This document shows, piece after piece, positions 1 through 57,824 of a stretch of 57,824 bases of DNA. Every line of letters begins with the position of its first letter. Position 1 is the first letter of the stretch. The notes beneath the pieces are model-generated. The model saw only the letters and a list, made by a program, of their open reading frames with translations. It ran no database searches and had not been told where the DNA came from. Origin of the DNA: Phoronis australis. Its lineage: Eukaryota; Animalia; Phoronida. The stretch is taken from NCBI GenBank assembly GCA_002633005.1, contig NMRA01000071.1:888970-946793 (forward strand). Reading direction: 5' to 3'. The position numbers and the translations under genes were made by a program.

Positions 1-196
1 TACTAAGCTCTTTGGTGATTATTAGGTAACTTCAAACTCAAATTTCTCAAAAATGTGCAACTTTATATGTGGGAACTTTTTAGATTTTGAAAACACTCTA
101 ATAAATGAATTAAAAAACACCAAAATAAAATTGCCCCCCTAAAGTACTCATAAAAACCATTTTCTAGAGGCCCTACAAAATGTGGCCCACCGACTA
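1..196 (+). mobile_element. Right end of an Academ-like DNA transposon (continues left of the window)
   Basis: Near-identical to 49178-49373, ending in the same terminus ggcccaccgacta. Confidence 0.75.
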
Positions 197-989
197 TTCA
201 AGAAAAACTCAAACAATAACAACTTTTAACAACGTTTTTGAGATTTAATACTCAGTGATCATTAACCGGTCTCAATAGTGATACAGCCGCTTTGCTATAA
301 AAGTAACTTTTATATTTTCTAAATTTTGCTAAAAGGTGATGGGATTTCCTTATAGCTATCAAATTAAAAAAACTCTATAGGTTTTTTACTTTCATAAAAT
401 TTATGCTTTTAATTCTATAGTTGGTAGCTATTTGACGGAGTTGTCAATAAAATCCTACGTAAATTCAGTTTAGCAGGATTTGAAAGCCCGATTGGACAAC
501 TGTAACACAGGCAAGTTAGAGAACAACAGCTTCCCGTTGTACATGTATACATGTATCCATTGTAGCGCTGTGATATCCTGTGAACGCATTATTGTAGGAT
601 CTAACCGCTGGGGAAGGGTCTGGCAATGGGCCGGTATAGGAAGCATATCATGTTCCTCCACCATTACGATCTCTTGGTCGAGACTAGCCTAACTCGGTTT
701 CCACTGATTGCATCCTTAGGTATGCATGCGCATTATTTGTAGTTAAGGGAGTATTAAATTTACTACAGAACCCGAGCAAATAACACTGCCACTTCTGGAA
801 GTTTGGTGTAACTCAACCGAAACACCGGTTGATTGAGAGAACGATAGGGGAGTGCATGTTGTGTTGTGTTTCCTTGCACCTGAAGGTGGCGTATTGTAAT
901 GTTAGTGTGCGTGATAAGTGAATGTGGTACAAGATTAAATGGAGTGTTTGGGGGCAATTCTCCGCTGACAAGAGCAACCTCTTTCACAG

Positions 990-1175
990 ATGAGGAAGAA
1001 AGAACGACTCTGACCCTCACATCTGCTTTTGAGACAACAAAAACAACTACGGGAGAAACAGCGAGTCATTCAGAGGTCACAACGGCGGCTCACCTTTCAA
1101 CAACCGCCGATTACACATCTGCGCATTTCAGCTCATTCTCCAGCACTGGCAGGGCAACTGAGATTATGACGTCAG
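990..1175 (+). CDS. DEG/ENaC gene exon: Ser/Thr-rich mucin-like segment (phase 1-1)
   Basis: ctttcacag/ ... tcag/gtgac; (D)EEERTTLTLTSAFETTKTTTGETASHSEVTT...EIMTS; 186 nt. Confidence 0.7.
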
Positions 1176-4100
1176 GTGACATGGCGTTTATAAAGGGAAA
1201 ACAGAATATAATGAATGTTTGGCAGATTTTTTATATGTCTCTCCTAGGCACTTACATATTAAATATACTCTAATCATCCAGAAGTCCCGCCCCAGAAAAA
1301 ATACAATGGAACGTCATCCTACCGTTTTCCGTATTAGGTATATTGCTTTGAGAATATTTGAAACTCCTGGGCGTATGATCGTGCCCTCAAATTTCCCTTG
1401 AGAGGCACACGGTACATGCGTACATGTATAGGTATGCTCCGCCAAAGGGTCCTTAAACGAATACATTTCTTCGCGTTGAAGTCTGCTTGTTTAACGTCCA
1501 CCTTTGCTTAATCAAAGCGTTGTATCAGTTTTTCAGCGTGCTGAGTTCGTTCTTACACGAAAACTTTTCAGCAGTTATTCAGCGTGCAGAATTACACACT
1601 TATTCAACGCGTACTAATCCTTATTCAACGCGTACTAATGCTTATTCAACGCGTACAAATGGTTATTTAACGCGTACTAATGCTTATTTAACGCGTACAA
1701 TTAATCAGCTGAAGTAGTCAATCACGTCCTTGCTCTCAAATCTCAAAATGGTGGAATATGTTCTACACGCGTGCATGACCAGCAGTTTGGTGAGCAAGAG
1801 GTATGTTTAAAATACAACGCACTTAAAAATTCAATTACTTTTAATGTTTGATCTGAGCTTTCTCCTCTAGACCGTACTAATCACGTGTTTTGATTGGACG
1901 TTACGGATAACTAATTCAGCGCGTTCAATAGGCAACTCTCTGTCTTGTTTAACAATTTTGAGCGTGGAATAAGTGTAAAAAGATAATCGTTTAAAGTGAA
2001 ACTTCCACGATAATTATTCTGTGATTACTTGGTCAAATTAGAAACACAACATATAGCGACGACATAAATACGAATTAGATGGAAAATTGACAAATGTTTT
2101 TACGAATATGCCGTAAATCACTCAACCGTGTTCTGTAAGTATCGTTTGTGTTAGGTGAGCCCCCAAGCTCCGTCATTAGTGCAAAGGTTACCTATATGCG
2201 GAATGTTTTTTCACATTTTTATGTTATCTATTAATACGACTACACTTTGAATAGCGCATGTTAGATTTTGAAATAGCATTGACGTTTAGTTCCTACTATA
2301 GGCCTACGTTTGCATTTTTGGAGCATGCAAGTACACCTTCAAGAACAAATTCAGCCCGTTGACTACTCCTGCGTGTTGAATAAGCAATTCTTCGTGTTGA
2401 CTAAGCAACAGTTCGCGTTGAAGATTGTCGTTTTAAAACCCTTGGCGCTTCTGCAAGTTCAGTCATACGAACGGTCTCCAGCATCAAAATCAGCTTGCTT
2501 GCCGTATGACGTTGAAGGTCGTACATATGCAGATAACGTTTACCTACGAGGGTAACTTTTAGGCTCCGAAAATACACGAAGTGATCCAAAAGCGTTGTCA
2601 CCTAGAGACATCAGTCGAGTTAAAAGCACATCACCGGCAGGATATCGACTCCAGCCTAGCGCTATGACACGTATACGTACGCATTGTGTTCAGACCGTGC
2701 TATACACGCCTGTAGTGAATACGACATACCAAGGTTTATTGTGCACTTTTCAGTGATTATTAAGCTTTGATTTTGTGAATATTGACCACGTCTTGGTTCA
2801 ATTGGTTCTGGCTTACATATGTCTTCGGCATTTCTCACGCAAATGGGTCGAGTTAATACCGTTTCAGTGCCGATGAAAATTCGCTAGGTGGGACATCAAA
2901 TTCATCTGATTGTCTGGTTCTTCTTTAGTTTTACGCCCGTATTTACGTTCCTCTTTGTCTGAATAATTATTGACCAGTTCTCGCTCAGTATCGTCCTCTA
3001 CTGTGTTCCGCCATTGCAATTGAATGTCAAGTGACCAAACGTCTTCCAAACATTACATCATTTGGCGGGAAACTTGGAAATAATTATTTTTTCTTCCAAA
3101 GTAAAAACGTCGCTACCATTTGGCATAAACAGTGCCCATTAAGTTACATTTCATGATATTCATTTCATATTAGCTAACTAAAATCTCAAAAACTAAGAAA
3201 AATGCAAGGTGTGGATTCTTTTTAAAAAGCACGTCATTTGTACCGAAAGTATTTACGTGCACATCTTGTCGCACACGTGTATTTGGGGCTGACGTGAACG
3301 TTACGTGTCAACGGTATGTCACTAATGCTTCAAAATTTGAGCAATCTTAAAATGAAGGAAAAACCTGCTCATTTGTAAGGAATTATAAACAATGTTATGT
3401 ACTACTTTATACCCGACAACAGAGTCACCCGCGCCACCCGCGTCAACCGAGGAAACTACAGAAGAGGCACACACAACATCAAATTCAGAAGCAGAAATAA
3501 CAACGACAACAGGAGGCAATGAGCCGACAACAGAGTCGTCAACGTCGACAGCAACAGAGGCAGCCACCAGTGCGCAAGCCATAAAGTTGTCCACATTTAC
3601 TAGGACAACAACGACACAGTCACCTTTACCGACAACAACGCCGCCACCAACTAAATTCAACGGAAGATACGGAGACTGTCCAGGAAACGACATTATCACA
3701 CTTCAATCTCTTGGCATCAGCCTCACGGAGTGCGCCATTATCTGTGCCTCCAACCACGCATGCCTGTCGTTTGTGTTCTCTAAAGCAACTCCTAGCGCCC
3801 CTTCCGGAGACTGTTTCCCAAAGAATAGCACGTGCGAGACTGTTACCTCTGTTGAAGGGAAAGTGGTGCTCACCTATAACAAAGGTGATGTTCTATTGGT
3901 ACAACACTTAAGGATTTTTTTGAGAAAATCTGCAAACCTGGGTAGGACCGTGTCAAAGCTAGCTTCATGTTTTTGACCATGCAACCGTGATGTGGTTAAC
4001 ACCCCATTCATCCAAAAATCGCATTTTTTATGAAATTCAATAATATGCGGGATTCCTGGACCCTCCATGACTGTGCATATTCGAATGCCGAGATGAAACT

Positions 4101-7100
4101 TTGTTTCTGAAAAGTGGCAAACCGTAAACAACTTATCAGTAAAAATATTAACACACCGTTTAAATAAACGTATGCTCATGTCCAACATTAAGATAGACGA
4201 AAACGTTCCTACCATTGGAATGAGGAGAACTTTATTATCATCTTGTATTATTGAATCTGAAAATCATGTCGGACTTTGGGGCTAGAGAAGATCTCTCCTC
4301 ATGTGTCATTTGGCTGGATTCAGATGGACACATGTACTTTTTGAAGCCTTTCTTTGTGACAGTAAACTTCAAAGCTTTTATGCATTCTGAATTTCCCTAG
4401 AGCATGCGTATACGCCAACATCGTACATGTAGGTAAAGCATGTGCAACAGCCTAGAAGGCATATTCAACAATAACGAGACACTTCCCAGACATACATTGA
4501 ACTTGATCTCACACAAATGATTTTTTAGGAAATAAGAATGTTCAAATTACCTCAGTCAAATTTCTGGTGTGTTTCCATGGGACCTGATGACGCAAAATCG
4601 ACCACTGACACCCAGCGAAAGAAGCAGTCCTCAAGTAAAATGAGCAGAGCAATTCTTAACCCAACCTTTTTGTCACGCACGCGTATTATCGTTTTTAAAG
4701 AGTCGATACGCTACGCCAATATTTTGCAGGTTTTCTTAAAAACGCATCTTAAGTTAACTTTTCATGTGAGTTTTCAGACAGCTTAGGAAAATAAATAGGT
4801 ACACGTTGAGGTGCATTGTGAGTTCTTTTAACGATACGATGGTTAAACCTAAACGGTGAGTGTGTCTTTTCAACAAGGCGTCGGGCCAATATGTTAACTT
4901 AAAGAATGTCTTTGAAATATCGAAGAAAGTTAGTGATTTTTAAAGGCATAGCTTTATTTAATCATATGTTTTAGTATTAACTTGTATAATTGATCGTCTG
5001 TGTAAAGTTTTTGTGCACGTGGTCATATCCTAAACTGTTAATAAGGTCAACAATTTTCTAGTCATTCCAACGACTCCACCGCAAACAACAATAACACGTA
5101 CTACGTTAGGCGTGGCCCAAAATTTGACAATGCTTGACGTCACATATAGCCAGGATAGCACGACACCTCCGTGGTCGCTGGTGACAACTACAGGTACATC
5201 TCATTTACATGTAAAAGGAGCTCACTAAAATACGACATTATATTGTGGCCTTCATCGCAAATACTCGCAAATGAGACCGAGGTGCGCTTCAAACTTAGCT
5301 GGCTTCACAGACAGAAGATTACGTGTGACATGAATATTAATTAAATACATATAGAAGACCGCTATATTATCATCGAGTACACGTGTGGCAGGCATATTAA
5401 TTAAATACATATAGAAGACCGCTATATTATCATCGAGTACACGTGTGGCAGGCTCATGCAGTCCGGATAAAAGTTATACTTGTCAATGGCTTCTATAACG
5501 CAAATATTCAGCTTTATTCTTGTGCATGTTTTCCAAATATTCCAAATATTCCTCCACCAGAGTTCAGCTGTCCACCGCGTCAGTAGAAAAAAAAAAATTT
5601 ATGACAAAAACACACATTACTTGTTACTGCTCAGGTACATTGTGTGGGGAGCGTTTCGTAACGGCGGCCTCTAACGAGAGACGCTTGCATCGTGAAAAAT
5701 CGGAACAGAAATAGTATTCTCATTTCTCTGTTTGCACAAAACGCTACTGCTGTTCATAATGACTCGACGTTACAGTCAATAATTTCTTCCTCCATCTTCA
5801 AGCATTACATATGTCTTCAAAAACGATCACGGGCATCTGGTACACTCATGGTGCTCATTGGTTCTTGGCATGGTTGTCATCCAAGCAGTCTAACTGCTAC
5901 GTAGCTGAGTGATTTATAAAAGCGTACTAAACCTGGTTTTGACCTTACAATATATATTAACAACGACTTCCTCATCTATCTCCCTAAAAAAATCTATAGC
6001 CTTCGTTACACTGCAAAACTGTGAAGTGAATTTGAATACTTCAAATGTGGAGAAATCGTGAAAACATAAAATGTCCAGTAAACTAACAAGTATGCCCTAC
6101 ATGAGGTAGGTCGTGGTATACTGTAGATAGCGCTTTACTACACTACAGGTACGATTTAAAAGAATAACAGAATAAAACCCGTAGGAAGGATCATAATATC
6201 CAACCTGCAACATTGACTGATTAAGTGTTGTCAGTTGAAGGCTGGAGTGCTTTTGTCGCTTACATGTAGGTGAGACGCTAATGTTACATGAACAAGGGAC
6301 ATAACGAAGACTATCTGCAATCACCAAAACAGTGTTTTGAATCCTTTTGGTTTCACAGGAAGTCTGTAATACTTATCTCTTCTTTTTAGTCTAAAAGTTG
6401 TTTTTTAAGTTGTCGCTTGTCTGCTTGCTAAGACATCAGAAGACATTACCGTGTACCTTTGCGTACATAGCTTCCTTAATCTTTCTTTTAGTCCAGTTTG
6501 TTTCACTGTTTAGCATCCCACTGGATAATGTATACAGTAGGTCTGACCACATATGCTCTGATACTCCTGATGAGCTATCACCTTCACTACAACTTTTCTT
6601 GTGTTCCGCAATACTCGGCAGCATTCCATTGGCATAAGCGTTTAAGCCTTTGCCAATACAGGTCTCACCACATACTCTGGAATTTGCTAGGTGACGTTCT
6701 TGTTTGCTTCAATAATTGTTTTTGTTTCGGTTTCGTCGTCCCAGTATGTTTGAGCCACTGTACACACTTAATTGTCTTTAGAATATACATCGTATGTAGA
6801 ATCTTCACACTACCCTTTTTGTTTATGGCGTTTATCATGCGAGCACCGNNNNNNNNNNNNNNNNNNNNNNNNNNNNNNNNNNNNNNNNNNTTTTTTGTTT
6901 TTTTTCTTAATCCGCCCGCTTTATTGTTATCAAAAGGTCCACAACAACATCAGGAATTCGAGCCCCCCATATAGGAGGCTGGGTGCGCGCATGTTTATTG
7001 CCATTCTGTAGTTTAAAAAATTACCGCAATCATATTCGTTCTCTTTCATTTCATTTCCGAATGTTTAAAGTGCAATCTAGTTTTCCATTCTACCAAACGG

Positions 7101-10100
7101 ATGCCAGTGTGGTACTTGAAACGCTCGTTTTTACTGGAACTTTGCGCTATTTTGTTGGGTTTTTGCTCAGCGTGATCAACTGTGTTTAAATGAGTCTCTT
7201 AAAGCGTGTGGAACACCACACACAGACAAGTGCAACGTTACCTACGTGAAAACTTCACCTATGAATGGAGTGGAAACCGTTCACATGAAATTGTCACGAC
7301 ACCTCTTACACCTCAAGTTCCACTTACTGTACTAGTTGGTATGCCGGCCATTAGCTTCGAACTTTAGGCAAGAGTTCACACTCAACACTTCTCAGCTCCT
7401 TACTAAATTGCTATATGACCACTTGCATGAAGGGCGGATTCTTCTTGATTGTTGCTGGCCGTCTTCGTAATTCTGAGTCTGACATGTTTGACCTGTCTGT
7501 TGTAGTTTCCAGGTGATGATAGTGTTCAGCTCTTAAACTGCTGGTTTTTAGTTGGTGTTTGATGTAGCTGACCTCATTTGCAGTAATCCGTTTCCGATAT
7601 CAGAGGTGGCTAGTTTGTTGTCTAACTAACACCACTTGCTCTTTGCCATGGCTGAGGAACTTTGACTTTAATGTCACCAGGCTGATATCTCTCGCGTGCC
7701 GAATACTAATTTTTTGTTCCATACTCGGTTTTAACTGGTCCTTCTGTAAGCTTCTGCATGCGGTGTTTTCTTTGAGGAAATTCTGTTCAAATCATACGAA
7801 ATACGAAGCGATTTTTGGGTTACGAGTTCACAATGTGGAGCTGCGTCCCGGCTGGACTAGAGCTAGTCCTCAACCACCAGCAAGCATACTGCCAACACTT
7901 AAGTTTCACTCTGGAAGCACCGCGTAACCTGAGATTAACGTTTTTTGATGAACTGATGGCCAGGAGAATCCAAAACTTATTCTCTATTAAGAAAACTCTC
8001 ACTGTATTGACTACTGTAATTCCGACGAAATCAAAGGAGATAAGAGCGGTTAGTTCCTAGCATCAAACTCATAGAAAAATGCAGCGAACAACACTTAAAG
8101 CTGGGATGGACAACTTGGTTTGCACATTCAAATTGAATGATAACCAGGAAGAATTCATCGAAAAAGCAATACTTCCACAAGGAAAGGGTACGGAAAAAGG
8201 AGATCATACTCAGCAAACGCTGTGCCCTTCTCGTCTACACGAAGCAGATCATACTCGGCAAACGCTTTGCCCTTCACGTCTACATGAAGTAGATAATACT
8301 CAGCAAACGCTGTGCCCTTCACGTTTTTTATGAACTCAATAAAACTGGTTAGCACATGCAAGACATTTAAAAAAGAAAATAATGCTGTAGGTAGCTCAGA
8401 AACCTTGAGATGAGAGTACTGAGTAAAATAAAAGGAAAGACAGATACAAGGAAAAGAAGAACGTCATCTATCAAATCCGCTAAGATTGTGGTTACTCCCA
8501 TAACAACGATGAACTAAGGACATTGGATATGAGGATTGCTGAACACAAGAAATGTCGCAAGGAAGCCACACTATTTAATGTGTAGCATGTTGTGGCATGT
8601 GTATTGAAAGGGCCACAACATCTAAAAGGGTAACACCCAGATACTTGACAGTGAAACAGTATAGACTAAAATTAAGATCTAGGAAGCTATGAATGAAGCT
8701 ATGTGACAACGTCTTCAGGAAGACTAGCAACCTGCCAACCAACACGCGGCTTCCCTTTTAGGAAATAAGTGGTCTAGCGGCGAGAAAGCTGGACTGTCAA
8801 GCGAAATATCCATGGACCAAATCCCATTGCGCACCAGGAAACGTATAATTAGATAGCGCAATATAAGTACAACAAACCATCGTGCTGGTTCTTTTTAAGA
8901 ACTCTGTAACGCCAGAAGATGACAGGAGAAATGACCGACCGGAACGTCGTGTCAATGTAGCACGATACAGGTTGGTTTAAATGGACCAACGTACTTTACA
9001 ATTGATCTTATTTTATCTCCGCCGTAAGTAGGTTTCACAAAACCATTACACTTGTGTGTATAAAGTCAACAAATCAACGGACGAATAAATTACGTTGCAT
9101 TAGCGCAATCTCACGTGTTCTCAAAAAACTTGCAATTGGTCTTACAAAACGACAATCGGCATCCTAAAGTGCAACAAATTTTGAATTGAAGGAGACAACA
9201 ATTCATGAAAAAGACGGTCTTGCATGCGAGTATTTGCGTTATTTTAGATCATTGTGCTCATATTTTTACAAATAAGAATGATTAAAAAATTGCCCCAAGC
9301 CTACACATACTCTTTTGCTTGATCGTAATTTATAATAAAACACTATTATTTCAACCATTTCTATGATATGAATGGTTGCTCTCAATCCATACAGTTCTAT
9401 AACATGAATGGTGGCTCTCAATCCATACAGTTGATAATATACAATCCTGACGTTTATGATGCTTTCTTAGCACTGGTCAATTATATATGACTAAAAGAGG
9501 CTTTCCGAGAATTGTGAGTAATTAACATTGATTATCATCTTGATACGACTTCATGTCAACCAAAGGGCATGTGTGTGTAGACCTAGTATCTGTGCTGTGA
9601 CTCTGGCATGTTCTCAGGATGTTCAACTACAATGGACGATCTTTGAATCAGGGCAAGGTCGAGACCCGAGTGGAACAGTTACAATGTACATGTACACCGA
9701 CATGCAGTACAATCCAAAAGTAGTGAGACAAAGCCACGTAAGGTTCTCCATCATGACGGCTGGCTGGATGCCAAAATTAACTGCGAGAGTCTTTCCTCAT
9801 GACCGTCAACTAAGGAGCAGTATCAGCATAATTAATATGATGCCTTAACCTCCGTGGACTTTATGAAAACTGTCGCACAAAATACTATTGCCTCTTAGCA
9901 TTTTTGACGTTCACGCAGTTAGCCGTCATGACGGGAAAACGGTATTTTGTCTGATTACTTTTCTCTCATACAATGCATGATCAGCCAGTTTGCACAGATA
10001 ACTGTGTTCACTTATCGGGTGACGGCTATCGCACAGATTATAGTGTTCACGTATCCGTGACGGCTATCGCAGAGATTACAGTGTTCACGTAATGGTGTCA

Positions 10101-13100
10101 CGCAATAACATATTTAGGGTAGTCACCTACAGTATAGCGCCCTGATCGTTCGTGTTCGTAGGGGTGAAAAAGAATGCTCACCTCGCCTCCCTTGAACCTG
10201 TTTGGAGCTCGGTTTGTGAAATAGTGGCCTTCTTTCGGTCGACCGTCGCAACAGCACTGTTCTAGTCACGTGCAATCACCAAAATGTAAAGACGTAAAGT
10301 AGATCTCGTAACCCTGCTCAATGCCAAATAATGCCAAGTGAATCAGCAACATTGCATGCAAATTAAGATAAGATTTGGAAAATATCTGTTTCGATTTAAG
10401 GAAGTTCAACACAGATCTGCAGTTGGGTTTTTGAACATATCTGCGAAAATATGATAATAACTGAATTAGCAAAAAATCGTTACATCTGCACACACGTGTA
10501 CATGTCGAGAGGGTGATCCTGGGGGAAAACGGTTAAATTTACATGGGTGAAAGTGATACCTAAATAAATTCATGATTGAATTCCTGTCAAAAACAGGTTA
10601 ACATCGTTACAGGATTTCAGTTCTGTGATTAACGATTTTAGATAAATTTCCCTCTGTGTTGCACTATACTTCCCGCTGTGTTGCACTATATTTACCGCTG
10701 TGTTGCACTATATTTCAATTAATTGATGGTGTTTGCAATGTGAAATAAGATCAGGTTTTTGTAACTGGTGTGGATAATCTAACGGAAAAATTTCTTCTTT
10801 ACGTCACATTAAGTTCGGTGGTGGACAATGTACTCTGCAGCCTTTTTAAGTGCAAAAAAGCACCTATCAGGTTAGAGAACTCAGGTGACTTTCAAAATAA
10901 AAAAACAATGAATACAGCCAGTAACGTATTTTCGTCTGGCACGACGTCGACGCCCGCTGAAGGCCGGGCGTGGCTAACGGACCGCTTTCGACATGGACAC
11001 GGACGATCATGGGTGACTACATTGTAGTTGCTACGGTGTGAACAGTCACAGTAATCGGTTTGATTATTTGCAAGATGACGAGGATTATTGAAACAGGCGC
11101 CTGATTCCTTGCGTTGGCGTAGTTTTTCACCTAGTAACATAATCATGTGTAATTTTGTAGTAGAGAACCAAACACCATTAACGAGTAACACGACAGCGCC
11201 GTCTGTTGAGCCAACCACTGAAGCAGGTAAACAATTTGACTGACTACCCATACGAAGCTTGGATTTCCATTAGTTCAAGAAGTTTTAAATTTTTATTTTG
11301 GCTGAGTATACACACGTTATCAATAGAGAAGAAGTTAGACCGATCATGCGGAGTATTTATCGCATGAACTCTTAAGTAACGACAACAATATCTTCTACAA
11401 TCAGCTTGTTTTCAACATAGAGTAAGAATTATGATTCAATGATGTAAATATAGTATCGAGTTGCATTTCACCATGTTACTGAGCAACGGGTGATGGATTC
11501 CTCAAATATTGTTAACTATTTCCTATCCCGGGACGCACCATGTGCTTCATAACAGCGCCTATAGGTTTAAAACACGTAGTCATTGTTTTTGGTAAAATAA
11601 GTTTTCTTGAAAATAGGCATTGGATAAAATGGATGAATAGTTTCGTTATCGCTTATATTTTCTCATCCAAAAATTTCGCATTACCGGTATATTTCGATTT
11701 TAATAAGTCTTATTTCTTCAAATATCAAAACTGCAAACTCTGGACTTACATGTATGTAACATTCTTGTTGTCGACTGAATTTGAGGATTTACTCTACAAA
11801 GTTTTCAAATGGAGGTCGGGGCTACTTTTTCTTTCAGTTGAAATCCAGGCCCTCTCTGCAATGGAGTGTACTGAACAAATGCTTTGTTTACATGGTTCCT
11901 TGTGTACATGGCATTGATAAAGGTATTTAAAGTAGAAAGTCGCAATGTGATTACTTATTCAAGTAACAGCCGCAAGGACGGACTGTGGTTGAAGATGAGC
12001 TAATGTAATTATTTCTGCCCATAAAAGAGTGCTGTCTTACATGTTTAACATCTGTCAGGCCTACCAGGATACACGGCACAGCCCGGCTATTGTGATGACA
12101 TCTACGTCCTCTTCGCCGCCATTGATAACACGTCAAGCCCGCAAGAGTGCGCCAAAATCTGTGATAACATACCCAAACTTTGCAAAGGATTCGTCATGAC
12201 ACAGAATTCGCTGTGTAAACCGATACACGCCGTTTGCAAGGGGAAAATCTTATACAGTGAAAACAACGAACATACATTGTACATCAGAGGTATAATACTC
12301 ATATAAGTTGTCGGGCATAGGCACTAGTTTGTGGAAGGTGAAGGTCGCATTCGAATGGGAGTCTTGGCTTTAGGGGTAATTACTCCGGCAATAGCTAGTT
12401 CTAATACTCAATTCACCACTTTATTGAGTGTTTATAATTCCGGCGCATCGTTTACGAAATATTTTGTTAATTTCAAGTACGTCATGTGTGCAATCGAGTG
12501 AGATTTATTTTAGATGGTCATGCTTCTATAGTGCACTTTATGTTTTAGGTAAAAGGTGTTTCATTATGATCGTCTACACACACTTTTTGTTTCCAACGGC
12601 GTCTCCCAGCATTGGCTTCATTTAAAAATGGTTTAAATGTGCCATGGTTCGGGCGCTTCGTCCCGCTTCATCCCAAATGCATGCACATTACGGAAGGCAA
12701 TCACGAGCTCAGTGCTTAATGTTCTATAGATTACTTCTTCAGAGAATGTTAGTTTGCGCCTCCTCGTGGACTAAGCCGGAAGTTTGTCACTAACTCCCGG
12801 TGTTTACTGGTACTAACCTGAGGGAACTAAAGATGAGATGCAACGTTTTAACTGGCTTGAAAAACAGTGCAGCTGTTACTCTTGTGCTGGCAATTGATTC
12901 AGAAGTGCATTAACATTGTGTTACAGAAAACTAAAAAATACAGGGTGTCATAAACTATTGATGGTGACTCATCAATTTACTTCTTACAGCTGCATGTCGC
13001 TCCTTTAAGCAGAATGAAAACGATAATCCGCGAAAGCTGCCTTCCACTTTCAAAAATTGGGTCTCGTAGTTTCCTTGCAATGCTACTATTCCAGTTCCGT

Positions 13101-16100
13101 AGCGAAAATGAATATCGAAACCGTCATCAAAAATGCTTTAGAGTTCATTTAGATCGGCCAACTTCGGAACTTGTGAATTTGAGTATGGCGCAGCTACTCC
13201 AGTTGACTTTACTTGGTAACGGAAATGAAACCCTATCACCGTAAGGACAATTCTGACATTGATTTGCAAAGCTTAATTCGATTTTCGTTTCTTTAGACAG
13301 CAAAAAGCGATATGCAGTTTTAAATAAGTTTAAAGTGAAGATGTTGTACGCTCATGACAATATTCTTGAGAAGCTAAACCGTGAGTGATATTTTGAGTCA
13401 CACTGAACTATGAACTGTGTCATGCAATGTTGCACAAGTGTTTCTTTGAATCATTTGATTGCTGTAGCCTGGGTATCCTGACCACCAATATAATTGTTAT
13501 GGTCAGAGTGTCCTGGTATCGCCAGTCTATACCTCACCGGTATATCGATCCAGTCATTCAATGTTAGAGTAATTATGTTTTGGCGACGTCTTGACATGAA
13601 CCAGAAGAGAACCTGGGACCACTTGCGTGTTGTAGATTGAATACTGGACTAGAAAACATACACGTAGAGGTCGAATATGGACGTTTTCAGTTGTACCCAG
13701 AATTTCTGCTACGCCAGTGCATAAGAGCTTTGTTATACAGTTTACATGTCACTATTTAGGAGAAATTTCTGTTTTAGATCGTCGTCGTAGGAGGAGTATT
13801 GATTTAACAGAGGTAAGTATTGATAAAAATGCTACAAGAATGTAATGAGTTTCAGGCTGCAACAACGTTCTATAGAAAGATTCATAGAATACTCGCACAG
13901 TCGCGCTATCTCCTTCACCCAATTTGAAAGATGGCGTGAATTCAACATCATTATTTGCGGTGAATAAATATCGTATTTAATTTTGAAAAATATCATTTAT
14001 TGTTCAACAACGCCATTGATACGTGTTGTTTTAAGATATAATTAGAGGAAGCGTTTTTACTCAAGAGCGATCTCATCAAACTTCTCATTTCACTTTGCAC
14101 AAGTGCCATTATCTACAGGATCAGTAGAGTGAACTTATCCGGCGAACATTTTTAACCGATATCAACAGGTATAAATTAACATGTTATATTAATTAAAACT
14201 AGAATTCTTGTGATTCCCTGCAACTGTTCTACTGTACGGGGCACATGTAAAATTTAATCGCTCTTTCTGCTTCGTCTATGGATGAAATTTGAAATTACAT
14301 GTAATATCTGTATTACACTCTGTCAACATGACAACAACTTTATTTTGGTAATCTATTAAAAGTGCTGGTTTAGGTGTAGTTTTGGCAGTGCAACAACTTA
14401 ACAGCAGACCCAATAGAATGATGCTAAATATGACATAAGTTACGAATCGTGATCAAAAGACACATATGAAGAACGTTCAATGTGTGTACAAGTAACCAAC
14501 AGGTTGTCAAATCATGCAGCACCCGCTTATTGTAATTTCCGAAAATTTTCATAATTGCAGGCAACTCAAATATTGCGGGACAAGCGAGATACCCTTACAA
14601 ATCAGGTATGTGCATGTTATTCTACAAGTATGTGTTGTAGAAAGTACCTGACGAATGCATGTCCAACATGTACGACAACGAAGACAGGCAATACGTTGCC
14701 ATAAAGGCCTATGGTTAAATATTTTTTAAAAAAAATGATGACATGTAACAGGCAAAACAAGCATGTCGGTCGACTGCAAGTTGATTTTCATGTAGCACAG
14801 TATAGATATGTCCAGTACAGATATGTCCAGTACAGATATGCCCAGTACAGATATGGCAAGTACAGATATGCCCAGTACAGATATGGCAAGTACAGATATG
14901 TCCACTACAGATATGCCCAGTACAGATATACCCAGTACAGATATGCTCAGTACAGATATGGCACGTACAGATATGCTCAGTACATATACATGTATGTCCA
15001 GTACAGATATGCTCAGTACATATACATGTATGTACAGTACAGATATGCCCAGTACAGATATAGCACGTTCAGATGTGCAGTATGCAAGTCGTACGTAATC
15101 ATTCTAATCTTCTGACAAATCTCCATCGGCTACTTTAAGGCATTGTGATTTTCCAAACTTATAAAAGTTTCAATAACGATTTTTCTTAATTGTGGAAACT
15201 GATTCCTAAAGAATTTCGCGCAGCTATATACATGTACATGTATGAATGTCTTGGGCCGACAACTGAGATACCGGATGTCTAAACGAAGACTTTAAAACAG
15301 AATTTAATTACTGATATTTATTTATTTTTGTTTGGGGAACTCGAAATATGACACACGAATCCTTGAGTGTTGACCATAAAATAGTTCAAACTTGAAGTTA
15401 CCAGCAGCTTAGGTTTTCTAGAAACCAGTGTTTACAGAACAAAAACATTTTTACTTGATTTATTACTTACAATTGTGCTGTGATTATACAATCATCAAAG
15501 AATCAGAAATTTTGCACGTATTTTCTGGGTGTAATTGCTCACGCATACGGTGGGTTATAATGGACAATTGCTCTTCTAAAACGGCAGTGTGAAAGTACAT
15601 GTACTTGACGAAGGATGACGATACTGTACATATCACTATCCTGTACTTTCGGCAGACAACGCCCAGCTACACCGACTACACACTTCGACGCAAGTACTCG
15701 CAGGAATATGCCAAACTTCCGCCACGTGATCGCGTGGCTTTGGCTCATCAAGAGGAGGACTTCATAGTTGGTTGTTCCTGGAATGGCGAAGATTGTGATA
15801 TGTCGTAAATATCTTTTGTTTTCGTTTCTGTATTCCTTTACTTGGTTTGGCGCGGAATTGCATACCCCAAAGACTAGTGTTAGCACGCACGTGTGCTTGT
15901 CATATTTGGCAAATATCTATGTCAGTGAGTTTTACATTATTTTCATTTTCATAAAGTAGCCTGGCACCAAAAACAATGTATTGCACATCAATTCAGCAGG
16001 AATAGTTCCATGACGCAACACTCCGTTCTTTTACCTGACACTGTGAGACATGTAAATGTGCAAGAATTAACCTGTGACGTCAAATTACAAATACAATTGT

Positions 16101-19100
16101 ATTCCACGTACGCCAATCTTGGTACACATCAGATTGATCGCCTGAGTTTCTAGTTTTCTTCAACAATACGCCAAAGAACGATGCGAAAGCCTCATGGGCA
16201 CATTAAATTATCGAACAAAACAGTTGTCTTGTATTCAAAATGGCTGACACTCTAGTATTTGCCGGTGAATTTCCTGCTAAGCGCGCAGCAAAATATTTGC
16301 TTTTTGGCGGTATATTGCGGACCACAAATTAAACGTTTTTTGATTGTGATGAAAGAGAACCTGTGCGGTGTACTGTAATTTTGAGTCGACAAATCGCTCC
16401 GGCTTTGAGATACAAAACTCGTTATCACTAAGATACCTTCTAGGAATGTCCCGATGTGTGAAGTAACTTTTTGGAATGTGAGCGCGATCTTAGCGCTCGA
16501 CGCGCCGAAATTTTTCTCGAACACTGTTTCCCAACACCAGACTAATAGCGTACCCGAAACCGAACCACAGGATTGTCCATGTTGTGTGTCAGTTCTGTCT
16601 GAATGGCCTTTTAAGACGCTGCAATTGGACTGGGGTACTCACCTAGTCATCCCTGGTGTCGGTCGCGGTAGAATATTTCGATGCAATCTTCAAAATTCCC
16701 GATTCAAAAATGTCCGCATCGCAACACAGTAATGCATGTAAAGGGATTCCAGAAAAACATGGTTTTATTTTCGGCTTCTCACACATCATACTGTCGGCCA
16801 TATTGAAATCCAAAATGGCATCCACATTAAGGGTCAAATCACGTGTTTCACAGGTTTTTGAAAGAGTGCAAAACTTACATCTGGCGTCAAATTTCCACAC
16901 TTTCTCCAAACAGTGAGGATTCTTACTTACCAGTCGTATAATGGCGTGCAGTCGAGTCCTTGTTTCAGTAATTTCCCATCACTAACCGCTGAAATGACAC
17001 CCACCTGGTCTTCTTCAATTACAGTTTGATTACAAGTGAAAAACCGGAAACGCATTATAATGCCTCCATAGGTTTCTAAACATCATTGCATTCATCCAAA
17101 TCACACCCATGTCAATACATAAGCGACTACGAAGTACAAGTGTAACCCCTATACCCGTTAAAATGTCCATTGATGCCCCTCCTCCGTCAGACGGCTCATG
17201 CCACTCGGAAGCTCTGTTTAAGTAAGTCGTCGTTTTATGTTTTATTCACAGTACCATCTACCAGTTCCAGACTTACAGACTTGGCAACTGTTTCACGTTT
17301 AACCATGGTCGACAGAACACGACCGTGAGGAAGATCAGCAAGTCAGGCCCAGACTACGGTAATGTTTAGTTAACTGAACAACATGAATGATAAAATTACT
17401 CTGTAAGACAGTCGCTGTGAAACTGTAACCTGTGTAGGTGACTACTTGTAGGGTAATATAACGCTGTGAGACTGTCTTGCGTAGGTGACTTTGTCTATGG
17501 TGACACTCTGATACATCGTACTGAATACATGTAAGTGACTAATGTGGGGCTATGTCCAGAGTAGGTGATTGCATTCATGGTAATACACGGTGACTACACA
17601 TAATGCATGCATGGTGATGTGACGATGTGAGGCTTTGCCCAGTGTTGGCGTCTGCATCCATGGTAATATAACGCTGTGAGGCTATATACTGCGCAGGCGA
17701 CTATATGTGCAATATATCGCTGTGATTCTATATACTGCGCAGGTGACTGTATATGCAATATATCGCTGTGAATCTATATACTGCGCAGGTGACTGTATAT
17801 GCAATATATCGCTGTGAATCTATATACTGCGCAGGTGACTGTATATGCAATAAATCGCTGTGTGTCTACATGTATATACTGCGCAGGTGACTGTATATGC
17901 AATATATCGCTGTGAATCTATATACTGCGCCGGTGACTGTATGTGCAATATATCGTTGTGAATCTATATACTGGGCAGGTGACTGTATATGCAATATATA
18001 GCTGTGAGTCTACGGTATATACTGGGCAGGTGACTGTATATGCAATAAATCGCTGTAAGTCTTTAAACTGCGCAGGTGACTGTATATGCAATATGTCGTT
18101 GTGAATCTACATGTATATACTGGGCAGGTGACTGTATATGCAATATATCGTTGTGAATCTACATGTATATACTGGGCAGGTGACTGTATACGCAATATAT
18201 CGTTGTGAATCTACATGTATATACTGGGCAGGTGACTGTATACGCAATATATCGTTGTGAATCTACATGTATATACTGCGCAGGTGACTGTACATGTATG
18301 TGCAATACTGATATCGCCGAGACAATGTATTGCGTAGGTAACTTTTTGTACGGTACAATACATGTAGCACTGTAATACTTAGTAGTTGCTCGAAGATGAC
18401 TACTTTTATGTTAAAAATTGGTCCAAAATAGTCCAGTCTGCTGTTATTGAACAACTAAATCCTCCCACACTTACAAAATTAACTGCCTACGATCCTGGCA
18501 CGCGTGCATGCAGCTGTCATTTAGTTGAAGCTGGCGCCACAGTTTGACGTGCTTTGAGAAATGACTACAAGTTTATAACGAGAAAGGCGAGATCACTCAA
18601 ATCGTTTTGTACTTTGATCGAGCAAGACACTCGCGAAAAAGAAAAATCGCGAGAGAGAAAATGCTCTGGACCTTATTGGAGTAATGTGGCAAAATATCAG
18701 CCATTTAAATGATAGTTTTTGACTGTAATTTTAAATTGTGGATGATAGTCACTGTTTTATACCCATAAGCGAAGATGACTTGCCTCAGATTATTGGTTTG
18801 CTTCAACTGATCACCGTCCTGTTGTCCTCTAGGGCTTACATTGACTCTCAACATTGAACAGTACGAGTATGTGCCATCCATCACGGACACGGCAGGGATA
18901 CGTGTAGTGATACATTCTAAGGATGTCATGCCCTATCCAGCTAATGACGGAATAACTATTGCGCCGGGATTTGCGTCGAATGTAGGCATTAAACGAGTAA
19001 GTACAGTAGTAAGCATTACACGCATAAAATGCTGTTTTTTGTCACCTTATCGGTTTTAAAATGAATCGATGCTCACATTATCAGTGTTTTTGTTTGCTGT

Positions 19101-22100
19101 TTTGTTTTTTGTAATTAGATATGTCCCATTGTAAGTCTTTCATTGCTCCCTTTAATCATATTTAATTACATATAGTGGCGCAATGGCCAATCTCACAGCA
19201 AAGAGATCCTGATTAAACAACGTTATAAGAAGTAAAAAGAACTTCGTGTTTTTATTAACTATTCAATTACGACTGCAGGTTAGAAACGTTATAGGCAAAT
19301 TTATGTATTTAGTAAATTAGAAACAAAACTATCCATTATCATTTAGGAAAAGTAGAAAACTTGTAAAACCTTTTAAAAACTTTAAAGCATTCTGCCATTA
19401 ATTGAGTGTGACCAATGCCTTTTAAGGAACGTGTAGCAAGACATAAAGATCTGTTCACAACAAAACGACAGTATCAATAACATGATCAAGTTACATGTCA
19501 CAACTGAGATCTCCAAAACGCTGTTACAATTTTCAAAATTATTTACTTTTAATTATGTGCAACTCACCAGCCCCTTTAATGCAATAATGGAACATTTTCA
19601 AACAATTACTTTGATCAGAACGTACATGTATTGTAGAAATACAATGCCGACCAGTCTTTTCTGAAGTGTGATATTCTGAAGCTAAGTTTGAGCATTCTTC
19701 TGAGGTCCTACATTAACTAAGACTATCAACGTTCTAGATGTTCTGACATTGCACTGTTTCAGAGGGTAATTATCAGAAAGCCCGATCCTTACGGTAACTG
19801 CACCAGGCCAGAAGACGCCCTCTACAAGCCCAAATCCTACGGTTATTCTGTCAAGGTAAGAACTGCTCCCTACTGCATCGTTTTTTGTATTATAAAAATG
19901 CGATTTCTATCAAAAAAGAAAAGTTTCCTGGACCTTTCAAATCAATCCCTGAAATTTAAACATGTCATCTAAGTGTGCGCTTGATTTCAAAAACGTAATG
20001 CAAATAATAATACGGCTTCGGAAATCAGCTCATGAAGTTGTCATTCAAATTCGATTTCATAAAGAGAAAACGACCGTGTGGATGGGTTGTACATGTAACT
20101 ACACTGAAAGGCAGAGCATCTTCATAGTTGTTTCTAATACAAGCATGTTTTCGTTTGAAGGCTTGCTTAATGGATTGCCTCCAACGTTCGGTGAAGGAGC
20201 ATTGTGGGTGTCGCTATCCGTCACTGCTGTCTGATGAAGAAGTTACCCGGATGTGTGATGACATGCCTGGAGCTCATGACGGTAACTGTTGTTTATTAAT
20301 TTGAACATTGAAATGCTTCCACGTTTAAACTGCACTGCTGTAATCTCCGAGCCCACACTCGCATTACGCTCAGACTCCAAACCTACATGTACCGCGCCGC
20401 ATGCCAGAGTACACATTTCTAAGTTTGCTTCAAGCGTAAATGCAACCAATCACTTTTCGAGTACGGAAATTATTTCCTGAACGGAACTATTATCCTTGGG
20501 GGAGGGAAGGGGCTGTTACCAAAAACTCGTGTACTGTATGTGTATTCCAATAATTGACTAATTGAAGCGAAACTGCAAATGATTTTTTCAGATGAGAATT
20601 GACCCCTGCACATGCTCCACGGGAGTAGCACTTGTCGTTCACCTACTATTTGAAATAGAACATAAATAATAATAATAATAATAATAATATAAATAAATAT
20701 ATATCTTCACTTATAGAGGATAAAAAACAGACCGTGTGAAACTTATCTACCACATGGTTCTCGAAATTACAATAAATAGATAAAAAAATAAATAAATAAG
20801 ATGAACAATGATATGTACAGATGAATGAAAAATGAAATAAACAAGTTAATTAATATATACAATTTTTGACATGCATGCAGATATACAGTTAATTAGATAA
20901 TAAAAAAGTTATTAAGTTACTTCTAAATGCACGTTTAACAGTAATTGATTTGATACCTAATGGTAAACCATTCCAGGCAATCACTCTTTCCAACGAAGAA
21001 AACGAAGAGACAGTTGTTTTTATTGTCTACCGCCTTTGCACATCCGCTTTGCACAACAGGTTGTAATTTGTGTAAAATTGTGTATTGGTTGTACTATGAC
21101 ATTCTACAAATTACTTTGGAATTCCTGCAATAAAACATTACCATATCCTGGTACATGTACTCAGATTTTGGTCTATCTTTATGAAAGATTTGGGACAACA
21201 TTATATAACTTGTAACGACGTCACGTGCATTGAGATAATATCTTATGTTTCAGAGCTTTGCTTCCAAAGAATTCACAAGAAATACATTGAGGACACTCTA
21301 GGCTGCTATTGCCCGGAAGCATGCGAGTAAGTAAGCAAAAGATAAAAGTAAATTTAACCTTCTTGCGCGCCATAATTTGGTCACATCACGTTAGTCTGAA
21401 CTTGCTGATTTCTAAGAACACAATTATGAACTGAAGATAGTTAACTGGGCTAATGTACAACGCAATATGTAGTACCCTTAGCCACAAACATAGTGATACA
21501 TAATTTGATAAATAGCTCTTTTAAGTATCTAAGTACATTGTTTGGAAGTCTAACCGATTTCGTAAGTACACTGTAGGATCTATATAACATGTCAATGAAT
21601 TGGGGGTAAATATTGCAGTTTGTTTTCTTTGCAGATTTTGAGAAAACCTAATGGTTGAATTTTTCAAAGTGGCCGACAGTCAGATGGAAGGGAGATAAAT
21701 CTGCGTTTTGAGAAAGTCCAACTCATTCATAATGCCCCTATCGTAGATTGTTCCATATTGAGTCTCCTTAATAAATCGTCGGCATTACAGTAACGTGCCC
21801 AAGGGTGGCCTTTGAGTGCCGTCGTCTGTTCATTTCATTTCATTTCAACAGGTATCTTAGCGTACATAAATGACAAAACTTTCGCCTGTCTGTTTTAGGG
21901 ACGTCTCATATCAGATGGAGGTGTCTACTGCAAAGTGGCCTGCCGTGAATAATAGGGTAGATGTCTTGTTTATTGCAACACCCTTTTAACCTATTATTTT
22001 AAGCTCAGTTCCATAATAACACACACTACTCGTATGAAGGCCTCGTCTTCACTTTACGATATGTACATTAATACTTGGAGACTCAAAGGGAAAAGTGTAA

Positions 22101-24911
22101 TTTTCATTCTAAATTTTGGGCGTTTTCTACATTTTCACACATCACTAGACGTTAATTTCAACCATTTCCACTGTGCTATTTTGTTTATTCAGACATTGGA
22201 CAAAACAATGTGAGTTGGTGCACCGAAAACTCCCAAAGTATTTTGTTCTGGGACAGCAAAACTTTTATTGAAAGATTGGACTCATTTTATGCTGGTTATA
22301 AAGGGTGTCTCAAATTATATCTATGATAATTATGTTGAATATGACTAAATCGAAAAGGGGGTTATGCATTTAAAGCGGGTACAAACATTCGTTCCACCCA
22401 AAATGTCAACTTTTGATTTTTACCCCTACCGATATGCATGTTCATGTAAAAGACCATGCTGGAAACATAAAATGTGACGAACTCGTAGAAAGTTGTCGCA
22501 TCACAATAAAGGCCCCGAAATCACCTACATAATATAACAACAAAAGACCATTTTGAGGCCAATTTTTTCAAGGTAAACATTATAAATCAAAAGTTGGATT
22601 TCCCGTTGGACCTAGGAGCTTTATGCAATCTTTACTTGGAGTTAGGAGCTTTATGCAATCTTTACTTGGAGCTAGGAGCTTTACGCAATCTTTACTTGGA
22701 GCTAGGAGCTTAATGCAATCTTTACGTGGAACATAGATAATTTTCACGTTGCGTATAAAAATGTTGTACACTAATTTACTCTGATTAAAATGACGTCATT
22801 ACATGTCTAACAGTCAAAAGTATGATGATGGTGTATCCATGGGCATACGTGTTTGTCAATGACTTCATTCCAAATATTAACTGATGAGGTTCATCTTAGA
22901 CACATGTAGAACAGTATATGACTGGTCTTATACAGTTTGACGACGTGTCAAAACATGACGACCCCACTTCCCCAGTAGCCTCACTTCACGTTTTTTGAAA
23001 TGTACCATACCACAAGATGGCTACAATTTAATTAAATAAGACATCGCAGAAAAAATACAAAATCAAAACTTAAGGAGGATAGCATTCATGTTGGCTAATG
23101 GTTATAGTAAGAACTGCGGACTGTGATTTCAACACACGGTGGATGAGTAAAATTTCTACCCACTGGCTCGGTTATCTGACAGAATCACTTAAATATGTTT
23201 AATTGTTTTCGATTTAATCCAACTTAAAATGTGTCCCTAGTCTTGAGACACACTTTACATACGTTTTTATTGTTAACTAACCTTCGAGAAAACTACCATT
23301 GAGAAATAAATGCACGTGCAGACACCCAATTGTGCATATCAAGTTTATGAGTACAAAAGTTTGACGCCAGAATAGTTATGGCCCACATAGATATGGACCA
23401 CATAGATATGGCCCCCATAGTTATGGCCCCCATAGATATGGCCCCCATAGATATGGCCCCCATATATATGGCCCCCATAGATATGGCCCCCATATATATG
23501 GCCCTATAGATATGGTCCCCATAGATATGGCCCCCATAGATATGCCCCTGAAAGTGCCGTGAGCTTTAAAAAAATAATTGCAGGTGGTCTGATACACGTT
23601 GTATCAGACGTGCGCAGGCCTCGCATGTGGGCCCATTGCACTGATCACCTGGAAATATTTTTATGCTTTATTGATATATGCCGTGAGCTTGCTACATGCA
23701 CTCTTTTACTTATGTATGAAGGAAAAATGGGAGAAGAGAGTTGCTAACAAGAACCCTGAGTTGAAAAAGTTGATTGAATCAGGGACGGAGTTTGCAAAAG
23801 CTGAGTAAGTAATTCTATAAAGTAAGTCTGATCATCATTGCTATTTACGTTAATTTTTAGAATTGTATTTTTCAAAATAACAGCTCACATTTCAATGAGA
23901 ATTTATGGATGTTTTTTTCAGACGTAAGGCAAACCACGTATACACACGCGCACGCACATTCAGTAATCTAAATCACACGGTTGTTTAGATGAATATGCAA
24001 AGTTTCCCAGGAGAATTTTTCCAACAAAATCTCACGTTTGTTCAATATATATTATATATGGGGGAACCTGACAACTTAATACAGTCTCAGTCTGCCCAAA
24101 ATTAATTACTCAAACTTCTGGCGAGCATCGGATAACATAGTGCCGGTGATATAGGCGCGATTTAACATCGTTTGGGGTCATAGGAAATGTGAATATATGG
24201 GTCGGGGAACAAGACTCCTGCTGTAATGTTCCTGGATAAAGCACTAAACGCAGCAATAAATGAATAGTCATCACTGTTATATGTAGGTCTATGCATTCGA
24301 TAAATTTTGTTTCATTCGGTTTGCACACATTTATCTTTCATATAAGGCCTAGATTGTATGCATTAAGTTGTTTTCTTAAGTGGTAATGCGTGCTTGCCTG
24401 GACATTTTTTCTTCGAAAACTGTGGTCTACCCTTAAGTCGTCTTTGATACTCCGGTCTTCCACAAACCTTCAAATCGAAATGTGATCTAAGTTTAGCTTC
24501 ACAACTCGCTTGTACACGTGTATGTAAATGTAGACACATTCCCATCGACTTATTCCTCTCAGTTTAACGTTTTCAAAGCTTTACCAAATTCGTGTCATTG
24601 CCTTAATGTGTGTTTTGCATTGTCTTAGGAACAACTTCGCTCAACTTAAGGTGTTCTATCAAGAACTCAACCTCGAGAAGACTGCACAGAGTCCTGCTTA
24701 TCCAAGGGAAAACCTTCTGGGTGATTTGGGTGGACAGCTCGGTCTTTGGGTCGGTCTATCCATGTTGACACTGTGTGAGTGTATAGAGTTCCTCTGGATT
24801 GTTGGTGTCATCGGATTTCAGAACTGTAAGTCTTTCGTGAAACAGAGGCGAGAACGAGGCGCCACCGGTGAGGTCAAGAAAAAGGCAAACGGAAAGACGG
24901 ACGATTACTGA
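990..24911 (+). CDS. DEG/ENaC (amiloride-sensitive Na+ channel family) subunit with mucin-like and 2x PAN/Apple insertion; 5'-partial, 17 exons, about 790 aa in window
   Basis: Exons 990-1175, 3423-3884, 5062-5193, 11161-11226, 12059-12289, 13297-13380, 13778-13812, 14561-14605, 15656-15804, 17252-17358, 18833-18996, 19763-19855, 20161-20281, 21254-21326, 21899-21956, 23722-23804, 24629-24911. All are AG/GT bounded and join in one stop-free frame. Family motifs: FIVGCSWNGEDC, GNCFTFN, GLTLTLNIEQYEY, GIRVVIH, PYGNC, CxxxCxQ..CGC, CPEAC, KWP, LKVFYQELN, TM2 GDLGGQLGLWVGLSMLT. TM1 and the HG motif are not in the window. Confidence 0.85.
1440..2447. mobile_element. Degenerate TIR element with subterminal tandem repeats
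   Basis: cgccaaagggtccttaaacga vs reverse complement of tcgttttaaaacccttggcg; ttattcaacgcg-type motifs inverted at the two ends. Confidence 0.5.
1599..1700. repeat. 21-bp tandem repeat, about 5 copies
   Basis: ttattcaacgcgtactaatgc variants. Confidence 0.9.
3423..3884 (+). CDS. DEG/ENaC gene exon: mucin-like stalk plus PAN/Apple domain 1 (phase 1-1)
   Basis: acaacag/ ... aaag/gtgat; Thr/Glu/Pro-rich run followed by GDCPGNDI...SLTECAIICASNHACLSFVF...CFPKNSTC, a 6-Cys PAN/Apple pattern; 462 nt. Confidence 0.85.
5062..5193 (+). CDS. DEG/ENaC gene exon: Thr/Pro-rich linker (phase 1-1)
   Basis: ttttctag/ ... acag/gtac; (V)IPTTPPQTTITRTTLGVAQNLTMLDVTYSQDSTTPPWSLVTTT; 132 nt. Confidence 0.75.
5334..5453. 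repeat. Exact 60-bp tandem duplication
   Basis: atattaattaaatacatatagaagaccgctatattatcatcgagtacacgtgtggcaggc x2. Confidence 0.92.
5750..6690 (-). mobile_element. Second decayed Penelope-like fragment (GIY-YIG and 3' end), inverted
   Basis: ORF 6436-6624: IAEHKK...SGVSEHMW...LNSETNWTKRKIKEAMY, preceded by a YIG-like segment; the reverse complement of 5761-5825 is similar to 8893-8955. Confidence 0.6.
6837..6993. mobile_element. MITE, CATGCGCGCA family, spanning an assembly gap
   Basis: catgcgagcacc ... ggtgcgcgcatg with tttat on both flanks; contains an N-run. Confidence 0.6.
6849..6890. other. Assembly gap (42 N)
   Basis: Run of N in the sequence. Confidence 0.98.
7860..8960 (+). mobile_element. 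Decayed Penelope-like retroelement (RT C-terminus, GIY-YIG, 3' end)
   Basis: Broken frames give F..LN..EEFIEKAI, KKNVIYQI..DCGYS, RTLDMRIAEHKK, QILDSET...KI.EAM; boundaries approximate. Confidence 0.6.
8201..8325. repeat. 45-bp tandem repeat, about 3 copies, inside the Penelope-like remnant
   Basis: agatcatactcagcaaacgctgtgcccttc... at 8201, 8246 and 8291. Confidence 0.9.
9368..9432. repeat. Short tandem duplication
   Basis: atgaatggt(t/g)gctctcaatccatacagtt x2. Confidence 0.8.
9990..10092. repeat. Tandem repeat of about 38 bp
   Basis: gtgacggctatcgcacagattatagtgttcacgta variants, about 2.5 copies. Confidence 0.8.
10654..10715. repeat. 22-bp tandem repeat, 3 copies
   Basis: ctgtgttgcactata(c/t)tt.ccg. 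Confidence 0.85.
11161..11226 (+). CDS. DEG/ENaC gene exon: short Thr-rich linker (phase 1-1)
   Basis: ttttgtag/ ... gcag/gtaaac; (V)ENQTPLTSNTTAPSVEPTTEA; 66 nt. Confidence 0.75.
12059..12289 (+). CDS. DEG/ENaC gene exon: PAN/Apple domain 2 (phase 1-1)
   Basis: tctgtcag/ ... agag/gtataa; (G)LPGYTAQPGYCDDIYVLFAAIDNTSSPQECAKICDNIPKLCKGFVMTQNSLCKPIHAVCKGKILYSENNEHTLYIR; 6 Cys with a CxxxC core; absent from the ORF track. Confidence 0.8.
13297..13380 (+). CDS. DEG/ENaC gene exon: basic, probably helical segment (phase 1-1)
   Basis: tttctttag/ ... aaacc/gtgagt; (D)SKKRYAVLNKFKVKMLYAHDNILEKLN; 84 nt. Confidence 0.7.
13778..13812 (+). CDS. DEG/ENaC gene micro-exon with furin-type site RRRRR/S (phase 1-0)
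   Basis: tctgttttag/ ... agag/gtaagt; (H)RRRRRSIDLTE; converts phase 1 to phase 0 as the downstream exons require. Confidence 0.75.
14561..14605 (+). CDS. DEG/ENaC gene micro-exon with furin-type site RDKR/D (phase 0-0)
   Basis: aattgcag/ ... tcag/gtatgt; ATQILRDKRDTLTNQ; 45 nt. Confidence 0.7.
14797..15075. repeat. 15-bp minisatellite
   Basis: gtacagatatgccca variants; source of the spurious QYRYA and STDM ORFs. Confidence 0.95.
15656..15804 (+). CDS. DEG/ENaC exon: end of finger domain, beta3
   Basis: ttcggcag/ ... tc/gtaaat; TTPSYTDYTLRRKYSQEYAKLPPRDRVALAHQEEDFIVGCSWNGEDCDMS. Confidence 0.9.
17252..17358 (+). CDS. DEG/ENaC exon: GNCFTFN motif
   Basis: ttcacag/ ... tacg/gtaat; TIYQFQTYRLGNCFTFNHGRQNTTVRKISKSGPDY. 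Confidence 0.92.
17405..18315. repeat. 44-50 bp minisatellite with a divergence gradient
   Basis: atatactgcgcaggtgactgtatatgcaatatatcgctgtgaatct; clean copies at about 17680-18310, degenerate copies upstream. Confidence 0.92.
18833..18996 (+). CDS. DEG/ENaC exon: palm/beta-ball
   Basis: cctctag/ ... cga/gtaagt; GLTLTLNIEQYEYVPSITDTAGIRVVIHSKDVMPYPANDGITIAPGFASNVGIKR. Confidence 0.93.
19763..19855 (+). CDS. DEG/ENaC exon: start of thumb domain
   Basis: tgtttcag/ ... caag/gtaaga; RVIIRKPDPYGNCTRPEDALYKPKSYGYSVK. Confidence 0.92.
20161..20281 (+). CDS. DEG/ENaC exon: Cys-rich thumb
   Basis: tttgaag/ ... gacg/gtaact; ACLMDCLQRSVKEHCGCRYPSLLSDEEVTRMCDDMPGAHD. Confidence 0.9.
20660..21130 (-). 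mobile_element. CR1/L2-like LINE 3' remnant
   Basis: Minus strand at about 20910-20980 reads IAWNGLPLGIKSITVKRAFRSNL (WNxLPxxIK...F..L RT C-terminus); possible (ATT)n tail near 20665-20690; boundaries approximate. Confidence 0.45.
21254..21326 (+). CDS. DEG/ENaC exon: end of thumb
   Basis: tgtttcag/ ... ga/gtaagt; (E)LCFQRIHKKYIEDTLGCYCPEAC. Confidence 0.9.
21899..21956 (+). CDS. DEG/ENaC exon: beta10 and WP motif
   Basis: tgttttag/ ... agg/gtagat; (E)DVSYQMEVSTAKWPAVNNR. Confidence 0.88.
22606..22730. repeat. 30-bp tandem repeat, 4 copies
   Basis: taggagctttatgcaatctttacttggagc. Confidence 0.92.
23372..23548. repeat. 15-bp minisatellite
   Basis: catagatatggcccc, about 11 copies. Confidence 0.93.
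23722..23804 (+). CDS. DEG/ENaC exon: knuckle
   Basis: tatgaag/ ... ga/gtaagt; EKWEKRVANKNPELKKLIESGTEFAKA; phases 0-2 fit both neighbours. Confidence 0.8.
24629..24911 (+). CDS. DEG/ENaC last exon: beta11-12, TM2 and short C-tail
   Basis: gtcttag/; NNFAQLKVFYQELNLEKTAQSPAYPRENLLGDLGGQLGLWVGLSMLTLCECIEFLWIVGVIGF...KTDDY*. Confidence 0.95.
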
Positions 24912-27111
24912 GCACACGACACGTGGTTTACTACTACAATTAAGCGTGAGCTTTGTAGAAGCTAGAACTTTGCGAAAACGTGATCACGCAAGTCTTCGCG
25001 AGATATTACTGGGTATTACAAGCAAAGCACAAGTTTGGACTTGCTAGCATGATCGCCAGATTCTTGCGTCTACGAAAGTCATCATAGTTTGAAAGTCAAT
25101 GACCTCTTTCATCTTTAGCAAAATGGTAAAAGTAAAACGTGAATATAATGACGCAATATGTCGGGCCGAAGTAATAGCTTGCCTGCGTAATGAGCTTCGA
25201 ATTAGTTCAGATAACCCTTAATATATCTTTCTTGTTAGGAGCGGAAATCAAACGGGGAGTGTTTATTAAAAAGTTATGTAACACTCAGGTGTTAGCCTTG
25301 TAATGCCCTTAAAGAATTGTACCAACAAGTTTGTTGCACATGTAAACATTATTCTTAGAGATTGAGCTTGGAAAACGCATTGTCCTGATACTTATGCAGT
25401 TTTTAACGCTTGTGTTGCTTGCAGTTAGGGGGAACATTCCTTCAATAAACAAAATACGTGTCCCTAACGATACGGTGGTGATGGTGAGTATTTTCAGGTC
25501 GAAACTGACCTCAACGTTTATCGCCCAGGCATTTCTCAACAAGCACCCGTTGTGTAATTAAACGCACCGGGCGTTTTTTTTGTAGCTACATAGCGTTTAT
25601 TCACCTCTTGTCAACAGGAACGTTCATGGATACTCTTGCCGAACTTAGAGTTGCAGTTGTCAAATAAGCAGTAGCACGTTGCATCTCACTACGGCGACTG
25701 GGAACCACGCCACAATGTGCTCATCAAAAGGATAGTAAACCCTGTTTTGGTTATTAACATAATCTTAGTTCTGTCACCTGCTAACGTGTTATTGGTGTCA
25801 CACTTGAGGGATAAAAAGATTCAACAGAAAGCTTGTACTTTAGGCGTTAGAGATTGGATAGTAAGTTTCTTTCCCTACAGTTGTTGTGCAACTCGCCTAA
25901 AGCGTGTACGAGACTTTGCAAGGAGTTTTTAAACTTTGCTCCTAATTCTTGAGGGCTATCGATGGTTAGAGAGTATTATTTTATTTCAGAAAACTCATTG
26001 GTTTGATAGGCTTTTGGAAATCTCTTAACAGGCCAAAACAGGCTTTAGTATCCTTTTTACTATAATCTGAACTCTCCCATATTACTTTTTGTGGTGAATA
26101 AAACTATAAATTCAACTTAGTGAATTACTAACAAATACGCAAAACGTCTTCCATTTCGAACATCCGGTTCCTCCGTAGATTTCACATCGACTTATGACCT
26201 AAATACATCACAGCCTTACAAGTAGCGCCACCATCTGAGAGGAGGTCAAATACAGCGTAATAACATGGATGACTGTAATGCCAGTGTGTCCTCTGATGCT
26301 TACAAAATACTTTGTTTCGCTTGCATAAAAATAAGGTGGGGCAAGTGTATATTCATTATATATTCCATACTACTATTGGCAAGTGATGATCGGAGAACAG
26401 GGGTCAGTACTGCAGTAGAATATTAATAGTAACAGGCCTACCTATTAGGAATAGTAACTAGTAGTTGACAATGCTGAGGCCCACGGCATTGTCGTATGTG
26501 TCTCATTCGGTAGTGGCTGCACATCTTCTGCCAGGAATGTAACAAAATTGAAGTGGAGTTGCATCAGCTGTGTTTGGTTAAAGAAGACTCGTCTGTGTGT
26601 AGTCTACAGTTCAGGTTACAGGGTCAGACCCAGTGTACTGGTCAGCTGGCCTTGTTTACTATGTGAAAAGTGGGGTGAGATAGCACTTACATGGCCAGGT
26701 AGAATGTTTGCAAGCTTTCACAAGCCAATGATGTTGTTTGTTGGCGTGTAGGCTATTTCTCAGTGTATGGTTCAATTTTAGTTGTGCGAGTTGGGTGCAG
26801 AGTATGCATAGATCTGACCTAGCAGGGAAAGCCTGAGAAGAGCTACATAACCTGCAATTGTGTATTCGCCATATCCAAGAGGAACAATTCACTTATCAAC
26901 TAAAATAAAAACTGTTGTTTTAGTGTAAACAGTCTGATTTGATGTGTTAGTATCAAGTTCCCAGGCACTACTCTGCATTATCACAGGATACGCGTGCCTC
27001 TTGCTGAATAATATGTACCCTAAACAGGGATTATTGAGTCAAATTCTTTCTCAGAACATTAAACGAACCTTATTTTTGATACATTCCGCTGTACCCACAC
27101 AGCTTGTTTCC

Positions 27112-27314
27112 CATGCCCGCATACAAGGGGCTCTGGAGCTCAAACGAGCCCCCTATTTGGCGTAGTAGGCAAAAAGGTTTGCCCCAGAGAAACAAAAACT
27201 CCGAAAAAAGTAAAAATTGATACAAAAGTCCACTTCCACCAATCTTTTCTTAGTTATAGGTACACATTCTCATAAATTCGAGACCCCCATTTTTAGGCTG
27301 GGTGCGCGTGCATG
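27112..27314. mobile_element. MITE, CATGCGCGCA family
   Basis: Reverse-complement similarity to 33132-33384; ends tttttaggctgggtgcgcgtgcatg. Confidence 0.6.
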
Positions 27315-30300
27315 TACTTGCTAAACTCCACAATCTATCAGAATGTGTGTCTGTCTTTCATACTAACTACTTGTGGAAAGTAGTCTCATTTTTGTCTGGC
27401 AGAACTCTCTTTGAAGCATAACTTCTAAGGGGCATGTCTTTGTAACATCAGAGTTGCTGTACTATTGTATTAGTCCTGGTGAAGACCCAAGCAGATCGTG
27501 TTTAAATTGCAAAACTTAAAATTAAGGGCTACCGTGAACCTGTTAAACTATATTTTGATAACTTTGGGGATTAGCATTTACCCTGAGATACAGTTTGAGG
27601 TTAATGTCCAAGGAGTTGTAATGATGCCAATGTCTTCTTATGAAATGGTCAATAGCCATATAACATTGATTGATTAGTCTGAAGTAGACTAATTATATGC
27701 AGTATAAATGGGAAAACTTGTCTTGGTAACATTTTCAGTGTACCAAATTGTGGCGTATGTTACGTCGAACCACATACATTATCCCTGACGAGTATTGTTT
27801 TCAATATTGCAGTTATTTCAGAACATTTGTATTGTAAAGTGCTAGGTCTCATAGCTGAGATACCTGTATTGACATGTATTGTATAATGTATTTTAAACAT
27901 GGAATGTTGTTTTCATACAATATATGAATTGTGTGTTAAAATTACAATGCTTATAATGTCTTTTGAACTGATGTGTTACAAAGTTAGAATAAAAAATGAA
28001 ATTGAGTCACATTATTTATTATTACTCTACTTTTGTTTATGTAGTGAAAATTATTTATTATTCATATTTATTTTATTCCGTGTCTTTTAGCAACAAAAAC
28101 TAGGATATAAATATCACGTAATATATGGTAGTATATTATGCTAAAATATTATATAAATTACTATTGTATTTATTAGAATCTGTAGCTATACTTACAAAAC
28201 CATGCGGAAAATGTCATTCTATTGAATTCAGGTGGTTGCTTTCAAACTATTCTTAGTTAATTACAGTTATATATTATCATAATTGCATAAACTTCGACGT
28301 AAATACAAATGATGTTTCCTCACGACTGATATTGTATTGTATTGCTATTTTTTAATGTTTATTACGAAATCTTCAGAATACAATGAATATACATAACCCA
28401 GAAAGCGCCAAGAGGCATTAGATCTGGGTAAAAAATACAAAGAAGTCTATATACAATGATTATATACGAATACATAAATAAAACAAACTGATGTTAAGAA
28501 TACAATGATATATGACAACGAATGAAAATAATTCATTTTCATACAGACGTATAAAATTCTATCCACTCACACAAAGAGATTTAATGTTATAAAGAAATTC
28601 TGATACTATTGTATTGCTATGCTTACAAAGGGATCTAAAACTTTTGTTATTCAGTTGAATTGTGTTTGCTTTCATTTTAGTCTTATTGCATCACATTAAT
28701 TATTGTATTTGCAAAACAACATCAAAATTATCTTTTCCTCAAGTAATTTATTAACGGTAATTCCTCAAAATTGGTTTTATGTCTAGAAATCTTGTTTTTA
28801 TCCAAGGTAATTACAATCTTCACCCCACGCTCAGGCTTGGCTTGAGGGTCTCCGAATACAGCTTGGGCTCCACCTATTAGGTGACGCTGTGACAAGGCAA
28901 ATTACACTAGGACGTTCATCTTGGGATATAGTATCTTTCAACACGGCGACGGTGGAGTGTTTTGATTAAATTATGAAAGGAGTCGAGTCTGACATCTTAA
29001 ATTTGTTGTCTTCCATCGTTATAATATGTTCGAGATGTAGGCGTTGTAATTATTGATTCATAATCAGCCTCATTACTCTAATTTTATATTACTTTTCGAA
29101 CGTACAACTTACATTTTTCCTGTCTGCCTTACCAAAACATACGCTAAGCAACATTAACCGTTACACACCACTGTGTTACAGCGTTATGTGATGTGTCATC
29201 AAATGTTTTTGTAGTAACGATATCTTCAGTAATAAAGAGACTACAAAACTTAACTGGATTTTTGACATACTTTAAATATACTCATGGCTTCATTTCTTGC
29301 AATGGCTTTGGAGAAAAAATGTGAATGTGTGACTTCATTTCTTCAACGACATCTACATGTACGATGCGTCCAGTTTTAAGATTCATACAACCTGTAGCGA
29401 AACAGATCGCTAACTGAAAGGAATTTCATCACGCAAAAGATTGAAACTCATGAAACACAAGTCATATCCTGACAGGATAGTGAGGTTGGCCTTCAATGAC
29501 TCGCTTCCGTACATATTAGCAACACTGGCAGCAGACTCGTGTTGTTGTGTCAGATTCATGTGTGTTTGGAGAGTGAGTTGGAGGGTAAACCTGAAATGCG
29601 GGCATCTACTGGCTGGGTTGAGTCAAATTTGCCTAAGGATTTTACGGTCGGTTTTTATCTCGCTCCAGCATGAACGTTTACACTCCAGACTGAACGAGAA
29701 CGCAACACAGTATGCACATCCATTATTTGCTGCATGCTGTAAAAGTTGCGCTTCTTAATTCACACGATTCTAATATTGGATGTCAAAACAATACAACTGC
29801 TACAGATTTTTTTCATAGGACACACAAGAAATTTCTGCATTAAAAATCACAAACAAGACACACGATAGAAAACCTTTTCATACCAGGCCTTATAGAAAAT
29901 AGATTCTCTACCGACTTCGATCTTCGAAGTACACGGCAATGGAGAACAAGACATATTTTTATTTTTGCCACGCATTTAAAAAGGCATTGGCTCGTTTAGA
30001 ACTTCCTTTCAGAACATATTGTTGACTCCATACGCTATTTGATTAAAAAATGATCAATTTTAGAACTCAAAATTGCTTCTGCAAAGCTCCCAAATGGTGT
30101 GTGAGGCATCTATTTTACTAGATTAAAAACGAAAATGAATCACTTTTTAATCAACGTTATCCTGACTGCACAATTTCATTTCCGCTGAAAGTGACCTACG
30201 CTTTAAGCGAGTTACACGACACATGTGTTGAGATACACGTAACGAGAAGTATAATGGGCAGTCTGTGACAGAGGAGTATAAGGTCCTAGTTCAGTTCTTC

Positions 30301-30920
30301 TTAAATAACTCAAGTGGAGTGCCAATGATGCATTACCAGATAATTGAACGAGAATTGGTTGAAACCACCAAAACATGGTTTGGTGTCCTTTTAACAAAAA
30401 CTTATGCTTTCAATAACTCGAGTATTTTCACCGAAGTGTTTTTGAACCATTCAAAAGTACTTTGTTTTCTAGATATTTCGCAAACTTGTCTATTAAAGTA
30501 AATGACCATCTACGAATTAACTCAGAATCGTCCAAAATTAAACACATACGTAAAGTACGGAAGTAATTTGAGTATGAATGGCGTATCGAAAGCTTTTTCA
30601 AAATCAATCAGTAAGAGGTAGCAATGATGCTTTTGTTCATTATCACGCAGACAAAACATGCACTGTAGGCTGATTGTGACGTCAGATCACACGAATAGCT
30701 ACACGTACCTTACCGTGGTAACACAACGCATTGTCACATGATACATCTGAGGTCAAGTTTGTTTAATCACGGTATAAAAACGGTTATAGTTTTAACTTCA
30801 TATATTTCCTCGTTGATTTGGATATTTGAAGGTAGGCCTACAGACATATGTTGCAAGTAAACTAGAGTAGACAACTCAAAACAAATACATGTATACAATT
30901 AGTACAGGACCCTTATGCCA

Positions 30921-33900
30921 TAGTCCATTCGACTCTAGGAAGCCCAGAAAATCACTTCCGTGGCCTCTTTTTGGTGGCGAAATAATTTTGTTTTTTTAAG
31001 GTCATTAAGTACTATACTTTAAGAATCTAAAATGTTCCCAACGTTTGACTTGCACGTTTTCGAGAAATTTGACCTGAACAATTTTAGTTTTTGCACTATT
31101 TGGCACAAAAAACTAATCTTCAAAAACCAACAACACTAGACAAAAACTGAATGATAACTTGATTGGGATTTGTTTGTTTGAAGTTACTGAACAAGGTATG
31201 ATTATGATATTAGAAAAAGAAATATTTTAGCAGTGCCCCCTGTTGACCAGAAAACATAGTACTATATTCTGATCTGCCAAAAAATATACTGTTAAACATT
31301 TGGATGGAGCTTGATGAAGATTTAATATCACAACCTACATATGAACAATATATATTTCCAGCACTTCTGCAACAAATTCATTGTCATCACTTTCAATAAT
31401 TGCCACAATTAATTATCATTATCAACATTGCTGTTTACTATCAAATGTCACAGAGAGCGATACACCCAACAGTCCTCACAGTCACCAGCACGATTAAAAG
31501 TTGTCAATATTTTTCAATAGGTTGACAATTAAAAGTTCTTTGACAACATAGCATGCACTTATTATGTTTCTTCAGCCACTCTATCATTTATATCATCATT
31601 ATTGTCCTCAAAAGTTGTTTTTTGACTGAAACACAATTTAGAACATGGCATGGCTGACTTCACTAAACAAGAGCACATCTTTTTACTCCAACCACTTCTT
31701 TTGCTCTTGCCATTAACATTTTTCATGGCATTTTCTGGGGCTAAAGGCAGAGTCATCCAGTGGAGCTTCAGGCTAACCTGCTCCAAAAGCCACCCATTAC
31801 CAACTGGAGATGGTGCACTGACGCGCTGTTGCAAGGCTCGTTTGTGAATGGCACACTGGTAGTTTGCTCTTTTAGCATGTAGCAGCAAACATTCATGATG
31901 AGGAGGCAGATCACAGATTTCAACCTGAATATGTGGTAGTGTGCTTTGTTAACTGTTAATGACTCGCCGTACAGCTTGCATACAAACGGTTCAATGCCTT
32001 CCATGAGTTAACCAGGAAACACAGATTTTGAGCCCAACCTTAATGGCAAAGAAAAAGTTTAAAAAATCTCTGCATCCTGCATCTTACCCAAAATAAAAAA
32101 AGTTTTGACAACCTGAATAGCATTTCATCTAAACACCTTGTTACAGTAATCCTATTTAACTGGAATAGATAACCAAAATGTTCTTCACTTAAGCACACAG
32201 TATGGCCAACAACTGAAATTTCATTTTGTCTAAGTGCTCAGCAAAAATAAGCATTAAGAGAAATGAGCATCATTATTAGCATTGATTGCACTGTGTAGCT
32301 CCCTTCAAACATTTTAAAACATAGAAACATTTTTATCATCCTTAATACAATAGTTCAGCCTTTGAAAATACAGTAGAGGAATGGTCATGTTGGCAATAGT
32401 TTTGTTTGAAATTGAAGAGCTTCTTCTTTACCGTAAAGTTAAAATTTCGTTTGACTTCCTGTTTTAAATGGCACATAATTGGAGTAGTAAATATTTTCTT
32501 TCGCCAAAAACTCCAATTCAACAATCTTCAGAACGTGAGATACTGAAATCTGCGCAACATTTGAATCTTTAAGATAAATGAATTACAGAACACAGGCAAT
32601 ATTTCCATTTTTGTATTTCTCAAATTCGAAGCATAGTTCATGATTTTACATAAAAGGGTCTCAAAATAGGCTTAGAAATTCATAAAAAGCAGTGCTGATC
32701 ACTCACATGTAGGTAAAAACTACTGCCAGTACATTTGAGATTGAGACAACTATTACTACAAATTTATGAAGCAAAATAATGTTTGTAGTGTGACCTAAAC
32801 TAAAGATTATGCACCATAAATGACACCTTTTCAAATTAAGAATAGGTAGGCCTTTTTACAATTGAATGTTTGGAACTGGGATAGGTTTAGTGTGAAGTTA
32901 CCCTGTGATGGAATTTGATTTGTGGCAAATGGTTCATTGTGGAGGAAAGACATATGCAGTATATTTCTTTGAGCACTGTTAAATGTACATGTAACTGACA
33001 GTGACAATCTCATTAATTTTCTCGTGGGCTCAGCCTTATTTCCATCATCAGCTTAGTATCTTCTTATTTTTAAAGCTCTTTAGATTTTTGTTATATCTGT
33101 TGAGTGTCTGTAACGCTGTTTGTGATAGAAGCATGCGCGCACAAAGCCTAAAAATGAGGGGCTCGAGATTTTGAGAATATGGACGTTTATTCAGATTCAC
33201 GGGGTACTTCAGAGCTACGAATTGTGCTTTCGTCGAATTTTGGTATTTCCTGCCTTTTAAGTGAACTTTTTTCTCATTTTCTACTTTTTCGGAGTTTTTG
33301 TTTTTCTGAGGCCAACCTTTTTACCCACTTTACCGGGGAGGCTCGTTCAAGCCCCCGATATCCCCACCCCTGGATGCGCGCATGATAAGAGCTCTGTTTT
33401 TTCACAAAAAGTTAAAAACTTATCAGCAGCAATACTTCTCTTGCACTTATTGTTGATACGTTTGTTTGCAGTAGCCTTACACCAGGTAATATCTAAAAAT
33501 TCCAGCTCAGAAATTTGAGCAGAACCTGACACATGAATCACTGAATGTTGCAAGAGGCAGACATCTTGCCAGTCTATTGTGAAGTTGCACACTCTTTCAA
33601 TAATTCATGGTTTCAGCAGAGTCTTAGCTGTCCCAAAACTAACTGTTGTTTGTGAAACACAAAGTGATTCAGGAATGTGCCAAAGATTGTTTCAGTGCGA
33701 TGACACTTTTAGACACTTGATTTGACACCCCTCAATTCCGAACTGCTGCCTGCTGGTTTTTGAGTCTCGGTCCTTGGTAATTTCCTATTACTTGCACACC
33801 CATCCAAGAATTGATACTATCCAATGTAGTCAGTAGCAGTAAACAACCTAGCTAAGCCAGCAGGATAATATCAGCTGACTGTCGTCTGATGAATGTTTTC

Positions 33901-34180
33901 ATGCCAAGCAGACGACTTGAAGGAGAACTGTATGGACACAATATTTTTCAGGCATTTGATTGGTTGTTCGGATCATTTTGTACTGACACCTGGTGGCTAA
34001 CACATTAGTTGAGGTTATATTTTTTCCAACTTTTAAATTAGAAGTCAAACTAACCGTGCAAGTGTATATTTGGGAACTTTTTGAAATTGACTTTCGAACA
34101 TCTGCAGATGGGTTTAATGCAAAGTTCCAGTTGCCCCCAGAACGTAGCCACGGAGGTGAAAGATAGGAGAGCTGGGACTA
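30921..34180 (-). mobile_element. Second, more diverged Academ-like DNA transposon
   Basis: Ends (gcca)tagtcc ... ggacta(tggc). 31030-31080 is the reverse complement of the subterminal motif of the other Academ copies. Frameshifted transposase C-terminus at 31562-32004: FVCKLYG...VNKA.Y..F, HAKRANYQ..I...A....PSP..NGW......L.WM...APE..C.C. Boundaries are approximate and no clean TSD is visible. Confidence 0.65.
33132..33384. mobile_element. MITE, CATGCGCGCA family, inside the second Academ-like element
   Basis: TIR catgcgcgca / tgcgcgcatg; flanks agaag / ataag; related to 6837-6993 and 27112-27314. Confidence 0.65.
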
Positions 34181-34833
34181 TGGCCTACTTGAAGTTATTG
34201 ATAATCCTTAACTACAACCTTACAAACAGTAGCACATCCTATTATTTTGTTGACGTATGAGTCACCGCTGAAGAAACTCTATGAACTCGTGTGTCTTGAC
34301 ACGAGTGAACGGCATTTTGAGCTGACGAGGTGAGTAAATACGACGACAATGGGATGAATTACCCTGTACCTTTTTCATTTGTTCTCCCTTTGATTTGGGC
34401 AGACATTCCAGGTATTGTTCATCCACCCACGTAGCTCTAAAACTACGGTAGCCCTGAGGTTACATGTCAATACACTCACATCATACAACGGTGCAGTTGT
34501 ATGCCATAATATTTAGCACAAGTCACTGGTTTTACTAAAATTATACACACCTACATGTATAAGTAGTGCTATTCTAGGCCAAACTGCAAATTGAAAACTG
34601 CCACGTAACCTCGTTCAGTGTCAAATTTTGTTGTGTAAATTTTGCTGTAGGGACTGAAGTTCCCAGACGATGGAAACTTTTAGACATATTGTCTGTTTTG
34701 GAAGACGGAGGCGTAAAGACCTCTGGATAACACACGTGAAAGAATAATGTAGGCAACTGAGCTACCTAGCTAGATGATGAGATCACGTGGCTGGAGAGCT
34801 TTCTTGTATTGGGTGTGCATGATGAATTCTTCA

Positions 34834-35978
34834 TTATATGCCTGTTCCTTCATGATGCCCTTGAGCTGCTGATTCAACAGGGAGCGTCGCGCTCTGGCGC
34901 CCTGTTTCTGTAACAGGGGCTTGAATTCCAGAATATTCAAATTGTTCAGAAAAACTTGTTTTCTCTGATACATCAGTATGATGTGTCTCTCCTGCAAACA
35001 ATGTATTTGCTACCTGGCAGACAGTCGCTTCCGGTTTTGATATATCATTTTTCGTTTCCGACGGTTGTCTATCGGAATTCTCTGTTTGTGCTGTTGACGG
35101 ACCTCCACCATGAACATCGTGAATGTTGATTTGTATAGGGCTTCTTGGAGTTGAAGAATTCTTTCCATTTTCAGAGATATTTGCGGGCACAGCCATCTCA
35201 TCCTTATTACATGTGTTTCTAAGCAAAGATTTGCTCCACAATGCAGTCTTTATTCGTCGGAAAGCAATAGCCCCTGCATTTAATTTTTCAATTTTCCCTT
35301 CCACAAACACTCCATCTACCTCCTGATTATGCACTATTGGCTCAATATGGAGCCTCTCGCCCTTGTTTTGCATTTCTACATGCTGTTCATCAGTGCTCAT
35401 TTCTTGTCCAATCTCAGAAATACGTGGATTCACCGTTTCATCAACATGATCGTTGCAAAGTGGTTTTCCAGCAAAGAAGGCGCGCCAAAACGCATTCCTT
35501 CTTAGACTGAACGTAGTTTTTTCGATCTTAAGGTTTCCTTCTTCAGGGGCATTTTGGAGGTGACTAGCACCACCGTTTCCGTACAAGAATTGCTTCCGGA
35601 GTCGCTGAAGTTCCGACTTCACTCGCATAACTCGCTTAGTTTTCATTTTTTCCACTTTACATCTCATTGTTTTGGTTCTGATTGAGCCACCATTAGCTGT
35701 AACGCTCATTCCATCTGCTTGAGTATTGACCAAAGTTTCTCCATTGTCGTTTGAGTGACATGGCTGCGACTGACGTGCTGCGAGTGAACTTAGATTAAAC
35801 AGTGACCCCGCAGATAACTTAATCTGGTTCACTTGTTCTTTACGTTTTTTCTCAACCCTTCGTAAGAATAGAAGGAAGCCGACAGAGAAGGCAATAAGCA
35901 TCATAGAGAGGATTATAGTAGAGATAGCCGCGTCACCTTTGAGCTGAGTCGTTGCTGTCCCTGAACGCGTAGCTTTAA
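34834..35978 (-). CDS. EGF-receptor last exon: TM helix and cytoplasmic tail
   Basis: tttgttttag/ acceptor in phase 1; hydrophobic 22-aa helix, basic stop-transfer, about 340-aa tail ending EGTGI*. Confidence 0.8.
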
Positions 35979-38900
35979 CTAAAACAAAAGAATGCATAGT
36001 TAGGTGTAGGTTGTGCACGAAATGTCACGGTCAAAGTTGCCATGGTATCAAACATTCACCTAAACGTATTCTCCAGAATATTTAATACAATGTGTTGGCA
36101 TGATATTAAACCCTGCTTTGCTGGCACCACTAAACGATTAGTAAATCCAGTTAACAATGAAAGCGTTCTTCTGATAAACGCTTCAGGGTTCTGCGTCACA
36201 GAAGGTCTATGCTGGCAGATAATTTAATAGCGCGTCCTAGCAGCCCACGATGAGTTCAAAGTGGACGTTATTCATGAGAAAACTATGTAACGGTGATCTG
36301 CCAAATGCCACGGTAATTTCGTTCAAAGATTTTTAGTGACCTATTCATAGTTGAAGAATGTGAGCAGGGTACATCGCGGCTAAGCTATAACGAGGCAAAC
36401 CCACTTGGAACTGGATAAATCTTTGGTAGGCTAATATGAACTCATTCCAGGTGTTCGTAAGTCCAAAAATGTTACGTTGTAATAGCAGTGGCGGATTTAG
36501 GGGGGGGNGGGGGGCAAGGGGGCTGTGGCCCCCCTAAAGTACTACCAGGTACTATTTAGGAGTTCGGATGAGCGCAAGCAGGGGCTCGTCGGGGGTAAAT
36601 AAACACGCATAGGCCCTGAACAAACTGAACAAACCCCGTTTATCGCTATTTTTTAGTCAACAGGTCCGCAACCCCAAACATTCGAGGCCTCTGTGTCCCC
36701 ACATTTTAGGCTGGGCGCGCACATCTGTCGAAATTCTGGTTATTCTCGTGCCCTGTCCCCCCAACTCAAAATCCTGGATCCGCCCCTGAATAGTCAGAGC
36801 TCCGACGAAATGTGAAAATTTTAAACACATGACTTACGTTTGTGAGGTCTTTTAACTGAAAATGTGATAGAAACTTGGCATTAGTTTTGAACTGCAGACG
36901 TCAATCCTAACAATAAACACAATCGGTGAATTTTATTTTGTAGTGGAAACCGTGTACATTTAAAAAGTTACAGTACTGAAATGTTTAAAATGCCTCCAAG
37001 CATAAAACCCGAGATTTTTTATTAGTGACGCTGTGCTGCATTCTGAATTGTGCAGTGTTCTTAGGAGTATTTGACGTTCCGTCTGGTGCCGAGGAGAGTT
37101 AATAAGAAACGGCCCACGGTGAAGACATGAAAAAAATCTGGTTGAAAAGATTTTGGTAAAGGTGTGGAACTTCGCTCATGTACCTTTGTTACACAGGTCG
37201 CCCATCCATCCCTGTTGACATCCTCCCGAATCTACGCAGCTTCCGTTGTCGCGATGACAACTGCGTGAAATGCAGTGGCATATCAACTCGCAGTACTTTC
37301 CGTAAGTTCGGTCCAAAGGACACGGGCTCTCTACAAAATGTGTATAACGGGTACCAAATGATACGCATTCCTCTAGTTAACATTGAAAACGTTGTAACAA
37401 TAAAGTAGCTGTGACATTACACTTTTGTAGTAAGTTAATCTGTCTAACCGATCGGGCACTAAGAAATAATGACGACAAAATAAGATGATCACCTACATTG
37501 ACCGTGTTTAAAAGTAACACCAGCAAACCTTTTATCTTACGGAATGAAAACAAATGCAATTCAGAACGGTTTATAATAGCAAACAGAAGCGTTCCAGACA
37601 GTCACGTGATCGCTGAGCTATCATCACAAACACAGGAGACTTACACAACTACTAAGTTTCATATAACCCCTTGCCATCTTACAGGTCAATGTTTATGTTT
37701 GGTCGTTCGAATTTCAGCCTTTTTAAACTTTGACACGCATGGAATGAAAAGGTGGATTTGAGGAGCACAGCTCCCCGCGGCCACCGACGACCAAAATGTT
37801 CGAAAGCCGTTTTAGTGGCTATATCTTAACGTTTTGAACAAAATTGCTTTGAAAAGTTCGGTTTCTCATCTCAAGGAGCTCCAAAAGAACAAAGCTAGGA
37901 TTCCTGCTGCGGTGTTTACGTTCACATTCCTTGTTTTAAGCTAGACAAAGCCCTGTGAGGCACGATGCTAAAATAATCCAGCCTACACGTTGTAATCTGA
38001 CATGAGTGGTGCCACCTTGTGTTACACACCACTTTCAATTTCACGCTCATTACCTTCCGTGTACACTAAAACACGTGAATTATTCTTTTTTGTCACCTCA
38101 AGTACCAGGAGTCATGGGAGTGTTGTGAATAACCTCTTTGCTCGGCAAAGAAGGAGTTTTAAATCATTAAAATGATTAACTCACGAGTCTTACAGTCGGA
38201 GCCGGACCATCCGACGGGGCACGCGCCCCTGCAATTTCCACTATCACGGTAGCAGCCATCACGTGTCGCACAGTGACACTGCTGGTCACATTGAGGTCCG
38301 TACGAATTGGGATTTGGACAAGACTCACCTAATAGATAAAGAAAAACAGTATTTGTATGTTGGTAACGCCGGAACAGAAAAATATGAAAAAAAACGTCCT
38401 GTGGATGAAATCGGTAAAGCAACCTTGTAGAAAACAAGATGACGTCATACCTGACTATACATGTTCGTTTAACAGAGCTACATGTACTGTGAGGCGGGAG
38501 ACTGATGGTAAACGGTCTTTGAGCAACTATTGTTACTTTCCAGTTGCCATGCGGGTAGTTGGGGATTTGAAATTAATGCATGACGTCACTGGTTTAACGC
38601 GTCTTCACTCACCGTATACACAGCCTAACTTCCGGTCACACGCTTCCCACCATTCGCATTCACATTTTTGCTTGCAGTCGCTTCCCCACATACCGTCCAC
38701 ACAGTCACCATGGCACAAGTCAAGTGAACGCTGCACGCAGCCAGTCGTGCAGTTGCCCGTTCTGTCGTTACATTTCTGAGTCGGGTCTCTGCAGTTGCAC
38801 TTGTACTGACAGATATCACCAAACGTGAGTCCTTTACAAGGCTGTCCTAAAAACATAGGCAGTCTGTCAAAAGTTTCGAGGTGCAATTCTAGATTTTATG

Positions 38901-41900
38901 TTATGAATTGTTGATGTGTTGAATTGGTACTCGGTAAAGGCTATATTGGTACATATAACACAATAAGGTGGGATCAATTCCATAACTGTATGGATGATAT
39001 AAATTAAAGAATGGGTAAACAAATAGAAACATGGATTTAATACCTCTTGGTTTCATGCAGTTTCTAGTGACACGAAAACTCAGATAACCTGTATATCCGC
39101 AGGTTAGGAGATAAAAACTATCGGGAATATTTGTGAACGGACACGTACTCAGGCATCCTAAGTTCCGATGGCAGGTTTCCGACTTTTCACACCGACACTT
39201 TTTCTTGCAGTCGTTTCCCCACATACCATCTACGCAGTCTCCGTGACACAAGCCACGTGATCGCTGCACGCAGCCAGTCGTGCAGTTGCCAGTTGTGTCG
39301 TCACATTTCTCAGTCGGGTCATTGCAGTTGCACTTGTACTGACAGTTGTCACCAAATGTGAGTCCATTACACGAATGTGCTGAAAAAGTTTGCAACTTTT
39401 CAAAGGCCAAATTTTGTTGAGACAATCGTTCATTAGCTGAAGTAATCCAAAGATATTCCCTGCGTGTTAATTAATCGCGAAACTAGGTGACACTTTTTCA
39501 TGTAGAGTCAACGTGGAGATATATTCAGAGAAACGACGTAAGAATATATCACGACTAGTCAACACTCTTATTCAGTTAACAATGTCATTCAGTGAAAGGG
39601 ACTACGAAAGATCCATTCAGCAACATCACCTTCCGAACCGAATAAGCCACAGCCTAGAAAATAATGGAAGCCATCCGTAAACAATGCTCAAAACTCGTAG
39701 ACTAAAGTTTAAACGAAATGTGTAAAAGGTAGGCCTACAGCTGAATTTCCCTTGAAGAAACTAATGAATTCGCTACAAAATGTAATCTCTACCTTACCAG
39801 ATAATTAACCCTACAAGTCACCAACAACACGGCCTACCTTTCGAAGGTATAAAAAGCTCAAAAAAGCAAACAGGAGGTCACAAAGGTATTTGCAAAGCAC
39901 GTGTTCTGACTAGCTTTTTTCGCAATTTTAGCCAATCATCTGGTAACTGAATCAAACAGATAATCACTTACGTATGAAACAGCCAGAAGACCTTTTACAA
40001 AGCTGATTGGCACTACAGTTGCATACGTTTTTACAATTTTTTCCCCATTGACCATCGACACAGTTGGCGTGGCACAACTCTTTCACGTCTCCACTTGCAC
40101 AACCACTCGTGCAATTTCCGGTGCGATCGTCACACGTTTCTGTCAGATCGGCGCAATTGCATTTGTACTGGCAATCATCGCCAAATACGCGTCCCACACA
40201 TCCCTTTTCTAAAACCGCAAACGGTTAAAGAAAATGATTCAGTATGCTGAGGTTATTCAACAAAGCTCCTCAGGAGACGTTTTAAGCTTGTTATTGCATA
40301 CATGTAGTTTTAGTTGAAAAAAGCTACTTAAACTTGTAAATGGCTGCCTGAGATTAAATACTTTGAAGTCGTGTAGAACGCCCGCAAAATGTCCAAAATA
40401 AAATCAGATCATCTCTGGAATTGTCGATCGAAGTTTTGTTTTTCTGTGCTCTGAAAAACTGCGAGGAAATGATTAAAAAGATCCATTGTTACAAAAAGGC
40501 CTATCAAAAATAGGACTGAATGATTTTCATGAAAAAAGACCAAGTCGCATAAAAAGAATTGAACAATCGCAAACCATAGCAACGTAGAGAGATGCCAACC
40601 TGGCGGTTTAAATCATACGAAATCTGCTCATATTATTTTTGCCGTTGTTTTGATATACAATAACATTTCTTTTTTCACTAAATTGCACTAAAGAGAAAAG
40701 GTCACGTGAGGCAACCAATGGAAGATTGGTATAAAACCAAAAACAAATTTTTCAGACATTTTACATTCAGAAGGTTAATACTTTCACTCAGTTAAATTGC
40801 ATGCTTTCAAAATATTTGATGCAGTGCACAATCTTGTCGATAAAGTCTTGTGACGGATTATAAACTTTTTATTTAGAAACAATTCAACAGCGAATCGAAA
40901 CCCGTAAATTCCTTAGCACTTCCCTATCCAACCATTGCCAGTCTCACATCGATGCTAAAACAGATAGATGACTCTACTTTTGCCAGCCAAACAAGCTTTG
41001 AGATTGATTTTACCTCTCATACATTGACCGGTCTGGTGATGACATCGGTTGCTGAACTTGCATTGACATGACGTACTGCATGAATCGCCCCAAAAGCCAT
41101 CTGGACATTCTACAAATAGGTAGTGAAATTAATGAAGCATGAAGAACAAAGAGTGTTTAAATTTACCGATAAAACAGTGGATTCGCACTAGAAAAGCAAG
41201 GTACTGCATAACCTAAGCGAGTGAAAACCTAGAATTTAGTTTGGTTTATAACGGTTTATCCTAGGAAACTCTACAATGATTTGACGGTTATCATTTGGTG
41301 TTGATTAGTGGGGTTAAAATCCCCGCTTCAGTTTTCGTCAACGGAGTTTTCAGCGCAAGTGCAACTAATGTATTGGGATTTTCGGAGCACATCACTGCAA
41401 CCAAGCATGAAACATCGGCATTGTTACGCTGTATCTTTTGACTTCAGGTAGGTAAAGAATACACTCCAATTATTTCAATTTGTAACATTTTACTGATTTT
41501 GCTCTATTCCTTGGGTCTACTGGATGGAGGCAAAGACCAATGAAAGTTGCAATGCAGTCTGGGGACATCTAACATTCGACATTTAAAGTCTAACTGAAAA
41601 AATAGAAAGCTACTTCCGGAGTGTGTAATGTATATAAGCAGCTTAGCTGTTAAGAATGACTCTATTTCGTGACTTTTAAAGGAGAATGCCACCAAAAAGA
41701 ACCTATTTTATTTCAGTTTATTCGAGTAGTTCCACTCGATAGCAGCAACTACAACTCCACCTGACACCTGACGGCAGACAGAGGTGTTGAAATTAACCAA
41801 TGACGTCAGAGGTTCGAACGCAGTCTGTTCAGCAGTTCACAACTCGATTATTGGTGTCATTTTTTTGCTTGAATTCATCGTTTTACACCAATATATCATC

Positions 41901-44900
41901 AAGATTCGATGTAAAACCCTTACAAATACATCGAGTTATGAAACAAACGTGTTGTTTTATTTCGCTCTTAGGAATTTTTAGGTATTTGAACGTATCGTAG
42001 CCTGCAAATTTCAGTAGGCCACTTTATCATGGTCAGTCGCGGGAGTTTGGGGTCTGTTCGGTGTTAAATACGGATTATTCGCCCGTGAAATATAAACAGG
42101 GGAACATAGCTGTGTTGAAAATTTAGACTTGCGATTTTTTCAGTTCTAAACATACAAAACGCTTGCTATCCCGGGAGACTCGGAACCCGATCAGGCCCAT
42201 CGCGACCGGACAGAAGGCATCACGAACTTAAACAAGCCAATATTGTAAACTAAACCTCCAGTCACGCAAGGACTATGCTAGTGAGCCAAAGAAAGATGTG
42301 CACGTGATTGTTTTGGCGAATTAGCCGCGAAACTGCAAATCTACTTACTAGCTAGTCGGGGGCAGCGAAGTCAGGATACCCTTCCACAGAACGGTCTGGG
42401 CAAAAGTTGTACAGTAAAAAGATTCGGATGATATGCATGATAATCGAAATAAAGATTCCCCTAATATCTGAAAATATGATATGAAATTGAGTTATTTTTC
42501 CACAACTGCTTTCCGTCAGCAACCACTGAATAAGCATGTGCTTACACGGCCTAGGTACACGGTCAATTAGTTTATTGCATCTAAAGCCGGTAACGAAGTG
42601 ATCATTGCTGAGTTCTCAAAACATTTGCACTCCATAGCATTATAATTGGTATCTAATGAGACAGATTTTGTTTCAATTTTATATAAGTATTGGTTGGGGA
42701 GGGAACTGAATAATTCGTTATGAAACAGAACACACAATAATAAAAGTCAACGCGGCAGCTCGCAATCTCAACTTAGACGAGTGCTCATCCAACGAAGACT
42801 TCACAGGTCGATCTTTATGTTTAAAAGGTGATCAGTTCGAACAGGAATGCTCTGATCAAGAACTAGAGAGGTTCCCTGAACGAGCATGGACAACAGTACG
42901 TTGATAGTTCGAAAACCGTTTGAATGACTTGTATTGTTATGGTGTCACGATAATGGAAACGACTGACGCTTGCGTTTGCTGCCACGAAATTTCGCAAGTG
43001 AAACGCCTTCTTGGAGAAGAGCAGGTGTCCAGTCACGGACCATTCTAGTTTTGCACCGCATCTAAACTGAGATATCCTTACGACTTTCGGCTGAGAAAAA
43101 GAATTGCCAAAAACATCCAACATCCAGAGGAGAAAACAGAAGCCTGACGAACGAGGCAGTAATCTAACAGGTTATTTGAAACGTTATGTTTTCACGCCTT
43201 GAATTAATTGTAATTATTTTTGTTTTTACAGGCAATTACAATTCTCCATACGCAAAACCTAATCAATAATTGATCCGCGTCGCTTTGTCTCCTTCCTACC
43301 GAACGCTAACACATTAGACACAACATCTGACTTCAGCCTCAGTTTCTTCTTGTGACCAGGAATGAGCTGTTTGGTAAGCCGATATTCGATCGTCAGTGGA
43401 CGAAATGCCAGCCACTAACAGACACGGCGAAGGTCAAGTACTCATACGTGGTATGAACGGCGTAGTTTTCATTCACTACCGCGAGCTACTTCCGAAGCAT
43501 TATCGGCACTCGAGGAAATTGAAAAAATATATACCCGCTTTCCACGCAGCTTCATTGTTTCCACAAGCGGGAACGAAGCACCACACCATATCGGCACTCA
43601 CTCTTACATCGCTGCGTCGTTTCTCACTTTCCTCACAGGTTAAAGCGACACCTCTTGGCGAGGTAATTAAAATCCACCATATACGAGGTGATGAGGGTAT
43701 AGAACGATTAAGACGGTAAAAAAATACTTAAATCGGGAGGCATTCTCCTTTAAACAGGCTCAGAATAGCTCTTACGTGGTACACATCCTTTCAGTCTGGT
43801 ACAAATTTCCCAGGGTTTACAGTGGCACGTGTTTTTGCAGTTGTCTCCCCACAAACCATCAATGCAGCGCGTAATACATGTGCCATCAACGTTAAGCTGG
43901 CAACCACTTGAACAAAAGCCTGTAGAATCGTGACATTGTTCGGCAGGGTTGTTGCACGCGCATGCGTACTGGCAGTCGTCGCCAAAGACGTTTTTGGCCC
44001 TGCAATTCTCAGCTGAAACGGAAGTCTTCGAGAATGACATTCATGCTGGCGGTGTTTACGTAAGATACTGTAATTTAAAATAAAAAAAATAGACATGCGT
44101 GATGACTCTTGTTTCGACGTATGTTTTATAGTACTATACTTTGTCCCTAAGCTTGATAGAAATGTTTGAGTAAAGCGGTCTCAACACCAATTTCGGCGAC
44201 AAGACCAGCTGTACAATATATAATCATGACAGCGTTTTCCCGTTCAGTGACTTTAGCAGATGTAGTCGGTGTGCCAGATCTCATAGCGTTCATCCTTGTG
44301 AGTACTTGGGGGGGGGGGCAACCTAGTTTTTTCTATGTGGCTAGATAATATACCTATAAATCAAATTCCAAAAAGTTCCCACGTCTACTCTTGCACATTT
44401 TTTTAAAAAGGTGTTTCTGTTGCACAAAATATTATGCACATTCCTGCCACTTGGTGGCGCTTTTCTATTGAATTGACCAATCAGAGAGCCAGATTGTATT
44501 GTTGTGCTTAGTTACTTCAATACGGCTGCTCCCATGGAGGGTGATGCCTGTATAATTCAAGGTTTATCAAACAGCAAAAAATTGTGATGCCAGAGGCTAA
44601 AGAAGCTTAGGAAAGCTTCCTGACGAAAGGTGATGGACTGTGTCTGTGGAACTCTGTAGATCAGTAGATCAAAAAGAAGAAGAGGTGTCACAAACGTTTG
44701 TGCAGAAAAAAGCTGCAAGTCCTGGTATAGCCTACACAGTGTATTGCTGAGTGCTGTAGGCTAGAAGACCAAGTGTCAGACCAAAAAATTGAAAATAAAG
44801 GACATACAGGAGCGGCATAGCAACGTTTCAAGGCACCAACAGTAGTACTAAAGCTGAAGTTGCTGAAAGTGATACAGATATTATCCAAGATTCCCCAAGA

Positions 44901-47900
44901 AAATCAATTATGCTTTCAAAATCTGAAACACCCAATTAACCTGAATAAGATAGGAACGTTCTGAAACATGAGTGCATCATTTGTTAGCAGGAAAAGTATA
45001 TTATGGACCATATTTCAAGAAAGAGAAAGAAGTATAGCTTTGAAAAACAGGTACGTGTTTTTGAAAGGTATATCTTCTTGTTTTCAATGTGTGTTTCAGT
45101 ATTATCACCAGTTGTTTTTTTAACGTGTTCAGCCCCTTGGCTGCCTTGGCCTTAGACAATACCGCCGACCCAGTAGAGACGGTGATCATACCATAGGTAC
45201 TCCATATGCCGGATGCTTTTCAGCAAAATATGTTCCTATAAGTTTAGAAGTACCGCGTAGCGAGATGCCTCTGAGGAGGTCGTTAATGTTTTCATTTGTT
45301 CCCAGTTTAAACAAATACTCCTGCAATCCTGTTTTTCGAACACTCCATTGTTCAGTTGCCACATCGACACTGCTTGCACTAAGGGATAATCATATGGCGT
45401 TATACTGTGGGTGTGATTTTAAAGCTTTTTAAGTCAAAAATTTTTGAGAAGGTTAAATGGAGTAGATGGTTAAAAACAACATGCCCAAGTGACCGTCATC
45501 CCCTGCCGTAGTCCTGGGATATGGGGAACCTCTTCCCAATTTCTTGTAAACATTAATTACTTAGGTAGCTGCAATGATAATTAAATTAAAGTGCCTAAGT
45601 GGCCATCGTCGCCGTCGTAATTTGAGGACGATGGAAGCCACTGTCCATTTCGTCAAATGTCGATTACCTTAAAGGCGAAGGCAACCCTTTTTCATGTCAT
45701 TTTGAGCTAAAATAAGGTTGGTTGGTTATCCTAGACCTATTTTCCACTTAATTACAGCTTTTCGCAATTTTATTAATTACTTGTCCTCTATTCCGGAAGT
45801 GACGTTTTAGGAGGCAAGCGTTTCCCGCCACTTGGTTTTGCGTTGAGTTTACCGTGCGAATCTGTTCTATTCTACTTTTGTTTTGTGCTGTTTTTCCACA
45901 ATTGTCGCCACCACTTTCCATCGGCGAGTATTCTGCGGCAAGATAGGTTAGTAGAGAACTCAACTACGTTGGATTTAGGGATTGTTTAGTGTGTTGTAAG
46001 CTGAAAATGGCTGGAGTCGGTGACCCGTATCACAGTGACAGTAGTGTGAGTGACGGAGACCTTGTTCACAGCAGTGGTGACGAGGAATTTTTTCACGGAC
46101 ATTCAGTGGGTGGGTACATGTTTGAGCCCGAGTACAACGAGGCAGAGTACACACAGGCACAGGCAGCTGTTGAGAGAAACGAGGCGGCTACTGAAGACAG
46201 ACGTGGTGACACATCTTGGTGCAAATGCACTGTGTGCGTTGTTATGCCTACCTCAATTGAATGCTTGTGCTGTTCCGAGTTCCACATCAATTATCTTTTT
46301 GGTCTCTTCCTCCATTAGAGTGTATGTGGTATACTTGGCGGACCGCCCTGGTGAGTCAGACAAGTTCTCCTTCTCCATGAATTCCGCCACCAACTCGAGA
46401 TGTTGTGACATGTATGCGTCATTGACAACTGGTATTAAATAGGAATTCTGAATGTTGTTGAATGTTGTTTTCGAAAAAAAACTTGACTTTTCCAAAGTCC
46501 ATCATTGTCTTCACCGACTGAAACGTGTTTCCAGTGAAGAGCACACCACTGGACATGGTTAAGTGGACCTCCGGCATACCACGGACAGAGGAACAACTGT
46601 CCAACTTGCCAGAGTGTCCCGCGACACACTCCCACTGGCCTTATGGTGACCTGAGCACCCAAACTGCTTACATCGTGTCGTGTGACTCCCTCGTCACACA
46701 CCTGGCACCTTCTAAATAGCTCCAACACTTTAGACAAGTCCACAATAAACTTATCAAAGTTTGGCTCACCGATCTGTTCACTGGACGACGAACTGTCCTC
46801 TTCACTGGGTGTCGAACTGGGCCTGTAATCACTCCCACTACTCAATATCGCTGCAGGGCTGCTTAGAGGCTCTGGGCTGGAGGAAACAGCACAGGGCGAA
46901 TCACTACTGGTTCCAGGAGTGGCACGCTCTGGGGTACATTCGGAGGCACGGTTGACAGTGGATGACGTGCCTCCACTGGCTCCAGTCACTGTACTGGCCA
47001 CAGCTCGCGAGGCTTCTCTCTTCAAAAACGCACTTCTCGGGGGTGGCGACGGGGCACTGCCGGGAATCAACACAGACGGAATGGCATCCTTCTTCAGGCG
47101 TTGTTTCACAGGGACTTTCATCAGTTCAGCGTACAAATCCCTTTCGTAATCGGACGGCAGAAAGTGCATGCCACACACACGGTAATTCTCGACTGCTTTG
47201 TACGTTGCGTGGACGGGTAACGCTGAGTTCTTCACACGAACGAGCCAAGTACTGCGAAGTGTGTCATCCATCGGAAAGCGATGCTAAGGTACTCCCAAAG
47301 CGCGCGTAATACGATAATTAGTACATTCCGGTACGCAGCAACAGTGTGGCATGTTGACTGACTAGAAAATGAAAGCAAACGACGACGGAACTTAACACAA
47401 CCGAGGTAGAACAATGACTGACTCGGCAGCTCTCACAGTCAGACTATATGAAAAGAAATTGGCGCGAAATGCTTGCCTCCTAAAACGTCACTTCCGGAGT
47501 AGCGGACGAGTAATTAACAAAATTACAAAAAGCTATAATTAAGTGGAAAATATGTCTAGGATAACCAACCAACCTTATTTTAGCTCAAAATGACATGAAG
47601 AAAGGTTGCCTTCGCCTTTAAGTGTAAATCGATTGACTATGGTTTGAGCATCTAATTAAATTTCAATCACTGCTCTGGTATATCAGCTGATTTATTTTCA
47701 GTTGCATCAACTAATCTAATTATTAGACGATCAACATTTTAGGCGACAGATCAAACGGCCTGTAAATTTGTTAGGCTGGTGGTGGATCAGTTCCTGATAA
47801 GTCGGTCTGAAAAAGTTGCATGCCTACTCACTCATAGTTGAACGTTAAATTAGTGTTAACACTTCGGTTTTTTCAGTTGGACTTGTATCGCAAGCGACAC

Positions 47901-50900
47901 CTCAGTCCAGAGCCCTGAATATGCAAATGAAATTCAAAGATAAAGACCTTGTGTCTTAGAAGCCAAGTACCACAGATCATCATGCTATAAAAAATAGAAA
48001 GACAACGATTGTGAAGAGTGACGAATCCACAGTTTTCAGAGATGTTTTTCTACAGTTTTGTTTGGAGTTCATTGAATCAAAGCTTCTAACACATGAAGAT
48101 GTCATTTGCCTTTCAAAACTAAAGCAAGACTTTGAAACTGTTCTTCAGAAAGCTGGTGTGCATGAAGTTATTTGGACAGGCAATCTTAAGAAATATTGTT
48201 GAAGCAACACACTGCTGTAGTTTGTGCCTGACTAAGAGATACGAAATTGAATTGAGGCTAGTGTTCAATAATTCACTTGCTGACTCTAATTAACACAGCC
48301 CATTATAACATATTTTGAATCAAACGTTTGCCCAAATCCTGCCCGCCTCCAAACAAGGACTTAGTGTTTGACCCTTCATTGCCTGCGGGCCAATCACCAG
48401 AGTGCGGTGCTGTACCCACTCTAATCGACCATAGTTGGATCCTTGGCGGTGGAGCTTTGCAGTTAACATGTGTGGCAATGTCCGCATCTCCATTGACAGT
48501 ACTAAACGATGAATGCTGCAAGTGCAAAAAGATCATGTGTGCTGGGAAACTTGAGTTTGGGCTGCAATGCTGGGTCAAACTGTACAGAAATGTGCAGCTG
48601 TGGCAACTGTAGTAACATCAGCAACATTGACTGCATAACATTGGATAGTTCTTTGACAAGTCAACCCTAAATAGACCTCCAACCCCGTTATTTAGTTTTT
48701 TGTATTAAAAAGTTAATTTCATTTGTTGATTAAGTCATAGATCATTGTCGTGTATTTGTCTCATACTGCTTGATAAACGCTGTCATACAGTCTGTGTGCA
48801 CATTCACAGAGATCATTCAACTATATCGTTTTTGTACTGTAACATATTTCTGGTGTATTATGCAAACAAGCTGTATTTTACACTATTAGTCAATGTTTTA
48901 GTCATTGAGGCACAAATTCTGCCCAGTCTCAAGTGTTTTGTGTTATTTTTGTTGCCAGGCAATGCCAGAATATCTTCCTAGTAACATTCAGACTTAGTTT
49001 GCATTTTTGCCACTAGGTGTCTCTATACATTTTTTAAATTTCACTGTTTACAATTAATCTACAATAGTAAAACTTGTAATGTGATTGTAATATTGTTCAA
49101 TACAATGGCACTGATGGGACCCTATTACTTGTTTTACAAAAAGGTCACCAAAACTGTTGTTTTTACAAATAAAAGTTTACTAAGCTCTTTGGTGATTATT
49201 AGGTAACTTCAAACTCAGATTTCTCAAAAATGTGCAACTTTATATGTGGGAACTTTTTAGATTTTGAAAACACTCTAATAAATGAATTAAAATACCCGAA
49301 AATAAAATTGCCCCCTAAAGTACTCACAAAAACCATTTTCTAGAGGCCCCCACAAATTCTGGCCCACCGACTAATGTAAGGGGTTCTGAGCGTGTGATAA
49401 CATCTAGCTTCTTTGTTAACTGCCAAGCACACTCTTTTGTTTGTTATGACAACAAGCGGGCCACTTAGCTACCAGGCTTATTAGAGACCACGTTTGAACA
49501 CAGTCAAACTCAGAGTGAATTGGTGTATTTGGAAAGAATAAATTGTCGTAACTTCGGTTGCACTTGGGCGATTTTGGCGATTCAAAAACTTAACATGATC
49601 ACCATTTGACGAACATTTCAGAAATGCTATTAGTTCATATTCAAATATGTTATAACTTAACTTTTATTTATGACAACACAGTCCAGTCAGGGTAGATACG
49701 ATCTTATTGGAGAGTAGAGCAATTATCGAACAAAAGAGAGTTGGCCCTCCAGCCATGAATGCCAGAATGGAGTTAATCAGTCGTGTAAGATATTGGCTAC
49801 AGGGGTAAACTTCCCAAGTTGTTGTTGGGCTATAGAATCGAACAAGTTGGCAGCAACGGGGAAAACGCCGTAATGATTCTGCACTATTTGTGAAAACCAA
49901 TCATCCAGGACCTAATTTCAATTTATTTTTGTTGTTTTTAAGCCGAATAAAAAGTACACGCTTGATTGTTTTGCTATGCAGAAAATTTAAATGGCCTGCG
50001 AGTTCTTGTTCAAGTTGATTTGCTGTAGAAAATACCTAAAAAGTGATGACACCCTACTCTAAGTTTGCACACTTTTCATAGCCAGACTTAACTATATATG
50101 GATTTTTGAAGTGAGCCACTTCCAAAATCTACAGAAATGTCATCTTCAAAAACTCATTTGTTTTTACAAATAGAGCATGTGGCCAATAGTGGCGCCACCA
50201 GTCTTTTTTATGAGAATCATTTCTCATCTTCGAGGAGCTATGATATTTGTTTCACCCTACATATATGTATACACGTGCAGCTGTCATCGAAACATTTAGA
50301 AAAGCATTGCCAGGATGGAAAACTACTTTCACTTATCTTAAAGTGTTTAGGAATGCTTTTTCAGAATGATAGGTTATAAGTTATCAGTAATTTCGTGATT
50401 GCGATGTAGTTTCCACCTAAAAAGTGACATCACTTTGTTGCCAGAAATAGGTGGCGCAAGTTCACGTTGGATACAGCATTGTTACCCATACATTCCGGAG
50501 GATATCGGGCGCAAGCTTTGTGAGCGGTAACCTCGTGTATTAATCGAGCATCACGTTTATCCGAGACGTTTCCTTTACATTGCTATTCGTGCGCTTTAAC
50601 TATTATCTTTTGTGTTACTGGCGTTACTCGCACAATGTTACCTTTGACCTTAAGTTGATGTTGATTTCAGAAACTGCGGGCAAGTTTTCTATATGTGAAT
50701 GAATCTATATCATTTTAGAGCGCTAAATACTATCAACGTTCGAGAATTTTGTTAGTGTCTGTTAAAGACACAATGTCCACGATCATACCATCATAGCAGT
50801 TAGCCACAAAACAAAGCAAATGATCCGTAAACAAATGAAAACTTTTTCGAAAGACGTTCATTTCTCAGTGAAGCTTTAGCTGCGCACATTCCTTTTCACA

Positions 50901-53900
50901 AATACCAAATTCATTGTTGTGTCATTTGGCCTTTACTGGTAGTGGCGTCTTGGTCCCACTTGTACTTATTCACTTACTGACACGAACGTACACAGTGTGT
51001 TACTTACAGCGAAAGCAATGTCCGTTCTCACCACATCTGAGTGCGTGCCTGCACCTACACGGTTTTTCGCAGTTTCTTCCCCAAAATCCTTCCTTGCAGC
51101 CTAGGTTTCGAGAACAGAAGAAAATTATCTGCATTTCAAACGAAGTAATGCTTATTCAGATATTAGGTGACGCAACTCCAATCTTATGTTGCTGTTGCAA
51201 CTTGCAACTTTCAAATCAACTAGTGGCAGACTTGATGTGTAAATCGTCCTTTCGCCGTCAAGCAATTTGGGTGAGTTGTCGGGCCGCTAATTTGACACAA
51301 CGACTTTTGTGGGAAACAATTTGAACCCATGACCCAAACTGGCAACAACACTATCACAGGCATCTCACTTGGTAGGCTACCCTTGATTACCGAAAGCATG
51401 CACTTCCAATTCCCACTGGCTGACCACATTGCTACGCACTTCCGGTTCCCAATGTCAAAAGTTGTTGCATGGTAAAAATATCACGCAACGTGACAACTTA
51501 GTAATTAGCTGAACGAACAGTCACAAGTACTAAGTGGTTAATGTAGAGGAAAGCAGCACCAAAGTGTTTAAAGCCCATAACTTGAAAAGGTTTATCCCGC
51601 CGACATGCACCTCTGTCAGAAATTTCGTTTTTCGACTGTAAAACGATAGCCTTTACTTGATCTTCGTTTCTTGGACGGAACGCAGTTTATAATTATTTGC
51701 AAATTTAAACACATAATCCATGAACAAATCTTACTCAGCATGATTTATGACGCGACGCAACAAATGTATCTTCGGCTAGACGCCCTTCACTTACAAACCC
51801 TCATTGTTTCTGTGTTAAATCTTTGAACTCGAAATGGATCCTCGGAATTATTTTGATAATGATTTTCCGCTGTTCTTTGATACGATTTCGAGATATATGT
51901 GTGCCAATTTAATACTCCTGCTATGGTGTTGGTGGATGTTTGTCTAATCCCTATTTGGACTACATAACAATAACATTAAATCTTTAAATTAGACATGAGT
52001 TTTGAGTTTGCACTCAAAATTTAGAGTTTTTATTTGACCAGAAACTCATCTGCGTTAAGTGTAATATACATGCACTCGAGTAAAGGATATTAGACATTAA
52101 ACTTAAAGCTTAAGATATTGTTAACGCAGGATTGAAAATATCAAAACAATGTCGGGTTCGACTTAAAGGCTGGAGACCCTTGGACTTGGAGTCAGGATCT
52201 GTTAGTGTCACTTTTATTCACGTCGATACATTTGTCATGTAGCGCCTTTAGACCCACTGAACGAGTTTCAGCTAAAGATGCGAAAGCCGGTGACAAAATA
52301 TATTCAGTGACTGTACTTGAAACCATTAAGGATTCATTCGCCAAAACCAAACGTCCCACTAAACAATGGTGTTGCTTGAGGTGACACTTATGTCACTGAA
52401 TTCTCCAGAAAAATACGTGGCAGTCCAGTCTGAGTTTGACGGAGAAATGACAGCGTGAACTCACGGGAAATACAACCGATAGAGCGCCTGCACACTTCCC
52501 ATGGCTGACAGTGACACCTATTTTTGCATTGCGGGCCCCATCTCTGCGGAACGCAATCACCGAAGCAGAGACCTTCACTCTGTAGGGTACAGCCGTCCGA
52601 GCAATTTCCTGTATGTTCGTCACACTTCTCATTAGCATCTTTGCAACTGCATTTGTACTGGCAGTCGTCGCCGAATGTATTGTGTAAGCAGGGAGACTCT
52701 GAAATCAATCAACTTGCTGATTCACCCGGGTTTTTTAAGTTGAAATCTACTACAAAAATACTGTCGGGTAATGTGAATCCCATAATGTTTCTAGAACAGT
52801 GTAAAATGTGCCATTGAAAGAACAACTTTGACTGTGCCAATCCAATAATTGATTTCTGCAGTTCCAAACCAGATCTGCTCATGTGTGCTGGCTTTCCTTG
52901 CATTTTTAGAGAAGAGGAACTTACGAAGAGATTTGGAATGCGCTATTTAACAGCTGTTTTAAAATTCATCTACATGTAGTTTATTACACGATTCTATATT
53001 CCGTTCACGTTTCATTCTCAAGAAATCGTAATATCAAAAATAAAAACGACGCCAATTTCTGGCTCCGCCTGAAGAAACTCTCGAACACTACTGCAGTTTG
53101 CAAACGGTATGCAAGTGTCAGTAGGTTATTTTGGCTTCTTTTTTAAAATCAGTTAAGTTTACGGCAAAGTTACTGTTGAAAAAATGGTGTGGGAATAAAT
53201 CATGGGATTGGATTGTTATTATTTCTGCATATACGAGAGACTTTTTTCATCGACCGACTCCTTTTTGTTTTTTGTTCTGATTTGCCTTGTGTGCCAAAGC
53301 CAATTCACTACTACCATCTCGAGTGTATCCGTATGAAATTTTCAGACAGATTACGTATCTCTTAAAGGAGAATGCCACCCAAAAACAACCTATTTTGTAT
53401 CAGTTTAGATCTAGTAGTTCTACTCGATAGCGGCACGTTCGGTTGCGTTACCTGACACCTGACGGCAGACGGAGGTGTTAAAATTATCCAATGACGCCAT
53501 TGGTTTCACACGCAATCAGTTCAGCAGTTCACAACACGGGTTACTGGTGTCAGCTTATCGCTTGAATTCATCGTTTAACGCCAAAAATCATCACACTTCG
53601 ATGTAAAACCCTAAAAAAACCCACTGAGTTCTTATAAAAACGTGTTATTTTATTTCGCTGTTACGATTTAATTGGTATTTGGACACACCGTAGCCTACAA
53701 CATTCGGCAGGCCAATTTAACAAGGTGGCGTAGCAGGAGTTTGGGATCTGTTCGGAGAAAAATTCGAAGTATTCTTCGGTGAAATACAGACATGAGAACA
53801 TAGATCTGTGTTGTTTAGACTTGTGATTTTTTGAGTTCTAAACACACAACCTCTTGTTAGCCCGGCCAGTGGCTCGGAACCCGATCAGGCCCGTCACGGC

Positions 53901-56136
53901 CGCCGGGGCTGGCACGAAAATAAACCAGCTTTTTGTTGGAAATTTAACCTCCAGTCACGAAAAGACTATGATAGTGAGCCAAAGAAATAATGCGCACGTA
54001 ATTATTTATGTGAATTAGCCACGAAACTGAAAACCTACTTACTTGTCGGGGGCCGCAAAGTCGGGTTCCCCTTCCACAGGCCGTCAGGGCAAAGGTTGTA
54101 CAGTAACAATGATTTGAATAATGTATTCGTATTTCTAAATAGAGATTCCCCTAACATTTGACAATAGCATATAAAATCGAGTAATTCACAACAGCTTTCT
54201 GTCAGCAAACACGGCCTCGGTGCCCGGTCAACTACTTTTATAGACAACATCAAATGCTGCCTCCCGTTCAGTAACGCTAGGACCTCGCTAAAAAGCAAGA
54301 CTTCGCGAGATTACGTGAAATATTGCCGTGTATTTTAAATCAGAACACGTGACTTTGACTAGGTTTTAGCTAGGTCCTAGCGTAGGTCCTAGCGTCTACT
54401 GAACGCACGCCCGGTAACGCAGTGGTTTATTCATTGCTGGCTTCTCAACATTTGCACTCACGACTACTGCAAAGGCATTAAAAATGTATCTAATGCGACA
54501 GACTTTGTTTCCGTTTTATATAAGCATCGGTAGGGTGAGAAAAATTCATTTTGAAACAGAACGCAATCCGGCCGTCGCCAATCCCGACTTAGTCAGGAGC
54601 TTATCCGACGAAGACTTCACGGGTCTGATCGTTTGGTTTCACAGCCAATCAGTTCGAACCGGAATACACTTATCAAGAAATACTAGAGAGACGCCGTGAA
54701 CATGCCCAGCCAACGGAAAGGATGGATAGTTCTTCGTTAAGCCGAAATTCGTCATAGAAATCATTGTCGAAGAAATGCCGGCCATATTACACGGACATGT
54801 TTTTCGGCCTCATACTTGCTACTAACAGCGTACATTTTATTCTTCACTGCCGCGAGCCCCTTCCTAAGTATTTCGGGCTCTCGACGTGGAAGTCGAAAAA
54901 CCGATATACTTGTTTTCTTCGCAGCCTCAGATTTCGGATAAGCGGGAGCGACGCACCGCAGTATAGTGGCATTCACTCTGCAGACGAACCACTGACGTCG
55001 CTGCGTCGTTTCTCACCTTCCTCACAGGTTAACGCGACACCTCTCGGCAAGGTGAGGTCGACCGTATAAGAGGCGATGACGATATAGACCGATTAAGACG
55101 GTAAAAAGACTAATTAAATTGGGTGGCATTCTCCTTTAAGTCGTGGTTTACATCCTGAAATCGTCTAAACTTGCTATTAGATTGACGCCGTTACTTCTCG
55201 TAGAATTCCAAATTGGACAGGCAGGGCCTGTCAAGAGTGGTTCGGTTCCTTACCTCTTAAACACAGGGAAGTCTCGTCATGACAGTCCAGTGAGTACTTG
55301 CAGTCACAGGTCTTATCACATGTCTTGCCCCAGCGACCACGAATGCAGCCTACAGTTACATGACCATGGCCAGTTGATAGACAGCAAAACGAAACGTGTA
55401 CAAGAACAAAAGTAAACTGTTAAATCGGCTCAAATCTCCTGTTTGTTCTATACATGTATTTCAAACCGTGCAATAGACGCATTTATTTGTATTTATAATT
55501 ATATCGGCGTCAATTTCATTTCAAGAACGTGCAAGTAGACTTCAACACTTTTAATACAAAATCAGAGCATATTCATAATTATCCAGGTTCATTCATGAAT
55601 TGTAATGCAAACTATCACGCGCAATATTTATAACCTACATGTAAAATGTATAACAGTTTCAACAGAACGCTATCCTTACAAACCTTTGGGACACTGGCCT
55701 GTCAAGTCGCCACAGTCACGCTTGAAGGGACACGCGCACGGTTTGTCGCAATTTGTTCCCCAAGCACCACTCGGACACCCTTTCACTGGAAAACAAAATT
55801 ACATAAACTGGCACAACGAATCGTCTTGTGATACGTTCCAAGCTACACTGGGCATACCTCAAATGCTCACGTGGTTCTTTATTTAATAGTATAACGAGCG
55901 TATGTACAAAAAATAACGTGTGTACGAGATATGCTCTATGGTATTTTATTATATAAATATGTACAATTAGAAATCAGTTCATTTAGTTTCCGTACCTTGT
56001 TGACAGTTATCTCCCGTATAGTACGCTAAACATCCGGAAGAGCACCGGCCTAGCCAGTCATCACAGTCGCCACCTGGTGAGCAGTGACAGTGATGATCGC
56101 AGCGGGGTCCAAACATTCCCCTAGGACAGGGACTAT
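34834..56136 (-). CDS. Multiple EGF-like-domain type I membrane protein (MEGF10/SREC/Draper-like); 5'-partial, 12 exons, about 1013 aa in window
   Basis: Exons in transcript order: 56136-55996, 55785-55684, 55349-55254, 52698-52465, 51100-51008, 44012-43776, 40208-39972, 39379-39149, 38846-38613, 38328-38185, 37330-37184, 35978-34834. All are AG/GT bounded, all junctions are phase 1, and the frame is stop-free. Repeats follow CxxGx(F/W)GxxCxxxCxC...CxxxTGxC. TM is AISTIILSMMLIAFSVGFLLFL followed by RRVEKKRK. No signal peptide exon was found. Confidence 0.85.
36486..36788. mobile_element. MITE with 5-bp TSD (hAT5-like)
   Basis: TIR cagtggcggatttagg / cctggatccgcccctg; aatag duplicated on both sides. 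Confidence 0.7.
37184..37330 (-). CDS. EGF-receptor exon
   Basis: ttttgtag/ ... aaag/gtacat; (Q)SPCPLDRTYGKYCELICHCISRSCHRDNGSCVDSGGCQQGWMGDLCNK; 147 nt; this frame is not in the ORF track. Confidence 0.85.
38185..38328 (-). CDS. EGF-receptor exon
   Basis: (G)ESCPNPNSYGPQCDQQCHCATRDGCYRDSGNCRGACPVGWSGSDCKT; 144 nt; /gtgagt donor. Confidence 0.85.
38613..38846 (-). CDS. EGF-receptor exon, paralogous repeat unit 5
   Basis: (R)QPCKGLTFGDICQYKCNCRDPTQKCNDRTGNCTTGCVQRSLDLCHGDCVDGMWGSDCKQKCEC...GCVY; 234 nt. Confidence 0.88.
39149..39379 (-). CDS. EGF-receptor exon, paralogous repeat unit 4
   Basis: (P)HSCNGLTFGDNCQYKCNCNDPTEKCDDTTGNCTTGCVQRSRGLCHGDCVDGMWGNDCKKKCRC...GCL; 231 nt. Confidence 0.88.
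39972..40208 (-). CDS. EGF-receptor exon, paralogous repeat unit 3
   Basis: (Q)KGCVGRVFGDDCQYKCNCADLTETCDDRTGNCTSGC...QWGKNCKNVCNCSANQLCKRSSGCFI; 237 nt. Confidence 0.88.
41680..43749. mobile_element. Non-autonomous Kolobok-like element, copy A
   Basis: TTAA on both flanks; TIR aggagaatgcc / ggcattctcct; collinear similarity to 53366-55135 over most of its length. Confidence 0.8.
43776..44012 (-). CDS. EGF-receptor exon, paralogous repeat unit 2
   Basis: (S)ENCRAKNVFGDDCQYACACNNPAEQCHDSTGFCSSGC...LWGDNCKNTCHCKPWEICTRLKGCVP; 237 nt. Confidence 0.88.
46008..46279 (+). pseudogene. KolX (P2X7 C-terminal ballast-like, Cys-rich) remnant
   Basis: YMFEPEY...RRGDTSWCKCTVCVVMPTSIECLCCSE, the YxFEP/WCxCxxCxxMPTxxECxCCxE signature; truncated where it meets the antisense transposase. 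Confidence 0.8.
46277..47352 (-). pseudogene. Kolobok THAP-DDE transposase remnant
   Basis: THAP domain MPHCCCVPECTNY...P*HRFP...W...RVCGMHF...RLKKDAIPSV with an in-frame stop; then KFIVDLSKVLELFRRCQVC; frameshifts; DSPGRSAKYTTYTLME Kolobok core motif; truncated. Confidence 0.8.
51008..51100 (-). CDS. EGF-receptor exon
   Basis: acctag/ ... cgct/gtaagt; (R)CKEGFWGRNCEKPCRCRHALRCGENGHCFR; 93 nt. Confidence 0.8.
52465..52698 (-). CDS. EGF-receptor exon, paralogous repeat unit 1
   Basis: (E)SPCLHNTFGDDCQYKCSCKDANEKCDEHTGNCSDGC...WGPQCKNRCHCQPWEVCRRSIGCIS; 234 nt; /gtgagt donor. Confidence 0.88.
53366..55135. mobile_element. Non-autonomous Kolobok-like element, copy B (THAP remnant)
   Basis: TTAA on both flanks; TIR aggagaatgccacccaa / ttgggtggcattctcct; decayed THAP-like ORF 54761-54976 (-): LRCVAP...SISVFRLP...VKN...HVRV. 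Confidence 0.8.
54265..54405. mobile_element. Small MITE nested in Kolobok copy B
   Basis: Inverted ends cgttcagtaacgctaggacct / aggtcctagcgtctactgaacg; segment absent from the homologous position of copy A. Confidence 0.55.
55254..55349 (-). CDS. EGF-receptor exon
   Basis: actgtag/ ... agag/gtaagg; (G)CIRGRWGKTCDKTCDCKYSLDCHDETSLCLR; 96 nt. Confidence 0.82.
55684..55785 (-). CDS. EGF-receptor exon
   Basis: ttttccag/ ... aaag/gtttgt; (V)KGCPSGAWGTNCDKPCACPFKRDCGDLTGQCPK; 102 nt. Confidence 0.82.
55996..56136 (-). CDS. EGF-receptor exon (EGF-like repeat)
   Basis: tttacag/ ... caag/gtacg; (D)SPCPRGMFGPRCDHHCHCSPGGDCDDWLGRCSSGCLAYYTGDNCQQ; 141 nt. Confidence 0.85.
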
Positions 56137-57824
56137 CTGTAAAGGGACAGCCTAGTCTTTCATACTCAGTTGCACAAGCCTTATGGAAATGCTTCGTTTA
56201 AGTAAATTTGAAGGTAGATTGTAGGCATGGTTTTGTTACCACTATAGACAGAATTTGTACTGAATGACCCAAAGAATAAAGTCTCAATTGTATCTGGACC
56301 CTTAATGCTCAACCCCACTCTACAAAAGGATACCAAACCCAGATTTGGCCTATTAAAGAATACTAAACACGACATTTTCATCCAGTTCCCTGAAACAAAA
56401 TAATGCCATGTAATGCACGGCAACCCTCAGAAATATAGAAGAAATTTTGAAAACTCTTGTCCAAGTCTGCTAAATGGGCAAGCTTGACCTATGCGTCGAG
56501 GGAACTATACGGCAGCTGTGGGAAATAATCACCCAGCAAGGATCACAGTGCCTAATATATGAGATGGGAAGTATGAGTTTTCATTTTTTGCTGCCTTAAT
56601 CTTTCAAGAATGACGACGGTGATGGATTACCAGGTGACGACAGAACGAGGATACACAGATATCATCTAAACAGGCTTTAGTATCATCTTAACTTCCCGGA
56701 CGTTCAAACGCTAACTAACAAAGCTTTCGTCTCCCTGGTTCCCTGCGTGCCGCTAGGTGGTCAGTAGCCAGCACGCAGGTATCACTTAATTTTCCTCGCG
56801 AACGTTTTTTACACCGGCGTTTCTGATTGACTAGTCGAATTCTCAACAGGCAGCGCTTTTCGCAAACAAATTGGACTGACTGAGGGACTGAGTGGTCTGA
56901 TGTACAGAAAAATAAATTGGTGCTTAAAAATTATGTTCATGAAATGTGAATCCTAGAAATTGTGATTGCGCCTTTTCGGAGTGCATCTTTCTACTGTCGA
57001 TGACTATTGTTTACGATACTGTCCTGTATTCATACTGTATGAATAGCAAACTGGTTAAATCGGCCAGATACCGGTATGTTGTTATTGTACATGTATGTGC
57101 TTTACGTACGCGGTTATAAACATCACTGCAGAAACGAAAGAGTTACTGAGACGCCACTTGCATGACAAGGCTAAAAATCGTTCACGTTCCGCCAATTTTT
57201 CAGAGTGTTGTAAAGCTAACCAATGGGGCTATTCGGAGAATTCTCCTCGCGGTGTCGCTGCTGTACTAGTGGTGATTGAATTGCGCATGCCTGGCTGTCT
57301 GCATGTAAACAACTGGTAAAAGATGGAATTTTTATCAAAATACGTCGTCGTGCTAAGCCTTATTACTGCTAATTTCCCTGGTGCAAGTCTTCGGCAGGTG
57401 GCCACAAATTCCCAAAAGACCTAAGGTTACTATATTCGTGGACAATTGCGGTCAACGGGGTCAACTAACTGACAAAAAGTGTGTGGATGCTGAAGCCCCG
57501 TGTGTGTTCTATGATTAAGCAGTTCCATTCGGAGACTACACAACATTACTTGGTAAGTTTTTAGCAATCAGTTTCTATCAACATCGTTCGGTGATGTTAT
57601 CCCCACCAGTTACCCCACTGAATAACAGTTTTATTGAGTGGAACTAAGTGTTTCTTTTTGGAAACTCACCCGATGCCGGGTAGGCTAGCAGCACATATTC
57701 ATATTGTCCTGGGTGGGAGTGCTCCCAAAATAAGAGGTGTATGGTACGTGATGCACAGAAGTCAAGAGTGACTTTTTCACAGCAGTTTCTCTTCAAAACT
57801 ATGCTGTTTCCAATAAAATTCTCT

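Follow-up and report, generated by a model that had tools for sequence, protein, structure and literature searches.

Does the window analysed here, a 57,824-nucleotide stretch of Phoronis australis contig NMRA01000071.1, encode a DEG/ENaC channel subunit whose finger domain carries a mucin-like stalk and PAN/Apple modules, and what might such an insert do? How DEG/ENaC channels connect to material outside the cell so as to sense force has long been asked; a subunit that brings a stalk and binding modules of its own to the gating finger would make the tether model testable by deletion of a single cassette. The first-pass annotation proposed this architecture and implied that it was unique; we find it to be largely real, and less unique than first proposed.

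A PAN module joined to a DEG/ENaC core

The gene is expressed, and its RNA carries a PAN module fused, at the position of the finger, to the core of the channel. A 1987-nt RNA-derived contig of run X1 leads from the exon of the second PAN module (PAN2) through two short exons into the DEG/ENaC core, TM2 and the stop, in a frame open for 479 aa from PAN2 onwards; the GT-AG joints 12289|13778, 13812|14561 and 14605|15656 are all present in this contig, which reaches the 3' UTR. The joints of PAN2 are supported by a contig from this one run; among the matching runs listed, none is on record as RNA, and the spliced joints are those of the X1 contigs. For X2-X4, where 18-19% of each run was read, raw reads had near-zero depth on insert and core exons and were counted as no evidence. 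The features of the locus are as follows.

990 to 1175, plus strand: Ser/Thr-rich (mucin-like) predicted exon; phase 1-1, open, 46% Ser/Thr/Pro; acceptor in the top 7%, donor in the top 10%
3423 to 3884, plus strand: Ser/Thr/Pro-rich stretch, then PAN1; Cys 1-6 at 3677-3835; PAN_4 E=9.4e-6
5062 to 5193, plus strand: Ser/Thr/Pro-rich linker exon; joint 3884|5062 in X1 contig, donor predicted
6849 to 6890, no strand: assembly gap of 42 N within the proposed PAN1-PAN2 intron
11161 or 11164 to 11226, plus strand: short Ser/Thr/Pro-rich predicted exon; 52-55% Ser/Thr/Pro
12059 to 12289, plus strand: PAN2 exon; Cys 1-6 at 12091-12237; PAN_4 E=0.0053; donor 12289 in X1 contig
13297 to 13380, plus strand: possible cassette exon of 84 nt; phase 1-1, open, good splice scores; skipped in the RNA form seen
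13778 to 13812, plus strand: linker exon; five-Arg run, the first furin-type motif, at 13780-13794; X1 joints on both sides
14561 to 14605, plus strand: linker exon; R-x-K-R, the second furin-type motif, at 14576-14587; X1 joints on both sides
15656 to 15804, plus strand: first core exon, finger end and CxWxGxxC; X1 contig; ASC positions 126-166, E=0.081
17252 to 17358, plus strand: core exon with GNCxTFN; fits 106 contig letters (contig positions 424-531); a loose contig end matches its 3' end
18833 to 18996, plus strand: core exon 1 of six for palm, beta-ball, Cys-rich thumb and knuckle; X1 contig
19763 to 19855, plus strand: core exon 2 of these six; X1 contig
20161 to 20281, plus strand: core exon 3 of these six; X1 contig
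21254 to 21326, plus strand: core exon 4 of these six; X1 contig
21899 to 21956, plus strand: core exon 5 of these six; X1 contig
23722 to 23804, plus strand: core exon 6 of these six; X1 contig
24629 to 24911, plus strand: last coding exon, TM2 and short cytoplasmic tail; stop 24909-24911; ASC E=5e-17
24912 to 27893, plus strand: 3' UTR; same contig to 25480, probably on to about 27.9 kb

The RNA-supported frame holds CxWxGxxC, GNCxTFN and ten thumb cysteines, and the joined core matches a profile of four relatives at E=9e-38. For the six exons between 18833 and 23804 the X1 contig contains six GT-AG joints, of which single raw reads of X3 or X4 contain three as well, and two of these exons match ASC (E=1.7e-9 and 0.0019). 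The TM2 exon matches ASC (PF00858) with 62.5 bits against a cut-off of 23.6 and has the conserved Asp, the Gly motif and G-L-S at the position of the G/S-x-S filter; its best matches among solved structures are FaNaC1 (PDB 8ON7; 9e-12) and ASIC1 (3e-9), with ENaC gamma at 8e-8. Filter, pore and thumb motifs are intact, and the product is predicted to be a DEG/ENaC subunit with channel activity. The filter is shared with vertebrate ENaC alpha and gamma, which possess no PAN or mucin insert; unlike theirs, the C-terminal tail of the window gene has no PPxY (PY motif). Further X1 contigs (24629-25480, 26053-26567 and 27335-27893) have similar depth, with an AATAAA at 27988. Among the allele differences listed for the core exons (at least 7), six of seven are silent and one changes Glu to Asp.

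Three short exons had been proposed to link insert and core. Two of them are joined in the X1 contig, and the proposed junctions 13812-14561 and 14605-15656 are there; 12289-13297 and 13380-13778 are replaced by 12289|13778. Three obligatory linker exons are ruled out by this skipping of 13297-13380, to which no separate RNA coverage maps either.

Both PAN modules, small domains of a type that binds proteins or sugars, have six cysteines, as annotated, together with the C-x3-C core and the hydrophobic strand pattern, and PAN families are their sole Pfam matches, although the PAN_4 scores (26 bits for PAN1, 17.2 for PAN2) lie under the curated cut-off of 27. The top ESM Atlas match of PAN2 is a PAN cluster at 0.95, with one clan in all ten of the ten best named matches; a factor XI apple match is weak (E=0.36), and a single-sequence AlphaFold model of PAN2 has a pLDDT of 47.9 and was set aside. 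The annotated Ser/Thr/Pro-rich character of the other exons is borne out by four stretches at 46-57% S/T/P, equalled by 0.2-1.1% of stop-free 21-residue six-frame windows. The mucin-like spacers, 136 and 66 residues long (51% and 50% S/T/P), are free of cysteine, and no tandem repeat array was found in the mucin-like exons. To judge from its composition, the insert would be densely O-glycosylated.

Related channels and the origin of the insert

Uniqueness is the part of the original proposal that failed. An unindexed protein search returned 1443 relatives, and PAN-in-finger DEG/ENaCs are present in RefSeq from Saccoglossus (LOC102804529, XP_006821452.1) and Ptychodera (XP_070544098.1 and XP_070537889.1). 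Among 59 long relatives, three, all hemichordate, have PAN after TM1, and 11 carry LDLa, kringle, SRCR, F5/8C or PAN modules in the finger. A paper that makes no mention of such modules has, in its supplement, models from Platynereis and more from Ptychodera in which PAN can be seen by eye in the finger. The annotators' statement that they knew of no characterised channel of this kind holds, in that our literature search found no description or characterisation of such finger modules; uncharacterised predicted proteins, however, do exist. The DEG/ENaC-PAN fusion type is thus already in databases, and what the window channel does is a prediction. The survey turns up an entire group of invertebrate channels, as yet uncharacterised, whose fingers hold receptor-type modules, which are trimmed away in phylogenies.

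In the three Saccoglossus and Ptychodera channels PAN comes after the PxVTxCN strand; its place ahead of the CxWxG/GNCxTFN core and of one TM2 is as in the window gene. Their inserts begin with LDLa repeats, add kringle or F5/8C and, unlike that of the window gene, contain no furin motif. Module-free invertebrate ENaC-like channels are the best core matches (Owenia CAH1796507.1 and CAH1796191.1, Glandiceps XP_077994420.1, Haliotis XP_071102852.1, Diadema XP_071488689.1 and Ptychodera XP_070558969.1); their cores are 33-40% identical to that of the window gene and they share with it a low-complexity, Ser/Thr-rich finger, often with R-x-[KR]-R, but lack a folded module there. A named case of DEG/ENaCs fused to extracellular modules is C. 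elegans EGAS (EGF plus ASC; PMC9478639). In EGAS-1 to EGAS-4 the modules are EGF, not PAN, and by eye lie N-terminally behind a signal-like stretch.

The 11 module-bearing relatives form one ambulacrarian clade (99/97), which is joined by two module-free sisters (100/99), and the window gene falls outside. Placing it inside was rejected with a p-AU of 4.6e-5 in a set of 23 rows picked after a 61-row quick tree had been seen; that tree, built after 14 of 74 candidate rows with too little coverage of the core had been left out, excludes the window gene from the clade in the same way. No vertebrate ENaC was knowingly included in the trees. Descent from the LDLa-module clade is rejected by the AU test. 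Moreover, in the nine PAN stretches extracted from the relatives the outer Cys pair is missing; a profile of these stretches gives 1.9 bits for PAN1 of the window and nothing for PAN2. Since the module clade excludes the window gene and the PANs are of another type, the comparison suggests that the PAN insertion is likely independent of the module gain in acorn worms. Folded modules were probably gained in the finger loop more than once. Phase-1 exon shuffling may have brought the insert into a loop which, in close relatives, is Ser/Thr-rich and polybasic already.

The searches turned up no close orthologue of the window gene. Single exons gave no match in word-index protein searches, a weak result since the unindexed search gave so many relatives; tblastn of the PAN/mucin part against 79 metagenome loci with TM2 relatives, most of them short or partial, gave none either, and short-motif searches of the 1074-sequence supplement (first 400 characters of long lines) did not find the gene.

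Furin-type motifs and the predicted role of the arm

Each of the two retained linker exons, which lie behind PAN2 and ahead of the core, holds a furin-type motif, the second 15 residues after the first; two such clusters in the insert are matched by 0.2% of shuffles. Among 32 module-free relatives, ten have at least one furin-type motif in the finger (0.96 expected) and four have at least two (0.01 expected). The finger of six of seven complete module-bearing relatives is free of the motif, so cleavage is not required by modules. ENaC is activated by double cleavage, the cuts falling at polybasic tracts of the finger region (PMC8791634). In its alpha and gamma subunits, which have a GRIP domain, tandem tracts surround a short finger peptide, which the window gene resembles at the motif level only. 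We consider it fairly probable that the two motifs are cut; such paired motifs in marine invertebrate channels bear on the origin of cleavage activation.

As the motifs lie directly behind PAN2, the predicted cut would turn the loop into a free-ended arm. The reading that we prefer is a DEG/ENaC subunit with a mucin-PAN-mucin-PAN insert in its finger, in which furin would cut behind PAN2 and leave the arm free at one end, while double cleavage would release a 15-residue peptide as in ENaC. Retention of the cleaved N-terminal piece by the palm sheet and a conserved disulphide is established for the DEG/ENaC family, and the same would hold it in the channel here. The O-glycosylated arm would then bind mucus or matrix, pull on the finger and set how often the channel opens. 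Taken whole, this account has a little less than an even chance of being right; given its other parts, the chances of an O-glycosylated arm that serves as a tether are evenly balanced. ENaC senses shear via glycan tethers to the matrix, N-glycans having been proposed for this role, and PMC6955349, where it deals with these tethers, maps them to palm and knuckle, not to the finger.

In the first alternative, which we regard as possible though distinctly less probable, the PANs capture a soluble macromolecule (glycoprotein, protease or microbial glycan), and the channel is gated when this molecule is bound or cut; it would be a chemoreceptor instead of a tethered mechanosensor. The finger is the site of the gating ligand in FaNaC1 (PMC11026163). 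All of the modules found in the relatives' loop (LDLa, kringle, SRCR, F5/8C and PAN) are recognition modules. On the other hand, with such long Ser/Thr/Pro spacers a bound ligand would have little hold on the gate without the help of force or clustering. FaNaC1 and ASIC1, in which the finger is a gating site, have a compact finger, respond to a small ligand or protons and carry no insert.

Alternatively, the insert could be a shield, an autoinhibitory piece or a localisation tag on a protease-activated or constitutive ENaC-like sodium leak in which PAN has no part in gating. Furin motifs in the low-complexity fingers of ten of the 32 module-free relatives indicate that the loop tolerates bulk, and double cleavage by itself activates ENaC (PMC8791634). 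Two putatively folded six-Cys modules have nevertheless been retained, and the probable repeated gain of modules in the loop also argues against mere bulk; we hold this to be unlikely.

A broader version of the tether reading is speculative and rather unlikely as a whole: the finger would be a site into which modules were plugged repeatedly in bilaterian invertebrates, PAN having entered independently at least twice; in the window gene a furin cut behind PAN2 would free an O-glycosylated arm, a built-in protein tether by which mucus or matrix pulls the channel open, and ENaC-style double cleavage would have arisen in parallel outside land vertebrates.

Upstream extent of the insert and the place of TM1

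The five AG/GT-bounded exons annotated between 990 and 12289 are all present and open, each of phase 1-1, and join without phase conflict. That the PAN/mucin exons splice into the channel is confirmed by RNA for PAN2, whose exon is covered from 12095; PAN1 is RNA-joined only to the next Ser/Thr-rich exon, by a second X1 contig that covers 3694-3823 and 3840-3882, shows donor 3884 and its joint to 5062, and contains a strand switch. Among the X1 contigs none covers exon 990-1175 or exon 11161-11226 and none links PAN1 to PAN2 across 5193-12059. Phase, composition and splice-site scores are the basis for joints 1175|3423, 5193|11161 and 11226|12059; the acceptor at 3423 is weak and not confirmed by RNA (52% of AGs score equally well), and exon 11161-11226 ranks fourth of 18 candidate phase 1-1 exons on splice score.

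PAN2 might therefore be the sole module in the channel, with exons 990-5193 forming a separate upstream mucin-PAN gene or rare cassettes. The missing RNA link, the N gap and the depth of 13.4 for the PAN1 contig, as against 58.6 for the channel contig, would fit; but the phase-1 ends match, the donor at 5193 is good, the Ser/Thr-rich exon 11161-11226 scores well, no other 5' exon for PAN2 was found in the window, and the fall in depth would be compatible with 3' bias. We rate this separation improbable: the stalk with a second PAN module is likely also part of the channel insert, and a single transcript probably contains all five insert exons.

The annotation found no TM1/HG or FPAVTICN exon between insert and core, and we concur. 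At E<=0.5, Pfam ASC matches none of the 195 plus-strand open frames (at least 25 aa) in 1-15660, a scan that is weak for short exons, as one true core exon itself has no ASC match. LDLa or EGF was likewise absent from these frames, the start of the insert lying outside the window. A profile of four relatives' N-termini (TM1/HG/PxVTxCN), run against all six frames of the window, gave no match above its threshold. Between 12289 and 15656 the spliced X1 contig rules out an exon for TM1.

An EGAS-like protein, with a signal peptide, mucin and PAN ahead of a C-terminal channel half having TM2 only and acting as accessory or decoy subunit, would suit the failure to find TM1 as well as C. elegans EGAS-1 to -4, whose first 400 residues show, by eye, EGF repeats behind an initial hydrophobic stretch and which gave no current alone in the experiments of PMC10424705 that concern them. 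It is very improbable, as no signal peptide or fitting start was found in the window, the topology occurs in 0 of 59 long relatives, and the pore and filter motifs are intact. Even among the 14 of these 59 relatives without a PxVTxCN motif, a signal-like start occurs in none.

In the DEG/ENaC family the cysteine of GNCxTFN pairs with that of PxVTxCN. The window model offers it no such partner, a point in favour of a PxVTxCN exon further upstream, and exon 990-1175 has an acceptor, so that more exons (TM1, PxVTxCN) are expected upstream. HG, TM1 and PxVTxCN precede the modules in all three PAN-bearing relatives and in six of the 11 module-bearing ones, with the core following the PANs in three of three. 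This order supports the annotated placement of the insert at the finger with TM1 upstream, and TM1 and the PxVTxCN strand very probably lie ahead of the window.

Joining of the PAN2 exon to the channel core

The window is intron-rich, animal-type DNA with a GC content of 39.8%. The five insert exons (mucin-like and PAN-coding) named in the first-pass annotation are all present and open, each in phase 1 at both ends, and the Ser/Thr/Pro share of their stretches amounts to 46-57%; among stop-free 21-residue windows of the six frames, 0.2-1.1% are as rich. In a Pfam search, the two six-cysteine modules, PAN1 (exon 3423-3884) and PAN2 (exon 12059-12289), matched PAN families exclusively, as previously assigned, with PAN_4 hits that do not reach Pfam's curated cut-off (E=9.4e-6 and E=0.0053, respectively); PAN2 was also grouped with PAN clusters by ESM Atlas with very high confidence. 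PAN domains bind proteins or glycans.

RNA from four runs (X1-X4) was aligned to the window. A 1987-nt X1 contig (depth 58.6) begins at 12095, within the PAN2 exon, and contains the joints 12289/13778, 13812/14561 and 14605/15656, all with GT-AG ends and at least 37 letters on the shorter side. Beyond the first core exon (15656-15804), the following exons of the DEG/ENaC core were placed.

Core exons of the window gene
17252-17358, plus strand, not aligned directly; fills the 106-letter stretch of the contig from record position 424 to 531 and matches the loose end
18833-18996, plus strand, contig alignment
19763-19855, plus strand, contig alignment
20161-20281, plus strand, contig alignment
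21254-21326, plus strand, contig alignment
21899-21956, plus strand, contig alignment
23722-23804, plus strand, contig alignment
24629-25480, plus strand, contig alignment

From PAN2 to the stop codon at 24909-24911 the reading frame stays open over 479 residues; together with the contig joints, this demonstrates that PAN2 is fused to the core with no intervening TM1 exon, as had been claimed. The PAN-channel fusion is real. Of the three short linker exons originally proposed, 13297-13380 had to be dropped from this transcript, being skipped where 12289 is joined to 13778; it has good splice scores and may be a cassette exon. Raw reads from X2-X4 give almost no cover of the gene, with three 3' joints seen in single reads.

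Relatives with modules in the finger and origin of the insertion

Searching 1.84 billion representatives with the TM2 exon yielded 1443 matches, with identities of at most 57% among the best 150. Among the 59 relatives of at least 430 residues within these best 150, modules of the LDLa, kringle, SRCR, F5/8C or PAN type are present in 11, and PAN_1 scores above cut-off in three (Saccoglossus XP_006821452.1, Ptychodera XP_070544098.1 and XP_070537889.1), all recorded as 'uncharacterized', in each of which HG, TM1 and PxVTxCN precede the modules. A section of the PMC10507113 supplement (MOESM5, entries 987-1068, parts 48-52 of 53) was judged by eye over the first 400 residues: a PAN-like module follows a PxVTxCN-type motif in 6 of these 82 entries (three Ptychodera, one of them matching XP_070544098.1, and three Platynereis), and an additional partial Platynereis model also has one. 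The same section holds long Ser/Thr-rich inserts with basic motifs in one amphioxus and one Owenia model, and WSC and kringle-like parts in Macrostomum models. The main text of that paper does not mention LDL, kringle, PAN, apple, WSC or mucin, and among the papers listed by searches of a full-text collection with few subscription journals, none deals with PAN domains or further modules inserted at the finger of a DEG/ENaC channel. The module-in-finger design is already in databases, apparently undescribed and untested.

In the channel-core tree, the 11 proteins with modules group as a single clade (support 99/97), which makes up a set of 13 with two module-free sisters (support 100/99). The window gene falls outside the clade, also in a 61-row quick tree, and grouping it with the 11 was rejected (AU test, 23 rows, LG+G4; p-AU 4.6e-5); it has a long end branch (1.04) and a highest core identity of 40%. 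The nine PAN stretches extracted from the hemichordate proteins are without the outer cysteine pair, and a profile of the nine gives the window's PAN1 1.9 bits and misses PAN2. The simplest reading of these sequences is that the PAN insertion arose independently of the module clade, the window gene being likely a new, independent version of the design; a single gain followed by losses and replacement would be a less simple, still conceivable history. By motif, the level of this comparison, the window core is like the ENaC-side channels of amphioxus and Owenia (clade B in the naming of PMC9822975 and PMC10507113).

The module clade (P0028, P0034, P0061, P0073, P0087, P0092, P0108, P0119, P0126, P0129 and P0148) consists of hemichordate and echinoderm proteins (10 of 11 named) of up to about 1230 residues, some called LRP2-like and some uncharacterised, whose fingers carry LDLa repeats together with kringle, SRCR, F5/8C or PAN. 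Six metagenome loci (L001, L002, L005, L010, L037 and L055) are host-derived contigs with intronless DEG/ENaC frames of 500-650 residues, two in tandem on L037 and three on L055, that of L010 being divided over two frames.

Furin-type motifs and the possible role of the insert

A five-arginine run lies directly after PAN2 and an R-x-K-R motif 15 residues further, each in a separate small exon; when the insert was shuffled, two such clusters appeared in 0.2% of cases. Among the module-free relatives with a measurable finger (n=32; 39 of the 59 long matches were analysable), 10 have at least one motif in the finger versus 0.96 expected, and four have at least two versus 0.01 expected. The roughly tenfold enrichment concerns P0008, P0016, P0019, P0036, P0048, P0054, P0060, P0076, P0106 and P0111, and paired motifs occur in Ptychodera and Diadema relatives. 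At the motif level, putative paired furin-type sites thus extend beyond land vertebrates.

ENaC is cleaved twice, at polybasic tracts of the same region, which sets free an inhibitory peptide (PMC8791634). In FaNaC1 the ligand site lies in the finger, which shifts the thumb on gating (PMC11026163). The predicted cut behind PAN2 would leave the mucin-PAN cassette held at its N-terminal end alone, with PAN2 as a free tip. The ENaC shear response operates via glycan tethers to the matrix, which map to palm and knuckle (PMC6955349). The cleaved insert may serve as an O-glycosylated arm that sets the open probability of the channel by attaching to mucus or matrix, a reading we favour only tentatively; the architecture by itself is quite probable. 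Capture of a ligand appears unlikely. Still less likely, the insert would be a shield or tag and the channel a protease-activated leak.

The 5' side of the gene and its neighbourhood

Over PAN1, a 244-nt X1 contig (depth 13.4) contains the joint 3884/5062 and also a strand switch, located between 3694 and 3840 (contig span 3694-3882) and probably a library or assembly artefact. We infer the link from PAN1 to PAN2, since exons 990-1175 and 11161-11226 have zero RNA cover in the four aligned runs; a 42-N gap lies within it. That PAN1 comes from a separate upstream gene is improbable. The segment 9618-9737 (120 nt) has an acceptor and a donor that both score strongly, within the top 1-2%, and no X1 coverage; being open in phase 0 only, it lies outside the phase-1 exon chain.

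As for an HG/TM1/PxVTxCN exon, none of 195 plus-strand frames matched ASC (PF00858), and a profile built from four relatives found none in the window. Positions 1-196 are part of a dispersed repeat, 95% identical to 49178-49373, and such a start suggests a contig or assembly edge. The model without N-terminus has 760 residues, its core retaining CxWxGxxC, GNCxTFN, ten thumb cysteines and the G-L-S filter; an EGAS-like single-pass protein (EGAS: PMC10424705 and PMC9478639) is highly improbable. Among the at least 13 allele differences listed and classed, seven are in core exons (six silent, one conservative) and the other six (one silent, five changes) in insert, linker and tail.

Other features of the window
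14798-15061, intronic tandem array in the channel gene, 15-bp units
17683-18296, intronic tandem array in the channel gene, 46-bp units
22606-22730, intronic tandem array in the channel gene, 30-bp units
23372-23548, intronic tandem array in the channel gene, 15-bp units
34837-55419, minus strand, neighbouring gene, its Cys-rich EGF-like exons repeated, also with a hydrophobic helix and a long tail
45947-46315, plus strand, P2RX7_C-like frame (E=6e-5), within 45660-47632
46438-47283, minus strand, THAP-domain frame (E=2e-8), within 45660-47632

The neighbouring gene, which we take to be MEGF10/SCARF-like, has one EGF_STAB1-2 match (E=8e-4), and parts of 41664-43753 are repeated at 53350-55139 with 71-78% identity. 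The segment 45660-47632, about 2 kb between 180-bp inverted repeats (91%), is likely a DNA-transposon derivative.

Follow-up and report, generated by a model that had tools for sequence, protein, structure and literature searches.

Paired furin motifs on two micro-exons of a Phoronis australis DEG/ENaC channel gene and the enrichment of such motifs in the finger loops of related channels

The stretch of Phoronis australis DNA analysed here (the window: 57,824 nucleotides, contig NMRA01000071.1, positions 888,970 to 946,793 of the forward strand) contains what, judged by its sequence, is a spliced DEG/ENaC channel gene. Two of its micro-exons each encode a furin-type R-x-K/R-R motif in the finger insert of the channel. 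We show that motifs of this type are enriched about 20-fold in the finger loops of related channels and that the enrichment is confined to this loop. The finger-loop furin motif is widespread across the family and apparently unreported so far, the window gene being one example in which it lies behind a PAN module. The exons of the gene are listed below with their support; X1 is a run that bears no RNA label on its record and that we guess to be RNA because of the GT-AG joints in its contigs.

990-1175, + strand: candidate Ser/Thr-rich (46%) exon, phase 1-1; from splice sites and frame, no RNA coverage
3423-3884, + strand: mucin-like stretch and first PAN domain (PAN1, 6 Cys), phase 1-1; Pfam PAN_4 E 9.4e-6, slightly below the curated cut-off; X1 partial
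5062-5193, + strand: Thr-rich exon, phase 1-1; X1 joint 3884>5062, 3' end from the splice site
11164-11226, + strand: candidate small Ser/Thr-rich exon (63 nt), phase 1-1; from splice sites and frame, no RNA coverage
12059-12289, + strand: exon of the second PAN domain (PAN2, 6 Cys), phase 1-1; Pfam PAN E 0.005, Atlas PAN 0.95; X1 from 12095
13297-13380, + strand: possible cassette exon with KKR, 84 nt, AG/GT, phase 1-1; skipped in X1
13778-13812, + strand: micro-exon 1 with furin motif 1, 35 nt, AG/GT, phase 1 to 0; X1 joints
14561-14605, + strand: micro-exon 2 with furin motif 2, 45 nt, AG/GT, phase 0-0; X1 joints
15656-15804, + strand: finger helices alpha2-alpha3 and beta3; Pfam ASC profile 126-166, family HMM iE 2.8e-5; X1 joints
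17252-17358, + strand: core exon (GNCFTFN); X1 contig, family HMM
18833-18996, + strand: palm / beta-ball exon; Pfam ASC E 1.3e-8, X1 contig
19763-19855, + strand: core exon, start of the thumb; X1 contig, family HMM
20161-20281, + strand: thumb exon; X1 contig, family HMM
21254-21326, + strand: thumb exon; X1 contig, family HMM
21899-21956, + strand: core exon; X1 contig
23722-23804, + strand: knuckle exon; X1 contig
24629-24911, + strand: last coding exon with beta11-12, TM2, G-x-S filter and stop; Pfam ASC E 1e-16, PDB matches to FaNaC, ASIC and ENaC, X1 contig

All four core exons scanned matched Pfam ASC, two of them above the curated cut-off. The family HMM matched seven segments in order, each with an iE under 0.003, and the last coding exon contains TM2 with a G/S-x-S filter. 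Together with the PDB matches, these results bear out the sequence-only reading in its view of the gene as a DEG/ENaC channel with its sites in the finger insert. As the finger exon corresponds to positions 126-166 of the ASC profile, the sites lie just before helix alpha2, the place taken by the GRIP domain in ENaC. The finger exon, searched against the PDB, returned chance matches to Nav beta-1 and nothing else, and word-index searches for homologues with single exons gave no match, which is weak evidence.

A 1,987-nt contig of X1 (depth 58.6) joins 12095-12289, 13778-13812, 14561-14605, 15656-15804 and 17252-17358 through the joints 12289>13778, 13812>14561, 14605>15656 and 15804>17252. From record position 531, an X1 contig of equal length and depth runs from 18833-18996 through 19763-19855, 20161-20281, 21254-21326, 21899-21956 and 23722-23804 on to 24629-25480, so that the 3' UTR extends at least to 25480; the joint 17358>18833 was read from the continuous record positions of these same-length, same-depth contigs. 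The PAN exon, both micro-exons and the channel core form a single open frame that ends after TM2. The micro-exons, which the sequence-only reading had predicted and wished to see in RNA, are therefore real and spliced in, provided that X1 is RNA as presumed, and the spliced frame places one R-x-K/R-R motif on each of them. The residue ahead of the arginines, previously given as H, has to be corrected to D, since the PAN exon directly precedes micro-exon 1 in the transcript. Likewise, the KKR formerly assigned to the preceding exon falls in the stretch 13297-13380, which has plausible splice sites and is missing from the X1 contig. The idea that splicing could switch off the second site stands with regard to the frame, as the 45-nt exon is phase 0-0 and could be skipped, but no skip is listed in the X1 contigs, which as assembled contigs cannot reveal rare isoforms. 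Micro-exon 1 brings the phase-1 modules back into frame 0 and can thus never be skipped on its own. The raw-read runs X2-X4 barely cover the gene; single reads lie on four downstream joints, and no micro-exon joint is listed. Over 24629-25480, X1 and the window differ in 39 letters and 12 gaps, mostly in the 3' UTR and with few changes in coding exons, which suggests that the species is polymorphic or that X1 stems from a distinct population.

Motif 1 (RRRRR/S, codons 13780-13794) and motif 2 (RDKR/D, codons 14576-14587) are 15 residues apart and are the sole R-x-K/R-R sites within the 694-aa modelled ectodomain. In 10,000 shuffles of the 413-aa segment from PAN2 to TM2, which preserve composition and not charge clustering, one site occurred in 19%, at least two in 1.6% and a pair 5-50 residues apart in 0.35%. 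The close pair exceeds chance. Site 1 starts a few residues past the last strand of the PAN domain and lies 57 residues from the beta3 landmark, adjoining the cluster of family sites at 59-84. Site 2, at 42 from the core, is nearer to it than 52 of the 53 family sites. Micro-exon 2 also carries the Asn of an N-glycosylation sequon that is completed by the next exon and is located at P5' of motif 2. At 14561, X1 has A for G, which changes Ala to Thr within the 15-mer.

For the family survey, R-x-K/R-R was counted from FPxxTxC (+22) to 25 residues before GNC and compared to shuffles of the same segment. Used as the query of a full HMMER search, the last exon had 1,420 matches at E up to 0.001, 150 of which were listed. 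The first set comprises the 30 of these 150 that have all landmarks, picked blind to sites (the 120 dropped were mostly fragments); the second comprises 55 of 87 homologues of the two-site protein P0086, mostly from echinoderms, after 32 without landmarks were dropped. Overall, 41 of 85 relatives carried a motif in the finger insert, with 53 sites where 2.4 were expected, and 11 of the 85 had at least two; the rest of the ectodomain held 5 sites versus 5.5 expected. By set, there were 16 finger sites versus 0.81 expected in the first (11/30 proteins with a site, 4/30 with at least two) and 37 versus 1.63 in the second (30/55 and 7/55), compared to 2 versus 1.39 and 3 versus 4.15 in the remaining ectodomain. 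Carriers include Owenia, Haliotis, Bursaphelenchus, Diadema, Saccoglossus, Ptychodera, Glandiceps and Branchiostoma. At P1', 30 of the 53 sites have Ser or Ala and 2 have Leu, Ile, Val, Phe or Met (background 17% and 18%), and P2' is Thr, Val, Leu, Ala or Ile in 38. This pattern is the preference of proprotein convertases, and the two sites of the window, with SI and DT at these positions, are consistent with it. Sites frequently follow a Ser/Thr tract. In proteins with several sites, these are 7-37 residues apart, plus one gap of 112, and no sequence is common to the spacers across classes. On a FastTree tree of 85 rows, the site label changed 21 times, at least 11 of these changes being forced by strong branches, while shuffled labels changed about 29 times on average; the label is therefore neither a single inherited event nor random.

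Further motifs in finger inserts are found in the supplement of PMC10507113, within the portion seen, for Hoilungia, Lingula, Owenia, Platynereis, Macrostomum, Trichinella and urchins. The Platynereis motif in this portion precedes what by eye resembles a PAN module. Like the window channel, C. elegans MEC-4, UNC-8, DEG-1 and ASIC-1 have large finger inserts, and the first 400 characters per line of the same supplement contain basic motifs in those of ASIC-1, UNC-8 and DEG-1. The main text of PMC10507113 mentions neither furin nor cleavage, and the accessible parts of PMC9822975, PMC10148893, PMC10424705, PMC11026163, PMC2154353 and PMC9234716 do not mention furin. Full-text searches, whose coverage leaves out most subscription papers, turned up no publication that treats furin motifs in finger loops across invertebrates. 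Where excerpted, PMC13488063 describes proteolytic activation as restricted to ENaC.

Among the relatives listed, no orthologue of the window gene was found: the best 45 blastp rows against the spliced model show 29-39% identity, and in both a quick tree and the FastTree tree the query has no well-supported close relative and sits on a long terminal branch of about 1.0. Pfam applied to 49 of the 150 relatives detected arrays of LDLa, kringle, SRCR or PAN ahead of the core in some, with PAN in two, Ptychodera P0099 (XP_070544098.1) and Saccoglossus P0052 (XP_006821452.1), both of which have TM1. As in the window channel, PAN and other modules occupy the finger in these two proteins, and the core resumes at about ASC position 128-139 in such hemichordate, echinoderm and amphioxus relatives and at 126 here. 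In contrast to the window gene, the Ptychodera and Saccoglossus module channels lack furin motifs in the insert and carry arrays of LDLa and kringle; they are not orthologues. A number of DEG/ENaCs of 900-1,600 residues (P0033, P0052, P0098, P0099, P0114, P0133, P0214, P0221 and others) carry arrays of LDLa, kringle, PAN, SRCR, CUB, TSP1 or FA58C-type modules before the core; we take these long proteins to be from hemichordates, echinoderms and amphioxus, some names being read from accession numbers.

The reading we favour, with slightly better than even confidence and on the strength of the sequence features, is that a convertase opens the finger loop and that the mucin-PAN insert is predicted to become a stalk anchored at one end. 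A proprotein convertase would cut the loop during maturation at site 1, perhaps also at site 2; the principal cleavage would occur at RRRRR/S, with site 2 serving as a backup or for trimming. The insert, until then a loop held at its two ends, would thereby turn into a stalk that carries PAN2 at the tip, while the N-terminal piece would be retained via TM1, beta1 and a conserved disulfide whose pairing we assume. The C-terminal piece left after the cut is predicted to have about 382 aa and 43.5 kDa before glycans. The 15-mer would be a by-product, and any gain in current would come from loosening of the finger rather than from loss of a bound inhibitor. The loosening of the mucin-PAN antenna by cleavage, offered by the sequence-only reading as an alternative, is thus the one adopted here as a prediction. 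Borne in this way on the end of a mucin stalk, the PAN module would qualify as a candidate sensor of a ligand or of the matrix. Counting against this reading are the module-bearing relatives that have no site, the position of site 1 abutting the PAN domain, and that of site 2 near the core with the sequon at P5'. Large module inserts occur with no furin site in P0098, P0099, P0083, P0214, P0230, P0234 and P0235, and many module-rich relatives can therefore carry their modules with the loop unopened.

A release of the 15-mer as an autoinhibitor by cleavage at both sites, with an increase in open probability as in ENaC, we regard as unlikely. The window channel shares the superfamily and the core with vertebrate ENaC alpha and gamma, and it has two convertase motifs, 15 residues apart, between the positions of alpha1 and alpha2. 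A profile of 75 relatives has human alpha- and gamma-ENaC as best matches among PDB structures, and the basic motif in its consensus is aligned with the distal sites of both, although this alignment spans a loose region, owes its fit to the motif and is not proof of homology. Moreover, the current of MEC-4(d) rises about twofold with chymotrypsin (PMC2391253, in part) or plasmin (PMC8223032), so that protease effects on an invertebrate member have already been published. Against an ENaC-like release stands the structure of the region. The GRIP domain lies between alpha1 and alpha2 and includes a disulfide-stapled P3-P4 hairpin, as described in sections of PMC6197857, whereas the 83 residues between PAN2 and beta3 of the window protein contain no Cys, and hence no GRIP hairpin or disulfide; mucin and PAN modules occupy its finger insert instead. 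By eye, 46 residues separate the distal cut from the beta3 Cys here, compared to 78 in human alpha-ENaC, and the distal site is placed much closer to alpha2 than in ENaC. The gamma residues W229 and H233, required for binding of the inhibitory tract according to an excerpt of PMC13488063, correspond to Thr and Lys in a gapless by-eye alignment of these two pocket residues, with a Tyr one residue earlier. Inhibitory peptides of ENaC contain Pro (PMC6197857, same sections) and the tracts have 26 and 43 residues, while the window tract has 15, no Pro, and one position that varies between the window and X1. Finally, of the 41 relatives with sites, 30 have just one, from which no tract could be excised, and the spacers of the others are unrelated across classes. 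Diadema XP_071488689.1, Ptychodera XP_070558969.1, Saccoglossus XP_006815229.1 and Branchiostoma XP_078617329.1 resemble the window channel in having at least two motifs between a low-complexity insert and alpha2, but they have no PAN, and their spacers of 7-37 residues are unrelated to the window 15-mer. The original proposal of a lineage-specific, convergent copy of alpha-ENaC gating is not supported, as sites occur in about half of the relatives examined and GRIP hairpin, pocket residues and proline tract are absent.

The design may exist elsewhere among invertebrates. The urchin proteins P0086, P0160 and P0169-P0171 are orthologous DEG/ENaCs in which two furin motifs 24-25 residues apart enclose a Pro-bearing core. 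This core reads IPDPxTG in the five orthologues, and 7 of 20 spacer positions are invariant compared to 1 of 40 just upstream. Judged by its sequence, the urchin spacer would make a more plausible ENaC-like inhibitory tract than the 15-mer of the window, and the conserved pair counts in favour of an ENaC-like release. The AlphaFold model of P0086 (mean pLDDT 79) places both sites in segments below pLDDT 50, and the spacer shows a weak island only (block 271-280, mean pLDDT 57), from which docking is not evident.

The presence of enriched motifs in annelid, mollusc, nematode, echinoderm, hemichordate and amphioxus channels suggests, as far as sequences go, that cutting of the finger loop goes back much further or evolves very easily. 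A more far-reaching reading, which we hold only tentatively and consider doubtful, is that cutting of the finger loop by convertases represents an ancient and widespread control point of ENaC-like channels, that invertebrate channels including that of the window release a paired-site tract to open, and that the vertebrate GRIP domain was built on a pre-existing loop. If this were true, proteolytic gating would not be a vertebrate invention, and the urchin IPDPxTG channels would be the sharpest test case. In the available part of PMC8791634, paired polybasic tracts are tied to land vertebrates, GRIP is called unique to ENaC, and only ENaC-like proteins are ascribed to non-vertebrate chordates. 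Nineteen C. elegans DEG/ENaC subunits or isoforms gave no current when expressed (PMC10424705, seen in part); whether loop cutting bears on such silent invertebrate channels is speculation.

It is also conceivable that the motifs are uncut, or cut to no consequence, being basic patches in a loose linker. This would agree with the 21 label changes, which indicate that sites come and go, with the polybasic tract of human delta-ENaC, which stays uncleaved according to part of PMC8791634, and with the steric and glycan caveats at the two window sites. Yet the roughly 20-fold, finger-confined enrichment with convertase-like P1' and P2' residues makes this reading distinctly improbable, as do the pair probability of 0.0035 in the window protein and the urchin group, in which four of five tree neighbours keep their sites even though the flanking insert has diverged.

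In the reading that we favour, the upstream modules and TM1 are taken to belong to the same protein. Both six-Cys PAN modules are recognised, with Pfam scores under the curated cut-offs, and the joint 3884>5062 is present in a second X1 contig. No RNA connects PAN2 to any upstream exon, the X1 contig beginning at 12095, and we infer that the upstream mucin/PAN1 exons are part of the channel transcript. No exon with TM1, the HG motif or FPxxTxC was detected within the window. The best N-terminal profile match (iE 0.14) was far away on the minus strand, and the hydrophobic stretches listed as candidates all fall outside supported exons, so that both were rejected as TM1. By analogy to the two PAN-bearing relatives, which possess it, TM1-beta1-beta2 most likely lies upstream of the window. 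The range 886-989 is an open frame in which a short hydrophobic stretch precedes the 990 acceptor; this stretch, which may represent a signal peptide or have arisen by chance, would become part of the 990-1175 exon if the alternative acceptor at 886 were used.

That the gene encodes an EGAS-like one-pass subunit, in which a signal peptide replaces TM1, one cut sheds the entire mucin-PAN part as a secreted pro-piece and the remaining half subunit needs a partner, is improbable: it would fit the missing TM1/FPAVT exon, the 886 acceptor and the C. elegans precedent, where EGAS proteins likewise join shuffled modules to an ASC core, EGAS-2/3/4 show a hydrophobic leader with EGF repeats and no TM1 in their first 400 residues (PMC10507113 supplement, in part) and small DEGL proteins occur in the same neurons (PMC9478639, in part), but the window may begin inside the gene, the 990 acceptor makes its exon phase 1-1 like the others, P0099 and P0052 both have TM1, the runs examined contain no RNA over 591-1180, and the Atlas gave no usable match for 884-1174. 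Shedding of the whole ectodomain was likewise downgraded once the TM1-bearing PAN relatives appeared.

The window contains a neighbouring gene on the minus strand (34834-52708), which looks like a one-pass receptor: several of its exons encode Cys-rich, EGF-like repeats, with one weak Pfam EGF match, and a hydrophobic stretch followed by a long tail lies at 34834-36024. Inside this gene, a THAP domain (E 2e-8) and a domain resembling P2RX7_C (E 6e-5) are encoded by opposed ORFs at 45947-47283, which are probably a transposon remnant. Most mapped reads are attracted by short interspersed repeats at 23568-23680, 6900-6995, 9920-9966 and 1-196, and the window holds several minisatellites, the longest at 17683-18296.
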